The notes below the pieces were generated by a model. The model did no database searches. It was given only the letters and a program-made list of their open reading frames with translations, and was not told where the DNA came from. DNA of 61,084 nucleotides. Source: a virus (taxonomy: Duplodnaviria > Caudoviricetes). The stretch lies in IMG/VR virus record IMGVR_UViG_3300037313_001227, positions 1 through 61,084 of that record; one strand, 5' to 3'. The position numbers and the translations under genes were made by a program. Below, one piece after another: positions 1-61,084 of the stretch (the first letter of the stretch is position 1; the number at the start of each line of letters is the position of its first letter).

Positions 1-80
1 TTCCGCGCGTGGAACGCGTACCGCGAGAAGCGCGGCATGACGACGATCCCCGTGCACGGCCGCCTGCCGGAGCTGGTGTG

Positions 81-302
81 ATGAAGCGCCAGACGCAGAT
101 CGAAGTGTACCCTGGCCGCCACGACAACGAGTGGTACTGGCGGCTGCGGAACAAGAACGGCCGCATCATGTGCGACGGCTCCGAGGCGTATTACAGCGCC
201 TCGAATGCCAAGCGTGGTGCGCGGCGGACCGCCGGCACGCTGCTGATATCGCCGATCGTGTCGATCGCGGCAAAGTACGGCAAAGGAGGCAACGGTGGCT
301 GA
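81..302 (+). CDS. DUF1508/YegP-like small protein
   Basis: Motif WYWRLRNKNGRIMCDGSEAYYSASNAKR; ATG overlaps the stop of the upstream partial ORF (TGATG). Confidence 0.7.
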   Translation: MKRQTQIEVYPGRHDNEWYWRLRNKNGRIMCDGSEAYYSASNAKRGARRTAGTLLISPIVSIAAKYGKGGNGG

Positions 303-468
303 GATCGCGTTCGTTCATAACCGCACCGGGCGGCGCTACCGCGTCGTCGCGTTCGACAAGGACGCCGGCAAGGTCAGGCTGATCGGCGAGCACAATGTCG
401 AGTTCAGCGAGCCCTACTCGAAGGAGCGGTTTGCCGAGATGGGTTACACGCTGGAGGCGCAGTCATGA
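295..468 (+). CDS. hypothetical protein (57 aa)
   Basis: GTG start after AAAGGAGG; stop overlaps the next ATG; translated by hand. Confidence 0.6.
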   Translation: MAEIAFVHNRTGRRYRVVAFDKDAGKVRLIGEHNVEFSEPYSKERFAEMGYTLEAQS

Positions 469-815
469 CTATGCGGAGCATTCGCGCACGCATGGCGTGC
501 GATAAGTGCGGACAGCAGTTTGACATCATCGTGCCGCCCGACGCCAATAACGACGGCCACGCCACGATTTTCGAGACCGTGCTCAACTCTTCGGATATTG
601 CCGTTCGTGAAACCGGGAATGACCACGAGGAGTGGGGTGCGCACGAAGGTCAGCATTATGGCCCATGTTGCTGGCCGGAAATGTCCGAGAAGATTTTCAT
701 CCAGGAAATCCGGGATGGGGTCGTCACGAAGCAGCAGCTGACCGATTGGGATATGCTCGACGAGTACGGAAAATATGTCCCGCGGTTGCGGCTAGCGCCG
801 CCGGTTTCTTCATGA
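465..815 (+). CDS. hypothetical Cys-rich protein
   Basis: CDKC and CC motifs; ATGA coupling. Confidence 0.55.
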   Translation: MTMRSIRARMACDKCGQQFDIIVPPDANNDGHATIFETVLNSSDIAVRETGNDHEEWGAHEGQHYGPCCWPEMSEKIFIQEIRDGVVTKQQLTDWDMLDEYGKYVPRLRLAPPVSS

Positions 816-849
816 TAGCGTCCATGCGCTATTTCGGGGGGCTGGGGGT

Positions 850-1134
850 ATGCCGTCGAGCAAGGGCTACGTTCGCGACTACAAGCGCGAATATGCGACC
901 GCCAAGGCGCGGGGCGAAGTCGGCACCGGCCACAACTCGGGCTCGGCCGAACGCCACCGGCTGCGGCGCAAGGCGCTTCGTCTCGGCATGGTCAAGAAGG
1001 GTCAGGACGTCGACCACATCAAGCCGCTCAGCAAGGGCGGCGCCAACACCATCAAGAACGCGCGTGCTCGCTCTCCGCATGCCAACCGCGGTTTCCCGCG
1101 GCGATCCGACGGGAGCATGATCAGGAACAGCTAA
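850..1134 (+). CDS. small HNH endonuclease
   Basis: DVDHIKPLSKGGANTIKNARARSPHANR HNH signature. Confidence 0.75.
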   Translation: MPSSKGYVRDYKREYATAKARGEVGTGHNSGSAERHRLRRKALRLGMVKKGQDVDHIKPLSKGGANTIKNARARSPHANRGFPRRSDGSMIRNS

Positions 1135-1149
1135 GAGGAGCACCCCCCG

Positions 1150-1299
1150 GTGTTCGACAAGAAGTGTGACAAGTGCGGTGCGCCGGCGACGGTGAACCTG
1201 AACATGGACCGGTATCTGTGCAGCCAGCACGCCTTCGAGAAGGTGATGGAAGTGACTGGCGAGGAAGCACGCAAGCTACGACTGAGGCCAGTGAAATGA
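1150..1299 (+). CDS. small zinc-finger-like protein
   Basis: CDKC...LCSQH; GAGGAG RBS; translated by hand. Confidence 0.5.
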   Translation: MFDKKCDKCGAPATVNLNMDRYLCSQHAFEKVMEVTGEEARKLRLRPVK

Positions 1300-1496
1300 T
1301 CGCGATCAACTGGACCACTCTCGAATATATGGACGAGCACGGTAATGTGTTTCCGATCACTAACTTCTTTGACGAAGATGGTGACGAGTGCGACGGCCCT
1401 GAGAACGCGGTGGTATGTGTCGCCGGTAGCGAGGACTGCTGGTACTCGATCGACCTTAGAGAATGGCGTGATGCACCATCGGAAATGGTGCAGTGA
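1296..1496 (+). CDS. hypothetical acidic protein
   Basis: Coupled on both sides (ATGA, GTGA). Confidence 0.55.
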   Translation: MIAINWTTLEYMDEHGNVFPITNFFDEDGDECDGPENAVVCVAGSEDCWYSIDLREWRDAPSEMVQ

Positions 1497-2164
1497 CCCC
1501 GAAGCCCTGGTCCCACTCGGCGCTGGACGATTTCAAGAATTGTCCACGCGCGTTCGCAGAAAAGCGCGTGTTCAAGAGCGTTGTCGAGACCAAGGGCGAA
1601 GCGACGATCTGGGGCGAGCAGGTCCACAAGCACTTCGAGGAGTTCCTGACCGACGGCGTCGCGCTGCCGCCCGAGCTCGCGTGCCACGAGCCGTTCCTGC
1701 TGCGGTTGCTCGACCTTGAGGGCATGCGCTTCGTCGAGGAGAAGATCGCGCTCAACACGGCGGTGAAGCCCTGCGCCTTCTTCGGCGATGACGTGTGGTT
1801 CCGCGGCGTCATTGACTTTGGGGTGGTCAACGGTGAGTTCGCGCGGCTCGTAGATCACAAGACCGGTAAGCACCACACCAAGTTCGACCAGCTCAAGCTG
1901 TTCGCGCTGTGGACGTTCGAAGCCTATCCGACCGTCAATCAGGTGCGCTGCGAATATTACTGGACGCAGACGATGACGCTGGGCGGCGAGACCTACACCC
2001 GCGACCAGATACCGAAGCTGTGGGCGACGTTCATCCCTGACCTGAAGCAATACGCCGAGGCGTTCAAGACGGACACCTGGCAGCCGCGCCAGTCGGGGCT
2101 GTGCCGTGGGTGGTGCCCGGTTACCGACTGCGAATTTTGGTCGCCTCGGAGGCAAAGGGGGTGA
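1493..2164 (+). CDS. PD-(D/E)XK Cas4/RecB-like exonuclease
   Basis: WSHS..CP, G..VH, ID..VDHKTG, QL..Y/F and C-terminal C..CP...C. Confidence 0.85.
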   Translation: MTPKPWSHSALDDFKNCPRAFAEKRVFKSVVETKGEATIWGEQVHKHFEEFLTDGVALPPELACHEPFLLRLLDLEGMRFVEEKIALNTAVKPCAFFGDDVWFRGVIDFGVVNGEFARLVDHKTGKHHTKFDQLKLFALWTFEAYPTVNQVRCEYYWTQTMTLGGETYTRDQIPKLWATFIPDLKQYAEAFKTDTWQPRQSGLCRGWCPVTDCEFWSPRRQRG

Positions 2165-2167
2165 TGA

Positions 2168-2335
2168 ATGAAGCACCAGGATCTGAGGACGCCTGAGCAG
2201 AAGTTCGACGACCTGCTCGCTGAGGGACTTTCACTCGACGATATCGCCTATCGACTGGGCTGGGGCATGTACCGGGTGAAGCGACATTACCGCTCGCTGT
2301 GCGAGCAGATGGGGGAAGAGCCGGATGAAGACTAA
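2168..2335 (+). CDS. small HTH protein (55 aa)
   Basis: LLAEGLSLDDIAYRLGW HTH-like pattern; translated by hand. Confidence 0.5.
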   Translation: MKHQDLRTPEQKFDDLLAEGLSLDDIAYRLGWGMYRVKRHYRSLCEQMGEEPDED

Positions 2336-2720
2336 GACCTACCGCGACGAGAAAGACGTCAAGCGCGAGATCAAGCGCCTGCTCGACAAATTCGGGTGGT
2401 TCTGGTGGATGCCGCCGGCCAACGGTTTCGGGAAGGCCGGAATCAGCGACATCAACACGATCAAGGACGGTGTCTTCATGGCGATCGAGGCCAAGTTCGG
2501 CTCGAACAAGCCGACGGTGATGCAGCGCGCGTTCCTCGAGAGCGTGCGCACCGCTGGTGGCTACGGCTTCGTCGTCAACGAGAAGAACATCGACGCGCTC
2601 GAGATCTTCCTCACCGACTTCCAGGAGCAGACCGAGCTGGTCCGCACCAACCAGCAGATGAGCAACGAGGCCGGCGCCCGCATGGTCGACGCGCTGCGCG
2701 TGCTGATGGCGCTGGCATGA
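2325..2720 (+). CDS. VRR-NUC domain nuclease (possible Holliday junction resolvase)
   Basis: E..VK..I, GISD, FMAIEAK..KPT..Q motifs. Confidence 0.85.
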   Translation: MKTKTYRDEKDVKREIKRLLDKFGWFWWMPPANGFGKAGISDINTIKDGVFMAIEAKFGSNKPTVMQRAFLESVRTAGGYGFVVNEKNIDALEIFLTDFQEQTELVRTNQQMSNEAGARMVDALRVLMALA

Positions 2721-2772
2721 GACCCTCCAACGAGCGCGGGAGGCATGGCGCGCTCAAACCCTCGGGTGGTGA

Positions 2773-3159
2773 ATGATAGTGATCACCCTTAAGCCGCAGC
2801 ACCATTTCGCGAGTGCGGATGATGTTGCAAGTCTGCGACACGATGTCGCGTCACTCACACGAAAGATAGGAAGACTTATGTCCCAAGTAGACGACCTGAA
2901 CGCCCTCCTCGCCGCCATCGCCAGCGACGTCACCGCGGTGCTCGACCAGGTGCGCTCCCTCGAGGAGCAGCTGACCACGCTGCAGCAGACCACGCCGCCG
3001 CAGGTGGACCTGTCGGGCGCCATCGCCGCGGCGACTGCGATCCGTGAGCAGCTCGAAGCAACGAGCACCAGCACGGGTGGCGATGCGTCCGGCGGCGACA
3101 CGAGCGGCACCGAGAACCCGCCGGCCGACGGTTCGGGCAGCACCGACCAGACGCCCTAA
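2773..3159 (+). CDS. hypothetical coiled-coil protein (start may be ATG 2878)
   Basis: Heptad pattern and a low-complexity acidic tail. Confidence 0.5.
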   Translation: MIVITLKPQHHFASADDVASLRHDVASLTRKIGRLMSQVDDLNALLAAIASDVTAVLDQVRSLEEQLTTLQQTTPPQVDLSGAIAAATAIREQLEATSTSTGGDASGGDTSGTENPPADGSGSTDQTP

Positions 3160-3166
3160 CGGGTGG

Positions 3167-3200
3167 GAGGGGCGGTGATCGTTGGGACGCCGCCCCTCTT
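3167..3200 (+). terminator. GC-rich hairpin/possible terminator, overlapping a TTGACA -35 box
   Basis: GAGGGGCGG...CCGCCCCTC followed by TT; TTGACA at 3199. Confidence 0.4.
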
Positions 3201-3283
3201 GACACAGGAACAAAGGAGTAGCATCATCCGTTTTACATCATAAGACCGGCTGTGAATTATCACATAGCCGGCGAGGAGGTTAT

Positions 3284-3817
3284 GTGGCAGGCAAGAAGGG
3301 CGCGTTCACTCACGATAATGTCGATAACAAATCTGTAGATTGGTACACACCCAAATGGGTGTTCGACGATCTCGCTCTGCAGTTCGACCTTGACCCATGT
3401 GCTCCTGCCGGCGGTGTGCCGTGGATCCCCGCGGTACATCATTACGCGTTACCCCAGAACGGCCTCAAGGAGCCGTGGCATGGTCGAGTATGGCTTAACC
3501 CGCCGTATGGCGTTCACACCAAGAGCTGGCTCAAGCGTCTCGGCGATCACGGAAACGGTGTGGCGTTAGTGTTTGCTCGCACAGACTGCGGATGGTTTCG
3601 TGAGGCGGTGAAAACGGCATCTGCGGTACTGTTCTTGGCTGGCCGAATTAAGTTCGTGGATGGGCTCGGTAAGACAAGCAACAATGGCGCCGGGGCCGGC
3701 TCTATGTTACTCGCGTGGGGTGGTTCTAATGCGCTGGCGCTGTTTAATATGCGCGACAAAGGGCTGTTCGTCGACCTGGACACTAACCGTGCCGCGGTAA
3801 TTCTACGAGCTAACTGA
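3284..3817 (+). CDS. phage DNA N6-adenine methyltransferase
   Basis: WYTP, FDLDPC, WLNPPY, ARTD..WF and GRIKF motifs. Confidence 0.9.
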   Translation: MAGKKGAFTHDNVDNKSVDWYTPKWVFDDLALQFDLDPCAPAGGVPWIPAVHHYALPQNGLKEPWHGRVWLNPPYGVHTKSWLKRLGDHGNGVALVFARTDCGWFREAVKTASAVLFLAGRIKFVDGLGKTSNNGAGAGSMLLAWGGSNALALFNMRDKGLFVDLDTNRAAVILRAN

Positions 3818-5373
3818 TGATCGCCCACCATCCCGAAACAAACTCTCTACTACTACACGCGGACGACCCGTTCGCGTTGCGCGAGGTCTTGCCCAAGAGC
3901 AAGATCATCGACCACCCGCAGTACAACTTCGCCGCGCCCCTGACGCTCGAAAGCGCCAAGATCCTCCGCAACATGGGGTTCCAGGTGCCGGCGCCGGTGC
4001 GCTTCGATTACAGCTGGCCGGGCAAGTACCGGCCGTTCGCGCACCAGATCACGATGAGCGAGTTCCTGACGCTGCATCGGCGCGCGTTCAACCTCTCCGA
4101 GATGGGCACCGCCAAGACCAACGCCTCTCTGTGGGCCGCCGACTGGCTGATGAAGACCGGCAGGGTGCAGAGGGCGCTGATCCTCACACCTTTATCCACC
4201 GTCGAGCGTGTCTGGAAACAGGACATTTTCGACACGCTTATGCACAGGCGCTGCGCGATCGCCCACGGCACCCGCGAGAAGCGCCGGCAGGCGCTGGCTG
4301 CCGACGTCGACTTCTACATCATGAACCACGACGGGCTCGGCATCGAGGAGTTTGTAAACGAGATTTACAAAAGGCCCGACATCAACCTGATCATCGTCGA
4401 CGAAGCCTCGATGTTCCGCAACCACCAGACGCGCAAGTACAAGGCGCTGGCCAAGCTCGCCTCGCGGCAGGACGTCCGGCTGTGGCTGATGACCGGCACG
4501 CCGTGCCCCAATGACCCCACGGACGCGTGGGCGCTGGCGCGGCTGGTGTCCCCTGAGCGCGTGCCGAAGTTCTTCGGCGGCTTTAAGCGCCAGACGATGT
4601 ATCAGGTGACGCAGTTCAAGTGGGTGCCCAACGCCCAGGCGCAGACGATCGCCTTCGCCGCGATGCAGCCCGCGGTGCGCTTCAAGAAGGCCGACTGCCT
4701 CGATCTGCCGCCGGTGACGACCCAGGACCGCCAGTGCGACCTGTCGAAGGAGCAGCGCAAGGCGTTCGACGAGCTCAAGACGACCATGCAGGCCGAAGCC
4801 GCGGCCGGCGAGAAGGTCACCGCAGTCAACGCCGCCGATAAGATCGGCAAGCTCCGCCAGATCCTCTGCGGCGCGATCAAGGTGGACGACGACTATGTGA
4901 CGCTAGACCACGCGCCGAGATTAAACGTTTTGCTCGAGTGCATCGGTGAGGCGTCAGCCAAGGTGCTGGTGGTGGCGCCGTTCAAGGGCATCGTCCGCTC
5001 GCTCGAGCAGGAGATCAGCAAGCACTATTCTGTGGGTGTGCTCAACGGCGACGTCAGTCCGGGCGCGCGCGACCGCATCATCAAGGACTTCAAGTCCGGG
5101 CCCGATCCGCACGTACTACTATGCCACCCGAAGGTCATGAGCCACGGCCTCAACCTAACCGAGGCCGACACTTTGATCTTCTACGCGCCGATCTACTCCA
5201 ACGATGAGTTCCAGCAGGTGACCGAGCGGTTCAACCGCGCCGGCCAGACGCGCAAGATGACGATCGTCAGGATGGCGGCGCACCCGCTGGAGTGGGACGT
5301 CTACAAGCTGCTGGCCAACCGCCAGTCAGTGCAAAGCAGCATCCTTAATTTGTACAAACAGGTGACGGAGTGA
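3817..5373 (+). CDS. SNF2-like (SF2) helicase
   Basis: EMGTAKT, IIVDEAS, MTGTP, HGLNLT and Q..ERFNRAGQ motifs. Confidence 0.9.
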   Translation: MIAHHPETNSLLLHADDPFALREVLPKSKIIDHPQYNFAAPLTLESAKILRNMGFQVPAPVRFDYSWPGKYRPFAHQITMSEFLTLHRRAFNLSEMGTAKTNASLWAADWLMKTGRVQRALILTPLSTVERVWKQDIFDTLMHRRCAIAHGTREKRRQALAADVDFYIMNHDGLGIEEFVNEIYKRPDINLIIVDEASMFRNHQTRKYKALAKLASRQDVRLWLMTGTPCPNDPTDAWALARLVSPERVPKFFGGFKRQTMYQVTQFKWVPNAQAQTIAFAAMQPAVRFKKADCLDLPPVTTQDRQCDLSKEQRKAFDELKTTMQAEAAAGEKVTAVNAADKIGKLRQILCGAIKVDDDYVTLDHAPRLNVLLECIGEASAKVLVVAPFKGIVRSLEQEISKHYSVGVLNGDVSPGARDRIIKDFKSGPDPHVLLCHPKVMSHGLNLTEADTLIFYAPIYSNDEFQQVTERFNRAGQTRKMTIVRMAAHPLEWDVYKLLANRQSVQSSILNLYKQVTE

Positions 5374-5534
5374 AGATCGAGATCCGCGCTGTCGATAACG
5401 GCTTCATCACCCAACTCTTCGGCGATGTGAAAAACCCTCGCGTCAAGAAGCGCGAGGTAGTCGCCGGCTCGGTCGTCGAGCTGGTCGGCCTGATCGCCGA
5501 GCATCTGCGCAAGGTCTACGGAGAGGACAGATGA
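5370..5534 (+). CDS. hypothetical protein (54 aa)
   Basis: GTGA/ATGA coupling; N-terminus IEIRAVDNGF resembles that of the 5788 ORF. Confidence 0.55.
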   Translation: MKIEIRAVDNGFITQLFGDVKNPRVKKREVVAGSVVELVGLIAEHLRKVYGEDR

Positions 5535-5791
5535 GCCATGGCTACCGGGTGGGTGACGTGGTCCGATACGGCGAGACCTGGGGCGTGGTACGATCCCGGG
5601 GTTTTGACCATGGACCCATGGTTGATTGGTGGGTGGGTCAGTACAATTCGCACGCTACGGAGCAGTGGTACTGCCAAAATGGCTGCATCGCCGACAGTGA
5701 CCTCAGCGCGCCTTTTGCACACGACTACGCTGGCATCCCCGACCCCGTCATTGCCCGAGCCACAATGTACCAGCTCACGGAGAATATATGA
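5531..5791 (+). CDS. SH3-like small protein with the shared C-terminal motif
   Basis: YRVGDVVRY...WGVV; ends IPDPVIARATMYQLTENI. Confidence 0.6.
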   Translation: MSHGYRVGDVVRYGETWGVVRSRGFDHGPMVDWWVGQYNSHATEQWYCQNGCIADSDLSAPFAHDYAGIPDPVIARATMYQLTENI

Positions 5792-6033
5792 ACCTCAACA
5801 TCGAGAAGATCACCAACGGCTACCTGGTCACCATCGACGGCAAGAAGACGTTCTACGACGTGCCCGAGGCGATCTGCGGCGCTACCGCTGAGTGGGTGCT
5901 GGCGGAGTGCAAGCGGCTGGAGAGCGCACCTGATCCAAATGAGGTCCAGCATCGAATGGCGCAAATGGCCAAGTTGTCCAAGCTGTACAACGACCAACTG
6001 CCCCCGCAATGGGTGAATTACACCGGCGAATAA
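5788..6033 (+). CDS. hypothetical protein
   Basis: Coupled ORF; GGAG RBS. Confidence 0.6.
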   Translation: MNLNIEKITNGYLVTIDGKKTFYDVPEAICGATAEWVLAECKRLESAPDPNEVQHRMAQMAKLSKLYNDQLPPQWVNYTGE

Positions 6034-6092
6034 CGCCGGTTGACACACCCAGATCACATGATAAGAACGGCAACTAATTAAGGACGTGACTG

Positions 6093-6497
6093 ATGGAAGC
6101 CCCCGTTGTCGATATCGATCTTGGTCAGGTGACCAAGGCGCACATCAATATCCGTGACGCGCGGACGGCGCTGCGCAAGCAGTACGAGGAGGCCGACGCC
6201 GACCTCAAGAAGTCGCAGGAGAAGCTCGAGAGCGTGATGCTCGATCACCTCAATCGCCATGGCATGGACAGTGTGCGCACCGAGGCCGGCACCTTCTACC
6301 GGCAGGAGGAGATCACGCCGTCGGCCGCGGACTGGAACGCGCTCTACGACTGGATCAAGGACAATGACGCGTGGGACGCGCTCGAGCGGCGCATCAAGCG
6401 CACGTTTGTGAAAGAATACCAGGAGGCGCACAACGGCGGGCTGCCGCCGGGCATCTCCGTGTTTCGTGAATATGTCGTGAGAGTACGGAGGAGCTGA
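6093..6497 (+). CDS. conserved hypothetical phage protein of the replication module
   Basis: AAGGA RBS; N-terminal coiled coil; upstream TTGACA at 6040. Confidence 0.7.
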   Translation: MEAPVVDIDLGQVTKAHINIRDARTALRKQYEEADADLKKSQEKLESVMLDHLNRHGMDSVRTEAGTFYRQEEITPSAADWNALYDWIKDNDAWDALERRIKRTFVKEYQEAHNGGLPPGISVFREYVVRVRRS

Positions 6498-6618
6498 TGA
6501 TCAGTGCAGACTATCTGCGGGAGTTGATCGACACGTTCGTTCTCCCTCCGCATAATTATTTCCAACGGGGGCAGCTGGATATGCTGAGGCAGTTGCTGGC
6601 GGTCGCCGAGGCTCAGCT

Positions 6619-6819
6619 ATGACCTGCAAGGTCGAACGCGAGAACGGCGCGCTGAAGGCGATGACCTTCCACTGCGATGCCGAGGGCTGCGACGTCGTCG
6701 CCGACGACGAGCATATCGAGAAGTCCGGCGGGCTTCGGTACATGGGGTGGTGGGCTACCGGCGGTAAGCACTACTGCCCCGACCATTACGGGGAGGGCGA
6801 GAAAATTGGTCAGCGGTGA
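6619..6819 (+). CDS. small zinc-finger-like protein
   Basis: CDAEGC...GW...HYCPDH. Confidence 0.6.
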   Translation: MTCKVERENGALKAMTFHCDAEGCDVVADDEHIEKSGGLRYMGWWATGGKHYCPDHYGEGEKIGQR

Positions 6820-7069
6820 AGTCGGCGGCAACGCCGCGCAGCAGGATCTGACACGGTTCGTCGAACGGATCGAGGCGCTCAAGCAACAGCGCGCCGAGAT
6901 CAACGAGGACATCCGCGACGTCAAGGTCGAGGCCAAGGCCAAGGGTTACGACCCGCGGACGATCGAGGCCGTGATCAAGGTGCGCGCGATAGGCAAGACC
7001 GTATATCGGGAGCAACGCGATTTGCTGGACACGTACCTCGCGGCGTTCGGCATTGATGACGAGGAGTGA
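6806..7069 (+). CDS. gapR: GapR/DUF2312 family nucleoid-associated protein
   Basis: LTRFVERIEALKQQRAEINEDIRDVKVEAKAKGYDP...LLDTYLAAFG; TTG start after GGGAGG. Confidence 0.88.
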   Translation: MVSGEVGGNAAQQDLTRFVERIEALKQQRAEINEDIRDVKVEAKAKGYDPRTIEAVIKVRAIGKTVYREQRDLLDTYLAAFGIDDEE

Positions 7070-7254
7070 GCATGGCGAAGACCTTGCGATTTCCGTGTGA
7101 TGACGGCGCCGTTGAGGCGACGTTTGATACATATAAAGGCGGGTGGCTTGTCAGCTTTCCGTTCGGTGACCGCCGATTTTTCGGCAACCAGCGAGAGCTA
7201 AGGGCTTTCGTTCAGAAAGAGCTAAAAGAAGGAGTGACGACCGATGGCGAGTAA
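7066..7254 (+). CDS. hypothetical protein
   Basis: Coupled ORF with GAGGAG RBS. Confidence 0.55.
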   Translation: MSMAKTLRFPCDDGAVEATFDTYKGGWLVSFPFGDRRFFGNQRELRAFVQKELKEGVTTDGE

Positions 7255-8335
7255 TGCACTGACACAGTTTCAGCCCGGCGCAGTGCCGGCGCACGTCCAG
7301 AACTTCCTCGGCGGGCAGGAAGCGAACACCGCAATCGGCGGCATCACCGTCCCGAGCCTGAGCCCCCAGGGCAAGGTGTGGACGATCAGCCTCGACGGGC
7401 AGAAGACGCAGCTCCAGAAGCGCGACAACGATGGTGAGATGGTACCGGTCGGCGTCATGCGCGTCGTCATCCTCGACTTCGCCAAGCGCCGCGGCCGCGC
7501 CTATTACGAGGGCGCGTACGACCCAGACAAGGAGAGCGCTCCTTTGTGCTGGTCGGACGACGGCATCACTCCCGACAACAGCTCAACCCAGCTGCAGTCG
7601 AAGAAGTGCGCCGAGTGCCCGAAGGCGGTCAAGGGCTCCAAGGTCACCGACCAGGGCAAGGCCACCGCGGCCTGCTCGCAGCACCGCATGCTGGCGCTGG
7701 TCCCGGCCAACAAGCTCGACTTCGCGCCGCTGCGCCTCAAGATCGCGATCACGTCGGACTTCGACAAGCAGAGCCCCAACGCCGCAGCCAACACCGCAGC
7801 CGGCTGGTTCGCCTTCTCGAACTATCTCGACTACCTCAAGAGCTCCGGTGTCACGCACACCGCGGCGGTAGTCACCAAGATGAAGTTCGACGCCGGCGCG
7901 ACCTACCCCAAGATCCTGTTCGCGGCCGATCGCTGGCTGACGCCAGAGGAGCTGGCGGTGGTCGGTCCGCTGACCAAGGACGAGGAAGTTCAGAAGCTGC
8001 TCGGCGGCACCTGGACCCCGGCCGGTCCGGACGGCACGCTCAAGGACGACACCACGGCTGGTGCCGGCGAGGGTGTCGCTGCAACCGAGCAGCAGGTCAC
8101 GACCGAGCAGGCAGCGACCGCGGACGAGGATGAGGGTGACGGTGAGATCATCATGGGTCTCGACGCTCCCGCTGCCGAGGAAACCCAGGCACCGGCCCAA
8201 GCAACCAAGCCGGCACCGAAGGCGGCCAAGACCAACGCGGCACCCAAGGCCGCTGCGGCTGAAGTCCAGCCCGAGGTCGCGACGGTCAAGGACCCCGCGC
8301 TCGCCGCCCTGCTCGCCGACTGGGGTAATGACTAA
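7244..8335 (+). CDS. putative ssDNA-binding/annealing protein
   Basis: Located before the primase; Cys cluster; long acidic Ala/Pro tail ending in DWGND. Confidence 0.55.
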   Translation: MASNALTQFQPGAVPAHVQNFLGGQEANTAIGGITVPSLSPQGKVWTISLDGQKTQLQKRDNDGEMVPVGVMRVVILDFAKRRGRAYYEGAYDPDKESAPLCWSDDGITPDNSSTQLQSKKCAECPKAVKGSKVTDQGKATAACSQHRMLALVPANKLDFAPLRLKIAITSDFDKQSPNAAANTAAGWFAFSNYLDYLKSSGVTHTAAVVTKMKFDAGATYPKILFAADRWLTPEELAVVGPLTKDEEVQKLLGGTWTPAGPDGTLKDDTTAGAGEGVAATEQQVTTEQAATADEDEGDGEIIMGLDAPAAEETQAPAQATKPAPKAAKTNAAPKAAAAEVQPEVATVKDPALAALLADWGND

Positions 8336-8426
8336 CCCTTGATATCGACCATGGCTTAGAACATAGTCGTGCCCCCGCCCGATGATGGGGATCCTTGGGC
8401 GGGGGTGATCTTGGGGGTACCCCTGA

Positions 8427-11369
8427 ATGACTCCTGTTGAGTTTTTGCGCGCCGTATGGCCGCGCACAGGCATCTATTGTCTGGCGACGCCGCGCTCGAG
8501 CGGCGCCTACCAGCATTGGACGTTCGACACGATCGACGAGGTCGCCAGCTACCTCGACAAGACCCTCGACCCGACCAAGGTCGACATCTATTTCAACATC
8601 CACTCCCTGCGCGAGAAGCAGGTTCCGCACAAAGACCCCGGGCTCGCCGCGCAGGGCCGCACCCAGGTGCGCGTCCAGCGCAACATGCTGGCGGCGCGGT
8701 GCTTCTTCTTCGACCTCGACATCGGCTCCGAGCCGCACAAGTACGACGACCAGGTCGAGGCGATCGCCGGATTGAGGGCGTTCATCAAGGCGACCGGCCT
8801 GCCGACACCACTGGTGGCGACGTCCGGCGGCGGCTTCCACGTCTACTGGCTGCTCAGCGACGACCTGCCGACCGAGGAGTGGCGGACCCACGCCACGCAC
8901 CTGCGCCAGCTGGCGCAGCACTACGGCCTCAAGGCCGACCCTTCCCGAACCACCGACACTTCGTCAGTGCTGCGCGTCGTCGGCACCTTCAACCACAAGG
9001 ACCGGCTCAACCCCAAGCCGGTTTACATCATGGCGCCGGGCACCGAGACCGCCACCGGCGTTTTTGTAAACCTCGTTAACAAAGCCATCATCGAGGCGGG
9101 GGTCCAGCCGCAAGAGGCGCCCAAGCTGCTGCAGGCCGAGAGCCAGCTCGGCGGCAACCTCGACATCGAGTACGACGGTCCGCGGCCGAAGATGACGGCG
9201 ATATTCACCGCCTGCGCCCAGATGCGCCGGCTGGCCTTGGCCAAGGGGCTGTTCTCCGAGCCCGAGTGGTATCACAGCGTGATCGGCGTCGGCCGCTTCA
9301 CCGAGGGCGGCAACCGCGACATCCACAAGCTCTCCACCGGGCACCCGGGCTATTCGGAAAGCGCGTGCAACGCCAAGATCAAGCAGAGTGAGGGCGCCCA
9401 GAAGGGCCCCAGCAGCTGCGCCAGCGTCGCCTTCGCCTCCGCGATGGGTGACAGCCTGTGCGTTGGCTGCCCGCACCAGGGGCGCGTTTACGGGCCCATC
9501 CAGGCGGCGCTGAAGGTCGATGAGAAGCCTGCCCCCCAGGTTCAGCAGCTGGTTGCCGGCCAGACGGTCACGCTTCTCATCCCGCCGCCCCCCAAGCCCT
9601 TCGCCCGGACCAAGGACGGCATCGTCGTCACGGTCAAGAATGCCGATGGCTCCGAAGAGCACAACACGATCTACGACTACGACCTCTATCCGGTGCGCCG
9701 GCTAAGCAACGTGCAGGCCGAAACCGAGCAGCACATCTGGCACGTCGAGCTGCCCAACGGGGAGTCGAAGAACTTCACGCTCGACGCCGACATGCTCTAC
9801 GACCTGCGCAAGTTTGTAGTGGCGATTGCACACCAGGGGATCTATCCTCACAAAGGTCATTTACCTACATTGCAGGAGTATATGGTCGCCTACATCGCCC
9901 AGCTCCAGAAACTGGCCAGCGCCGACGCCCAGTGCAACCACCTGGGGTGGGCCGACGACCACTCGCAATTCATCCTGCCGGACAAGATCCTGCTCGCTGA
10001 CGGCGGCGCCCGTCCGGCCCAGCTGAGCCTCGGCGCACAACGCGCGTCGGCCAACATTCACCAACGCGGCGACCTGACCAAGCAGGTTCAGCTGATGGAG
10101 TTCTACAACCATCACGCCTACCTGCCCAACCAGTTCTTCATCCTCGCCGGTCTCGCTGCCCCGATCTTCTACGCAACGGGCCACCATGGAGTGATCATCA
10201 ATGCTAGCGGTGAAGCCGGAGCAAGTAAGAGTACTAGCCTTTATACTGCAGCTTCTTTCTGGGGCCAGCCTGAGCTATATCCTATTAACGGTACGAACAA
10301 CGGTGCCACGGTTCGTGGTCGTAACGAGCGGGTCACTGTACTTGCTAACCTTCCTGTATGCGTTGATGAAATAACCCACATGCCGGTCAAGGACGCCGTC
10401 GACCTCGCGATGAGCATTACCCAGCCGGGGCACCGCATCCGGCTGCAGACCGACGGCACCGAGCGCGCGCACCTGGGATCGTACAAGGCGACGATCATGC
10501 TGGCGACCGCCAACAACTCGCTGCACAGCGTGCTCAGCCACGACAACGCCCACGGCACCGCCGGCTCGATGCGCGTGTTCGAGATCCTGTTCAAAGCGAC
10601 CAGCGTCCACGAAAAGTATGAAGCCGACGACTTCATGTTCCACCTGCGCCACAATTACGGGCACATCGGCGAGCAGTTCATGGCCTACGTCGTCCAGAAC
10701 CTCGACGCCGTCGTGGCCCGCGTGCGCGCGGTGATGCGTGAGATCGACCAGGAGTGCAAAATCCAGTCGGCCGAACGCTTTTGGTCGGCGACGATCGCCG
10801 TCGTCCTGACCGCTGGGGAGATCGCCCGCCAGCTGGGGCTGCTGCCGTTCGATGTCGGGGCGCTCAAGCAGTGGGTGGTGAGCTACCAGGTGCCGCACAT
10901 GCGCGGTGTCGTGATGAGCGAATATAGCGACCCGCTGTCGAGCCTCGCCGACTATCTCGAGACGATCAACAACAACATCATCGTGGTGCGCAAATACCAG
11001 GGGCAGGTTGCCGGGGTGAACATCGAGCGCCGGCCGCTCGGCGCCCTGCTCGCCCACTACGACCTCGACGACAACATGCTCTACGTCCTCAAGAAGGGCT
11101 TCAAGGACTATTGCGCGCGCACCGGCGCCAACGCGACGGCGATCATCAACGACCTGCACATCCCGCGTGACGGGGAGCGGATCGTGCCGCAGCGCGACAC
11201 CCGCCGGGTGCTCGGCGCCGGCACCGAGTTCGCCAAGTCGCAGACCTGGTGCTTCGCGGTCAACATGAGCCATCAGGCGGTCTCGGGGACGGTCAACCTG
11301 ACGGCGGTGACAGGGGGTGGGCAAGGAGCGGCGACAGACGGCCGTGCCAGCCTGCACGTCGTGCAGTGA
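8427..11369 (+). CDS. primase fused to a DUF927 P-loop helicase
   Basis: FFDLD, SGGGFHVYW and LRVVGTFNHK (AEP/RepB-like); Cys cluster; LGW; GEAGASKST Walker A; VCVDE Walker B. Confidence 0.85.
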   Translation: MTPVEFLRAVWPRTGIYCLATPRSSGAYQHWTFDTIDEVASYLDKTLDPTKVDIYFNIHSLREKQVPHKDPGLAAQGRTQVRVQRNMLAARCFFFDLDIGSEPHKYDDQVEAIAGLRAFIKATGLPTPLVATSGGGFHVYWLLSDDLPTEEWRTHATHLRQLAQHYGLKADPSRTTDTSSVLRVVGTFNHKDRLNPKPVYIMAPGTETATGVFVNLVNKAIIEAGVQPQEAPKLLQAESQLGGNLDIEYDGPRPKMTAIFTACAQMRRLALAKGLFSEPEWYHSVIGVGRFTEGGNRDIHKLSTGHPGYSESACNAKIKQSEGAQKGPSSCASVAFASAMGDSLCVGCPHQGRVYGPIQAALKVDEKPAPQVQQLVAGQTVTLLIPPPPKPFARTKDGIVVTVKNADGSEEHNTIYDYDLYPVRRLSNVQAETEQHIWHVELPNGESKNFTLDADMLYDLRKFVVAIAHQGIYPHKGHLPTLQEYMVAYIAQLQKLASADAQCNHLGWADDHSQFILPDKILLADGGARPAQLSLGAQRASANIHQRGDLTKQVQLMEFYNHHAYLPNQFFILAGLAAPIFYATGHHGVIINASGEAGASKSTSLYTAASFWGQPELYPINGTNNGATVRGRNERVTVLANLPVCVDEITHMPVKDAVDLAMSITQPGHRIRLQTDGTERAHLGSYKATIMLATANNSLHSVLSHDNAHGTAGSMRVFEILFKATSVHEKYEADDFMFHLRHNYGHIGEQFMAYVVQNLDAVVARVRAVMREIDQECKIQSAERFWSATIAVVLTAGEIARQLGLLPFDVGALKQWVVSYQVPHMRGVVMSEYSDPLSSLADYLETINNNIIVVRKYQGQVAGVNIERRPLGALLAHYDLDDNMLYVLKKGFKDYCARTGANATAIINDLHIPRDGERIVPQRDTRRVLGAGTEFAKSQTWCFAVNMSHQAVSGTVNLTAVTGGGQGAATDGRASLHVVQ

Positions 11370-11803
11370 CGGCGCACGATCATATCTGCCCCCACTGCGG
11401 CTACGACCTTGTCAGGAACGGGCCGATCATCATCGACAACTGGTCGATGCTCGGGCCCGGTTACCCCCTCTGCTACATGGGTAAGCCAGTGCGCCTGACC
11501 AACGCCGAGTCCGAGATCGTCTACTCGCTGCTCAAGGCGTTCCCCAAGCATATCGAGCGCTGGGTGCTGCTCGAGCGCATCGGGTCCGACGCCGGCAGCA
11601 TCAACCTGCTCGCGGTCTACATCAGCCGGATCAAGTCACGGCTGGAGCACGCCGGGCTACCGCTGCCGATCGCGACCGTATGGGGTCATGGGTACCGCTG
11701 GCTGAGGGAGGGGGAGATTGTCCAGACTAAAGCGGCTGTTGGGCCACGCATTGCATCGACGGCACAAAACCGCGGCGGGCGGCCGCGCAAGACCGGATCC
11801 TGA
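11366..11803 (+). CDS. OmpR/PhoB-type winged-helix protein without a receiver domain (CtrA-like C-terminus)
   Basis: VRLTNAE..., LAVYISRIKSRL, IATVWGHGYR; N-terminal CPHCG. Confidence 0.8.
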   Translation: MTAHDHICPHCGYDLVRNGPIIIDNWSMLGPGYPLCYMGKPVRLTNAESEIVYSLLKAFPKHIERWVLLERIGSDAGSINLLAVYISRIKSRLEHAGLPLPIATVWGHGYRWLREGEIVQTKAAVGPRIASTAQNRGGRPRKTGS

Positions 11804-11821
11804 GTGGGCGGCGGGGTTCCA

Positions 11822-12265
11822 GTGAGGATCTGCGTCACCGGCGGCCGCACCTTCAACTATACCGGCTGGCTCCACGCAGGGCTCGACCTGCTGCACGAAG
11901 TGAGCGGCGGCATCAGCGAGATCATCGAAGGCGGCGCGGCCGGCGCCGATGTCCGCGCCGGCGAGTGGTCGGAGCGCAGGCTGGGCAAGAAGGCTACGGT
12001 GGTCAAGGCCGAATGGGGGAAGTACAGCGCTGGCCTCAAGCACGGCCAGAAGAACCCGGCCGGGATCATCCGCAACAACCAGATGGTGGCGATGAAGCCC
12101 GACATCGTGCTCGCCTGCCCCGGGGGCCCGGGCACCGCACACATGGTCGCAGCGTCGAAAAAGGCTGGATTGAAAGTGATCTTCCTTGAGAAGATGCCGA
12201 TAGCGAAAGGCCCCGCAGATTACTCCGCAGGGCCCCCGATCCAACGTATCGGCGTAGCGGCTTAG
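11822..12265 (+). CDS. SLOG superfamily DUF2493/YspA-like protein
   Basis: ICVTGGR.F, IIEGGAAGAD, AG.IRN.QM and PGG.GT.HM motifs. Confidence 0.82.
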   Translation: MRICVTGGRTFNYTGWLHAGLDLLHEVSGGISEIIEGGAAGADVRAGEWSERRLGKKATVVKAEWGKYSAGLKHGQKNPAGIIRNNQMVAMKPDIVLACPGGPGTAHMVAASKKAGLKVIFLEKMPIAKGPADYSAGPPIQRIGVAA

Positions 12266-12516
12266 CCGGTCGTCAGACGCTCGTTGGTCAGCTGGTTGTA
12301 AGTTGACCGGACCAGCTGCTGCATCTGGCTCTTGTCGCCCGACGCCCAGATCTTGGGCGTGTCGCTCTGGCGGGGCTGGACGATCAGCACGAACTCGTCG
12401 CCATCGCGAACGGCGTTGCCGACCTGGATCGCCGGCGTGTTAAGGTTGGTGCTCTGCTCGTCGAGCTTGCTGAACGCGCTCGAACCAGTACCGGTGCTCT
12501 GGTTGTTACTCGTCAT
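12262..12516 (-). CDS. small Gln/Ser/Thr-rich protein (moron-like)
   Basis: GAGAGGAG RBS; own EcfG-type promoter upstream. Confidence 0.65.
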   Translation of the reverse strand: MTSNNQSTGTGSSAFSKLDEQSTNLNTPAIQVGNAVRDGDEFVLIVQPRQSDTPKIWASGDKSQMQQLVRSTYNQLTNERLTTG

Positions 12517-12565
12517 AGATGCTCCTCTCAGGCTGCCGCGACGGGGGTGCCGCGGCTGTGCCTGG

Positions 12566-12590
12566 AACGAGCTGTAGCACGATTAGTTCC
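12566..12590 (-). promoter_or_regulatory. EcfG (sigmaT/RpoE2) general-stress-type promoter
   Basis: Minus strand reads GGAAC-TAATCGTGCTACAGCT(16 nt)-CGTT, about 50 nt upstream of the 12516 ATG. Confidence 0.65.
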
Positions 12591-12978
12591 CGTAGAGCAG
12601 GCCCAGCCGGAAGTTGTCGCCGATGCCGGCCAGCCGGTTGAGCTGGTCGAGCTGGGTCGTGCGGCTGGTGGTGAAGCCGGTCTCAGCGCCGAGATTGCGT
12701 GCCTGAGCGCTGTTGAGGCCGATCGAGCTGCGCGCCAGTGGTCCGATGAACTTGGTGTTCTCGTCGGTGTTGGCGGCGTTCGCCTGCGCCAGTGCAGCCT
12801 GTGCCGCGGTCAAACCGATATTGGCCTTGCTCTCGGCCGGCAGGAGCCCGGCACGCACGGTGTCGAGCCCGGCCTGTGCATTGGCCTGGGTGACGAAGCC
12901 CTGCGCCCGCAGCGCATCCGCGTTGGCGTTCTGCTGCAGCAGGTCGTACTTGCGGTTGAGGAAATAATTCCAGTCCAT
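12583..12978 (-). CDS. putative virion protein
   Basis: Ala/Gln/Asn-rich; last gene of the structural operon. Confidence 0.6.
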   Translation of the reverse strand: MDWNYFLNRKYDLLQQNANADALRAQGFVTQANAQAGLDTVRAGLLPAESKANIGLTAAQAALAQANAANTDENTKFIGPLARSSIGLNSAQARNLGAETGFTTSRTTQLDQLNRLAGIGDNFRLGLLYGN

Positions 12979-12990
12979 CCCCAGGCCCCC

Positions 12991-14886
12991 TTAGACACTC
13001 GCCGAGTAATTGTAATTGTGGCTCAGGCTCTCAGCATAGCTGAGCGACTGGCTCGAGTTGTAGCTCTCACTATAGCCGACTGCGTTGCTGGTGGAAATGC
13101 TGGTCGACCAGTTGATCGCATTGAGCGCCGCGGCACCGAGCTGGGCCGAGACTTGGGCCCCGACCTTGGCCGCATCGAGCGCCAGGCTGCGCGTCGTCAT
13201 GTAGAGCTCGGCGTTGGCCTTGGCGGCGTTGACACCGATGTCGGACACGCGCTGCGCCTGGTCGATCGCCACCTGCCACTGCTTGGTCAGCGTCTCGTTG
13301 AACGAGGTGACCGCCGCGACCTCGGCCTTGTACTCGTCGGCCAGGCTCGAGTTGTAGGCGCTGATCGCCTGCGCCTTCGATGCCTCGCCCGACAGCTGCG
13401 CCTTGTAGCCTTCCCACAGCGAGATGTTGGCGTCGAGCCGGCCACGGTACGCGGCGATGCGCACATCGGCTTCCTTGGCGGCGGCGCCGACCCGGGCAGT
13501 GAACGCCTCGACCTGGCTCTGGTAGATCTTCTGCTTGGTGCCCTCGGCCTCGAGCGTCGCGCGGTAGCCCTCGACCCCGGCGGTGTAGGCGTTGACCTTG
13601 GCGACGTACGCCTGGATCTGCGCGCCGTAGACGTCGATCTTGGTCTTCTCGATCTCGGCCTTGATGCGGATGCCCTCGATGCGCGCTTTGTAGATGTCGA
13701 CAGCGCTCAGCGCCGCCTGGATCTGCGCCTGGTACTGGGCGACCAGCGCGGTGTTGATCTGGGCTTTGGCGGACTCGGCCTCGACTTGCGCCTTGTAGGC
13801 GTCGACCAGCGCGATCTGTGCCTGCACCTGGGCGGTGTAGATCTGCACCTTGACCTTGTAGGCGTCGAGAAACGCGGCGTACGCCTGGACCTTGGCGTTG
13901 TAGATCGCGATGCCGGCCTCAGTCGCGTACTTGGTACTCTCGAACAGCCGCTGCTCCACGGCGTTCGAATAGTCCATGCACTTGCCCTCGAGCGCTACCG
14001 CGGCGTCGATGCGATCCTTGGTCGCCTGGTAGGCCAGCTCGGCCTGCTTGATCATGATCTCGCGGGAAAGACCACGGTTGGCGTAGTCGCTCTCGGTGGT
14101 CAGCTTGAGCCGTGCATCGAGGTACGCGCCAGGGGGCAGGGCGAAGCCCATCTCCTCCATCTTGTCGAGGTCTTTGAGCGCGTCGGCGCGGGAACGCGCC
14201 TCACGTTCACGGCCGCGGTCCCAGATGGCGTTCTCGACGTCGGCGTTGAGCCCGGTGCCGCCATTGACGATGGTGTCCTCAAGCGCGGTCTTGACCGCGG
14301 TCAGCAGCGACGAGGTGTACTGCGCGCCCGGCACATATTCGCGGATCGAGGGCTCGACCGCGGTCAGGGTCAGCACATCGTCGTCGGGCGCGTCGGGCAG
14401 GGTGATCCCGCCGAAGGTCGCGATGTTGAGCGACAGCAAGCTCGGCGGCGCCGGCAGGTCGACGACAAGGTCAGGATCCTCGAACACCAGGTTGACGCCG
14501 GGGCTGTCCGGCGCAGCCTCGGAGAAGGCCGTTGGGGCGCTGCCGAAGTTGAGCGTCGGCGGGTCATCATCGAATGGCTCGGGCATGACGTCGGTGACGT
14601 CGAGCACCTCGGTGAACGCCGGCGGCGCATCGGGCGACGTCCAGACGATTGTCTGGAAGGTGGGCGGCGTGGACGTGATCTGGGGCGGTGCACTCGGGCC
14701 GGTCGGGAACTCGGGGTCGATCACCGGCGGCGTCAGCGACGCGCTCAGCGTGCCCAGCGTCAGCAGGTACGCGTTGGCCGCATCAGTCTGCTCGTGCGCA
14801 TAGGCCGAGATGCCGATCGGATCGCCCAGATAATTGGGATCGGCCGGCGGCACCGTCACCGGTGGATAGGCTGTCCAACCGCTCAT
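12991..14886 (-). CDS. virion structural protein with a long coiled coil
   Basis: Pro/Asp-rich N-terminus; repetitive Y.A...A helical repeats. Confidence 0.7.
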   Translation of the reverse strand: MSGWTAYPPVTVPPADPNYLGDPIGISAYAHEQTDAANAYLLTLGTLSASLTPPVIDPEFPTGPSAPPQITSTPPTFQTIVWTSPDAPPAFTEVLDVTDVMPEPFDDDPPTLNFGSAPTAFSEAAPDSPGVNLVFEDPDLVVDLPAPPSLLSLNIATFGGITLPDAPDDDVLTLTAVEPSIREYVPGAQYTSSLLTAVKTALEDTIVNGGTGLNADVENAIWDRGREREARSRADALKDLDKMEEMGFALPPGAYLDARLKLTTESDYANRGLSREIMIKQAELAYQATKDRIDAAVALEGKCMDYSNAVEQRLFESTKYATEAGIAIYNAKVQAYAAFLDAYKVKVQIYTAQVQAQIALVDAYKAQVEAESAKAQINTALVAQYQAQIQAALSAVDIYKARIEGIRIKAEIEKTKIDVYGAQIQAYVAKVNAYTAGVEGYRATLEAEGTKQKIYQSQVEAFTARVGAAAKEADVRIAAYRGRLDANISLWEGYKAQLSGEASKAQAISAYNSSLADEYKAEVAAVTSFNETLTKQWQVAIDQAQRVSDIGVNAAKANAELYMTTRSLALDAAKVGAQVSAQLGAAALNAINWSTSISTSNAVGYSESYNSSQSLSYAESLSHNYNYSASV

Positions 14887-14914
14887 TGATAATCCCCCCG
14901 AGGTCGATGCTACA

Positions 14915-16477
14915 TTAAGTCGTCGACGGCGTAAATCCGATCGAGCCGAACTTGCGATTGATGTTCAATCGCCCAAGATACGGCAGCCCATAATGGTCGA
15001 TCAGGGTGCTGTCCGGATCGGTCGTCGTGCTGATCGTCGCCGTGTCGTTGATCACCGCCGTCGGCACCGGGTCGGGATATACCGCACGCAGCTCCCACGC
15101 GTTGAAGGCGAAGTCGCTGGTGTGCGTCGAATAGACCCAGTCCGGTTCACCCTTGCCGACAAGGCCGGCGACGACCATGTCGCAAGTGATAGTTTCGGCG
15201 TCGTCTAGTGTTGGGGCTGCGGTGTGCTCAAGGCTACCGACAAAATAGATATTGTAGCTGAGCTGGCCGTCGAGCGGCGTCCAGCTCTCCCCGTCAGTAG
15301 CTGGAGGTGACCCACTTTGACCCGGATTAGAATACGCGATTGTCTCACTCGCCGTAAATACGCCAGTGGTCCAGCCTCCGACACCGTCGGCACCTACGAC
15401 GGTATAGTTCCACCACCCATCCGCTGTGCGACCATTGGCGGACTGCTCAAATGAGACGTCATTGAACACCGGGTTCCAGTCGCCGAAGATCGTTACGAGA
15501 TCGTTGCTGGCGGTGACCGTGACTGTGATCAGCGACGCCGTCGGCGTTGCAGTGAACGTCACATCGGTGAACGTATCCTCGGTGATGTCGATCCGGCTGG
15601 TCGTGGAGAGTGTCGCGAAATCGGTTCGTGCTGCCCACACGCTGTTCAGCGTGCCGAGGTAAAAATAAACCTGGACGGTGCTGCAATCCGGCAACCTAAA
15701 CAGCAGGTTCCCTCGAAGGTGCCAGCCCGCCGTCACCGGCGGTGCTGCGGACGACGAAGGTGGGGGAGATGTCGGGTAGGTCATCGTGTAAGTCAGCGGC
15801 AACCGCTTGACCTGGTTGAAACACATCCGCGCGCCGGTGATCTTGCCGTAGACGTCGATCAGCACCTCACCTTCAGAATGTGCGGTCTTGAGGTCCACGC
15901 AGAGCGACCCTGCCGTGTAACCAGCATCGACGCTAAGCGGCGCGAGCGCGGTGAAGTGGGTCGGGTTGGGGAAGCTCATCGGCTTGTCGCCGAGACCGTT
16001 GTCACCTCCCGGATAGTAGGAAACACCACGTGCTTCGGTCAGGTCAGGGGTAAGCGTCTGCAGCAGAGGCGCGATCTGGTACGCGGCGAAAATCGCATCC
16101 GACGGCGGATCGAGCACCTTGAAGTTGATGATCGCCCAGTCCCACGGTTCGCCGGCATGCTGCTTCAACTCCTCCAGCACGCTCCGATCGACCTGCAGCG
16201 TGAGCGTCTCCTGGCCGTACTGGTTGAGGTAGGTCGCCTGCGCACCGGTCATCTCGATGTGCCGGCGCATCTGGTTCGTCGTCGACAGCGCGTACGCCTG
16301 TTGAGCCTTGCTATGGAACTGCTTGAGCTGACCGGCGAAATGCGCCGCGACCACGCGGAAAAGCGGTGTCCCCGTCGGCACCCCCTCGATGACCAGCTTG
16401 GTCGGCTGCTGGGTGACATTCGGGAAGAGCTCGGTGCCCTTCTGGGTGGGCAGCCAGAAACGCCGGCCGTTAGACAC
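14915..16477 (-). CDS. putative tail/host-recognition protein
   Basis: In the tail operon; Thr-rich beta-type centre with lower GC3. Confidence 0.55.
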   Translation of the reverse strand: MSNGRRFWLPTQKGTELFPNVTQQPTKLVIEGVPTGTPLFRVVAAHFAGQLKQFHSKAQQAYALSTTNQMRRHIEMTGAQATYLNQYGQETLTLQVDRSVLEELKQHAGEPWDWAIINFKVLDPPSDAIFAAYQIAPLLQTLTPDLTEARGVSYYPGGDNGLGDKPMSFPNPTHFTALAPLSVDAGYTAGSLCVDLKTAHSEGEVLIDVYGKITGARMCFNQVKRLPLTYTMTYPTSPPPSSSAAPPVTAGWHLRGNLLFRLPDCSTVQVYFYLGTLNSVWAARTDFATLSTTSRIDITEDTFTDVTFTATPTASLITVTVTASNDLVTIFGDWNPVFNDVSFEQSANGRTADGWWNYTVVGADGVGGWTTGVFTASETIAYSNPGQSGSPPATDGESWTPLDGQLSYNIYFVGSLEHTAAPTLDDAETITCDMVVAGLVGKGEPDWVYSTHTSDFAFNAWELRAVYPDPVPTAVINDTATISTTTDPDSTLIDHYGLPYLGRLNINRKFGSIGFTPSTT

Positions 16478-17630
16478 GGCGCTCGCTTACCAGCGGTACG
16501 AACTCCAGCGTGTCGAGATCAAAGTCCTGACCGGTGCTGATCAGCTCGAACGCGAAGTAGCGCGCGCGCAGACCCTTGCCGAGCGTGATCTTGGTCGTCG
16601 CCATGTCCTTGGCCGACACTGCGTAAGTGTAGGTGTTGCCGTCGCCGGTCTCGAGCTTGAGCACATAGTCACCGCCGCCGCGGACGGCGAGGTACGCACC
16701 CTTGAACCCGGTGAGCTTGGTGCCGGCCCATTGTGCGAAGCCGCTCTTGATCTGGGCAACGATATCCGCGCCGTCATCGTCATCACCGGTAAGCGTGTAA
16801 AGGCCGTCAGCGCTCGCGCCGAGATAGATATCGCCGAGCTTAGCGAAGCTGTTGAACGCGTAGTTGCTGTACTCGGTCGTGGCACCGGTTCGGGTGTTGA
16901 TCGCCCAGGTGGTGAAGCTGCCGTTCGGCGCGACATAGCCGGCTGCGATCTTGATGCCGTCGCTGATCGTGCCGTTGAACACCAGTTGCAGCGCGTCGTC
17001 AGCGTCGATGCCGATCGTGTCGGCCGCGGTCACACGCAAGATCAGCTGCGGCGTCACATTCTCGGCCACGCCGATCGTCTCGGCGAGGACCCCACCCTTG
17101 GACGCGTAACCACCCAGTACCGGCGCGATGCCGATCCCTTCGGAAATATCCCCCCCAAAGAACCGCCCGAGCACGCTGGCGACGCGGATCGTGTCCGCGA
17201 TCGACCTGCCGTAGAGCATCATCGGCGCCAGCGCTGGCTGAAGGCCCAAGCCTTCAAGCACCGTAATCGCCTGCTGGGCTTGCTGGGCGAGCTCCAAACC
17301 AATGCCATCGGCCAGCGCTGCCGGTACGGCCGGATAAAGCCTGTCGGCAATGCGCGCGACGTCAGTCGCGGTCAGCTGGTACACGAAGTTGGCCGTCTGC
17401 GCGAGCGAGAGCCTGACCCGCTCAACCACCACCATGCCATAGAACACGTCCAGTGCTTCGCTGACGTCGATCTCATCGGTCACGGTGACCGGTCGCGCAC
17501 GGACGTCGATCAAGCCGTAAGTCACACCGATCTGGTCGGTAAGCTCCGCATCGACCGTAGGCGCTGCACCGCTAGCACTGCCAGCGGATACCGCGAGTAA
17601 CGGAACCGATGCACCTAGCGGGTTGCCCAC
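16470..17630 (-). CDS. putative tail protein
   Basis: Short D/E-x-I repeats; C-terminal Y.NY.FNS...GKGLRARY. Confidence 0.6.
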   Translation of the reverse strand: MGNPLGASVPLLAVSAGSASGAAPTVDAELTDQIGVTYGLIDVRARPVTVTDEIDVSEALDVFYGMVVVERVRLSLAQTANFVYQLTATDVARIADRLYPAVPAALADGIGLELAQQAQQAITVLEGLGLQPALAPMMLYGRSIADTIRVASVLGRFFGGDISEGIGIAPVLGGYASKGGVLAETIGVAENVTPQLILRVTAADTIGIDADDALQLVFNGTISDGIKIAAGYVAPNGSFTTWAINTRTGATTEYSNYAFNSFAKLGDIYLGASADGLYTLTGDDDDGADIVAQIKSGFAQWAGTKLTGFKGAYLAVRGGGDYVLKLETGDGNTYTYAVSAKDMATTKITLGKGLRARYFAFELISTGQDFDLDTLEFVPLVSERRV

Positions 17631-17631
17631 C

Positions 17632-18396
17632 TTACTGGATCACTTCTATCCGGAACCACGACCCTGTAGAGTCGATGTCCACTGTCGTGTCACTCTCGAC
17701 CTGAATGCTAAGCTCGAAATAGTCACCAGCACTGCAGTAAATTTCTGGTGAGAACAGCTGATATGCTGGTGTCGTGCTGCCCGTCTCAAATGTTGCCACC
17801 GCGACAAATGCGCCGACGCCGTTCATCTTCATAGATAGCTGAACCCACTGGTCAGCAGTGATGTTCAGCAGCCTGACCTGCGCGCTTAGCCGCACACACG
17901 CAGAGGGCCAGCTGGCCGGGATGGTCAGCCGGCTATTATTGGTTACCGTGTTGTGCAGGTCGTACGCGTCAGAGGCGACCGTGCCGAAGTCAGTATCCCA
18001 GCCCAGCACTGTGGCAGTCGTAAAGTCTTGACCGGTTAGGTTCGCTGACTTTGTGACCGTAGTGAAGATTGGTTGAAGCTGCAGGCTGGGGGCGATCAAA
18101 TAGACGCGCTTCGTACCCGCTGCGAAGTCCACAGGCGGTGTCGCTGACCCGCTAAGCGGGGTTGTGCGCGCGAGCCCAGTGGCACCGTCGAACGTGCCAA
18201 TGCCGACCTCCCAGTCACCGCTAGGTGCCCCAGAAACACTGACCGCTTCAATAAGATAGTAGCATGTGCCGCCACTGCCCCCAATGCCTGCACTGAAGGT
18301 CTGGTAACCTGTAACGGCACCGGCCAACGTAAAGTCGCTAGTTCCGGTTGTCGTGCTCGTTTCAAGAACACGATCAGCAGTGACATTTACCGGCAT
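17632..18396 (-). CDS. putative tail fibre/receptor-binding protein
   Basis: DRVLETSTTTGTSDFTLAGAV N-terminus; C1q/TNF-like beta C-terminus; atypical codon usage. Confidence 0.55.
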   Translation of the reverse strand: MPVNVTADRVLETSTTTGTSDFTLAGAVTGYQTFSAGIGGSGGTCYYLIEAVSVSGAPSGDWEVGIGTFDGATGLARTTPLSGSATPPVDFAAGTKRVYLIAPSLQLQPIFTTVTKSANLTGQDFTTATVLGWDTDFGTVASDAYDLHNTVTNNSRLTIPASWPSACVRLSAQVRLLNITADQWVQLSMKMNGVGAFVAVATFETGSTTPAYQLFSPEIYCSAGDYFELSIQVESDTTVDIDSTGSWFRIEVIQ

Positions 18397-18420
18397 GCTC
18401 TACCCCTCGAAATCGGGTGA

Positions 18421-18954
18421 TTAGACGCTCGATGCGGTGAAGGTGTAGGTCAGCAGCAGCTGATCACCCGAAACGACCGACTTGGAGCTCGAGAAGGCCG
18501 CGGCCGAGAACAATGTTCCGGTCGTTGCGCTCTTGGCGCTCGCCGACGCCAGGAAGGCGCCGTAGACCGTCTTGGTCGCGTTGAAGGTGAAGGTCGCCTT
18601 GTTGGCTGAGTTGGTCGTCGACTGGCTCGACGCTGCCGCTTCGTTGTACTGCTGCCGCGTGGTCTCGTCGTAGGCCGTGCACTCGGTCGAGGCCGACGTG
18701 ATCGTCGCCGCGGTGACCGTCGCCACCGGCGTGTAGTTGCCCTCGAACACACCGAGATACCAGGTGGTGACCTGGGTCGAGCCGTGCAGCAGCACGTCGA
18801 GCAGGTGATTGAGTCCCTCGTTGACGACCAGGTTGTGGTCCTCGAACTCGTCGATGACCTTGCCGTCGCGGACGATCTGCCCCTGGAAGACGCCGCCAAC
18901 CACCAGTCCCTGCTGCGGCATGAGGACGCCGCCAGCGGTCGGAATATAGTCCAT
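18421..18954 (-). CDS. putative tail/fibre protein
   Basis: HNLVVNEGL..LL motif; Thr/Ser-rich. Confidence 0.6.
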   Translation of the reverse strand: MDYIPTAGGVLMPQQGLVVGGVFQGQIVRDGKVIDEFEDHNLVVNEGLNHLLDVLLHGSTQVTTWYLGVFEGNYTPVATVTAATITSASTECTAYDETTRQQYNEAAASSQSTTNSANKATFTFNATKTVYGAFLASASAKSATTGTLFSAAAFSSSKSVVSGDQLLLTYTFTASSV

Positions 18955-18965
18955 GCTCAACCCCC

Positions 18966-20018
18966 CTATCGGTCGACGGCGCGAATGATTTCCGCGTCGA
19001 CGTAGTCCCCAATGCGAGTATTAGCTGACGGACCCCCCGCGCTATCCATCGCAGCGACGTAATGATTAGCACCAAGGTCCTGCCGAAACAATCCCGCTGC
19101 TGATGTGCCGGCCGGCAATAGCAGGCGGTCTCGTGTGAGATTGAAGACCGTGCCTCCGTCGAAGCCGGCAAGCACGCCGTCGTCGCTCAGGCAAACGATC
19201 GCGGTGTCGGTCGGAACCGGGCTGTTGCGCGCCTGCGGGTGGACCAGCTCGGCCGGCATCGCGACCCCGGAACCGGGCAACACCGCACCCGTTGTCATCT
19301 GCTGGAGCTTAAAGGAGTTGAGCACGCCTTGCAGGAAATAAAGGCCCCCTGTCGTCCCGACGTACAGCCCGTCGCCAACCGCCATCACCAGCGTGATGTC
19401 GTGCTCGAACTGTATGAAGCCGCCAGTGCGGTCGACAAAGTGGTAGCGCCACAGCTCGGTCGCCCACAGCGTCTTGCCCTGAGCGAGGTAGATGCGGCCC
19501 TTGTACGCCTCAATCTGAGTAGCCTTGGGTGGGTCTCCGAGCAGCGTCCCGCCTACTTCGCCGAGTGTCTCAGTCGGCGTGTAGACCGGTGACAGCCATG
19601 TGCCCTGGCCGGCCGTATCTCCCCATGGCTCGACCGTCTCGGCCAGCGAGATCACGCCCGACGCATCGCGCGACGAGAAATAGACTTCGTCGTTGACCTC
19701 GGCGTAGCAGACTGGGGCGGCGCCGACATCGACACCGAGCGTATAGAAAACGGGACCAGGGCGGATGATGCCAAGAGTACCGTCTTTGACGCCGTAAACC
19801 TTGCCTGCGAGCGGTCCCTTGACGCTGTGCCAGTCACCGGCAAGCGATAGGATGTATCCTCGACGGCGGCGAAGCTGACCCGCGTCATCGACATCGACAT
19901 TGAGCGCCCTCTCCAGTTCGTCGGCCTTGAGCCGCTCGGGCGCGACGGTGTTCTTGAGCCCGCTGAACGCGCCCAGGATGATCGAGTCCGGCAGGTTGGG
20001 GTCGGGCGGCTGCGGCAT
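18966..20018 (-). CDS. putative tail nozzle/tubular-B-like beta-propeller protein
   Basis: FSGLKN...NVD.D..G.LRRR.G start typical of nozzle proteins; TAATG coupling. Confidence 0.6.
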   Translation of the reverse strand: MPQPPDPNLPDSIILGAFSGLKNTVAPERLKADELERALNVDVDDAGQLRRRRGYILSLAGDWHSVKGPLAGKVYGVKDGTLGIIRPGPVFYTLGVDVGAAPVCYAEVNDEVYFSSRDASGVISLAETVEPWGDTAGQGTWLSPVYTPTETLGEVGGTLLGDPPKATQIEAYKGRIYLAQGKTLWATELWRYHFVDRTGGFIQFEHDITLVMAVGDGLYVGTTGGLYFLQGVLNSFKLQQMTTGAVLPGSGVAMPAELVHPQARNSPVPTDTAIVCLSDDGVLAGFDGGTVFNLTRDRLLLPAGTSAAGLFRQDLGANHYVAAMDSAGGPSANTRIGDYVDAEIIRAVDR

Positions 20019-20308
20019 TAGTGAGTCCTGATCCGCAGTACGACCGACTGGTCGTACGTACGCCCCAAACTGGTCGTAACTCGATTGAGCAAAATGCACT
20101 TGGTATCGGTCGTGCCGCCGGACAACCACACAGTGGAAAGTCCGCTTACAGCGAAGCTGCTAGAGTCGATAACAACATCACCCTGCACGACAGACCAATC
20201 AGAACTGACCAGTTCTTCTGTAGCCTCGAGCCGAGGGTTGACTGGGTCGTTCCAATCTAGCTGATAATCAAGGATCTCGTCCGTATCCTTAGACGGCCAT
20301 GTCAGCAT
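20018..20308 (-). CDS. putative fibre-tail adaptor
   Basis: KD..E.LDY..DW...VWLSGG...TT..GR motif. Confidence 0.6.
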   Translation of the reverse strand: MLTWPSKDTDEILDYQLDWNDPVNPRLEATEELVSSDWSVVQGDVVIDSSSFAVSGLSTVWLSGGTTDTKCILLNRVTTSLGRTYDQSVVLRIRTH

Positions 20309-20336
20309 TTCATCCCCCCACTAAATGTGTAACATG

Positions 20337-22808
20337 CTAAGCTGCAGCATCCAAGCTAGGTACCGACGTATAGCGTTCGGGCACGATTGCCACGGATGCA
20401 TGCCGGTCCATGGGCTTCACCGAGACCTTTCGGCTCATCGGCTTCACCACTACGTAACGACGCACCTCGCCAACATCATCCACGCGCTCGGGTGGCGCAG
20501 TGTGGACAAATTGTAGTGCCTGCCAATTAGCCGCGCCGCGACCATGGCAAAAACCTTCTGCCTCGGCAATCGAGGTGCATGCTCCAATGGCTACGCCGAA
20601 GCCGCGCGCCAACGCGGCGCCGGTCGCATATACTTGACCCACAGCCAGAAGGTCGCCGACGGCTTGAGCCGTAAACGCCGCATTGTTCGATACTTCGCTG
20701 AAGAAGCTAACCGTGACGCCCCACGGGATGTCTCCCGACGCATGTGCCAAGCCGTCAGTTCGCGCGTCGACACTTCCGACGCCGCTCAGCGTACCGGTAA
20801 TCTCGATGATTTTCTCGCTGACACCGAGTACGTCGCCGCTGGCCGCGCAGCTTCCGGTTGCTGCGGCGATCGAGCTGCCGATGGCATCCAGTTCACCGTG
20901 GCCCTGCGGAACGGTGAACACGCCAAGAACCGTGCCATCGGTGAAGGCTTGCAGCAGCCCATGTCCATCGAGAGCACCCGCAGACGCCAAACGGAGAGCC
21001 GAGCCAGCCGTAAGCTGCCCTACGCCTGCCATTGTACCTACGGCTGAGACAATGGGTGCACCGCGAGCGTTGATTGCACCAACGCCGAAGAAACTGGCCG
21101 AGGTCTGCAGGAACGCCCGCCCGACAGCGGTTAAGGCGCCTATACCGCTGGCCTGGCCGGCGCTTAGAAGCGAGCCGTCGGTAAAGCTGGCCAGACCACC
21201 TAACCCGCTGGCTGTGCCCGCTATTGAATTGATCGCACGGCCGACAGCAATGATACCGCCATTGTCGTTAGACGCACCATCAGCGCTAATCCGCCGTTTC
21301 TTGGCTTTACCCGTGGCTGCAACGATCCACGTGCCGCCAGCAGCAATGGAGCCCTGACCTGCCATCGTGCCACGAGCTGCGGCGATTGAGCCGCCGACAG
21401 CTGCTGCTGAGCCTACGCCTGCACTTGAACCAGCGCTTGCGTTCGTGATCGACGCGAAAGCAGCAAAGCGGAAGTTGACAATGATGCGCGAGAACGAGCC
21501 ATTCTCGCCCTGCAGTGTGCCGACGCCGGTCAGCGTGCCTGCACCGGATGCAGTAAGGCTGATAGCGCCAGCCAGAGCCCCCACGCCGCCCATAGAGCCG
21601 GTTGCGGCAGTCACAGCAGTACCGACAGCCGCTACGTCGCCATTGCCAGCTGCAGCGCCGTCAGCCGCAACCGTAGCGAAGCTAATGGCTGTGAGGTCCC
21701 CTGTACCGCTTGCCGTCAGATTAGAGCTGGCAATCGCCTCACCTGTAGCGGTGACGTCACCTGTGCCTGATGCTGCCCCTGCGCTTCCGTTGAAAGCTGC
21801 TCCAACAGCTGCGCAGGTTCCGACACCTGCTGCAGCAGCGACACCGCTGAAAATACCGGCGCCCACAGCACCAAGCGTGGCCGTCCCTGCTCCAGCGCCT
21901 GCGCCACCTGTGACGGCGGTGCCGACCGCGGTGAGACTACCGGTGCCTGATGCAGTGACGCTGGAACCCGTAGGCACGACATCACCGACACCAGCTACAT
22001 CGCTCGTGCCACGAAGGGCACCAATGCTGCCGTATTCGATCCAGGCATTCACCTCGACCTTCGAGACCATCAGCCCGTCTACCGGGTCTAGCCACGCGTC
22101 CGTCTCGACCTTCGAGACTACCAACCCGTCTGCCGGGTCTAGCCACGCGTCCGTCTCGACTTTACTGACCTCAAGTCCCGAGGCTTGGGTGCCAGAAAGC
22201 TGAACTTGAAACTGAACCCACGCCGCCACAGCGCCGTTGACGCTGACCGCCCCGGATGCCGTGCCACTGGTCGTGATACTCTTTTCCAGCCACGAGTGGC
22301 GCGTATTGGGTGTGGCGCTGCCGTTATTGTAATCAAAGGTCCACCCAGTAGGCTGGGCCATACCGGTGTTAATTGCAGAGGCGTCAATCAGGACCGCAAG
22401 GACATTGTCCCGCGTCGTGTTTCCGCCAGCGCTGGTGTGCGGGTTTGTCGTGCCTGACCCCACTGCCCCGAGCAGAATGATCCCGGCCACATCCATGACA
22501 TTCTGCGGATCGGTGTAGTAAAGGACCTGCGCCGAACAGGCGGCGGCCCCTGTCCATGTAAACACCGGAGCGGCGCTACCTTGCGCTGCCTTCCACAGTG
22601 AGACCGTGAAGCTCGCGCCACTATTCTGCTGTGTGACCTTGCTCCACCCTGTGGTCGAGCAGGAATGCGTTGCATTGTTCTTAGATATGCAGATCGCGAG
22701 GAACGCACCGCTGCCGTTGGTATCAACGGTCGGTAGATTCGCCGTCAGGGTAGCTGCGCTCGCCGACTGTGCGAATGCGCCCTGGGACCGATTGACAGGA
22801 CCAGCCAC
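20337..22808 (-). CDS. Gly/Ala-rich fibre-like protein
   Basis: Many short G/A repeats; internal 17-aa triple repeat. Confidence 0.6.
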   Translation of the reverse strand: MAGPVNRSQGAFAQSASAATLTANLPTVDTNGSGAFLAICISKNNATHSCSTTGWSKVTQQNSGASFTVSLWKAAQGSAAPVFTWTGAAACSAQVLYYTDPQNVMDVAGIILLGAVGSGTTNPHTSAGGNTTRDNVLAVLIDASAINTGMAQPTGWTFDYNNGSATPNTRHSWLEKSITTSGTASGAVSVNGAVAAWVQFQVQLSGTQASGLEVSKVETDAWLDPADGLVVSKVETDAWLDPVDGLMVSKVEVNAWIEYGSIGALRGTSDVAGVGDVVPTGSSVTASGTGSLTAVGTAVTGGAGAGAGTATLGAVGAGIFSGVAAAAGVGTCAAVGAAFNGSAGAASGTGDVTATGEAIASSNLTASGTGDLTAISFATVAADGAAAGNGDVAAVGTAVTAATGSMGGVGALAGAISLTASGAGTLTGVGTLQGENGSFSRIIVNFRFAAFASITNASAGSSAGVGSAAAVGGSIAAARGTMAGQGSIAAGGTWIVAATGKAKKRRISADGASNDNGGIIAVGRAINSIAGTASGLGGLASFTDGSLLSAGQASGIGALTAVGRAFLQTSASFFGVGAINARGAPIVSAVGTMAGVGQLTAGSALRLASAGALDGHGLLQAFTDGTVLGVFTVPQGHGELDAIGSSIAAATGSCAASGDVLGVSEKIIEITGTLSGVGSVDARTDGLAHASGDIPWGVTVSFFSEVSNNAAFTAQAVGDLLAVGQVYATGAALARGFGVAIGACTSIAEAEGFCHGRGAANWQALQFVHTAPPERVDDVGEVRRYVVVKPMSRKVSVKPMDRHASVAIVPERYTSVPSLDAAA
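22038..22180. repeat. 51-bp tandem repeat (about 3 copies)
   Basis: CCGGGTCTAGCCACGCGTCCGTCTCGAC at 22082 and 22133; encodes GL.VSKVETDAWLDP.D. Confidence 0.85.
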
Positions 22809-22810
22809 GG

Positions 22811-23794
22811 TTACGCGGCCTCCACGTAATCCTCGGCGTTATTGAATGAGGTCTGCGACCACGCCGCGGCAGTCGCAGGATCACTCTCAGCAATATACCT
22901 TCGTGGTGAGTAACCGCTGGTAAGGCTCAGCCCCGAGCTAGAGTAATTCGTGCTCCCGCTGCGTACTCCGACCTTGCCATCGGTGACGACGCCGCCACCT
23001 ACGCGTCCACGAACATTGATTACGCGCCCAGCAATGGACATCGTAGAAGGTACGGTAATCGCGCTATGGGTAAAGCCCTTCTTGCCTGCCGCCGCCAGTA
23101 CAACCGCTGTACTCTCGTCAAGCACCGCCTCGTTCACGTCGGTATAGGTGCCGGTGCCGGAAGTGTTGGCCGTACTGTTACCATTGATCGCTGCGGCCAT
23201 CAGGTGAGCGTCACGAATGTCGTAATCGGCACACATGATCTGCGAGAAGTAACTGCCTACCGCACCACCAGAAGTCACTCCGCCAAAGCGAAATTCGTCT
23301 ACAGATGAAACGCCGTTAGTTGGCACCACTGCTGAACTAGCGACGCTAGTCCCAGCGATAAACAACTCGTGCGAGACGTTAGGGACAACGTGCATTACGA
23401 TAGTGTTTAAAATATTCTGTGTCGGCGAAGCAGCACTCGATCCCCAGTTGACCCACGAATTTGTACCCGTGTTCCAATACTGGACTGTGATATTAGCGGT
23501 CGGGTTCCAGAATAAGCGGTAGGCGTTCACCCCACCGCTGAACATGGTCACGACCCCGTTGTTCGACGTGTAACCAGTGTGTAAATCGAACCGTAGCCAA
23601 AAGCTGCCAGTGATGCTCGATGAGCCATCCATGAAGGGGGCATTGATGCTAGCGTAATCATTGCCCAACGGCACGACAACAGCGTTAGAAACATAGCTAC
23701 TGTCGAACTTCCCTGCCGTGGTGGCTTCAGTCACGAGCGTCGAGAAGCGCGTCAACCCTGCGAGGCTGTTGATGCCAAAATAGCGCTTGGCCAT
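22811..23794 (-). CDS. putative lectin/LamG-like receptor-binding protein
   Basis: Beta-rich and Ser/Thr/Asn-rich; lower GC. Confidence 0.5.
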   Translation of the reverse strand: MAKRYFGINSLAGLTRFSTLVTEATTAGKFDSSYVSNAVVVPLGNDYASINAPFMDGSSSITGSFWLRFDLHTGYTSNNGVVTMFSGGVNAYRLFWNPTANITVQYWNTGTNSWVNWGSSAASPTQNILNTIVMHVVPNVSHELFIAGTSVASSAVVPTNGVSSVDEFRFGGVTSGGAVGSYFSQIMCADYDIRDAHLMAAAINGNSTANTSGTGTYTDVNEAVLDESTAVVLAAAGKKGFTHSAITVPSTMSIAGRVINVRGRVGGGVVTDGKVGVRSGSTNYSSSGLSLTSGYSPRRYIAESDPATAAAWSQTSFNNAEDYVEAA

Positions 23795-23796
23795 TG

Positions 23797-24252
23797 CTAC
23801 CTCCCGATCAGCTGGCGGTAGGTCCGCTCACGAGCCTCGAACATGCGCTGCTGGACGTGGGTACTGTCACCGAGCTTGCCGTCGCCTTCAGCCTCCAGCA
23901 CAGCGTACTCCATCGCCTCGCGCACCTCACTGACCAGCGGCTTCAGGAACTCGTTCTTGGTGTTGACCGAGATACCGACGGCCGAGATGACCACAGGGTA
24001 GACGCGCTCTGCACGCGGTCGCAGCTCATCCGGCAGGCCAGAAGGTAAAGCCCGCTCTGTCAGCCATGCATGGCTATAAGCGCGCTTCTTGAAGGTGATG
24101 CTCTCAGCCGTCGTGCGCGCATGGTGCATGACGATCTCAGCGTCCTCGCGTGTCTCAGGCTGCGGCAGGTGCGGCGCGGCCATCGCCCACGCACCTCGCA
24201 GTGCATCGACGTCGCCAGCTTCCAGCAAGGAGCGGAAAGCCGAGCCCGACAT
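23797..24252 (-). CDS. hypothetical protein
   Basis: ATG at 24252, just after the upstream stop. Confidence 0.6.
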   Translation of the reverse strand: MSGSAFRSLLEAGDVDALRGAWAMAAPHLPQPETREDAEIVMHHARTTAESITFKKRAYSHAWLTERALPSGLPDELRPRAERVYPVVISAVGISVNTKNEFLKPLVSEVREAMEYAVLEAEGDGKLGDSTHVQQRMFEARERTYRQLIGR

Positions 24253-24256
24253 TGGT

Positions 24257-24685
24257 TTAGTCCAGCGTGATTGCGGTCGCGGTCGTGAGACGCGGAGTGA
24301 CGCCGTTGCCAGTGACGATGTTCGGCGTGACCGTGCCTGAGAACAGGATCGCCGCGGCGCCGCCACCGGTCTTGCCCGTCGAACAGTGCGTAACCGTGCC
24401 AGAGCCGCCTGTGCCCTGGGCGAAGTCGATGTTCGCAGCCGGCGAAACACTACCGGCAGATACCGTCCACCCTACGTTCGTGCGCGCGACACTCGCGCGC
24501 GCATAGCTCGTGTAGGTGACCTCGCTGGTCGACATATCACCAGTGTCGCCTGGGTCAGCCGTATGAAGCCCAACCGCGATGTTCGTCTGCGGCGTGCTGG
24601 CTGCATTGTCCGCGTAATTGCCCCACGCGGTCGCCGCGAAGATCAAATTGAGGATCGCGTTCTCGGTCGTGTTTGAAATCGACAT
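24257..24685 (-). CDS. putative tail fibre subunit
   Basis: EN.IL...GLHTADPG...EV.Y.SYAR motif. Confidence 0.6.
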   Translation of the reverse strand: MSISNTTENAILNLIFAATAWGNYADNAASTPQTNIAVGLHTADPGDTGDMSTSEVTYTSYARASVARTNVGWTVSAGSVSPAANIDFAQGTGGSGTVTHCSTGKTGGGAAAILFSGTVTPNIVTGNGVTPRLTTATAITLD

Positions 24686-24705
24686 TTTCAGTCCCCCCTA
24701 TACGA

Positions 24706-27700
24706 TTAGTATCTTATGGCCTGCTGACCGGCAATATCCTTGATGTCGACGCCCAACGGCAGACCAAGAGCCTGAGCGCGTGCCTGTGCGCGCATTCGCT
24801 GCCGGATGCTGCCCTCGACCGACGGCATCACCGCGAACGCCGGATTGGCGCTGTCGAACTGCTGAACCTGGCCGAACAAGTCACGGGCGTTATCCTGGTC
24901 GCCGCTGATGAGCGCGTCCGCAAGCTGGCTGCGCAGGTTCGATGCCTGCCGCGTCAACTGGTCCTTGCGCACGCCGGCGTCGCGTTTGCGCTCACGATAA
25001 TAAGCCAGATCCGCCGGCGCGAAACCGAGCGCTTGGGTCAGGATGGCGTTGGTCGACGGGGTCGAGATCGGCAGCTGCTTGCCGTTGCCGTCGACATAGC
25101 CCTTCTCGGTCATGCGGTACGACTTCACCAAGCTACCGAGACCGACCGGGAGCAGCTGCGCCATGCCGTCGATGACGTTGCCGTCCATGATCGTTTCACC
25201 GCCCTGCAGCGCCTGCGAGGCGAAGCTCGCCGGAGCACCCCAGCTGCGTACCGCCAGGTCCTTGACCCGGTCCTTGAGCGCACGACGATCGGAGATGAAC
25301 TTGGAGAACGGGAAAATGTCCTGCTCGCCGACACGCTGCGAGATGTCGACCCCGGCCGCGCGTGGTGCGCCCTTGGCGATCACTTCCTCGATGTCATGGC
25401 CGAACAGGTCGGTCAGCCAGTTGCGGTACGCCGCCTGGATGTTACTCGGTTGACCGTCGTCATCGCCGAGATCCTTGAGCTTGTCGAACGCCGCGGCAAA
25501 CAGCGTCGCGAACGGCAGGCCGAGCGAGCCAGCGAACACCGTCGTCGCCGCTACATGGGCGAGCAGGAACTTGCGCGCTTCGGAGCGCAGCTTGGGATCG
25601 TCACCGGCGATCGCCGTGTGCATGTCGAGATAGAACCGCTGCACCAGCTGCGAGGTGTAGGTCATGAACTGGGTAGCGAGCGGGGTGTACGCGCCGAACA
25701 CGCCGCGCTTACCGAACATGCGGCCCTGCATGTCCTGGGCGTAGTTCCACAGCGTGTCTTCGATGAACGGCGCCGCCGCCTGCGCTGCATCATACGGGCT
25801 GAGCTCGGAATTGAGCTTGTAGTGCGCGAGCGCGGTCAGTACGCGGCTGAAGGTCTCGGCATAGTAGCCCGGTGCCGACGCAAGCCGCTGAACCTTGTTC
25901 AACGGACTTTCCTCGCTGCCATCGACTGCGCGCGTCAGCTCACGGTTCGGACCGCCGATGTCGAGCTGGCCGGTGTTGGCGAGGTGCATCAGATATTCCG
26001 CGGTCGACTTACCGACGCCGGCGCGTTGCAGTGCACCGAGACTGATCACTGCATCGAACGACCGCGCAGCACTGATGTCGTAGCCGTCCCTGAACACCTG
26101 GCGCATGATCGCGAGGGCTTGGCTGGTCGAGCCGGACATCGCCTTGGCCGCCTTGACGAACCCGTACTTGGCGCCGAGCCGCGGGTAGACCAGCTGGGGG
26201 ATCTGGACCACCTGCATGGCTACGAACGCCGGTGACAGGCCCAGCGCCCATGTATTGGTCGCCTGACGCACCGCGTCGATCACCGGAGTACGCTCGACCA
26301 TCGGCCGCTCGGCATCGCGCCGGCTAAGCTCGTCGACTACTTCGGTCATGCCGTTGCGAGTGTTGATGTCGGTCTTGTCGAGCGACGAGCCCTGCGCGCG
26401 GTCGACCGCCAGGCGCATCTTGCCGAACGCCTCGGTGATCTTCGGCGCCACCGCCATGCCGACATGCGCGTCGATGCCGATCTTCTGGCGATCGAAGAAG
26501 CTGTCGAACATGTTGGGGTCGAAACCCGGCACCGCGTTGCGCTGGGTCATCACCTTGCTCAGCGAGTTGTCGGGCATGATGTCGAGCGCCGCGGTGCGCG
26601 CGGTGTCGATCAGGCGCTTCTTGTCGGCAGCGTTGAGCGTGTCGTCACCCTCGATGCGTTGAATGTAGCTGTTGAGCCAGCGCGGTCCGAACGAGCTGCG
26701 GAGGCGGCTGTCGTCGCGCTTGCCCGACTGGATCGCATGCTCGACCTTACCGGTCGATGCGTCCTTCGCGTCGCGACGCACCACGCCCATTTTCTGCAGC
26801 CGCTCGGCCGCTTCGAGCAGGTTGCGCTGCGCCACCTCGTCCTTGACCCGGATGTAGATATGATCCTGGTTGCTCTCGCTCGAGATGACCCGGCCGAACT
26901 CGGCCAAGTGCTCCGCGGCCGCGGCCAGCGCCTTGGGGTCGACGCTGCCATCGGTCAGCGTGCGCAGCTTCATGTCGACGAAATACTCGCCGTCGCGGCC
27001 GAGGTGGAAGTAGGGCACATCTTCCAGTCGCTTGAGCAGCGCGCCGAGATCCTGGGCGCCGGTTTCGAGCCGCGCAATGTGATCAGTCAGCTCGCTACGC
27101 TCGCGGCCCTTCATGCTGTCGGCCTTCTGCTTCTGGGCCGAAAGGAAGATGTTGAGCGCGTTGATGCGGTCGATGATCGCCTGGCGCCAGAAGTTGCGCG
27201 TGCCCTGGATGTCCATCTCCTCGGACGCCGCCTTGGCCATGAACTCGTCCATCGGCGCCGTCTTGAACGCCGGGATCAGATTGCCGCTGATCTTGTCGGC
27301 CGTGACGTCGAGATGCAGGCCAGTCGCTTTCGGCGCCAAGATGGCGATGTCGTTGAGCGCACGCAGGTCGTGGTAGACCTGGAGGTTGTTGGTGCTCGAC
27401 AGCGAGCGCACTTTCGACGCAGCGTCGCGCAGGATGCTCTTGAGGTTCGCCGCGTTCTTGGCGGTGCGCACCTCCTCGGACTGCTTGTCCCACCCGCGCA
27501 GCGGATTGAGGCCGTACTGGCTGAGCTGCATCAGCTGGTTGATCGCTTCATGCGCCTTGGGGTTGGTACGCTTCAGCCGGTCGACGGTGTCCTTGGCTTC
27601 GGTCACCGGCTGCGACATGCGCGAACTCATCGCGTGCTTGCTGTTCATCGCCGCACGGCGCTCAACCACGCCGTTGCCCTCGGGGATTGTGAACTGCGGA

Positions 27701-30700
27701 GCATAATGCTCCTCAATTGCCTTTTCGCCGGCCCAGCCGAGCGCGAAGCGCCGCACCTTGCCCCGGACACCGTCGGTGTTGACGGTACTCTCTGCGGCAC
27801 CGATCGCACTCCGGACAGTCTCACCGACACGCTCGCTAAGCGCAACAGGGGAGCTCACGTCCTGCTGTTTACCGATTTCCTGCCCAGAGACGATTGCAGC
27901 ATGCGCCTGCGCCAGGATCGCCTGAACCTCAGCCCCGGTGTAGGCCAGGTTAAAGCCCAGCTTACGGCCGAACTCACGCACCAAATGCGTGAGTTTTTCC
28001 CACACAGTCGCACTGACAACACCCTGCTCAGACCCTTCTGCAAGGATCTCTTCCACGGCGTTGCGTTGACGCTCGGCGTCTGGCCGGTCTGCCCACTTGC
28101 CGGTCGCATCGAGATATTCATCAGCAACCGCTCGCATGCCGGCATTGGTGCGATAAATATTGCCCAGCAGTGCATCTAGGCGCTCACCAAAGGCGGCCTG
28201 CAGGCCGCGGTGTCCTAGCAGCTCGTGGTAAACCGTTGCCTTCACATCTTCAGGCGAGCTGTGGTTTCCGGCGATGATGTGCATCGTGTCTGCTGCAGGA
28301 TCATAGACGCCCTTGACTGTATCGCTCGACAGCCGCGCGCGGATCGCGTCCGGCACGTTGTCGATGTTGTCGTACACAATCGTGCTGGTGCCAGAGCGCC
28401 ACTTGCCGGTAATCGCTCCAATCGTCGACTTGGCGTCCGCCGCAGTGACACCTGATGCGGTCGCTTCACCGACACGCTCCTTGGCGCGCCCTGGTAGTCC
28501 TGCCACGACATCGTCGTACTTGCCCTGCTGCAGCTTAGACGTAAGATCAATGAAGTCGCGCTGGGTGATATCGCCGGATTGGAACGCTCCGCGCACCTCA
28601 TTTTTCAGCAGCAAGTGCTTCTGCGCCAACGAGGTTGCCTCGCGCTTTTGCGCACCGCTGCGCAGTGCTTGCTCAGCGCGTGCGGTCTGCGCTGCTTCGC
28701 GGTTCATGCGCGCCTGCGCCATCGCTGTGCTCGGCAGCACCTCGACACCCTTGAACGGCTCGCTCGGCTTGGCCGCGGGTTGCTGAAACAGCGGCTTGCC
28801 TTCGCGCACCTGCTGCACCGCGTCGATCACTTCGCGCGACGGAGCGCCGTCGCGAACCATCTGCTTAAGCTGTGCAATCTCGCTCGGCTTGAGCGACGCC
28901 GACACGCCGAGGCTGTCGACCACCTTGTTGAGCACCTGCTGGCGGCTCTGCTCACCGCTGACGTTGACGGTCGTCGCCAGCGTTGTCGGAGTGCCGCGGA
29001 GCTTGCCCGTCGCGCCTTCGGTGAACTCGGGAGCAGCAACCTTCGGGATCGCCCACTCGTGGCCGGCCATGTACGCCTTGGCCTGCTCGGGCGTCATCGA
29101 CGCCGGCACCTTGTCGACCGACGATGCGCGGGCGCCGCGTTCGAACGCCGCCGCCTGACCGCTGAACCCGTTCTCAACCGCGCCCTGGACCGCTTCCTCG
29201 GTCGGGATCGTGGCGCGGCCGACCTTCTGGCCGAGCGGCGTGAGCTGGAGCTTGTCGTCGAGAATACCCAACCGCTGGCCGAGCGTCTCGAGCCCGTCGC
29301 GCGTGCCCTGCTCCTGCGGCCCTTCGCCACCGAGCGCCTTGTAGACCGCGGTCAGTCCCTCCCGGGCGTTGCCCGGGTTCATCTCGCGCAGCGCGTTGAC
29401 CGCCGTACCTGGCAGACCCTTGAGCGCTGCCTGCCACTTGGCCGCAAAAGCAGGATCACCCCCTCCCTCGTTGGCCGGTGCCGCCGGCGCAGTGGTTGTC
29501 GTTGAGATGTCGGCTACGGGGGCACTGGCTCCGGTTTCTGCTTGAACTCGCGATTGCGAGGCTTCCACCGGCGCTGCTGCATCTAGGTCCACCCCTGCTT
29601 GCTTGAGCCTGTCCACCAAAGCGATATCGCCCTGCGCGACCGCCTTACGGTTGTACCGTTCGCGAGCGATGGCGACGACGTCGTCGAGCGTCTTGGCGCC
29701 GGCATAAGCGCGGCGCGTCGTGATGCCCTTGAGCAGATCTGCGATGTCGGTGTTCGTCGAGACGGGAGCACCGGTATTGCTGGCCGCCCCCCCGATGCTG
29801 GTCAGATTGGGCTCAACCGTCTCGACTGCCGGTTGATTTACATTATCAACCCTTGCGGAACCATTACGCAGCTGCAACTCCTGATCGACCAGATCGAGGA
29901 TGTTGGCATGCTCGTCGCTGAGCTGGGGCTTGTTGAGCAGCGCGTTCTGGGCCGACTGCAGCTCCTCGATCGTGCTGTTGCGGAATGGCCGTGACGTATC
30001 GTCCGGCTGCTGGGAAGCGAGGTAGCTGTCGTTGACCGTAGTCGCGCGCGCCTCACCCGTCGGCGACACCTGCACCACGTCGTTGGGGCCGACACCACCG
30101 CTGGTCTGACCCGGTGCCGGGAGACCGAGCACCTGGTCGACAATGCCCTTGATGTCGTCAGTCTGCAGATCCGCAGCCGGAACCTCCTTGACCGCGCGCA
30201 AGGTCTGCTCGTGTGGCTGACCGCCAAGAGCCGCGGCGCCGCCACCAAAGACACCGCCCACCGCGCCGCCGGTGACCGCGGCAGTGACGATGTTCGACAG
30301 TTTCTGCTGTGTCGTCAGGTCGGGTCGGAACGACTGCTCCATTGCCGTCTGGACGCCCTCCTGGACGACCTCCGAGGCCGAACCGACCAGACCCGCCGTG
30401 ATCGCCCGCTTGGCGATACCGCCCTTGAGGCCCTGCTTGAACAGTCCGGCCACTTCGGCCGGCTCGACCGCATCGAGCGCCGCATAGAACGGCGACATGA
30501 CCGCAGCGCGCACCGCGTCGGCATGGGTAGCGCCGTTCGGCTGGTTCTGCGCCTCCTGGTACATCTGGCCGAACGCCAGCGGGGTACCAACGACCTCGGC
30601 GCCGAGCGCGGTCTGGGCGAAATTCTTGCCGGCCTCAAGGGCCGCTGCCTGGGCAGCCTCATCCATACCGGCACGCAGGCCACCGCCGCCGAGCACCTTG

Positions 30701-31122
30701 GGGACGCGCGCAGCGACGCTCTGCAGCGCTTCAGGGGCCTCGACACCGGCCCGCGCCAGTCCACGCCCGCCGAGGATGTACGCCGCCATGAGCGGCACCT
30801 GCTTGGCCGCCTGGTACTCGAGCCACGGCACAACGCCAGGGCCACCCTGTGTGAACGGCAGCTGCTCGAGATCGGGCCGGCTGTAGCTCGGCGCTGCCGC
30901 CGCGGTGTAATCCTGGATCCCGCGGCCGACATTCTCGATCCCGGGTGAACCGAACAGCTTGCCTGCACCGGCCACCGCGGCGCCGGTCGAGCCGCCGAGC
31001 ACGTCGAGCACACCGCGCACCACGCCCGAGGTAATCGGGCCATGCGCCGGCTGCTCCGGCGCCGCTGGGTTGAGCGTCGGAAGAAGGTCTGGGTCGAGTG
31101 GAAGCAACCCAGGCTGAGCCAT
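24706..31122 (-). CDS. large internal virion/ejection protein (2138 aa, polyvalent-like)
   Basis: Size; Gly/Ala-rich N-terminus; YHELLGH...EE zincin-like motif; helical C-terminus. Confidence 0.75.
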   Translation of the reverse strand: MAQPGLLPLDPDLLPTLNPAAPEQPAHGPITSGVVRGVLDVLGGSTGAAVAGAGKLFGSPGIENVGRGIQDYTAAAAPSYSRPDLEQLPFTQGGPGVVPWLEYQAAKQVPLMAAYILGGRGLARAGVEAPEALQSVAARVPKVLGGGGLRAGMDEAAQAAALEAGKNFAQTALGAEVVGTPLAFGQMYQEAQNQPNGATHADAVRAAVMSPFYAALDAVEPAEVAGLFKQGLKGGIAKRAITAGLVGSASEVVQEGVQTAMEQSFRPDLTTQQKLSNIVTAAVTGGAVGGVFGGGAAALGGQPHEQTLRAVKEVPAADLQTDDIKGIVDQVLGLPAPGQTSGGVGPNDVVQVSPTGEARATTVNDSYLASQQPDDTSRPFRNSTIEELQSAQNALLNKPQLSDEHANILDLVDQELQLRNGSARVDNVNQPAVETVEPNLTSIGGAASNTGAPVSTNTDIADLLKGITTRRAYAGAKTLDDVVAIARERYNRKAVAQGDIALVDRLKQAGVDLDAAAPVEASQSRVQAETGASAPVADISTTTTAPAAPANEGGGDPAFAAKWQAALKGLPGTAVNALREMNPGNAREGLTAVYKALGGEGPQEQGTRDGLETLGQRLGILDDKLQLTPLGQKVGRATIPTEEAVQGAVENGFSGQAAAFERGARASSVDKVPASMTPEQAKAYMAGHEWAIPKVAAPEFTEGATGKLRGTPTTLATTVNVSGEQSRQQVLNKVVDSLGVSASLKPSEIAQLKQMVRDGAPSREVIDAVQQVREGKPLFQQPAAKPSEPFKGVEVLPSTAMAQARMNREAAQTARAEQALRSGAQKREATSLAQKHLLLKNEVRGAFQSGDITQRDFIDLTSKLQQGKYDDVVAGLPGRAKERVGEATASGVTAADAKSTIGAITGKWRSGTSTIVYDNIDNVPDAIRARLSSDTVKGVYDPAADTMHIIAGNHSSPEDVKATVYHELLGHRGLQAAFGERLDALLGNIYRTNAGMRAVADEYLDATGKWADRPDAERQRNAVEEILAEGSEQGVVSATVWEKLTHLVREFGRKLGFNLAYTGAEVQAILAQAHAAIVSGQEIGKQQDVSSPVALSERVGETVRSAIGAAESTVNTDGVRGKVRRFALGWAGEKAIEEHYAPQFTIPEGNGVVERRAAMNSKHAMSSRMSQPVTEAKDTVDRLKRTNPKAHEAINQLMQLSQYGLNPLRGWDKQSEEVRTAKNAANLKSILRDAASKVRSLSSTNNLQVYHDLRALNDIAILAPKATGLHLDVTADKISGNLIPAFKTAPMDEFMAKAASEEMDIQGTRNFWRQAIIDRINALNIFLSAQKQKADSMKGRERSELTDHIARLETGAQDLGALLKRLEDVPYFHLGRDGEYFVDMKLRTLTDGSVDPKALAAAAEHLAEFGRVISSESNQDHIYIRVKDEVAQRNLLEAAERLQKMGVVRRDAKDASTGKVEHAIQSGKRDDSRLRSSFGPRWLNSYIQRIEGDDTLNAADKKRLIDTARTAALDIMPDNSLSKVMTQRNAVPGFDPNMFDSFFDRQKIGIDAHVGMAVAPKITEAFGKMRLAVDRAQGSSLDKTDINTRNGMTEVVDELSRRDAERPMVERTPVIDAVRQATNTWALGLSPAFVAMQVVQIPQLVYPRLGAKYGFVKAAKAMSGSTSQALAIMRQVFRDGYDISAARSFDAVISLGALQRAGVGKSTAEYLMHLANTGQLDIGGPNRELTRAVDGSEESPLNKVQRLASAPGYYAETFSRVLTALAHYKLNSELSPYDAAQAAAPFIEDTLWNYAQDMQGRMFGKRGVFGAYTPLATQFMTYTSQLVQRFYLDMHTAIAGDDPKLRSEARKFLLAHVAATTVFAGSLGLPFATLFAAAFDKLKDLGDDDGQPSNIQAAYRNWLTDLFGHDIEEVIAKGAPRAAGVDISQRVGEQDIFPFSKFISDRRALKDRVKDLAVRSWGAPASFASQALQGGETIMDGNVIDGMAQLLPVGLGSLVKSYRMTEKGYVDGNGKQLPISTPSTNAILTQALGFAPADLAYYRERKRDAGVRKDQLTRQASNLRSQLADALISGDQDNARDLFGQVQQFDSANPAFAVMPSVEGSIRQRMRAQARAQALGLPLGVDIKDIAGQQAIRY

Positions 31123-32078
31123 CAGTAACCGGACTCCTGCGCCGCGGCGCGTCGAGCATCCTCGATCTGTTGCGCTGTCATCAGGTCAAGCGGGTTCTGG
31201 CCGAGCACCGAGAGCATGTCCTGGCGCTGCTGCATGATCGCCTGGTTCTGCAGCGCCTGGGCGCGAGCGATGTCGCCGGCGGCCTTGGCCTGCTGCGCCT
31301 GGGTAATCAGCGCGTTGTAACCCGCGTTGCTCGAGCTCATCAGCGCCTGCGCGGCGATGTCCTTGTAGGTCGCTGGGTGCCGCATCTCGGGCGACGTCTT
31401 GGACACGAAGTCGCCGATCGCGCCGAGCTGGTTGAGACTGATCTTGCCACCCTGCGCCGCGGCCACCTGGCCGATCAGCGCATCGAGCGGGCTGAGCTTC
31501 TCAGGCGCTGCAGGTGCGGCCGCCTTCGGCTGAGCCTTGGCTTGCGGTTGCGCCTTGGGCTGCGCGGCAGGTTTCGCTGCGCCGGCCGAGCTCGTCGCCG
31601 AGCCGCCATAGTCCGCCAAAGCTGCGAGCGGACCGCCAACCAGTGCGGCGCCGGTCAGGAACGGGTGTGCCTTGACCGCGGCCGCGACGTTCTGGCCAAT
31701 CGCGCCGGTGACCGTCGGCACTTCACCGAGGCCGAGCCGCGAGTAAAAATTGGCGCGGCCGGGATTGACGAAGCCCATGACCGCTCGCTCTGCCGCCGGC
31801 GCAGCCTCGGCGATGCGCGGCACGGCGCGAACCGCCGCCGGCGCGGCACGCACGGCCTTGATCCCGCTCGAAATGACACCGCCCGGCGCGAAGAAACCGG
31901 CGACATTGGCGACCGAGCCACCGAAACCCTGATTGGCCTTGGACTGCGCCACCTGCGCGTCGGTTGCGTCCGCGATCCGCGGATCGCCGAACTGGCGCTG
32001 GGCCCACTCAGGGATGCCGGCGCCAGCAGAATGTAGGTAGACACGCGCGAGATCCGCAGCGTCCTGAAGCACCCCCAT
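31122..32078 (-). CDS. putative internal virion protein
   Basis: Ala/Gly-rich; TGATG-coupled to the large protein. Confidence 0.6.
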   Translation of the reverse strand: MGVLQDAADLARVYLHSAGAGIPEWAQRQFGDPRIADATDAQVAQSKANQGFGGSVANVAGFFAPGGVISSGIKAVRAAPAAVRAVPRIAEAAPAAERAVMGFVNPGRANFYSRLGLGEVPTVTGAIGQNVAAAVKAHPFLTGAALVGGPLAALADYGGSATSSAGAAKPAAQPKAQPQAKAQPKAAAPAAPEKLSPLDALIGQVAAAQGGKISLNQLGAIGDFVSKTSPEMRHPATYKDIAAQALMSSSNAGYNALITQAQQAKAAGDIARAQALQNQAIMQQRQDMLSVLGQNPLDLMTAQQIEDARRAAAQESGY

Positions 32079-32840
32079 TTAAGCCCCCCAGCTCCATCCG
32101 CCCTGCCCAAACCCCCAAGGTTGGGGCGAAAACAGCTTACGCATTACCAGATTTTTTGCTTCGGCAACATGGCTTTCGAACGACTGGCGATATGCCTCCG
32201 CGCGCGCCGGGTTGCCGGCATCGACGTCGGCAATGCGCAGCGCCAGATAAGCCGCATAGTCGAGCATCTCGATATGGTGGTCGGACGGCACCTCGGGTAC
32301 CGCGGAGAGATTGTTGATGGTCAGCTCGTCGAGCGGCCGGCGCACCACACGCAGCTTGATCAGCGTCCCGTCGGCCGCGTCATCCGGCACCGGGAAGATG
32401 CGCATCGACACCGTGCTCGTAGTGCCCTCATCGTCGTAGACCACCTGCTCGTCGGTGCTGTACGCCAGCGATGCACCCGGCTGCCACGACAGGCAGTTGC
32501 TGTCCCACACCATCGTCGACGGGTTGCGGTAAGACCCGAGGATCGAATGTCCGACCCGCACCAGGTCCGCCTGCCGGTCGCTGATCCGCGCCGAAACCAC
32601 CGATAGGATCGAGTCATGTAGGGTATAGGTGTCGGTGCCGCTCTCGAGCGTGACGTTGACGACCTCGGTCGTGGTTGCGTCGCGGATGACGAACGCCCGC
32701 CGCGCAAAACGCTTATGGGCCTCGTTGATGTAGCGGACCAGAGTGGCGTCAGACCACAGCTTGTCGTCGGCACCGGTTGAAGTGCCGCGATCGTACAGCA
32801 TGTTCTCGCGCAGCTCGTCGAGCAATTCTTGCAGGTTCAT
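32079..32840 (-). CDS. head-tail adaptor/tail tubular A-like protein
   Basis: WSD..L..YINEA, IFPVPD and PEVP..HH..M..YAAY.A motifs. Confidence 0.7.
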   Translation of the reverse strand: MNLQELLDELRENMLYDRGTSTGADDKLWSDATLVRYINEAHKRFARRAFVIRDATTTEVVNVTLESGTDTYTLHDSILSVVSARISDRQADLVRVGHSILGSYRNPSTMVWDSNCLSWQPGASLAYSTDEQVVYDDEGTTSTVSMRIFPVPDDAADGTLIKLRVVRRPLDELTINNLSAVPEVPSDHHIEMLDYAAYLALRIADVDAGNPARAEAYRQSFESHVAEAKNLVMRKLFSPQPWGFGQGGWSWGA

Positions 32841-32876
32841 CGACGAGCTCCCCCCAAAGCTCTTGAGAGGTAGATG

Positions 32877-33215
32877 CTACTCCGTAACGTCTGGCGCCGC
32901 AACACGCGTGTAGGGAAAGCGCATGCGCTCGCGATGGCCGATAACGCGCCTGGTCGACGGATCAATCACCGGCATCGAGACCACGGCGTGATCGAGGATC
33001 TCGAGAATGCTCGCGTCGACATGCACGGGCTCGCCCGGCTTGATCAGCGTGCCTTCGCCGTTGAGGCCGAAAAACTGTCCGGTCGGCGGGATTTCTTCAT
33101 TCTCTTCGAGCCGGATCCAGACACGCTCGCGAGAAGGCTTGGCGCGCTTGGCCCGGGGTGCAGATGCCGGTGCGGGGCCGAGATTGCTGCCCAGCTCGTC
33201 GTTGTCATCGCTCAT
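32877..33215 (-). CDS. hypothetical virion-associated protein
   Basis: Follows the capsid genes; GLNG...IKPGEPV.V...RFPY. Confidence 0.6.
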   Translation of the reverse strand: MSDDNDELGSNLGPAPASAPRAKRAKPSRERVWIRLEENEEIPPTGQFFGLNGEGTLIKPGEPVHVDASILEILDHAVVSMPVIDPSTRRVIGHRERMRFPYTRVAAPDVTE

Positions 33216-33233
33216 AGGAGGGTCCTCTTTACA

Positions 33234-33273
33234 AAAATGGGTGGAGGGCCAATCGGATAAACCCCTCCACCCC
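33234..33273 (-). terminator. Rho-independent terminator
   Basis: Minus strand GGGTGGAGGG...CCCTCCACCC followed by ATTTTT. Confidence 0.7.
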
Positions 33274-33281
33274 GTGACGAA

Positions 33282-33599
33282 TTACCGGCGGCAGATGAAC
33301 TTCAGCGCCTTGCCGCTCGCGCAGAGCGTCGCCGACAGCGTCACCGTGCCGTCGCTGTTGATGACGATTGCCGAACCGGTGTCGACAGTCAGCGTGCCTG
33401 CCGTGACCGTCTTGATCGAGTTCGCGGCCGCCATCGGGTCGAACTTCTCCCACTTGGTCGCGTCGGTCTCGTTGATGACGATGACCTGCAGCGGCACGAA
33501 CCCACAAGTGATCGTGTTCGCTGCGGCATCGCCGGTCAGCGATCCCGTCACGACATTGACGATCCCGTCGGCCCGCTTCGAAAGAGTAACAGTTGCCAT
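33282..33599 (-). CDS. putative capsid decoration protein
   Basis: Directly after the major capsid gene; CGFVP.QV.V.N motif. Confidence 0.55.
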   Translation of the reverse strand: MATVTLSKRADGIVNVVTGSLTGDAAANTITCGFVPLQVIVINETDATKWEKFDPMAAANSIKTVTAGTLTVDTGSAIVINSDGTVTLSATLCASGKALKFICRR

Positions 33600-33659
33600 C
33601 TCAAAATCCCCCTTGAAAGCTATGCGAAGGAGGGGGCCATCACAGCCCCCTCACCCCAG

Positions 33660-34688
33660 TTAGGCCGTCGCCGCCACCTCGAGGCGCGCCATGAACGCGT
33701 CCTGGAGAATGACCGTCGCCGTCCACAGCTTCCAACCGACCGTGCCGCGCTGAGCGAGCGGGTCGCCGGGAGCCGGCTTCGGATTGACCACCATCGGCGT
33801 CATCGCGCTCTTGCCTTTCAGCGGAACGATACCGAAGGCATCGCGGCCGAAGTACAGGATCGGATACACGTCGGCGCTGGTGCCGCTGGTCGAGCGCATC
33901 GAGCCCTTGGCGCCGCCGGCATCGGCGAACGGTGCCAGGACCGTCGAGCTCAGGTAGCGCACCTGCTCGATCGACCCGATCTCACCCTCCATCGGCGAGG
34001 TGTGCGGGCCGTAGTCCGCCACCGGCTTGAAGCCGCTGATGTTGCGCAGATCGGACTCGATGTCCGGATGGCACACCGCCATGTAGGCCGCTTCGACCGA
34101 CTTCGTACCGTAATCCGGATTGGACGCCACGACCGAGCTGATCTTCTTCGCGTTCTGGCGGTTGAGCGCCGTGGTCACGCGACGCTGGTCAGCCAGCGCG
34201 ATCGCCGCAACGACCGAAGAACGGCCGGCAACACTGTTCGCGTAGAACACGTTGGTGCCCGCCTTCAGCACGTTGAAGCGCAGCGTCTCGACGGTCAGCG
34301 CAGCCTGCTCACCGAGGATATCGGTGGTCTGGCCGAGCACGTCGTCGGTGTGGGTGTCGAGGATCACGTCGGTGATCGTGACGAAGTCGCCGTACTGCGC
34401 CAACTGGACCGAATAGTCCTGGTTGGCGATCGAGTTACCGGACGGCGTCACACCTTCGACCAGCGGCGTGGTCGCCACCGGGGTGTAATAGCTGCCCGAG
34501 CCCGACCCGGCCGCGCCCGTGGCGCCGGTCAGGAAGTAACGGCGGAATTTGGCAGTCTGCGTCGAGTTCTGCGGCAGCGGATACGTCTGGCCGAAGCGCT
34601 CGAGCTGCAGGTACGGCATCGCACGGTTGAGCATCCGGACAACCGAATAGGCTGCAACCGCCGGCGAAATGTCGCCATATGAAACCAT
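33660..34688 (-). CDS. major capsid protein (N4-gp56 type)
   Basis: PLVEGVTP, QYG.F..ITD, EGEIG.I..VRY, DPLAQRGTVGWK. Confidence 0.9.
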   Translation of the reverse strand: MVSYGDISPAVAAYSVVRMLNRAMPYLQLERFGQTYPLPQNSTQTAKFRRYFLTGATGAAGSGSGSYYTPVATTPLVEGVTPSGNSIANQDYSVQLAQYGDFVTITDVILDTHTDDVLGQTTDILGEQAALTVETLRFNVLKAGTNVFYANSVAGRSSVVAAIALADQRRVTTALNRQNAKKISSVVASNPDYGTKSVEAAYMAVCHPDIESDLRNISGFKPVADYGPHTSPMEGEIGSIEQVRYLSSTVLAPFADAGGAKGSMRSTSGTSADVYPILYFGRDAFGIVPLKGKSAMTPMVVNPKPAPGDPLAQRGTVGWKLWTATVILQDAFMARLEVAATA

Positions 34689-34717
34689 TGTCTGTCCCCC
34701 CTAGAACAAAGTCGCAA

Positions 34718-35722
34718 TCAAGCCGCGGGTTTTGAGAACTGCGCCCAGGCGTCGTCGAAACTCGCCGGATCCGCTGGTGCTTGAACCCCCGATCGTTTGG
34801 ACTCGACTGGTGCCAGGGCTGCAGCCGCTTGCTTGGCCTCGCCGGACAGCTCGTTGTCCTTCCCGGGCTTGGCCGGTGCCGGCGCCGCCCCCGCGGCCGC
34901 CTTGCCGGTTTCCACCCGGTACCGCGTCACGAGGTCCTTGACCTCTTCAGCAGTGCCCTGTTCTATAACGTGATTATAGGCGGCCTGTAAATAGGCTGGC
35001 TGCTTTGCCGCCCAGTCAACCACCTGCTGACGTAGATCGTCGCTATAGTCGGGCACGTTGGTCTTGATGTCGGTGAGGTGCGTGCGCTCGGCCAGCACCG
35101 CGGTCGTCTCCCTGAGCGGGGCGACGAACTTGCCGACTTCCTCGAACACGTACTGCAGCAGGTCGCGATACTCGGCCTTGCGCTTGAGCGCCTCGCCGCG
35201 GGCGATCTCCGCATAGTCCTTGTCGTAGTTGGTGAGGAACTCCTGCTCCTCCTGGTTGTAGATCGGCGGCAGCTCCTGCGGCTGCTCAGCCGGTGCTTCG
35301 GCGGCCGGCTGAGCCTGGGGCTCGGTCTTGGCGTCGGCAACCAGCTTGCTCAGCTTGGCGAGGACGTCTTCTCCGTCGGGCTGGGCTGCTGCAGCAGGCT
35401 CTGCTGCCGGCGCGGGCGCTGCCGGCGCACCGCCTGTCCCAGCATCTCCGCCCTCAGCCGCTGGCGCACCGCCATCCTGTGCAGCCGCGCCTTCCGATGC
35501 GCCTTGATCGCCTCCACCAGCGTCAGCAGCAGGATCAGCCCCACCGCCATCAGATCCCCCAGCAGCCACGGCTGGGCTTGGCTCAGATCCCCCATTGCCA
35601 CCCCCGTCTGCGGCAGGTGCTCCCCCGTCGGCGCCCGCCGGTGCCGCGTCCGCGGGCTTATTGTCGTCCGGCGTCGCGAACTGCGCGAAGGCCGCGTCAA
35701 AGTCGTCGTTTTCGAGTGCCAT
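34718..35722 (-). CDS. capsid scaffolding protein
   Basis: Acidic, low-complexity; upstream of the capsid gene; FD.A(F/W)AQF at both termini. Confidence 0.7.
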   Translation of the reverse strand: MALENDDFDAAFAQFATPDDNKPADAAPAGADGGAPAADGGGNGGSEPSPAVAAGGSDGGGADPAADAGGGDQGASEGAAAQDGGAPAAEGGDAGTGGAPAAPAPAAEPAAAAQPDGEDVLAKLSKLVADAKTEPQAQPAAEAPAEQPQELPPIYNQEEQEFLTNYDKDYAEIARGEALKRKAEYRDLLQYVFEEVGKFVAPLRETTAVLAERTHLTDIKTNVPDYSDDLRQQVVDWAAKQPAYLQAAYNHVIEQGTAEEVKDLVTRYRVETGKAAAGAAPAPAKPGKDNELSGEAKQAAAALAPVESKRSGVQAPADPASFDDAWAQFSKPAA

Positions 35723-35727
35723 TGTTA

Positions 35728-35961
35728 CTACTCCTTGGTCGTCGGGGATGACGTCGTGATCGCCCGGTGCAGCCGCAGCAGCGCCTTGGCTTCGCCCTGA
35801 AGCCGCAGCGTGTCATCGCCGCTGGCTTCGATCAGGCTGTCCTTGGCGTCCTCGATCAGCAGGGTCAGCAACTCCTTGACTCCTACCGCATCGGGCAGCG
35901 ATGACCGGTAGAGGTCATTCGCCAGCTTTGCCGCTCTTGCCTTGCGATCCTGTTTCGTCAC
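35728..35961 (-). CDS. small protein between portal and scaffold
   Basis: LRLQGEAKAL motif; position. Confidence 0.6.
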   Translation of the reverse strand: MTKQDRKARAAKLANDLYRSSLPDAVGVKELLTLLIEDAKDSLIEASGDDTLRLQGEAKALLRLHRAITTSSPTTKE

Positions 35962-38029
35962 CGTTCAGTCCAATCTCGAGAATTTGCAACGCGGCGTTGG
36001 CCGTCTGGGCGTCGGCCGCGGCCGAGTTTTTCTGCCCCTGCGTGATGTTCTTGTACGCATTGGCCAAGTTGAGCCGCTCCTCCGACTCCTGCAGCCGCTT
36101 GGCGAGGTCGGCCATCAGCGCCGCCTGCTGGCTGCGCGCGTCCTTCTTGCGCTCGGCCTCTTCCTCGGGGAGCAGCAGCGAGCACATGTCGCGCACCGCG
36201 AAGCGCTGCTCCATGAACTTGCGCTCGTCAACGTGATCGCGCTCCTCGGGCGTCATGGTCTGCGCCAGCATGTCGAGCTGCATGCCACGGACCTCTTTGG
36301 CGATGAGGCTCGTCGCACCGCGGGCAATGACGTTGAAGTCGCCCTCGGCCGCGAGGCCCGGGTTGAACTTCTTGTTGAACTGCACGAGGCTCAGGATCAC
36401 CGACTGCTTGTAGGTGTCGAAATTGCGGACGATGTCCTTGAACGGCAGCGCCGCGTCGCCCCGCAGCATCGACGCGCCGGCGGCGGTGCGCATCGGCTCC
36501 GACGGGGTCTTGGCGACATCGCCGCCGGTGGCCGGACCGACGAACGTCTCGAGGTCGGCGATGTCCATGAACAGCTTGATCAGGCTCTCGAGCTCGGCCA
36601 GGTGGCCGTCGATCTCGACCTTGCGCACCGCCGGGAACTGCGCCGTCAGCCCCTCGTCGTCACGGTACCAGATCTTGTACGCCTCGATCGCGGTCAGGTC
36701 CTGGTCGGCGCGCAGCAGCGCGGTGTTGAGCTCGAGGTTGGGCCCGCAGGTGATGCTGGCGTTATCGAGCGCCATTCGGGTCGCGGCGCAAATCGACATC
36801 TGGCTGTCGCGCACCACGTTGGGTAAGCCGTTGCCGATCGGCGAGGTATCGTCCTCGTCGAACACGAAGGTGTGGACGGTCTTCACCTCGAGCCCGAGCT
36901 TGCGCCACGGGTTCATGTCGGCCTTGATCACGTTGCCGTCGATCAACCACACCTCGGCCTCGACGTCGTCGGCCTTCTTGTCCTCGGGAACGTCGGCGCC
37001 GAGCTGGATCAGCTTGTTGGCGCTGACCGGGCCCTTCCACACGATGATCTCGTACTTCGACTGGTCCTGCTTGGGCACGTCGTTGATGTTCGACTTGGTA
37101 CCCATCGTGCGGAGGTCGGTCTCGAACTCGCGCGGCTTGTAGTTCCCGGTCTGGTTGTTCTTGAGGTACTTCTTGATCTCGTCACCGAAGAAATCGGCTC
37201 GGTCGGCCAGCTTGCGCACCTGCGCACGGCCCATGACTTTACGAATGAAGTATCCTTCGCCGGGCAGCGAGCGGCCGCTCATGTCGGGGTAGAAATCCCA
37301 CACCGAGCAGAAGTCGAACTGCGGCTTGCGGATGGTCCGCACCAACGGCTTGAACGTCCCGTCCTGGGTCGACATCCAGCCGGTGCGCTGCTCGGTGCGG
37401 ACATACGGCCCCTCAAGCACGCCCAGCCCGTAGAGGATGCCCGACTGGGCCACCTTGCGGTCGATCGCGATGATGTCGAGCGTCTGGTCGCCGCCGATCT
37501 CCTGCAGCTGGTCGTCGATCAGCTCGGACAGCTCGTAAGCGCGCTTGTCGGCCAGGCGCTGCACCGCGACGTCGATCATTTCCATCGACGGGGTCGTGTC
37601 GAGACCCTCCTTCTGGCGCTCCTGGATCAGCTCCTGGACCGCCTGGGCGACGTCCTGGGGGTCCATCTCGGCGTTGGGCGACGCCTGCAGCTCCCAGTTC
37701 TGCTCATTGCCGGGGTACATCAGGTTCATGATGCGGCTGAGCATGCTGATGCACTTGACGCGGGTGATGCGCGGGTAGGCACGGCTGCGGTTGGCGCCGA
37801 GCTGGCCGTCGATCTCGGGATCGTACAGCCCGAGATACTGGCGCAGATTGCGCACCCACTTGAGCTCGGTCAACCGGCGATCCTGCGCGAACTGATCGAA
37901 CGTCCGCTTGAGCTCCTGTCCCAGGTTGCGCAGCACGGCCGAGTCGATCTTGCGCACCGGAGCGGCGCCTTCGACGACGACCGCCGGCGGTGACGGATCC
38001 TGCGGTTGGACCGGTGCAGCGCTAGCCAT
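35915..38029 (-). CDS. portal protein
   Basis: Follows the terminase; YG.GV.EGP, WDFYPD, GNGLP..VRDSQ, TAAGASML. Confidence 0.85.
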   Translation of the reverse strand: MASAAPVQPQDPSPPAVVVEGAAPVRKIDSAVLRNLGQELKRTFDQFAQDRRLTELKWVRNLRQYLGLYDPEIDGQLGANRSRAYPRITRVKCISMLSRIMNLMYPGNEQNWELQASPNAEMDPQDVAQAVQELIQERQKEGLDTTPSMEMIDVAVQRLADKRAYELSELIDDQLQEIGGDQTLDIIAIDRKVAQSGILYGLGVLEGPYVRTEQRTGWMSTQDGTFKPLVRTIRKPQFDFCSVWDFYPDMSGRSLPGEGYFIRKVMGRAQVRKLADRADFFGDEIKKYLKNNQTGNYKPREFETDLRTMGTKSNINDVPKQDQSKYEIIVWKGPVSANKLIQLGADVPEDKKADDVEAEVWLIDGNVIKADMNPWRKLGLEVKTVHTFVFDEDDTSPIGNGLPNVVRDSQMSICAATRMALDNASITCGPNLELNTALLRADQDLTAIEAYKIWYRDDEGLTAQFPAVRKVEIDGHLAELESLIKLFMDIADLETFVGPATGGDVAKTPSEPMRTAAGASMLRGDAALPFKDIVRNFDTYKQSVILSLVQFNKKFNPGLAAEGDFNVIARGATSLIAKEVRGMQLDMLAQTMTPEERDHVDERKFMEQRFAVRDMCSLLLPEEEAERKKDARSQQAALMADLAKRLQESEERLNLANAYKNITQGQKNSAAADAQTANAALQILEIGLNGDETGSQGKSGKAGE

Positions 38030-38037
38030 TATCCCCC

Positions 38038-39528
38038 CTATCGCACGTGGTACGCGCGGCCACTGAAGGACCGCGGCGGTACGAACGGCTTTACCCCGGC
38101 GGCCATATATCGCGCATCTTTGCCGGCTTGTCGATGGTAGTAGCGTGCGAGATAGCCGAAGGCATCGCCGGGGTGGGAGTAAGGGTTCTTCTCGGGCGCC
38201 GCATCGGCCTTCAAATTCTCGTTCTTGTCGAGCGCGTAGCGCCAGCCGCCTTTCAGCGCGCGCAGCAGCACCGGGCACTCCTTGGCATCGACCAGCAGCG
38301 CAGGCTTGCCGTCGACCAGGCGGGTGGTGAAGTGCTCGATCGCATCGAGCCGCAAGGGCAGTCGGTTGTTGCTTTCGACCTTGACGTTGAAGTGCTTCTT
38401 GAGGATGTCGACCGCGGTCTTCTCGTCATTCTGCGCGCGGTTGGCTGCGGCCGGATCCGGCGCGACGATGAAGTTGCTCATGTCGAGCAGCGGGAAGCGC
38501 CGCTTGAGGTAGGGCTTCAATTTCTCGCTGATGAAGCGGGTCGTGCCGTAACCGGTCTGGACCAGCTCGCCAAGCACCAGCAGGCGCCCGTCGAGGTCCT
38601 CCTGGCCGAAGATCATCGCCGACCCGCCGAGCCCGGGATCGAACCCGCCGATCAGCGGCAGATTGGGGTTGTAGTTGAGCGCCGCTCTGGCAACGTGCAG
38701 CTCGGGCTTGAAGGTCGGCACCACCGGCTTGCCGCTGATCGAATAGCCCCACTGGGTCTCGAGGAACTGCTTGACCCAGGCTTCCGACTTACCCTTGGCC
38801 TGGTTGGTGTAATAGGCCGGCCCACCCGGCAAATTCTCGACATTCTCGGCGTCGGGGTTGGACGTGCCATCGCTCAACAGGCCCGGCGGCTGGAGGAAAT
38901 AGCGGGCGTTGCGCTGTGCCAATCCCAGCGGATTTTCGCCCGGCTGCAGGTGAATGGTCGCATCGTGCAGGTGCTCGAACCACCAATTGTCCTCGGTCGA
39001 CGGGTTACTTGACCCGAACATCGCCCAATTGGTCGCGCCGCCCATGATCGCACTCGGATAGCGCCCGCAGCGAGCCGAGAGCGCCTCAACAATCTGCTTG
39101 GGGATCTCCACGAACTCGTCGATGAGTGCGAAGGTCACTTCGAGCGACAGCACGCGCGCGACGTCCTCGGGCCGGTCGAGCGGCCGGAACAGCACCTCGC
39201 ACTCGACATCGTCGAACTTGAGCACGAATTTCCAGTCGGTCGCGTGCCATTTGCCGGCCTGGCCGTCCTTGAACCAGTAATTCCAGCTGGAGAGCGTGGT
39301 GTCCCTAAGCTGCGGCAAGGTGTTGCGAACGACCACCGCGCGCGACCGGCGCACGCCGTCAGGACCCGGCGCCTGCAACTTCGCCATATAGACCAATTTG
39401 AAAAACAGTCCGGTGGTCTTGCCCGAGCCGACCGGACCCACGATCCACGAGTAGCTTAGTGCTCCCGGAATGTAGTTCTTGATGAACTCCCGGACAGTGG
39501 GCGGCGGGGTGTACTGGATCGTCGCCAT
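38038..39528 (-). CDS. terminase large subunit
   Basis: GPVGSGKT Walker A, VVRNT..QL, ALIDE Walker B, GFDPG nuclease motif, SH..DA..Y. Confidence 0.92.
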   Translation of the reverse strand: MATIQYTPPPTVREFIKNYIPGALSYSWIVGPVGSGKTTGLFFKLVYMAKLQAPGPDGVRRSRAVVVRNTLPQLRDTTLSSWNYWFKDGQAGKWHATDWKFVLKFDDVECEVLFRPLDRPEDVARVLSLEVTFALIDEFVEIPKQIVEALSARCGRYPSAIMGGATNWAMFGSSNPSTEDNWWFEHLHDATIHLQPGENPLGLAQRNARYFLQPPGLLSDGTSNPDAENVENLPGGPAYYTNQAKGKSEAWVKQFLETQWGYSISGKPVVPTFKPELHVARAALNYNPNLPLIGGFDPGLGGSAMIFGQEDLDGRLLVLGELVQTGYGTTRFISEKLKPYLKRRFPLLDMSNFIVAPDPAAANRAQNDEKTAVDILKKHFNVKVESNNRLPLRLDAIEHFTTRLVDGKPALLVDAKECPVLLRALKGGWRYALDKNENLKADAAPEKNPYSHPGDAFGYLARYYHRQAGKDARYMAAGVKPFVPPRSFSGRAYHVR

Positions 39529-39716
39529 CAGCTGGTGAAGCTCGGATCTTCCGAGGTCCAGTTCCACTGCGGGGTCCACGACTTTGCCAAACTGTTCGGG
39601 CTGCCGACCCACGCGGGTGGGCTAAGCTCGCTGTTGCACGCGCCGCAGGCGTTGATCTTGGGCGCCCACACCCGGCTGCACCTGGGGCATTCCCAGCCCT
39701 GTGCGCGAACGGTCAT
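39528..39716 (-). CDS. small zinc-ribbon protein
   Basis: GWECPRC.RVWAP...C..C. Confidence 0.65.
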   Translation of the reverse strand: MTVRAQGWECPRCSRVWAPKINACGACNSELSPPAWVGSPNSLAKSWTPQWNWTSEDPSFTS

Positions 39717-40066
39717 TTGGCCCCCCACTTTTCTTTCATCCGGCGCTGCCACTCTTCGCGCTCTTCCGCCGAGCGTACCCGGTACACTGGGATCGTCAGC
39801 TGCCAGGCAGCGTCGAACTCGGTGCGGTCGTCCGGTACGTGCCAACCGTAAAACTTGATCCCACCCTCACCGGCGTTCTGCACGCCCGGCCGGCGCGCAT
39901 AGACCTTGTAGCCCTTGTCGCTCGGCTCGAACTCGTAGCCTTCCTCGCGCTGCTGGTAGCGGTACATGATGTCGATCATGTCGTCGGGATGCAACGACCC
40001 GCAGTAGCTACAGGTACGGTCACCGTTGGGCTCGGTGCACCAGGTATACGGTTGAGGACAACTCAT
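39713..40066 (-). CDS. hypothetical protein
   Basis: CSYCGSLHP; ATGA coupling. Confidence 0.6.
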   Translation of the reverse strand: MSCPQPYTWCTEPNGDRTCSYCGSLHPDDMIDIMYRYQQREEGYEFEPSDKGYKVYARRPGVQNAGEGGIKFYGWHVPDDRTEFDAAWQLTIPVYRVRSAEEREEWQRRMKEKWGAK

Positions 40067-40242
40067 GCCCGGTCGTCCTCGTAGTTCTGCATGAAAGTCA
40101 GCACCATGCGCTCGGCCTCGTCGTCGAGCTCGTCGCCGCGCTCGAGTTTGTACATGAGGTTGGGGTCGTTGACCGTGAGCCGGCCGAACGTCTCGGGGTG
40201 GATCCCGGTGTACTTGAGAAAGCGCTGGATGAGCTCGAACAT
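40063..40242 (-). CDS. small HTH-like protein
   Basis: I.RFL..TG..P.TFGR...NDP.L...L.RG pattern. Confidence 0.6.
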   Translation of the reverse strand: MFELIQRFLKYTGIHPETFGRLTVNDPNLMYKLERGDELDDEAERMVLTFMQNYEDDRA

Positions 40243-40243
40243 G

Positions 40244-40669
40244 TCATAAGTTGATCTGGATGTTGAGCTGGTTGCCGGCGCCGGCCGCGGCGGCGTCTTT
40301 CGCATCGTATCCAGCCCAGCGGGCGGTTGCCTTAATGAGATCAGCCTTGACCGAGCTCGGGACCTCGTCGATCGGTGCATGGATCAGCCTCCAGCTGGTC
40401 TTGAGCAACTCCTCGGCCTGGAGGCGGGCCTTCAGCTTGAAACTCATCCCTTCTTCCTTGACCATCTGCACCGCGGCAGCGAGGTCGGCCAGGAACTCGG
40501 GGTTGTCGCGCAGCGCCGACCACTCCTCGGGCGAGTAGCCATAGGCGTCGCGAATGTCGGACATCGGTGCGGTCTTGAGAGCAATCTCGATCGGGAGCGT
40601 CGGCGGCCAGCCGATCTCGGCCGGGTCACGACCCGGGTCGTAATTCCTGATGGTTGCCAGATCCCCCAC
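40244..40669 (-). CDS. putative terminase small subunit
   Basis: Size; HTH-like start; helical core; ends LNIQINL; upstream of the large subunit. Confidence 0.65.
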   Translation of the reverse strand: MGDLATIRNYDPGRDPAEIGWPPTLPIEIALKTAPMSDIRDAYGYSPEEWSALRDNPEFLADLAAAVQMVKEEGMSFKLKARLQAEELLKTSWRLIHAPIDEVPSSVKADLIKATARWAGYDAKDAAAAGAGNQLNIQINL

Positions 40670-40886
40670 GCGATACGTCCCCCCGTGAACGACGCCTGGT
40701 CAGCCACTCGCCACCCACCTCGCGCTGCGGCCCATGAATAACCGTCTGGCGAGCCTAAGCCTTGTCCGCTGTGGCGTCGTTCAGGGATTTAATATCAGGG
40801 GCTTGCGGGTGCGGTCAATCGCGCGCATAAGGATCTCGACCTGGCGTTACGCACGCGTTCGGTCACTCTCTTCCAATGTCACGACT

Positions 40887-40916
40887 GGCCCCCGGAGAAA
40901 TCCGGGGGCCTTTTTC
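40887..40916 (+). terminator. Rho-independent terminator oriented for + strand transcripts
   Basis: GGCCCCCGGA-GAAA-TCCGGGGGCC-TTTTT. Confidence 0.75.
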
Positions 40917-40918
40917 GT

Positions 40919-41221
40919 TTAGAGATCGTATTTGGCGACGGTGGCGCCGGCCTCGTTCATGACCCAGAGCGTTGGACGAGGATGCTGCTGCCCTGGCTTC
41001 ACATCCTCACCATTGGGATCGTGGAACGGGCCAAATGTCATTGGCAAGTAGCCATCGGATCTTCCACGAATGCCGTGCACTTCGATGTACCCGTTATCGT
41101 CTCGAGCCTGATTGACGACCTCGAACGGGCCGTGACAACTCTCGCACTCATCGTAGAATTTCGGGCCATCGACCGGTTGCGTCTTGGCCGGCGTGTAATA
41201 GCGGTATTTGATCGTGAACAT
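40919..41221 (-). CDS. hypothetical protein
   Basis: AGGAGAAG RBS; ends WVMNEAGATVAKY. Confidence 0.65.
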   Translation of the reverse strand: MFTIKYRYYTPAKTQPVDGPKFYDECESCHGPFEVVNQARDDNGYIEVHGIRGRSDGYLPMTFGPFHDPNGEDVKPGQQHPRPTLWVMNEAGATVAKYDL

Positions 41222-41313
41222 GGTTCTTCTCCTGCTTCGTCGAACGGGGCGGCGGGTCCCTCGGGGGCACCGAGTTGACACCGCCCCTGCCTCACATCGC
41301 TGCAAGACCCGGA

Positions 41314-41342
41314 CAGACTGCGCTGGGTTCGGCTGGGTGTCA
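41314..41342 (-). promoter_or_regulatory. sigma70-like leftward promoter
   Basis: Minus strand TTGACA-17 nt-CAGTCT with A/T tracts upstream. Confidence 0.45.
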
Positions 41343-41497
41343 ACCGGGAAAAAGTAGTAAAAAATTTTTGGAATGGGCTGAAAAAAAATCCCCACGCGAC
41401 GGAGAAGTGGACGGGGGCCTGCTCAAACCAAAAACCCCTTGGGGGCCTCGGGCCGGGAAAAGAATTACTATCTATCCGCGCCTGCTAGTATCGTTCC

Positions 41498-41560
41498 TGC
41501 TATAATGCGCTTGCCAGAACGGATTGGCCGTTCTGGGATTTTGTAAAAGGGATTAACAAA
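41498..41560 (+). promoter_or_regulatory. rightward extended -10 promoter followed by an inverted repeat and a palindrome copy
   Basis: TGCTATAAT; CCAGAACGG...CCGTTCTGG; TTTGTAAA-AGGGA-TTAACAAA abutting the ATG. Confidence 0.55.
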
Positions 41561-42244
41561 ATGGCTATCTCCAAGACTGACAAAGCCAAGGCGCTCGCAA
41601 CCAATGTCGGCCGCGTCTCATCGGCCGCGTTCAACTCAGGTGAGGCGCGGGCGCGCTTGCTCGCCACGGTTGCCGATGTGTGCGGCAAGAAGCCAACGCT
41701 ATCGCTCTACAACAGCGTCAAGCTGGCGGCTGTCGTTGGCTTCATGGCTTCGGCACTGGCGCGCAAGGGCGACAACCGCACGGAGGAAGCGCTCATCGCG
41801 CATTGCCGCGACCGCGTGCTCAACTATCAGGGCGCATCGGGCAAGGGCAAGCTGCGCGCCGGACAGAAGGGCCGCCGCACACAGACGGAGGAAGATGCTT
41901 ATGCGAGCGCTCGCGTGCTCTCCAGCCGCATCTTCGCCGATGCGGGTGTGACTGTGCCGGAGGCGCGCGGCGGCGACCGCTCCAAGACCGGCAAGAGCGC
42001 CGAGAACAAGAAGGGCGCGACCGGCAAGCAGACGCCCAAGAAGGATGCGGCGAACGACAAGCCAGCCGTGCGCACGTTCAAGTCGCCCGAAAAGATGGTC
42101 GCTTATGCGCTCATCCAAGGCAAAGCGATGCAAGCGACGCTCAACCGTTCGGCGGCACACACGCCCGAACGGCTCGGAACGGCGATCAATCACTTCCTTT
42201 CGGAAGTCATCGCGGTCGCGCAGGAACTCGGACTGCAAGCGTAA
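41561..42244 (+). CDS. basic hypothetical early protein
   Basis: Lys/Ala/Arg-rich ORF with its own promoter and terminator. Confidence 0.7.
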   Translation: MAISKTDKAKALATNVGRVSSAAFNSGEARARLLATVADVCGKKPTLSLYNSVKLAAVVGFMASALARKGDNRTEEALIAHCRDRVLNYQGASGKGKLRAGQKGRRTQTEEDAYASARVLSSRIFADAGVTVPEARGGDRSKTGKSAENKKGATGKQTPKKDAANDKPAVRTFKSPEKMVAYALIQGKAMQATLNRSAAHTPERLGTAINHFLSEVIAVAQELGLQA

Positions 42245-42253
42245 CCTCTCGCG

Positions 42254-42285
42254 AAGGGAGCGGCTTTCGCCGCTCCCTTTTTTTG
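42254..42285 (+). terminator. Rho-independent terminator
   Basis: AAGGGAGCGGC-TTTC-GCCGCTCCCTT followed by a T run. Confidence 0.85.
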
Positions 42286-42399
42286 CCTTTTGTAAACGCC
42301 GTTCACAAAGCCCAGGTGCGCGGCACAGTAGTAGTTAATTCGTTTGGCCTGTTAAATGCAAAACGGTTAACGCGTGGTGATTTTGCGGTAGAGAAACTG

Positions 42400-42900
42400 T
42401 TTTACCATCCAACTATCCAACTTTTCCACCAAGGGCTTTACTGAAATCCAAAAAATTAAGCCAGTTATCGGATAGCACTCCAGTTGGCGGCTTAAGTGCT
42501 GGTGTTCATCGAATTGTCCGCTCGGGACACCACAGGTGCTTGAGTGGTTCGTTTACCGCTGTTAAATCCAAACTATCCAAACTATCCAAGTAAAAAAAAT
42601 AAGAACCCCTATGGACCATCGATGGTCCGGCTGGTGGGTGGATCGAGCCTGGTCCATAGGGGTCTATACTTCAAAATCCATGGATAGTTTGGATTTCCCG
42701 GATAGTATCAATGAAATCAATGACTTACGGGGGGGTTTAAAATCCAAAACGCCCTTACTGACATGGATTTCAGTAGCGTTTGTTCATACATTTACAACGA
42801 ACGGACCGCTCATTGACCTGAGCGGCGGAGCGCTTGCCCTCACAGAGAGAACAATACTCCACGAATGAGCGTTTTGTTAAACTCATTTACAAAGACATCA
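42400..42900. repeat. AT-rich non-coding tract with (T/A)ATCCAA repeats, a 13-bp inverted repeat and an IHF-consensus site (origin-like)
   Basis: ATCCAACTATCCAA, AATCCAAACTATCCAAACTATCCAA, TGGATAGTTTGGATT; CCCCTATGGACCA...TGGTCCATAGGGG; AATCAATGACTTA at 42715. Confidence 0.6.
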
Positions 42901-43012
42901 ATCCTGTAGCTTTACACCAAAGTTCTTCAGCGCGAAGTGCTAAATGTGCTTGATGGGTATGGATGTGACGTATATTGAGGCCTTGTTCAACCTCGAAGAA
43001 CAAGGATGTTTT

Positions 43013-43477
43013 ATGACAGAGTTCAGAGACCACCCTCTAGGGTCAGTAAGACACCGTCGACAGCTGCTCCGACTCCCGGCGACCTATTTCGCCAACCGCA
43101 TCGGCGTCACCGTCACCACATTCAACCGGTTCGAGCGCGGCGAGCGCCGCGCCTATTTCGATCAGGCCATCGCCATCGCTAAGGCGCTCGGCTGCACGCT
43201 CGAAGATCTTGGACGGCCTGTCACGCCTGAAGAAGAGTTCGAGCTGTTCAAGCGTGGCCAGCAGACGAAGCGCGGCACGCGTGACGACGGCATAGTAGTT
43301 GCCGCGGCCGATGATATTGATAACGTCGATACCCGCGAGCCAGAGCCGCCAGCACCACCTAAGCCAATGGCGGTGCCAGTAGACCCGTTCTACAGCGGGG
43401 ACGTTGCCGGTCAAAAGGCGGTGCTCGATCAGCTCTTGGCCGAATGGCCATCGAACAACGAGGAGGGCGCCGAGTGA
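43013..43477 (+). CDS. XRE-family HTH regulator
   Basis: FANRIGV...TFNRFERGER...IAKALGCTLEDL. Confidence 0.8.
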   Translation: MTEFRDHPLGSVRHRRQLLRLPATYFANRIGVTVTTFNRFERGERRAYFDQAIAIAKALGCTLEDLGRPVTPEEEFELFKRGQQTKRGTRDDGIVVAAADDIDNVDTREPEPPAPPKPMAVPVDPFYSGDVAGQKAVLDQLLAEWPSNNEEGAE

Positions 43478-43689
43478 TGCGCCGCACTGCCGCAATCACC
43501 AAGGTCACGCTGGTGCGCTACCACATGGACAAGGCCGATCGCTTCAAGGCGGCGCTGGAGTCGTTCGATCAGCCCGACGACGGCCCCACGTTCGGCGTGC
43601 TCACTGATAAGCAGCGCGCGAGGCACCTGAAAGACCTGGCCTCGAAACACGCGTTCCACGAGGCCGCTGTCGAGCTGTTGCTGCAATGA
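43477..43689 (+). CDS. hypothetical protein
   Basis: TGATG coupling. Confidence 0.55.
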   Translation: MRRTAAITKVTLVRYHMDKADRFKAALESFDQPDDGPTFGVLTDKQRARHLKDLASKHAFHEAAVELLLQ

Positions 43690-43958
43690 GCGCGGACGAC
43701 AGCGCGCTCAAGGAGCGCATCGACGCAGCCGAGGCTGAAGTCGCCAACGCATCGCAGCACCTATCCTCGTGGTGCATGTGCTTGGGCATGTCGGGCAATA
43801 CCGGCTACTCGTCTCCGCAGAGCGAGTTGTGGCAGGCGATCATGGAATATGCGCGCGCCGCGGCCCGGCTCGAGATGCTGCGCATCCTGTCCAACGAGGA
43901 CTTTTTCCTCGCGGTCAGTCACTCGGCTGGAAAGCTGAACGGACACCCCTCTCAATAG
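43686..43958 (+). CDS. hypothetical protein
   Basis: ATGA coupling. Confidence 0.55.
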   Translation: MSADDSALKERIDAAEAEVANASQHLSSWCMCLGMSGNTGYSSPQSELWQAIMEYARAAARLEMLRILSNEDFFLAVSHSAGKLNGHPSQ

Positions 43959-43965
43959 TAAAGGG

Positions 43966-43994
43966 TTGACTTTACCGTCATTTTGTGCTACACT
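43966..43994 (+). promoter_or_regulatory. strong sigma70-like early promoter
   Basis: TTGACT-17 nt-TACACT with a TG extension. Confidence 0.75.
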
Positions 43995-44095
43995 TCAACA
44001 ATGGGAAAGCGTCTCGAGTTTCCCCGCTCAACCCCCCGCTCGGGGCGCTTTCCCTACCGAGTGACTTTAGTGATTTTGTGAACGGAGTTAGCAAA

Positions 44096-44263
44096 ATGAC
44101 CAAACGTTTCGACCCTATCCAAGACGCCATCCGTTGGGCCTGTCGCCAGCGCGACGTGGCCCGCGACCATGGCTTCAATGACGTCGCTGCCTTCTGGCAG
44201 AGCGAGCTCGACCTGCTCCGCTCGCGCGTCCCGGCCAAGCCGATCGACGTGGTGCTCTCGTGA
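44096..44263 (+). CDS. hypothetical protein (55 aa)
   Basis: GGAG RBS inside a palindrome copy, ATG directly after. Confidence 0.6.
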   Translation: MTKRFDPIQDAIRWACRQRDVARDHGFNDVAAFWQSELDLLRSRVPAKPIDVVLS

Positions 44264-44415
44264 ACGCGCCAATCATTGCCATCACCGGCTTGGCGCTGGT
44301 CCTGATGCTCGCGTGCCTCGATAGAGAGCTTGGGCGCATCCACCACGATCTGGCGATGGCCAATTGCATCGCAATGGCCGAGCACGCGATCACCTGTCCG
44401 GAGGCGAAGCAATGA
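44260..44415 (+). CDS. small membrane protein (51 aa)
   Basis: Hydrophobic N-terminus; GTGA/ATGA coupling. Confidence 0.5.
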   Translation: MNAPIIAITGLALVLMLACLDRELGRIHHDLAMANCIAMAEHAITCPEAKQ

Positions 44416-44495
44416 CCGTCCTCATCGCCCTCATCCTGATGCTCGCGGTGTGCGGCGCAGTCCTCGTCGCCGACGCCTTTGTGAACGGGAGTTAG
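44412..44495 (+). CDS. micro membrane peptide (27 aa)
   Basis: MTVLIALILMLAVCGAVLVADAFVNGS; GGAGG RBS. Confidence 0.5.
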   Translation: MTVLIALILMLAVCGAVLVADAFVNGS

Positions 44496-44499
44496 CAAA

Positions 44500-44628
44500 A
44501 TGAGACTGTATCTTAGCGGCGCACTGTTCGGTGTGCCAGTGGCGGCCGTTTTGCTGGGCGACGTTACCGCTATGCTGGTGACGCTCTCCATAGCTTTAGC
44601 TGCGACCTATGTCGCTTGGAGGTATTGA
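44500..44628 (+). CDS. small membrane protein (42 aa)
   Basis: Almost entirely hydrophobic; GGGAG RBS inside a palindrome copy. Confidence 0.55.
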   Translation: MRLYLSGALFGVPVAAVLLGDVTAMLVTLSIALAATYVAWRY

Positions 44629-44705
44629 TGCCCTTGGCAATCTGCACGTTCATCGTCGTCCTCACTTTACTGGTCTACTTCGACCCAACCGGGGAGTGGC
44701 ACTAA
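44628..44705 (+). CDS. micro membrane peptide (25 aa)
   Basis: MPLAICTFIVVLTLLVYFDPTGEWH; GGAGG RBS; TGATG/TAATG coupling. Confidence 0.5.
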   Translation: MPLAICTFIVVLTLLVYFDPTGEWH

Positions 44706-45220
44706 TGCCCAAGATCATCACCCATCTCGTCAGCGCCAAGCCCAAGGCGTTCGTGACCACCAAGGTGCGGCGCAAGCATCGTGACCCAAGCGACACCGAG
44801 CGCACCTACACCACCCACTGCGGCGGCGTCACGCGCTGCTCACGTTGCGCACCTACCCACTGCTGCGAGGATTGCGCGCGCATCAACAACGCGCGCCAGC
44901 AGGTGGGTCTTATCCGTCCGTCGGGCGACCCGCGCCCAAGCCCCGACAACATCATCCACCCGACGGTGGTAGGCAAGTATCGCGGGCCGAGCATCCAGCG
45001 CCGGTATAAGGATCTGCCGCAGCCGGTGGTGACGGCGTTCGTCGAGCCGTTGGGCAAGGGCTGGCGCCGAGGCGTGGCGACATTGAATGGTAAGCGCATC
45101 TATGTCGGCAAGCCCGTGCGCACCGTTGAGGAGGCGTTCGCTTACGCGACCCAGTGCCAGCGCCTGATCAAGATGGGCCTCGAGTTCGAGAGCGAGCTGG
45201 CGGAGCAGGGGCTTTTGTAA
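44705..45220 (+). CDS. Cys-rich protein with a C-terminal AP2-like DNA-binding domain
   Basis: HC...CSRC...CCEDC; GWRRGVATLNGKRIYVG...TVEEAFAY. Confidence 0.55.
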   Translation: MPKIITHLVSAKPKAFVTTKVRRKHRDPSDTERTYTTHCGGVTRCSRCAPTHCCEDCARINNARQQVGLIRPSGDPRPSPDNIIHPTVVGKYRGPSIQRRYKDLPQPVVTAFVEPLGKGWRRGVATLNGKRIYVGKPVRTVEEAFAYATQCQRLIKMGLEFESELAEQGLL

Positions 45221-45246
45221 ATGCCGTTCACAAAGGGGCTGACCCG

Positions 45247-45609
45247 ATGATGCTCGACCCCGATTGTCCGCTCGCGTTCGTGCGGCGGATCTATGTCGAT
45301 ACCTACGGTGACGCCTGCTACGACTTCGCCGAGAACCAGCTGGTTGCTGTGCTCGACGCCTATAGCGAGACAGGCAGCGATGTAGCTGACGTGCCCATCT
45401 GGGATGATTGTCAGTTTGTTGTGATCGGCGCCGACGCACGCGATCAGTTCAAGGACGCCAACTGGAACCCCGAAGCAGGCTCATTCTGGATCGCCGCCGA
45501 GGACGTAACTACTGTGCCGGACGATTTGGACGCGCGCATCCGTGCGATGGTGGCGCTGACCGACCAGTGCCCGCTCAATGCCGAGGACCTGTTTGTAAAC
45601 CATGTTTAA
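45247..45609 (+). CDS. hypothetical acidic protein
   Basis: Follows a palindrome copy; VPDDLDARIRAMVALTD near the C-terminus. Confidence 0.55.
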   Translation: MMLDPDCPLAFVRRIYVDTYGDACYDFAENQLVAVLDAYSETGSDVADVPIWDDCQFVVIGADARDQFKDANWNPEAGSFWIAAEDVTTVPDDLDARIRAMVALTDQCPLNAEDLFVNHV

Positions 45610-45922
45610 CAAACATGCCGAGCTTGCGAGGAGGCTTCACAAAGATGACCGCCCGCCGTGGGATATCGGCGATATCGTCGAATGGCTGCATGTGCCGGTG
45701 GCCGTGCTGTCGACGCCAGAGTTTCGCCACGCCGGTGGTCGAGTAGAGTCATGGTATTCACGTGCGGCATATCTGCGCTTGCCGCGGCAGCCGTTCGAGT
45801 ATCGGGTCGGCCAGATCATTCCTGATTTTCAGATGGGCGGTAAGTACGCTTGGGTCGCGCCGCTGACTGACGAAGAAGAGGCGCTGGTGATGCGTCTGCT
45901 GCTGACGGGAGAAAGTTTGTGA
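45602..45922 (+). CDS. small protein with the shared C-terminal motif
   Basis: WDIGDIVEW; ends PLTDEEEALVMRLLLTGESL. Confidence 0.6.
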   Translation: MFNKHAELARRLHKDDRPPWDIGDIVEWLHVPVAVLSTPEFRHAGGRVESWYSRAAYLRLPRQPFEYRVGQIIPDFQMGGKYAWVAPLTDEEEALVMRLLLTGESL

Positions 45923-46236
45923 CCGACGACGAGGGCATGTTCATGCGGCTGAACACCAACAGTTCGGAGCAGGTGCACGTCATGGCGCTGCACCTTGAGC
46001 ACTATAGCCAGTATGGCGGCATGGCGCTCGACCCCGAACAGGCTCAACAGATTGCCCAGACGTTGCGCCTGATCGCGTCCAAGGCTGACTACACCGCCGA
46101 GGCGTACAACCAGGTACTCGACAAGCTGGAAGATCGCATCCGCGAGGACGAGCGCTACCAGCGCATCGGCCGGCGGGTCAGGCACATCGTCACGTTCGTG
46201 GTGATCGCTGCGATCGTGCTCTCAGTGATTTTGTAA
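45919..46236 (+). CDS. C-terminally anchored membrane protein
   Basis: IVTFVVIAAIVLSVIL C-terminal hydrophobic segment. Confidence 0.6.
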   Translation: MTDDEGMFMRLNTNSSEQVHVMALHLEHYSQYGGMALDPEQAQQIAQTLRLIASKADYTAEAYNQVLDKLEDRIREDERYQRIGRRVRHIVTFVVIAAIVLSVIL

Positions 46237-46250
46237 AGGGAGTTCACAAA

Positions 46251-46505
46251 ATGAGGTTACGGATGTTCACTGACTGGCGCACATGGGGCGTCGGCATTTC
46301 ATTCGATCTCGATTTTGGTATCACGCTTGAGTTCGGGCCGTGGACCATCGAGATCGAGTGGCTTAGCCCATATACCAAGTTACCGCCAGAATTGAGAGCC
46401 AAGGTTGATGCGTGGAGCACGCGCGTCAAAGCCGACCCGTCTGCAGCCGGCACACAGGAATTTCTCGATTTCGCTCGGTCATTGAGGCGGCTCACAAATG
46501 GATGA
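46251..46505 (+). CDS. hypothetical protein
   Basis: RBS inside a palindrome copy. Confidence 0.6.
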   Translation: MRLRMFTDWRTWGVGISFDLDFGITLEFGPWTIEIEWLSPYTKLPPELRAKVDAWSTRVKADPSAAGTQEFLDFARSLRRLTNG

Positions 46506-46677
46506 TCGGCTAGCAAGGCTCATCGAGCGAGAGCCAGAGATCGCTTACTGGTATCATCTGGTCCAGTTCGACAATTATGTCGTGCGGTTCGAGACCTTCC
46601 GCCAGTTCGCAGAGAAACACCAGCATAATTTTGTAAAAGCCTGTGACGCGGAGATACTCAATGTCAGCAACAACTAA
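46498..46677 (+). CDS. hypothetical protein (59 aa)
   Basis: GAGG RBS; fills the gap between flanking ORFs; translated by hand. Confidence 0.45.
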   Translation: MDDRLARLIEREPEIAYWYHLVQFDNYVVRFETFRQFAEKHQHNFVKACDAEILNVSNN

Positions 46678-46873
46678 GCACCGTTACCCACCACTCGAGG
46701 GCATGCGCGAGAAGCGCCTGTTCCGCGATCTCACGCAGACCGACATGGGCAAGCTGATCAAGACCACCCAATCGCACTACCGCCAGATCGAGGAGGGCAT
46801 CATCCGGCTCGATGTGCATCGGGCCAAGATCATCGCCAACTTCCTCGAGTGCACCATCGACGAGCTGCTGTGA
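46661..46873 (+). CDS. XRE/Cro-like HTH regulator
   Basis: MREKR...LTQTDMGKLI..TQSHYRQIEEG...IANFLECTIDELL. Confidence 0.85.
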   Translation: MSATTKHRYPPLEGMREKRLFRDLTQTDMGKLIKTTQSHYRQIEEGIIRLDVHRAKIIANFLECTIDELL

Positions 46874-46875
46874 GG

Positions 46876-47151
46876 ATGAAGCGCTTGGCCGGCAGGAAAT
46901 GGCGGCTGCTGACGGTGTGGAACAATTCACCGACGTACGCTGTGCTCAACTTTCGGTGCGTCGATCAGGCAGAGCATATAATGGTTCAGTTTTACACTGA
47001 CACTAGTCGCGTCGAGTTGGTACGCATGGGTCAGGTCATAAGCCTGAAGCCAGAACGTCGCCGACGAATAGGTGACATTGCCCATCGAGCGATCGCGTAT
47101 CGTCAGCTGACGGATACGTGCGAAGGCTTCCCAGAGGTCGAGCTGCTGTGA
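46876..47151 (+). CDS. hypothetical protein
   Basis: ORF in the coupled chain. Confidence 0.5.
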   Translation: MKRLAGRKWRLLTVWNNSPTYAVLNFRCVDQAEHIMVQFYTDTSRVELVRMGQVISLKPERRRRIGDIAHRAIAYRQLTDTCEGFPEVELL

Positions 47152-47416
47152 ACCTGCCGATTGGCGCGATCGTGCGCATCGAAGGCGACACGGGCCTGGC
47201 CGTGGTCGTGCCCCAACACGTGGGCGCGCAACTATCAGGAGAAATGGAAGCTCGACCCGTTCTTGCGCCTGCTCGGCGGCAATGACCGGCGGCTGGTGGC
47301 TGAATGGGATGTACGACTGCGAAATTGTCCCTGACGACCAAGTGCCCGACCATATCCAAGCGCTGGCGATGCGCTGCCTGCTCGACCCGACGTTCATTCC
47401 GGAGATGGACGAGTGA
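47148..47416 (+). pseudogene. doubly frameshifted member of the SH3-like/C-terminal-motif family
   Basis: LPIGAIVRI start, then a +1 frame, then a second +1 frame ending VPDDQVPDHIQALAMRCLL. Confidence 0.55.
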
Positions 47417-47655
47417 AGATAATCAGCTACCGGTTCCACCATAACCGATGCGAAGCCATTGTCATTCGCAAGACCAAGGAAGGTGTGCAGATACGTGCTG
47501 CTCGCCACCCTAACGGAAGGTGGCACGACTACGGCCTAAAGGGCGCGCGTCTACGGCTATACGACGGCGATATCTCCGACTTGATAGAGCACCCCGACCC
47601 CGATGCGGCGTGGGCGGACTACTGTGCCGCGGTGCTGCGTGGAGACGTGTCGTGA
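47413..47655 (+). CDS. small protein with the shared C-terminal motif
   Basis: Ends HPDPDAAWADYCAAVLRGDVS. Confidence 0.6.
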   Translation: MKIISYRFHHNRCEAIVIRKTKEGVQIRAARHPNGRWHDYGLKGARLRLYDGDISDLIEHPDPDAAWADYCAAVLRGDVS

Positions 47656-47876
47656 GCAAGCTGATGGTGCGCCAGTGCCCGTGCAGCACCCCGCCGCACC
47701 GGGCGATCCAGACCGAGGAGGGTGCGTGGTGCGAGATCATCGACAGCGACGGTATCGTGCAGGCGTGGAATTTTATCGAGAGTGAGTCAATCGTCGAAGG
47801 CTTTTCGCACCCGTGCCCCGATCCCGAGCGCGCGCTGGCCGATATGACCGCGTGGCGGCTGACCCACAATTTGTAA
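47652..47876 (+). CDS. small protein with the shared C-terminal motif
   Basis: Ends PCPDPERALADMTAWRLTHNL. Confidence 0.6.
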   Translation: MSKLMVRQCPCSTPPHRAIQTEEGAWCEIIDSDGIVQAWNFIESESIVEGFSHPCPDPERALADMTAWRLTHNL

Positions 47877-47903
47877 ACAGCATTAACAAAGACGGAGAGA
47901 GTG

Positions 47904-48881
47904 ATGGCTTATTATGACGCGGCCAACTGGCCGGGTGTGCACACTGGCATGCTGAACTGGTGCATCCAGAACGAAATGCCGGTCGAAATCAACAGCTACG
48001 ACGACGCGCTCAGCTGGTGGAAGCGTCGCGGCGACGGCTCGGAATATCAGGGCACCAACGATCGCCCGGTGGGCAAGCGAGACTTCCGCAATCGCCGGAT
48101 GCGCCAGCGCCCCGATGGCTCGATCGAGTTCGAGTATAACCAACACGTGATGTGCGTCTGGCACCCCGACAAGACGATCACCGTGTCGCCGGTCAAGGGT
48201 TACACTAGCGGCATATTCGAGACGTGCATCATGCCCAAGGCACTTGAGGCACGTGACGGCCCCCGCACCGGCAAGTGCGTGCTGATCCACCCGTCGAACG
48301 AGCGCCATTACCGACTCGATATGGAAACCGACACCGGCAAGCACAACATCGCCAACCCCGAGATCATGGTCGTGCGCGCCGATCCGTCAGTGAACCTGCG
48401 ACTGAACGCCGACAACCGTTGGGAGCCGACCAACGAGATGCGCTGCAAGCCGTTCGAGTGGCTCGAGCTCAACAAGAGCGAGCTGCGCGAGGCGTCGAAG
48501 AAATACAACATTCCCGAGTTCATCCGCGCGATCGAGACGGCGCTGCAGATGGGCGCCGAGATCAAGACGTCGAGCGCCTACAGCGCGACGCAGGTGCGCA
48601 GCGCCACCGTGTCCAGCGGCGAGGACGTTCTGGAGCTGCTCGAACAGGGGCGGTTCGTCGAGGCGGCGTCGCTCGTGCGCCCGCGGGAGACGCGCTATTA
48701 CGACCACACCAATAAAAAGTGGGTCGTCGAGAGCCAGGGGCTCAACAGCACCGATATCAAGAAAATCCGCCACCGCGCCTACGAGGAGATGGGGCTGCTC
48801 TATCTCGAAAGCGCGCGGGTCGTGACCCTGCCCCAGTGGAACAACATCGAGCGCAAGCTGCTCGACTTCGGGGCGCCTTGA
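47904..48881 (+). CDS. hypothetical protein (about 325 aa)
   Basis: GGAGAG RBS after a palindrome copy; typical codon usage. Confidence 0.7.
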   Translation: MAYYDAANWPGVHTGMLNWCIQNEMPVEINSYDDALSWWKRRGDGSEYQGTNDRPVGKRDFRNRRMRQRPDGSIEFEYNQHVMCVWHPDKTITVSPVKGYTSGIFETCIMPKALEARDGPRTGKCVLIHPSNERHYRLDMETDTGKHNIANPEIMVVRADPSVNLRLNADNRWEPTNEMRCKPFEWLELNKSELREASKKYNIPEFIRAIETALQMGAEIKTSSAYSATQVRSATVSSGEDVLELLEQGRFVEAASLVRPRETRYYDHTNKKWVVESQGLNSTDIKKIRHRAYEEMGLLYLESARVVTLPQWNNIERKLLDFGAP

Positions 48882-48924
48882 GGACTTCACTCTGCTCAGT
48901 GATTTTGTAAATGAGGTTCACAAA

Positions 48925-49686
48925 ATGAAAGACGTGAATATCCCCCTCGAAGCGAGGGACTGGGATTTCTATCAGGCGTTCCACACCTTCTGCGGGTTCG
49001 CAGCGGACGGTTTCCGACGCAAGGGTAGCTGGGGTGTCAACCCGACACCGCTGGTCCTGTTCGACACCGGCGAGCTGATCTGCACCGATGCTGCGCCCGA
49101 CCCAAGCAAGCGTGGCGAATATCGCTCGGTAGGTATCTCGCTGACGACGACCAAGGACGAACGGTTGTGGCTGCCCGATGGGTCACCGGTCACGCGGGCA
49201 TGGCTTGACGATGCCGGCATGCAGTATCTACTGGTCGATCGCGAAACCAAGCGCGCGGTGCGGCTCGACGGCACATGGCGTAGGGCACCGGGCAAAAACT
49301 ATTACGGTAAGGAAGAAGCTGGGTCACCTGTCACTACGGGCATCCCGTTGCGCTTTCAGTACAACTGCCGCGCCTATATTCCCGGCCCGGGCCTGCCGCC
49401 GGTCAGCCATGAGAAACTCAAGGTCAGCATCCCCATCCAGAAGGCCGGCTACACGAGTGACGAGCTCGAGCACATCCACATGATCGTGGCGACGGGTCAG
49501 GCGGCGATGAAGCTGACCGACCACGAAGCGGTGCACCGTAACGCATCTGTTGGCGCCAACCCTGACGTGCTGCTCAGGTGCACGACGTGGCAGGACTGCC
49601 CCGAGGCACTGCTCCCCGCCCTTGCCCAATATGGTGCCGGTCGTGTCGTGCGCGAGTACGATTATCTGCTGACGGAGCAGGGGTGA
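48925..49686 (+). CDS. hypothetical protein (253 aa)
   Basis: GAGG RBS inside a palindrome copy. Confidence 0.7.
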   Translation: MKDVNIPLEARDWDFYQAFHTFCGFAADGFRRKGSWGVNPTPLVLFDTGELICTDAAPDPSKRGEYRSVGISLTTTKDERLWLPDGSPVTRAWLDDAGMQYLLVDRETKRAVRLDGTWRRAPGKNYYGKEEAGSPVTTGIPLRFQYNCRAYIPGPGLPPVSHEKLKVSIPIQKAGYTSDELEHIHMIVATGQAAMKLTDHEAVHRNASVGANPDVLLRCTTWQDCPEALLPALAQYGAGRVVREYDYLLTEQG

Positions 49687-49916
49687 TGCGTCAGGGTCAG
49701 GTGGGCAAGGTCGGCACGGCGTGGTTTCTGGCGACACAGGATGATCGCGGTATATGGCTATGCGGCAACGCTAGCTGCTTCAAGCGCACCCCGAAGGAGA
49801 CGATGCCGGAAAGCGTAGCGGCTTTATGGATACTGAGCGGTATCACACCAATACCGCCCGAGGAGTGGCCGTCGCGCGTGTGCGCAGCTGTCGCGAAGGA
49901 GATGCTGAGCCAATGA
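49686..49916 (+). CDS. small protein with the shared C-terminal motif
   Basis: Ends IPPEEWPSRVCAAVAKEMLSQ. Confidence 0.65.
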   Translation: MRQGQVGKVGTAWFLATQDDRGIWLCGNASCFKRTPKETMPESVAALWILSGITPIPPEEWPSRVCAAVAKEMLSQ

Positions 49917-50182
49917 ACTTTTCGGGAGCCGGCGTTGGCAGCTTCGTGCGCATTACCCGACTATATGTGAAGGGCTACGGCTATGTCGACGAAGTGATAT
50001 GGGCGCTCGTGACGGGTGCCTATGATCACTCTTGCTACATAGAGGTGTTCAAAGGTCCGTGCATAGCGTGGGGCGAGGACGAGCTGGATGAGGGGGACGT
50101 GGCACGCTTCATGAAGCCCAGTACCGCCGCGCTTGTAGCCTATACTCGATGGCAGCTAACTGGAGATAAGACACAGCCATGA
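49913..50182 (+). CDS. SH3-like small protein with the shared C-terminal motif
   Basis: GVGSFVRI...IWALVT; ends PSTAALVAYTRWQLTGD. Confidence 0.6.
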   Translation: MNFSGAGVGSFVRITRLYVKGYGYVDEVIWALVTGAYDHSCYIEVFKGPCIAWGEDELDEGDVARFMKPSTAALVAYTRWQLTGDKTQP

Positions 50183-50511
50183 TCGAGATCACTGGCGCGC
50201 AGCCGCCCGAGCATCGGCTTGAGGTGGGCGACGTGATCATGGTCCATCGGGAGCTTAAGGATAAGCAGACGGGCAAGCCGTTCACGTGGAAATATTTCGC
50301 GCTGATCACCGACAAGAAGAGCCGCAGCAACTTCGTGTTCCAGCACATCATTCTCGATGAGCGCGAGCGCGAGCCCACCTGGCTCTACGCGCACGACTAC
50401 GCAGGGACGAGCTTTCACATGTGGTATCTCGACCCCGACGAATGGCCTGACGGGGTCCACGCGTTTCGCACCAAACTCATTCTGGAAGGAAAGGTTGAAG
50501 GCATGGTCTGA
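50179..50511 (+). CDS. SH3-like small protein with the shared C-terminal motif
   Basis: LEVGDVIMV; ends DPDEWPDGVHAFRTKLILEG. Confidence 0.65.
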   Translation: MIEITGAQPPEHRLEVGDVIMVHRELKDKQTGKPFTWKYFALITDKKSRSNFVFQHIILDEREREPTWLYAHDYAGTSFHMWYLDPDEWPDGVHAFRTKLILEGKVEGMV

Positions 50512-50576
50512 GTGATTTACCGTCTTTTGTAAAAGCGTATTCACAAAACCCTTTAGTGACTGAAGGAGAGAGTAAA

Positions 50577-51614
50577 ATGACGATGCAGGTAATCTCGATC
50601 CCCGACTTCAAGGACGTCATCACCCACCTCGGCGTCAATCATCACCAGCCGATCATGGCGTGGGGCAAGCCGGGCGTCGGCAAGTCCGACGCGGTGCGTC
50701 AGGCGGCCAAGGACCACGGTGCTGCGCTGGTCGATATCCGGCTCAGCCAGTACGACTCGGTCGATCTGCGCGGCATCCCGGTGCCTCACGCCGGCATGAC
50801 CGTGTGGCATGCGCCGATCACGCTGCCGTTCGTCGGCAACGCCGACTTCGAAGCGCTCGACAGCAGCAAGCCGATCTTCCTGTTCCTCGACGAGATCAAC
50901 TCGGCGGCGCCATCGGTTGCGGCGGTGGCCTACCAGCTGATCAACGATCGTGCGGTCGGTGAGCATCGGCTGCTCGACAATGTCGTGGTGATCGCGGCCG
51001 GCAACCGTGAGCAGGATCGCGGCGTGACCAACCGCATGCCGACGCCGCTGGCCAACCGCTTCACCCACTTCGAGATCGACGTCGACGTCGACGCGTGGTG
51101 CTTCTGGGCACAGCAGGCTGGGCTGCCGGCGGAGGGTATCGGCTTCATGCAGTTCCGCAAGCCGCTGCTCTCAACCTTCGACCCGTCGAAGCCGGACAAG
51201 GCGTTCGCGACGCCGCGCACGTGGCACAAGGCGCTGACCTACTATGCCGACAAGTCGATGCCGGAGAACATCAAGCAGGCGGCAATGACGGGTGCAGTCG
51301 GCGAGGGTCCGGCGGCCGAGTTCTGGGGCTTCGTCGACGTCTGGGGCAAGATGCCCAAGATGAGCGACATCGAGGCCAACCCGGACAAGGTCAAAGTGCC
51401 CGAGGAAGCTGCGATGCGCTACGCCGTGGCGGTCGCGATCTCGAGCGAGATGACGCCGAAGAACACCGGTCCGTTCAACACCTTCCTGACGCGGATGGAC
51501 CCCGAGTTCGGCGTGCTCGCATGGCAGCTGGCGCTCAAGCGCGACGCGACCGTGTGCGGCACCAAGGAGTTCATCGACTTCAGCAAAAAGTACCGCAGTA
51601 TATTTGCACGATGA
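50577..51614 (+). CDS. MoxR-like AAA+ ATPase
   Basis: GKPGVGKS Walker A, LFLDE Walker B, AAGN sensor, PLANRF arginine finger, TPRTW. Confidence 0.88.
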   Translation: MTMQVISIPDFKDVITHLGVNHHQPIMAWGKPGVGKSDAVRQAAKDHGAALVDIRLSQYDSVDLRGIPVPHAGMTVWHAPITLPFVGNADFEALDSSKPIFLFLDEINSAAPSVAAVAYQLINDRAVGEHRLLDNVVVIAAGNREQDRGVTNRMPTPLANRFTHFEIDVDVDAWCFWAQQAGLPAEGIGFMQFRKPLLSTFDPSKPDKAFATPRTWHKALTYYADKSMPENIKQAAMTGAVGEGPAAEFWGFVDVWGKMPKMSDIEANPDKVKVPEEAAMRYAVAVAISSEMTPKNTGPFNTFLTRMDPEFGVLAWQLALKRDATVCGTKEFIDFSKKYRSIFAR

Positions 51615-51640
51615 GCACTATCTGTTATAGATGAAAATCT

Positions 51641-52264
51641 ATGACGTGCAACCTGACTGGCCAACGCTTCAACGCACTTACAGCTGTCGAGAGCGTTCGC
51701 GATCACCGCGGACGAGTAGCTTGGCGCTGTAAGTGCGACTGCGGTGGAGAGAAAATTGTGCTCACCGGTACGTTGCGTTTCAAGCCACCGCCGAACTGCG
51801 GCTGCGTGCACGGCGGAACACGTCACGGCCACACAGCACAAAACAGCAAGACGTGGCGCGCGTGGAACTCGATGCGGCAACGCTGCGAGAACACCCGGCA
51901 TAGACAATATAAGGATTACGGCGGTCGGGGTATCAAAGTCTGTGACCGCTGGCAAGTTTTCGAGCATTTCCTGATCGACATGGGTGAGGCTCCTGCGGAT
52001 CTTACTTTGGAGCGGCTTGATAACAACGGAGATTACGAACCAGCAAATTGCGCTTGGCGATCACGCAAAGCACAAAGTCGCAATCGAAGAGACAATCGCC
52101 AGATTACGTACAAAGGACAGACTAAGTGTTTATCGGAGTGGGCTGAGCAATACAGTCTATCCAAGAGCACGCTTAAATACCGCATCGATAAAGGGTGGAC
52201 TTTAGGTGAGGCGCTTACATTACCAGCTACCAAGACAAACAGTGTACTGCGTCGAGTTTTGTAA
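51641..52264 (+). mobile_element. free-standing HNH homing endonuclease
   Basis: WRCKCDCG, W.SMRQRC, YGGRGIKVC, TLERLDNNGDYEPANC.W; lower GC than neighbours. Confidence 0.85.
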
Positions 52265-52305
52265 ATATCGTTTACAAGGTTAGTGACTGAAGAGAGGAAC
52301 ACCTG

Positions 52306-53439
52306 ATGGATAGAATGCAGAAGGCCCGTGCGAAGATGCTGATCAAGCATCCGTTCTTCGCAACGCTGCTAGTGTCGACACCGTGGGAAATGGTGCCGGC
52401 CGATCATCCGACGATCACCACCGCGGCGACCGACATGGAGAAGCTCTACTTCAACGAGGGCTTCATGGAGAAGCTGACCGATGACGAGATTCTGTTCGTT
52501 CTCGCGCACGAGGTCATGCACATGGCGCTCGAGCATGGTCTCCGGAAGCAGGCACGCAACCACATGCTGTGGAACATCGCCTGCGACTACGCGCTCAATC
52601 TGGTGCTCAAGGACAGCGGCTTCGAAATCTGGAAGGAGGCGCTGTGCGACGACGTCTACAAGGGCATGTCGGCCGACCAGGTCTACGACAAGCTGCAGCA
52701 GCAGTGCCAGAAGAAGGGCGGTGGTCAGGGACAAGGCAAGCCCGGCTTCGGTGATCCCGGCGGCCAGCACCACTCCCCGATGCTCGGCGATATCAAGGAG
52801 CCCGAGGGCGCCGGCGACCCCGCGCACGAAGCCAAGGTCAAGCGCGGCATCCAGCAGAAGGTCGCCGCCGCGGCCAACGTCGCCCGCATGGCAGGCAAGT
52901 TCGGCGGCGAGCTCGAGCGGCTGGTCGGCGAGATCCTCGATCCCAAAGTGCCGTGGTCGCATATCCTGCGCGACTTCATGACCCGGGTGACCAAGGACGA
53001 CGAGCAGTGGTCGCGCCGCAACCGCCGCTTCCAGAACGTCTACCTGCCGGCACGGCACAGCGAGAAGATGGGCGAGATCGTGCTCATCGGCGACACGTCC
53101 GGCTCGATCGGCAACGACGAGCTGTGTAAGTATATGGCCGAGGCCGGGGCGATCGCCGAGGACGTGCACCCAGAGCGCATCCGTATCCTCTGGGCCGACA
53201 CGCGCGTCGCCGGCGAGCAGGTGTTCGAGGAGGGCATGCCGATCGACCCCAAGCCCAAGGGCGGCGGTGGGACGGACATGCGCGTGCCGTTGAAGAAGGC
53301 CGAGGACTATCAGCCGGAGTGCGTCGTGCTGTTCACCGACTGCTACACGCCGTGGCCCGACGTTGAGCCGGACTATCCGCTGATCGTCTGCTCAACGTCG
53401 GGCCAGGAGAGCCCGATCGGCCTGAACATCAGGATTTGA
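52306..53439 (+). CDS. DUF2201-type metallopeptidase plus vWA domain protein
   Basis: TAATD, LAHEVMH (HEXXH), WNIACD; DTSGS, GGGGTD and FTD MIDAS residues. Confidence 0.88.
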   Translation: MDRMQKARAKMLIKHPFFATLLVSTPWEMVPADHPTITTAATDMEKLYFNEGFMEKLTDDEILFVLAHEVMHMALEHGLRKQARNHMLWNIACDYALNLVLKDSGFEIWKEALCDDVYKGMSADQVYDKLQQQCQKKGGGQGQGKPGFGDPGGQHHSPMLGDIKEPEGAGDPAHEAKVKRGIQQKVAAAANVARMAGKFGGELERLVGEILDPKVPWSHILRDFMTRVTKDDEQWSRRNRRFQNVYLPARHSEKMGEIVLIGDTSGSIGNDELCKYMAEAGAIAEDVHPERIRILWADTRVAGEQVFEEGMPIDPKPKGGGGTDMRVPLKKAEDYQPECVVLFTDCYTPWPDVEPDYPLIVCSTSGQESPIGLNIRI

Positions 53440-53738
53440 TCGTGAGCAAAATGCTCAAGGCGGGCGACTTGATCATCGCCCGCCGCGGGAAGTCTGACGA
53501 GTCGTGGTGGGTCATGGAACGCGACGAGACCAAGGGCGATATAAACTCATTCGAGAAGAACTCGCACTATGTCTACAGCGTCACCGGGCACCCGCCCAGT
53601 GGGTTCGAGAAGAACCCCCGCACATCGTGGGCGAGCAAGGTAGTCGTAGATCAGGATGCGCGCGTCGTGCGTGTCGCCGACATCACTGACGAGATGTACG
53701 CGAAGATCGCGAAATACCAGCTGATAGGTGAGCCATGA
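53436..53738 (+). CDS. SH3-like small protein with the shared C-terminal motif
   Basis: LKAGDLII; ends ITDEMYAKIAKYQLIGEP. Confidence 0.65.
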   Translation: MIVSKMLKAGDLIIARRGKSDESWWVMERDETKGDINSFEKNSHYVYSVTGHPPSGFEKNPRTSWASKVVVDQDARVVRVADITDEMYAKIAKYQLIGEP

Positions 53739-54016
53739 GAGCGCAAGTTGGCGACGTTGTTCGCTGGACCCGAGCGTGGGGGCGTGACCTGCCCGAGCCC
53801 ATGTGGACATTGATCGCAAAATACGAGGGAGATTTTTTAGATGTCGCGCTGAACGACAGTGGGTCGGTTCGTGCTGGCGAAGAGGATATGGTCGAAGCTG
53901 TGACGGACTTCCCCTTGTTTAATGACTCCGCCGAGGCTGAAATCGTCAACCCGAGCGACTGGCCAGACTGGGTGTTCACTGCTGTCGCCAAGTATCGGCT
54001 ATTGGGTGAGTTATGA
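53735..54016 (+). CDS. SH3-like small protein with the shared C-terminal motif
   Basis: QVGDVVRW...PMW; ends PSDWPDWVFTAVAKYRLLGEL. Confidence 0.7.
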   Translation: MRAQVGDVVRWTRAWGRDLPEPMWTLIAKYEGDFLDVALNDSGSVRAGEEDMVEAVTDFPLFNDSAEAEIVNPSDWPDWVFTAVAKYRLLGEL

Positions 54017-54330
54017 CACCGACGAAGATCGAAGAAGGTACCGTGCTGCGCGTGACCAAGGCTGTTGAGGGGCTAAATAGCCAGCGCAGATTGTTGCAGT
54101 TGCACGAAGTCGGGTGGGCTGTGTGCACGGAGGTACGCGAGCGCGACCCTGAAGAGGGTGAGCAATACTCTGTCGACTGGCTGCACCCGACTATCGACGA
54201 GCGACCGGCGCTCAGGGAATGCCCATACGTGTGCCACTTCCTCGGTGACCGGTTCACTGTGCCGCCAGAAAAAGACTGGCCAGACGAAGTGTGCGTGGCG
54301 CTCGCCAAGCGAGCATTAATTGGAGGCTGA
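54013..54330 (+). CDS. SH3-like small protein with the shared C-terminal motif
   Basis: EEGTVLRV; ends PPEKDWPDEVCVALAKRALIGG. Confidence 0.7.
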   Translation: MTPTKIEEGTVLRVTKAVEGLNSQRRLLQLHEVGWAVCTEVRERDPEEGEQYSVDWLHPTIDERPALRECPYVCHFLGDRFTVPPEKDWPDEVCVALAKRALIGG

Positions 54331-54334
54331 GTCA

Positions 54335-54544
54335 GTGAAGCCGCAGCTCGGTGACTTTGTTCATCACCGTGTCGATCCGGCGTATCGCGGCTTCATTATT
54401 CAGCGGTTGCCTAGCTCATGTAGAGTGCGGTGCTCGAGCAACGGTCAACGGTTAGGTTGGCACATTGAGAATGCAATTCTTTGTGAGCCGACTGACGAAG
54501 AGCTGGCCGACTTTGTGAAGTGGCGTTTACAAAATGGAGAGTAG
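54335..54544 (+). CDS. SH3-like small protein with the shared C-terminal motif
   Basis: QLGDFVHH; ends EPTDEELADFVKWRLQNGE. Confidence 0.65.
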   Translation: MKPQLGDFVHHRVDPAYRGFIIQRLPSSCRVRCSSNGQRLGWHIENAILCEPTDEELADFVKWRLQNGE

Positions 54545-54821
54545 GCACTTGGACGATCTGATCCAGAAGCACGCGGTGCTGCGCGTCACGCACACCAGAT
54601 GGGGCAACGATGAGGAAGCTCACGACCCGCCGATCTGGGCCATTTCTCGAGAGACCGACAGTTACAGCGCCGGTGTCTACGTCGACTGGCTTATTGGCGA
54701 AACGAGTTACGGCCAAGGGGTGCTCGATCACAGTGACGAGTTCGAGATTGTGCCGCCTGACGAGTGGCCGGACGAGGTGTGCGCTGAAGTGGCAAGACGA
54801 GTGCTAGGAGGAGAAAACTGA
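54534..54821 (+). CDS. small protein with the shared C-terminal motif
   Basis: AVLRV...PIWA; ends VPPDEWPDEVCAEVARRVLGGEN. Confidence 0.7.
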   Translation: MESRHLDDLIQKHAVLRVTHTRWGNDEEAHDPPIWAISRETDSYSAGVYVDWLIGETSYGQGVLDHSDEFEIVPPDEWPDEVCAEVARRVLGGEN

Positions 54822-55147
54822 TGACATGGGCAGCTGACTGCAAGCCTGGGCAAGTGCTCAAGATCACCAAGATGGTGAACGACAAGGGCGGCGAGCTCGC
54901 GCTTGGCGAAGACAATGTCGCTTGGGGTATCGTGCTCGACGACCAGAACATGATGGTCTTTGCGGAGGTCGATCAGACGGGCTTCTACCGCGGGGCGCCG
55001 AACGCATCCAAGTGGGTGAGCCGTGTCCTGCCGACCGACTGGGCTGACGAGGACAGCGTGTGGGCTGACGCCGACGAGGTGCCGACTACTGTGCCGAGCG
55101 AGTTCTGGCCGATCGCGGCGCAGGCTGCGCTGAATGATGGTGTGTGA
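54821..55147 (+). CDS. SH3-like small protein with the shared C-terminal motif
   Basis: KPGQVLKI...AWGIV; ends VPSEFWPIAAQAALNDGV. Confidence 0.65.
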   Translation: MTWAADCKPGQVLKITKMVNDKGGELALGEDNVAWGIVLDDQNMMVFAEVDQTGFYRGAPNASKWVSRVLPTDWADEDSVWADADEVPTTVPSEFWPIAAQAALNDGV

Positions 55148-55148
55148 G

Positions 55149-55511
55149 ATGGCGCACGTTTCATTGCCTGACTTACAGCGTATTGAGAAAATTCTCTCTG
55201 ATGACGCTGTCATCGCCGCCGGCAATCTCAGCATGGCGGAAGATATCGACAAGGCGCGACTGGCCGTAAGCGAGGCGTTGAACGGCATCGCGACGCCCGC
55301 TGTGAACCAAGTGGCCGCGGACACATATGTGTCCGACGAGATCGAGATTGACAGCGATGCGGGCACGTCACCTAGCGACGAAGGTACGTGGGTGCAGGCG
55401 TGGGTGTGGGTGCCGTGGCCTGATTGCGAAGATTGCGACGGCATTGGTCGCGACGAGGCGGACCAGGAGTGCTCCAGTTGTGGCGGCTCAGGGAAAGGAA
55501 CGATCGGTTAA
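55149..55511 (+). CDS. hypothetical protein with a DnaJ-type zinc finger
   Basis: WVQAWVWV; CEDCDGIG and CSSCGGSG. Confidence 0.6.
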   Translation: MAHVSLPDLQRIEKILSDDAVIAAGNLSMAEDIDKARLAVSEALNGIATPAVNQVAADTYVSDEIEIDSDAGTSPSDEGTWVQAWVWVPWPDCEDCDGIGRDEADQECSSCGGSGKGTIG

Positions 55512-55819
55512 TGGCGCCAGCTAGGCAGGGCCACTACAAACTCTACGCCTACGTCTGCGGGACGGCGTGCGTCGAGAAGCCCGACGTCGACGGCACCGTG
55601 ACCTTCATGATGATCTGGATGAAGCGGCCGCAGCACTGCCGTTACGCGATCGTTGGCGAGTGGGACGTCGCCACGCACTGCGAGCGGATCCTCGTGTTCG
55701 ACATGTACGACACCAAGATCAGGGGTACGGTGACGCTGGTGCCGCCCAAGCCGCGGATGATCTGCAACGACGTCGACCAGGCAATCATGGCGACGATGAT
55801 GCTCTACGAGCAGGATTAG
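55511..55819 (+). CDS. small protein, paralogue of the 56113 ORF
   Basis: GHYKL...RYAI...VFD; ends DVDQAIMATMML. Confidence 0.6.
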   Translation: MAPARQGHYKLYAYVCGTACVEKPDVDGTVTFMMIWMKRPQHCRYAIVGEWDVATHCERILVFDMYDTKIRGTVTLVPPKPRMICNDVDQAIMATMMLYEQD

Positions 55820-55823
55820 AAAA

Positions 55824-56120
55824 ATGAACGAGAGCATGCAGCACCCGTTCGTCGAGGGTGATCTGGTCCGGTATGTCCGAGATGACGGGCGGGTTCGCGT
55901 CGGCTTTGTTGTGGATCCAGCGAAATTCAGCAACACGCGCTTCTCGACCAGCGGCAAGATCATTCGGCCGGAAAATGTGTGGGCATGTTGGACTGACGAG
56001 CACACCCCTGACTGGGCCGTTAAGCGGCCAACACATGCGTCCATTGATCGAGTGGAGGCGCACCCAAATCCAGATGCACTGATCGCGGATTACACAAAGT
56101 GGCGACTGCTCAATGGATGA
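55824..56120 (+). CDS. SH3-like small protein with the shared C-terminal motif
   Basis: FVEGDLVRY; ends HPNPDALIADYTKWRLLNG. Confidence 0.7.
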   Translation: MNESMQHPFVEGDLVRYVRDDGRVRVGFVVDPAKFSNTRFSTSGKIIRPENVWACWTDEHTPDWAVKRPTHASIDRVEAHPNPDALIADYTKWRLLNG

Positions 56121-56406
56121 GGCTTTCCTCGACCGGCCTGGCCATTACGAGCTGGTCTATGTCAGCCAGAGCGGCACGCGCAACCAGTGCTTCGGCTACC
56201 AACCGCGGACCGCGGATATCGCTGCGCACACAGGGGCAAAAGACCCTGCTCGTTACTGCATCCAGCTCGTGGGGGACATTTACGAGGTCTACGACCTGAC
56301 GACGCTCAAGAAGCAGATGTACGTCGGCGAGTGGACCATCGGTGTGCCGGTGTTCACGCACAAGGACCCCGATGCGGCGATTATGTGGGCGTTGATGAAT
56401 TTGTGA
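56113..56406 (+). CDS. small protein, paralogue of the 55511 ORF
   Basis: GHYEL...RYCI...VYD; ends HKDPDAAIMWALMNL. Confidence 0.6.
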   Translation: MDEAFLDRPGHYELVYVSQSGTRNQCFGYQPRTADIAAHTGAKDPARYCIQLVGDIYEVYDLTTLKKQMYVGEWTIGVPVFTHKDPDAAIMWALMNL

Positions 56407-56422
56407 CTGAGGGAGAGAGAAC

Positions 56423-56935
56423 ATGGGATGCGATATTCACGCTTACGTTGAGTACGTTGATTTCGTCGGCAACGACGGCGAGCCATACTGGTCGTGCTTG
56501 ATGCAGAACATCGGACACCGGGATTATGCCTTTTTCAGCCTGATCGCTGACTGCGGCCGCGGTCCGCATCGGCCTGTATTCGAGAACCGCGGATTGCCGA
56601 AAGGCAAGCTGAGCTGGATCACTGAGCGCGCGATGTGGCTGACGGTTACGGATAATCCCGAGCTTGCTGACGCGGAGGGCTACTGCAACGAGACGAACGC
56701 CTTGAGCTGGGGGCCGATCGAGCGGCACGGCGATTTCCGTCGGGTGATGCACCCCGACCTGCACAGCCATACCTGGCTGACCTGCGACGAACTGGCGCAG
56801 GTGATCGCGCGCTACATGACCGACGATCACGAGGGCTATCCGTACAGAGTCGAGTGGGACGCAGCGCTGGCGGCGATGTGGGCGCTCGAGGAACGAGGTC
56901 ACAAGACCCGTATCGTGATCGCGTTCGACAACTAG
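56423..56935 (+). CDS. conserved hypothetical phage protein (MGCDIH type)
   Basis: MGCDIH, RDY.FF, RGLP, HSHTWLT, RIVIAFDN. Confidence 0.7.
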   Translation: MGCDIHAYVEYVDFVGNDGEPYWSCLMQNIGHRDYAFFSLIADCGRGPHRPVFENRGLPKGKLSWITERAMWLTVTDNPELADAEGYCNETNALSWGPIERHGDFRRVMHPDLHSHTWLTCDELAQVIARYMTDDHEGYPYRVEWDAALAAMWALEERGHKTRIVIAFDN

Positions 56936-56960
56936 TCATTTTGTGAATGGAGTTAGCAAA

Positions 56961-57257
56961 ATGAAAGCCGGCGATCTGCTCCGCATAACAACGCTGCGTG
57001 GGCACGACCTTGAGCACCCGGTATGGGCGCGCGTTAAAGAGGTATACCCTCGAACGCGTTACAACAGTGGCGGACTTATGACCCTTATCGCCGGGCCTCA
57101 GCCGCTTCACTTGGCCAGTGCACGGTTTAATCTGCCGTCGAATGGCTGGGCGATCTACTCAGAGACTGACGCTGAGGTCTTCGAGGTGTTCAGCGGTGCC
57201 GATGTGCCCGACGAGTTTTATGTCGACCAGGCCAAGTGGGCCTTACTTAGTGACTGA
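56961..57257 (+). CDS. SH3/PWWP-like small protein with the shared C-terminal motif
   Basis: MKAGDLLRI...HPVWARV; ends VPDEFYVDQAKWALLSD. Confidence 0.7.
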   Translation: MKAGDLLRITTLRGHDLEHPVWARVKEVYPRTRYNSGGLMTLIAGPQPLHLASARFNLPSNGWAIYSETDAEVFEVFSGADVPDEFYVDQAKWALLSD

Positions 57258-57268
57258 AGGAGATGAAC

Positions 57269-57733
57269 ATGGGCGATCGAACCTACACCACGATCACGCT
57301 CTCGGGTGTGGTCAACGAGGAAGACGTCGACGAGCTGGTCGAGGCGGTCAATGCCGATTGGCTGACTTGCGACGACGGGCCAGAGCTTAATGATAACGCG
57401 CTCATGCGCGAGCATCTGCAGTGGATGATGTACAACCCCGAGTGCAATTATGGTGAGCTCGAGAACACGGAGAGTACCTGTCAGCGGCTCGGGGTCAGCT
57501 ACCTCAAGGTCTGGGCCGAGGGCGGTGGGTACGGACCCGGCATGGAGATCTACAACGCTGTCACCGGTGTGACCGTGACCTGCGGCGCGATCGAAGGTGA
57601 GCCGGCGCTGACGCTGAGCGACATCAAGAAGATCGGCGATGCCGAGGCTGCGATCGGATATCTCGAGGCGTTCAATAACTTCCGCGAGAATTACGGCCCG
57701 CTCGAGATCAAGCCGCTGGAGGATGCGGCGTGA
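57269..57733 (+). CDS. hypothetical acidic protein
   Basis: GAAGGAG RBS. Confidence 0.65.
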   Translation: MGDRTYTTITLSGVVNEEDVDELVEAVNADWLTCDDGPELNDNALMREHLQWMMYNPECNYGELENTESTCQRLGVSYLKVWAEGGGYGPGMEIYNAVTGVTVTCGAIEGEPALTLSDIKKIGDAEAAIGYLEAFNNFRENYGPLEIKPLEDAA

Positions 57734-58017
57734 GGGACGGTGACGTTATTTGCTATACGCACGGCATATGCGGAACACCGTACGAAACACCCGAGGTGTG
57801 GGTGATGGTCGTCGACGCTGTCAATCTGCGCGCAGTGAAGCTCAAGGGTCGGTTCGGCGGCGAAACTAAAGGTGTTATCGGCATCGGTGACGATGAGTAT
57901 TGGGAGCGTTGCGGTCGCGGAGGTCGACGTGTTGTGCCGCCGGAAGACTGGCCTGACGACATTGCCGAAGCAGTCGCAAGATATTGCGCAACTGTGTTGA
58001 CTGAGGGAGTAAACTAA
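57730..58017 (+). CDS. SH3-like small protein with the shared C-terminal motif
   Basis: MRDGDVICY...EVWVMV; ends VPPEDWPDDIAEAVARYCATVLTEG. Confidence 0.7.
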   Translation: MRDGDVICYTHGICGTPYETPEVWVMVVDAVNLRAVKLKGRFGGETKGVIGIGDDEYWERCGRGGRRVVPPEDWPDDIAEAVARYCATVLTEGVN

Positions 58018-58020
58018 CAA

Positions 58021-58197
58021 ATGAATGCACGAACCTGCAGGCGTGGCCACATTGTCTCCGGCGACAATGCCAAGCGGCGGCCGGCCAACCCCGACTATGT
58101 TGCGTGCCGGCAGTGCGAGCGCGACACCCAGAAGCAGCGCAGGCGATTGCGCAAGTCATTGATGGAGCAGCAAGATGGGATACGATCCACTAACTGA
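58021..58197 (+). CDS. small zinc-finger protein (58 aa)
   Basis: CRRGH...N...CRQC; GGGAG RBS; translated by hand. Confidence 0.5.
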   Translation: MNARTCRRGHIVSGDNAKRRPANPDYVACRQCERDTQKQRRRLRKSLMEQQDGIRSTN

Positions 58198-58426
58198 AGT
58201 CCTCGATCGCGTGCGACGTATCGAGACCCGGACGACGATCATCGGCAGGCACCTCGGCGCCGACGTCGGCGGCGGCAAGCCCGAGTGGCACAATGGCACG
58301 GTTCACGCGCCGACAGCCAACTGCTCGCTCGCCGAGCTGATGAAGGTCGTGCCTCCCGACTGGCGCGGCACCTGGTCGGTCTACGTTAATGACGAGCCGC
58401 TGTTTACTGGACGGCTAACGCAATAG
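58175..58426 (+). CDS. hypothetical protein
   Basis: GGAG RBS. Confidence 0.55.
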   Translation: MGYDPLTEVLDRVRRIETRTTIIGRHLGADVGGGKPEWHNGTVHAPTANCSLAELMKVVPPDWRGTWSVYVNDEPLFTGRLTQ

Positions 58427-58492
58427 ACTAGCCACACCTTTACTGCTCTGGCATAGTGCCTGCTCCGCGGACCGCTGGGGGGTAGGTGCACG

Positions 58493-58903
58493 GTGGGTGA
58501 AGAAGCGCACAGCGTAAGGCTCGACCGTGTCGAGAACGAAGTCGGGGCAATCCGCTCCGAGATGGGGGGTCTCAGGACCGAGATGGGTCGCGTTCAGGCG
58601 GACGTGAAGGGCCTTGGTGCCATCCTCTCGCGCATCGAAGAAGGGGTTGTCCGCGCTCAGGACCAGCAGGACCAGCGCGAGCTGCGCTCGAGGCAGAGCC
58701 CAGTAGCGATCGCGACAATGCTCGTTACCGTGCTGTCGATGCTGGTTGGCGGGTCGTGGCTGATCAGCGGCAACATGTCGCGGATGGACGAGCGAAGCAT
58801 CTGGGTGCAGCGCGAGCAGGATCGTATGGAACAACGGCTTTGGGGAGACACGCACATGCAGCACGGGGGGGCCGATGGCGAGCAGGGCCAAGCGCACCAA
58901 TAG
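58493..58903 (+). CDS. coiled-coil membrane protein upstream of the lysis genes
   Basis: Heptads plus one hydrophobic segment, VAIATMLVTVLSMLVGGSWLI. Confidence 0.6.
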   Translation: MGEEAHSVRLDRVENEVGAIRSEMGGLRTEMGRVQADVKGLGAILSRIEEGVVRAQDQQDQRELRSRQSPVAIATMLVTVLSMLVGGSWLISGNMSRMDERSIWVQREQDRMEQRLWGDTHMQHGGADGEQGQAHQ

Positions 58904-59051
58904 CTGGCAGGAACCCCTGGAGCACGTCTCCAAGGCGAAACAATTCATGGAGCGTTTTGGCGTCCACGAGGCTCACCCCGATGAGTATCTGGAGCCGCTG
59001 AAGCCCAACGAAGAGAAGGACTGGGACGATCTGCTGAAACGCATGAACTGA
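58875..59051 (+). CDS. hypothetical protein (58 aa)
   Basis: G-run RBS; translated by hand. Confidence 0.45.
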   Translation: MASRAKRTNSWQEPLEHVSKAKQFMERFGVHEAHPDEYLEPLKPNEEKDWDDLLKRMN

Positions 59052-59064
59052 ACGGGGGTGGGGG

Positions 59065-59322
59065 ATGATTGAGAAGCTCAAGGCGCGTCTGATCGGTGAC
59101 GCGCGCTACTGGTACAAGATGTGGTCGAGCTGGCTGGCTGCCGCATGGGGCGTGGTGGTCACGGCTGTGTGGGTCGAGCCGACTTATGTTCAGCAGCTGC
59201 TGAACATGCTCCCCGAGCATGCGCGGGCCAAGCTGTCGCCGGCGGTGTTCATCGTCGCCGCGGGTCTCCCTGTGCTGGTGCGGCTGCTCAAGCAGTCCAA
59301 GCTGCCGGGAGACGCGAAATGA
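59065..59322 (+). CDS. putative holin
   Basis: 85 aa, two hydrophobic segments, basic C-terminus; coupled to the endolysin. Confidence 0.7.
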   Translation: MIEKLKARLIGDARYWYKMWSSWLAAAWGVVVTAVWVEPTYVQQLLNMLPEHARAKLSPAVFIVAAGLPVLVRLLKQSKLPGDAK

Positions 59323-59741
59323 GCCTCGGCCCGATCAAGTATCTGACGATCCATTGCGCAGCGACGCCGGAGGGACGTGACGTCAAGGCAAGTTCGATCG
59401 AGCAGTGGGACATCGCCAAGTTCCACCAGAAGTCCTACCACTGGATTGTCGAGCTCGACGGCACGCAGCACCGCAGTCTCGAGGACGACCAGCTCGGCGC
59501 CCACGTGGCCAAGCGCAACACCGGCAACATCGGTGTCTGCTATGTCGGCGGGTGCGACGTGCACATGAACCCGAAGGACACGCGGACCGATGCGCAGAAG
59601 GCGGCGCTGCTCGATCTCGTGCGGCACTACCGGACGCTCTATCCGAACATCCGGGTTCTCGGTCACCGCGACTGGCCGCTGGTCACCAAGGCGTGCCCGA
59701 GCTTCGACGTCGGTGCGTGGCTCCACGGCGAGGGGCTATGA
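59319..59741 (+). CDS. endolysin, N-acetylmuramoyl-L-alanine amidase (T7 lysozyme-like)
   Basis: TIHCAAT, YHW, GAHV, IGVCYVGG, GHRD, KACPSFDV. Confidence 0.92.
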   Translation: MSLGPIKYLTIHCAATPEGRDVKASSIEQWDIAKFHQKSYHWIVELDGTQHRSLEDDQLGAHVAKRNTGNIGVCYVGGCDVHMNPKDTRTDAQKAALLDLVRHYRTLYPNIRVLGHRDWPLVTKACPSFDVGAWLHGEGL

Positions 59742-59932
59742 CCGTCCGGCTGTTCGTCTTCTCGGTAATCTTGCTGCTGGCGTACGTCGCCTACGCCGTC
59801 AGCGAGTATCGTGTTCGGCAGCAACAGCTGTTAATTACGCAGGCGGATTATTCGCGCTGCGTGACGATCCATAACGGGCCGCTGCGCGCGCCCAAGCAGA
59901 TCAACGGCCTCAACAAGTCGGAGCTTAGCTGA
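59738..59932 (+). CDS. small membrane protein
   Basis: N-terminal hydrophobic segment; coupled on both sides. Confidence 0.55.
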   Translation: MTVRLFVFSVILLLAYVAYAVSEYRVRQQQLLITQADYSRCVTIHNGPLRAPKQINGLNKSELS

Positions 59933-60564
59933 TGTTCGCCTCGATCGGTCTTTGGTTCGCCAGGTCGGCGCTGATGATGTCACCCGTCGGCGGAGTGATC
60001 CGCGGCGCCGGCGCCGTTGTCGGCAAGCTGCCCAGGCAGTTCTGGTACGCGCTGATCGTCATCGCGATCGTCGCCGGCGGCTACTTCTGGGTCAAGCACC
60101 AGATCCACGCCGCGTACGATCGGGGCTACAAGGACGGCTACACCCAGGCGCGCAACGAGGACATCGCTGCGGCGGCCAAGCAGCGCGAGGCAGCTCTCGC
60201 GTGGAAGAAGCGGGCCGACGACGCCAACGAGACCATTCGCCAGAAGGAGCAGGCACTCCATGACCAGACTGTTGCAAGCAACCGCGCTCTCGCTGACGCT
60301 CTGCGCGTGCGCGTCCACAACGCCCAGGTTCAACCCGCAGGTGGAGGCGGCCAAGCTGTGCCCGGCGCTGCCGCAGCTGCCGACCGGCATAGTAGACCGC
60401 AGCCGCAAGCCGATGCTGCAGTGGCTGGAGGAGCAGCTGCCTCCCGCGTCTGCGTCGACGCCGGCAGGCTCATCGACTACGCCGAGCAGGCCGACAACGA
60501 CCACGACGCGCTGATCCGCATCGAGGACGCATGGCGCCAGTACCAGGCGAACCAGCCGCGTTGA
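59932..60564 (+). CDS. i-spanin (Rz-like)
   Basis: Hydrophobic segment followed by a helical region; contains an embedded lipoprotein ORF. Confidence 0.75.
   Translation: MFASIGLWFARSALMMSPVGGVIRGAGAVVGKLPRQFWYALIVIAIVAGGYFWVKHQIHAAYDRGYKDGYTQARNEDIAAAAKQREAALAWKKRADDANETIRQKEQALHDQTVASNRALADALRVRVHNAQVQPAGGGGQAVPGAAAAADRHSRPQPQADAAVAGGAAASRVCVDAGRLIDYAEQADNDHDALIRIEDAWRQYQANQPR
60260..60514 (+). CDS. o-spanin (Rz1-like lipoprotein), embedded out of frame
   Basis: AAGGAG RBS; signal peptide with LCAC lipobox; Pro-rich. Confidence 0.75.
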   Translation: MTRLLQATALSLTLCACASTTPRFNPQVEAAKLCPALPQLPTGIVDRSRKPMLQWLEEQLPPASASTPAGSSTTPSRPTTTTTR

Positions 60565-60601
60565 ATTTTGCTAATGCTGTTTACAAAATGAGGGTGCCGC
60601 G

Positions 60602-60787
60602 ATGAAGATCATCGGTGCGCTGGAGGTTCCGTGCCGCCTGTGCGGTGCAGAAATTGGCGAGCGCTGCTCGTACATGTTTGGCCCTGGTGGCCGGCGTGGC
60701 CGGCAGTTCAGGTTTGGCCAGCATGCTGGGCGCATCCACGACGCTGGTGACGTTCAGCGAGCAGTGAACGCACTTCTGGACAACTGA
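60602..60787 (+). CDS. small zinc-finger protein
   Basis: CRLCGA..GERC...H..R. Confidence 0.55.
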   Translation: MKIIGALEVPCRLCGAEIGERCSYMFGPGGRRGRQFRFGQHAGRIHDAGDVQRAVNALLDN

Positions 60788-60798
60788 AGGAGGAGATT

Positions 60799-60957
60799 AT
60801 GACGCGTGCGTACGCCAACTCGACGAGTGAGGCCAAGGCTCGATGGCTGAGCCGCATGAAGGATCCTGACTATGTTCCTGCCGTGTATGAGCCAAAGCGC
60901 GAAAAGGAGCCCGGTTCCAAGTCGCTGATCCTCGGCCGGTGGATCGAGGAGAATTAG
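60799..60957 (+). CDS. hypothetical protein (52 aa)
   Basis: GAAGGAGGAG RBS; translated by hand. Confidence 0.5.
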   Translation: MTRAYANSTSEAKARWLSRMKDPDYVPAVYEPKREKEPGSKSLILGRWIEEN

Positions 60958-61084
60958 GGCTGTCCCATTATGAGCCGGTTTGCTAAAGTCGTGCGGGGGT
61001 GGATCATGCCTAACTCGCACAGTTTCGACGAGCAGGGTGCGCGCATGCGTATCGCGCAGCGGCAGTACAGCCTCTTCCGGGTAG

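Follow-up and report, generated by a model that had tools for sequence, protein, structure and literature searches.

The window analysed here, a complete virus record of 61,084 bp from an uncultured soil phage, holds about 15 copies of an uncatalogued family of 70-110-residue proteins. We regard these small ORFs as multi-copy paralogs of one single-domain family, probably diversified small binders, an explanation that, taken as a whole, we favour with some reserve. An earlier sequence-only reading had proposed that a detachable C-terminal tail is carried by unrelated heads. This proposal was not supported, since homology extends over the full length in most members and the structural model is one compact domain. 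Best in accord with the data is an alternative offered by the same reading, in which the helix is simply a structural part of a single duplicated fold.

Members of the family and their genes

The ORFs and tails quoted by that reading were confirmed to be present in the window, and its grouping of 20 ORFs as one set was largely upheld, with 14 solid, two probable and one possible member, but three of the ORFs are not members. A leave-one-out profile test against a background of all 866 six-frame ORFs of at least 40 aa recovered 12 of the 19 candidates at E<0.01 and rank 1 or 2 (47413, 49686, 49913, 50179, 53436, 53735, 54013, 54534, 55824, 56961, 57730, and 5531). When profiles were restricted to the last 30 residues, 13 of 15 were recovered at rank 1 with E<=0.019, so the common C-terminal motif is real and lies far above chance. 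The genes are as follows, with E values of candidates taken from the full-length leave-one-out test unless stated otherwise.

5531..5791 (+): family member, 86 aa, outside the array and adjoining replication genes; E 2.3e-6, rank 1 (iterated profile E 8.9e-8)
45602..45922 (+): possible member, 106 aa, with similarity confined to the tail; E 11, tail-only E 0.012-0.12 (consistently the top non-member), hhalign E 0.023 and probability 2%
47148..47413 (+): family member, frame broken twice in the window with head and tail in different reading frames; tail ORF E 8.6e-4; ortholog unbroken in relative L006 (3902-4201); in run X10, a variant lacking 1 base at 47211
47413..47655 (+): family member, subtype 2, 80 aa; E 2.6e-4, tail-only E 2.9e-7
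47652..47876 (+): probable member, subtype 2, 74 aa; E 0.028, rank 2, tail-only E 8.3e-6
47901..48881 (+): upstream neighbour of 326 aa, no family assigned; no match in Pfam or PHROGs
48925..49686 (+): upstream neighbour of 253 aa, no family assigned; no match in Pfam or PHROGs; BLAST relatives in 4 of 80 metagenome loci
49686..49916 (+): family member, 76 aa; E 3.3e-5
49913..50182 (+): family member, 89 aa, presence/absence cassette; E 3.1e-4
50179..50511 (+): family member, 50179 type, 110 aa, directly upstream of the ATPase gene; E 0.0036
50577..51614 (+): MoxR-like AAA+ ATPase; Pfam AAA E 2.9e-7, AAA_5 E 8.9e-6, phrog_1297 E 1.3e-89
51641..52264 (+): HNH homing endonuclease between the ATPase and vWA genes; phrog_374 E 7.3e-58
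52306..53439 (+): DUF2201 protein with a HEXXH metallopeptidase-like domain and a vWA domain with MIDAS motif; PF13203 E 2e-48, PF09967 E 6.3e-19, phrog_1314 E 1.2e-95; H68, E69, H72 and D263-T-S-G-S267 invariant across 42 homologs
53436..53738 (+): family member, 100 aa, start overlapping the vWA stop; E 0.0029
53735..54016 (+): family member, 93 aa; E 6e-8
54013..54330 (+): family member, 105 aa; E 1.4e-9
54335..54544 (+): probable member, subtype 2, 69 aa; pairwise match to 55824 at E 1.9e-4 (20-sequence set), not recovered in the full-length leave-one-out or tail-only profile tests
54534..54821 (+): family member, 95 aa, chosen for the AlphaFold2 model; E 2.4e-10
54821..55147 (+): family member, 108 aa; E 0.24, iterated profile E 4.6e-9
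55511..55819 (+): non-member from a separate conserved family, usually directly downstream of the vWA gene; hhalign 0.1%
55824..56120 (+): family member, 98 aa, subtype 2 tail; E 5.3e-6, N-terminal part alone E 0.0047
56113..56406 (+): non-member, paralog of 55511; E 22
56961..57257 (+): family member, 98 aa, presence/absence cassette; E 1.6e-4
57730..58017 (+): family member, 95 aa, swapped for other members in the relative; E 6e-4

Three candidates were rejected as members of the main family. ORF 46849 scored E 93, and 55511 and 56113 belong to a family of their own, to which hhalign assigned a probability of 0.1% against the main family. The model of 55511 (pLDDT 90.3) has an order of elements unlike that of the main family; 56113 matches 55511-type proteins such as that of L030 (E 7e-6), and the 55511 type has BLAST relatives in 15 of the 80 loci. 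Among the upstream neighbours, the 47901 protein resembles a 270-aa ORF in an equivalent position of another locus (L024, 8320-9132), as read by eye from the ORF listings.

Conservation and fold of the domain

Outside the tail, the proteins had been described as highly divergent. This is true insofar as the tail is clearly the best conserved portion, but the N-terminal parts alone still ranked the omitted member first in 9 of 15 cases (E 0.0044-0.38), and in most members homology extends from end to end, including an N-terminal G-D-x-V strand and two Trp. Out of 1.84 billion proteins, 97 metagenomic relatives were found at E<=1e-3, nearly all of them matched end to end and 95 of them sized 76-114 aa. 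An alignment of 99 sequences is strongly conserved at G13 (94%), W35 (97%), W52 (80%), P79 (95%), D80 (90%), A87 (87%), and L91 (96%), and is poorly occupied in the loops 24-31, 43-47, and 55-62. For subtype 2 (47413, 47652, and 54335), profile comparison finds the tail only (25 columns, E 7.5e-4, probability 25%). This tail-only detection, as well as the stronger conservation of the tail, would also be compatible with a functional interface.

The AlphaFold2 model of 54534 is one compact domain consisting of a small beta-barrel and a C-terminal helix (pLDDT 87.9, pTM 0.77), with strands at residues 15-23, 26-38, 48-54, and 69-72 followed by the helix at 80-92. The helix is the most confident part, residue blocks 71-80 and 81-90 reaching pLDDT 95 and 94. 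Read together with the conservation, the model suggests a domain built as a small, SH3-like beta-barrel that an amphipathic helix with capped ends closes at the C-terminus; the shared motif would be the most conserved structural element of this domain. A Trp anchor would be followed by a P-D/E helix N-cap, the small-residue hydrophobic face of the helix would pack on the barrel, and a Leu-x-Gly C-cap would end it, with the diversity of the family located in variable-length loops between the conserved strands. Covariation was read from the 98 distinct tails that the pattern could anchor: where Trp precedes the Pro (55 tails), the residue five positions on is Cys in 43 and Trp in none, and where Val or Ile precedes it, Trp stands five residues on in 23 of 30. 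Identical tail residues share the same codon at just 58 of 116 positions, which argues for selection on the protein.

A structure search of two libraries gave no fold match at E<=1e-3. The nearest folds were small barrels, namely DUF4314 phage proteins (probability 0.99, E 0.06) and MazF (E 0.28), with ribosomal KOW-type proteins, Sm-like proteins, and a Tudor domain as further weak neighbours (best TM-score 0.45). In the viral library, the structures closest to the model were DUF4314 proteins of phages and plasmids (probability 0.99 and 0.95, target-normalised TM-score 0.69 and 0.56), which share the small barrel with our family. However, they measure 59-81 aa, align with 67-75 columns of the 95-residue model at E values that are not significant (0.06-0.4), and their Pfam family was matched by none of the 99 members.

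Cassette turnover and the ATPase/vWA neighbourhood

In the tree, window members are dispersed among metagenomic sequences, and the largest clades of purely window and relative sequences are ortholog pairs; the paralogs are old lineages. Their exchange as cassettes is seen both among near-identical phages and inside soil populations. A 95-99% identical relative (L006) lacks genes 49913 and 56961 and has other members replaced, and head/tail chimeras occur between the two phages: the counterpart of 47413 (L006, 4198-4431) has a different head on the same tail, and that of 53735 retains the first 26 residues with a different body. The same joints recur in contigs from independent soil and rhizosphere runs, at 49913 (49912 to 50179; runs X2, X5, and X10), 56961 (56960 to 57269; run X2), and 57730 (57733 to 58030; run X2), and a further joint leads from the end of gene 53735 into the tail-coding end of gene 54013. 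The same stretch has also been hit by the homing endonuclease in the window and by an intein-like insert in the relative.

The small genes do flank the MoxR ATPase and DUF2201 vWA genes on both sides, as had been claimed, and the identities of this pair were confirmed with Pfam and PHROGs. As to the suggested co-occurrence of the family with MoxR and DUF2201, the neighbourhood recurs in other phages, but 66 of the 80 metagenome loci, many of them short, carry the pair without the family, as do G005 and, in a profile scan of two loci, the cultured phages CRP-7 and nACB1. Among GenBank phage records, 498 contain a homolog of the vWA protein, and tblastn with four family queries found nothing in them. 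N4-like and other phages with the pair match the same two PHROGs as the window (phrog_1297 and phrog_1314) but differ from it in that the small family was not found by these queries or by the scan of the two loci.

All 80 loci were retrieved via the vWA gene, which confounds the neighbourhood evidence. An iterated profile matched 59 of 10,635 six-frame ORFs, every one on the strand of the vWA gene, and a second phage (L026) has 22 copies clustered about this pair, of which two separate its ATPase gene from its vWA gene. The slot overlapping the vWA stop is filled by a family member in the window, L006, L025, L026, L031, L042, and L044, and six of 30 small-protein clusters lie on contigs exactly equal in size to vWA-homolog contigs, the smallest being 3,683 bp. 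The 50179 type stands directly upstream of the ATPase gene in nine of 38 further loci with upstream sequence and one ORF away in a tenth.

Possible function and relation to known systems

We infer a binder function for the family, in which the barrel and helix would form a constant scaffold and the loops a variable surface. The paralogs are kept as a pool, from which cassettes enter, leave, and recombine within the early-gene operon of a soil-phage clade. That the family is linked to the MoxR/vWA machine is a plausible but unproven idea; the 50179-type subfamily, at least, would probably act as a third component with the ATPase and the vWA-metallopeptidase, be it as client, regulator, or specificity factor.

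The sequence-only reading had gone further, with the tail docking on a common hub, either the MoxR ATPase or the vWA-metallopeptidase, and the variable bodies selecting targets, so that the array would supply one machine for remodelling or degradation with a range of adaptors. We consider this a minor but distinct possibility. Apart from the conservation of the tail and its near-invariant Asp, it would suit the modular recombination described above (a head swap on a constant tail, a joint inside a tail-coding end), the 50179 type fixed upstream of the ATPase gene in three lineages, the members in the vWA-stop slot and between the pair genes of L026, and the intact MIDAS and HEXXH motifs of the vWA and peptidase domains. 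It also agrees with a survey of bacterial systems which, in the part relied on here, has vWA domains capturing a substrate peptide that MoxR releases remodelled, often with a third component beside the pair (Kaur, Burroughs, Iyer, Aravind 2020, eLife; PMC7159879). Against it stand the homology over the whole domain in most members and the single compact model, the presence of the pair but not the family in most loci as well as in G005, CRP-7, and nACB1, and the position of 5531, which in the record as given is 40 kb away from the pair. Moreover, helix capping and packing may account for the tail residues and the Trp swap, and the tail, read by eye, is absent from the ATPase and vWA sequences as a homotypic partner.

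In F-box adaptors the conserved segment is a self-contained N-terminal module that is attached to unrelated domains for target binding and docks on a known hub. Their families resemble ours in having many paralogs with one short conserved segment and otherwise different sequences, but here the segment forms the final helix of one 95-aa domain whose bodies are homologous, and the hub is hypothetical.

Alternatively, the family may have no functional tie to the pair, its members being autonomous accessory genes that accumulate in a recombination-permissive stretch of the early operon, with adjacency a matter of descent and gene order, which seems to us rather unlikely. Cassette gain and loss exactly at gene borders, the wide occurrence of the pair without the family, and the homing endonuclease and intein-like insert that target the same stretch would all be expected here. 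Seven of the 50179-type loci are one broadly syntenic group with 22-33 ORFs common to its long loci, so that adjacency in these seven is inherited. On the other hand, the 50179-type loci comprise three divergent lineages (the window, L031, and the L039 group) that share just 3-13 ORFs, yet this small shared set includes the 50179 type, the ATPase, and the vWA protein, with their order preserved, and in loci with one or two members every member adjoins the pair, the sole exception being L080, with its member at a distance of one ORF. That the proteins are instead nucleic-acid binders or toxin-like small barrels of the Sm, KOW, Tudor, or MazF kind is suggested by the fold neighbours but very improbable given their weak scores, the acidic-to-neutral majority (pI 4.05 to 8.69, below 7 in 16 of 18 members), and the fact that no single Pfam family was matched by more than one of the 99 members.

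The window shares several traits with the bacterial MoxR-vWA ternary systems as far as these are described in the portion of PMC7159879 used here: a MoxR AAA+ ATPase gene adjoins a MIDAS-bearing vWA gene, a conserved small partner gene is present (in the window, the 50179 type on the upstream side and the 55511 type on the downstream side), and close relatives have diversified, in some cases with a multi-copy small domain (DUF397). In contrast to the systems in that portion, the setting is the early operon of a lytic-type phage, the partner fused to the vWA domain is a HEXXH domain (DUF2201_N) rather than one of the effector domains of those systems, copy numbers reach 14-22, and the third components have no Pfam match and so, judged by Pfam, are neither VMAP nor iSTAND nor DUF397. 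In phage Bas54 a MoxR ATPase gene is reported, in the part of the study considered here, as necessary against a predicted defence system (PMC13716836), a likeness by gene type. No window member matched Pfam or PHROGs, and the family is thus new to both catalogues; most likely, its paralogs would equip this clade of soil phages with a set of small proteins that bind other proteins and thereby serve to take over the host or to counter its defences.

Members of the small-protein family and their setting

The sequence-only reading had proposed that about 20 small proteins around an AAA+ ATPase gene (50577; genes are named by their start coordinate) and a vWA-metallopeptidase gene (52306) share a C-terminal motif. 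The tails it quoted are present in ORFs of the window, and membership was tested against all 866 six-frame window ORFs of at least 40 aa. A profile built from eight clear members matched, at E<0.2, only + strand ORFs of the region and 5531, save for a single chance match on the - strand (E 0.06). Leave-one-out profiles recovered 12 of 19 candidates at E<0.01, and with the tail alone (last 30 residues) 13 of 15 left-out members ranked first (E<=0.019), indicating that the tail motif is significant; gene 54821 was recovered at E 4.6e-9 after two profile iterations with relatives included. Seventeen of the 20 ORFs named could thus be retained with differing certainty, while 46849, 55511 and 56113 were rejected as family members.

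Family members in the window
Solid (14): 5531, 47148, 47413, 49686, 49913, 50179, 53436, 53735, 54013, 54534, 54821, 55824, 56961, 57730
Probable (2): 47652, 54335
Possible (1): 45602

The member 47148 (47148-47413) carries two frame breaks in the window, its ortholog in a close relative is intact, and a 1-base deletion variant at 47211 was found in contigs of one other run; the broken frame may reflect variation in the population or faulty assembly. Of 99 members, at most one matched any given Pfam family at E<=1, and PHROGs gave just two single matches at E<=0.01; therefore, the family is uncatalogued in both collections. Full-text literature searches (DUF2201, the tail motif as letters, and N4-like/vWA/ATPase/phage; supplementary files lay outside their scope) returned no description of it.

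The virus record is complete or nearly complete (61,084 bp, CheckV 97%, GC about 0.61), and the array sits in a + strand operon with tight packing and frequent gene overlaps of 1-14 bases. Megablast of the array region against 50,697 GenBank phage records gave no match, and ten metagenome runs from soil or rhizosphere contain most of it. A small HTH_3 protein (Pfam E 7e-10), encoded amid the small genes that precede the array, may regulate the operon. A conserved element of ~24 nt with imperfect dyad symmetry is found immediately 5' of the start codon in at least eight + strand genes, and also at several cassette borders. Its 3' half, with up to 2 mismatches, gave 13 matches compared to 2.15 expected, a count reached by none of 100 shuffles, and the element could be a phage promoter, operator or translational control site. 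In the virion block, a 2,138-aa ORF matched solely PHROGs without known function, with profile lengths of 2,400-3,400 positions (best E 5.6e-33).

Features of the window outside the family
41.5-61 kb and 1-14.9 kb, + strand: small ORFs, helicase, primase-like replication genes and lysis-region ORFs
14.9-41 kb, - strand: terminase, connector and other virion genes
24706-31122, - strand: 2,138-aa ORF
46643-46873: small HTH_3 protein, candidate regulator
51641-52264: HNH homing endonuclease (phrog_374, E 7.3e-58), inserted between the ATPase and vWA genes
41540-41563, 44075-44098, 44479-44502, 46230-46253, 48904-48927, 54513-54536, 56940-56963, 60567-60590: ~24-nt element

Cassette turnover and a predicted single fold

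A close relative from IMG/VR (genome G004, locus L006, 63 kb) is 90-99% identical to the window over most shared stretches and differs exactly at the small genes. It lacks 49913 and 56961, has other family members in exchange for window 53812-54550 and 57733-58030, and contains two chimeric genes, one combining the same tail with another head and one the same first 26 residues with another body. Similar joints also appeared in contigs from four other soil or rhizosphere runs, for example 49912 to 50179 (three runs), 56960 to 57269, 53812 to 54550, and 57733 to 58030, and another connects the end of 53735 to a point within the tail-coding part of 54013; these were read from assembled contigs at 90% likeness, and single joints with short sides are weak. 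Cassette turnover is unusually clear in these natural soil populations, and turnover of that kind is typical of genes in conflict with the host. In a tree of 143 sequences, the window paralogs were dispersed among metagenomic sequences, and the only clades consisting purely of window and relative sequences were ortholog pairs, suggesting that the array is a collection of old lineages and speaking against a recent duplication burst, within the weak support that such short and divergent sequences give the tree. Gene conversion as the source of the conserved tail was ruled out; since a common codon is used at only 58 of 116 identical tail residues, the conservation is at the level of protein, not DNA.

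The sequence-only reading had likened the proteins to F-box adaptors, with the conserved tail docking onto a common hub and highly divergent bodies selecting different host targets. An autonomous module on unrelated bodies is contradicted by the N-terminal parts, the full-length relatives and a compact structural model. The divergence of the bodies was overstated: N-terminal parts without the last 30 residues still ranked the left-out member first in 9 of 15 cases, five of them with E<0.05. A profile search of 1.84 billion representative proteins gave 97 relatives at E<=1e-3 (seven being the window's own proteins or near copies), of which 95 are 76-114 aa long, and nearly all align over the whole profile. 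One metagenomic protein of 207 aa (P0086) is a natural tandem fusion of two family units. Conservation outside the tail among 99 sequences includes G13 (94%), D14, V15, W35 (97%) and W52 (80%), and the segments between the conserved body positions are poorly occupied and variable in length. AlphaFold2 with the family alignment gave a confident single domain (mean pLDDT 87.9, pTM 0.77) of four strands followed by a helix at 80-92, the helix region being highest in confidence. In favour of a modular tail, profile comparison detected the tail alone (25 columns, E 7.5e-4, probability 25%) in three short proteins of the P.PD...ADY..W.L subtype (47413, 47652 and 54335), although by eye a G-D/x-hydrophobic strand or a Trp is kept; most members, however, are homologous throughout.

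Conservation over the 99 sequences and the AlphaFold2 model summary, rather than coordinates, point to a structural role of the tail residues, with a Trp anchor followed by a Pro-Asp/Glu helix N-cap and a Leu-x-Gly C-cap, and V82, C83, V86, A87, A90 and L91 would form one helix face. Among 98 distinct tails, a Trp before the Pro occurs with Cys five residues on in 43 and with Trp at that position never, and Val/Ile before the Pro is followed by Trp five residues later in 23 of 30 tails; this count left out 41 unanchorable sequences, including all proteins of the 50179 type, the subfamily directly upstream of the ATPase. Such size-swapping supports a packing role of the tail, and it would also fit the pocket of a partner. 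Docking onto a common hub, with the conserved tail as contact surface, is unlikely in our view.

Fold searches with the family model gave no significant neighbour, small barrels being nearest, and an ESM Atlas look-up returned a best score of 0.80, which is noise level. DUF4314 phage proteins showed weak fold resemblance only (probability 0.99, E 0.06), and none of the 99 members matched the Pfam DUF4314 profile at E<=1. The best match among MazF/CcdB-type toxins was 7d2p_A (E 0.28, TM-score 0.45); with no significant fold match and no Pfam match, identity with these toxins was rejected.

The ATPase/vWA-metallopeptidase pair and its small neighbours

Gene 50577 encodes a predicted MoxR-type AAA+ ATPase: it exceeded the cut-offs of Pfam AAA (31.4 bits) and AAA_5 (26.2 bits) and matched phrog_1297 (E 1.3e-89), and 38 homologs retain the motifs G-x-x-G-x-G-K (Walker A) and D105-E106 (Walker B). 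Gene 52306 encodes a predicted DUF2201 vWA-metallopeptidase, matching DUF2201_N plus DUF2201 above the cut-off (PF13203, 165.8 bits; PF09967, 68.8 bits), with H68, E69 and H72 (HEXXH) and D263-T-S-G-S267 (MIDAS) invariant in 42 sequences. At E<=1e-20, a large protein collection contains 829 homologs of the vWA protein, and 498 GenBank phage records also have matches to it. The two genes are already known as a gene pair, and full-text literature on the MoxR plus DUF2201 pair yielded almost nothing. In 80 metagenome loci fetched through the vWA gene, the ATPase gene was found in 50, many of the remaining loci ending early, and among the 20 loci listed it lies upstream of the vWA gene on the same strand. 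HNH ORFs related to the one separating the pair in the window occur at other positions in 8 of the 80 loci. In the close relative, the vWA-peptidase gene (L006 8816-10858, corresponding to window 52583) carries an in-frame insert of ~300 codons, which starts with Cys and ends with His-Asn before a Cys, and a LAGLIDADG endonuclease-like ORF lies in a different frame; the Pfam matches, to a Hint-type domain (E 0.0042) and to LAGLIDADG_3 (E 0.0039), fall under their cut-offs, and the insert looks like a candidate intein.

Co-occurrence of the family with the pair was followed in these 80 loci together with the window, L006 and a further locus, L024, by scanning 10,635 six-frame ORFs with an iterated profile. 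We obtained 59 family matches at E<=1e-3, every one on the strand of the vWA gene. Members were found in 14 of the 80 loci; the pair occurs without the family in the other 66, many of which are short, and in three further genomes. One of these, G005 (ATPase 55% identical; CheckV 100%, terminal repeats), had no family match at E<=1 and keeps the ATPase, the vWA gene, a 55511-like gene and, by ORF reading, 47901-like and 48925-like genes upstream; the other two are the cultured phages CRP-7 and nACB1, whose 327 ORFs gave no family match better than E 0.18. In GenBank phages, tblastn with four queries drawn from the family returned nothing, which, together with these three genomes, argues against an obligate link. 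Tail-pattern scans of IMG/VR had found the family only in the record of the window and its close relative, apart from two matches inside a 618-aa ORF, and none of the matches in JGI metagenome contigs (33) and GTDB genome contigs (14) was confirmed; this scarcity is explained by the narrow pattern and the single-sequence confirmation, as members were later found through the vWA gene.

A 62.9-kb contig (L026), with a vWA protein 56% identical, carries 22 members around the pair (5100-18700), and in two cases the member lies between the ATPase and vWA genes. Most of the 22 have a variant tail in which Val/Ile precedes the Pro and Trp follows five residues on. In the tree, the 50179 type makes up a clean clade. 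Its gene is immediately upstream of the ATPase gene in 9 of 38 further loci (those with at least 450 bp upstream; three of the 50179-type loci are identical copies) and one ORF away in a tenth. These loci represent three lineages (the window group, L031, and seven loci that form one broadly syntenic group), which have few ORFs in common beyond the ATPase, the vWA protein and the 50179-type gene. The slot overlapping the vWA stop codon is filled by other members in the window, L006, L025, L026, L031, L042 and L044, and is occupied by a 55511-type gene in 15 loci. For 6 of 30 small-protein clusters, the contig was exactly as long as that of a vWA homolog, down to 3,683 bp, matching sizes being a proxy for co-location, not proof.

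The rejected candidates 55511 and 56113 are paralogs of each other and constitute a separate family with its own tail, the profile-profile probability with the main family being 0.1%. The gene is usually immediately downstream of the vWA gene, and its product combines a conserved C-R-Y/F-A-V core with an acidic-A-A-I-M-A-x-x-L-Y tail. The confident AlphaFold2 model (pLDDT 90.3, pTM 0.82) has an internal helix and an element order unlike that of the main family, and no neighbour was found in the PDB (best E 0.84).

The 55511-type family (~85-130 aa, uncatalogued)
Window 55511-55819
Window 56113-56406
L024 12602-12856
14 other loci

Proposed function of the small proteins

The small proteins form a multi-copy family with one domain, in which a constant frame (first strand, two Trp, last strand and capped helix) is combined with variable loops; their genes lie in an early-type operon and are positionally tied to the MoxR/vWA-peptidase pair in several lineages. 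Most likely, the frame serves as a scaffold and specificity resides in the loops, so that the paralogs would be small binders, each for different targets. Small early phage proteins with fast turnover usually act in this way. Pfam, PHROGs and the searchable literature contain neither the small family, with its size and cassette dynamics, nor the conserved 50179-type and 55511-type partners.

Since the position of the 50179 type by the ATPase is kept in lineages sharing little else, a working relation with the pair seems to us evenly balanced between true and false, and the 50179 type could be a client, regulator or specificity factor. Complex prediction that combined ATPase, vWA protein and Mg and took the 50179 protein as partner scored 0.31, the mark being 0.32, and weighs neither for nor against binding. 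In MoxR/vWA pairs, according to PMC7159879, the vWA domain captures a substrate peptide and the ATPase releases the substrate remodelled, often with a third component; in ternary systems of the VMAP type this is a protein with a VMAP-C or iSTAND domain, and the small proteins here have no Pfam match. One report describes a phage MoxR ATPase gene as needed against a predicted defence system (PMC13716836), and by analogy both sources would be compatible with a counter-defence role here. A bolder proposal is that the family members are exchangeable specificity factors of the MoxR/vWA-metallopeptidase machine, each bringing a different host protein, e.g., a defence protein, for remodelling or cleavage, with the 50179 type as the ancestral fixed subunit; we regard this as quite improbable.

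As a whole, the region appears to be a phage MoxR/vWA module with new small partner families, among them a solid and unusual one. The conserved small partner gene and the diversified family of 14-22 copies around the pair provide concrete handles on the pair. If the reading of constant scaffold and variable loops is true, the family would be a natural small-binder scaffold, and if the specificity-factor proposal is true, it would be a viral counterpart of adaptor-based targeting systems.
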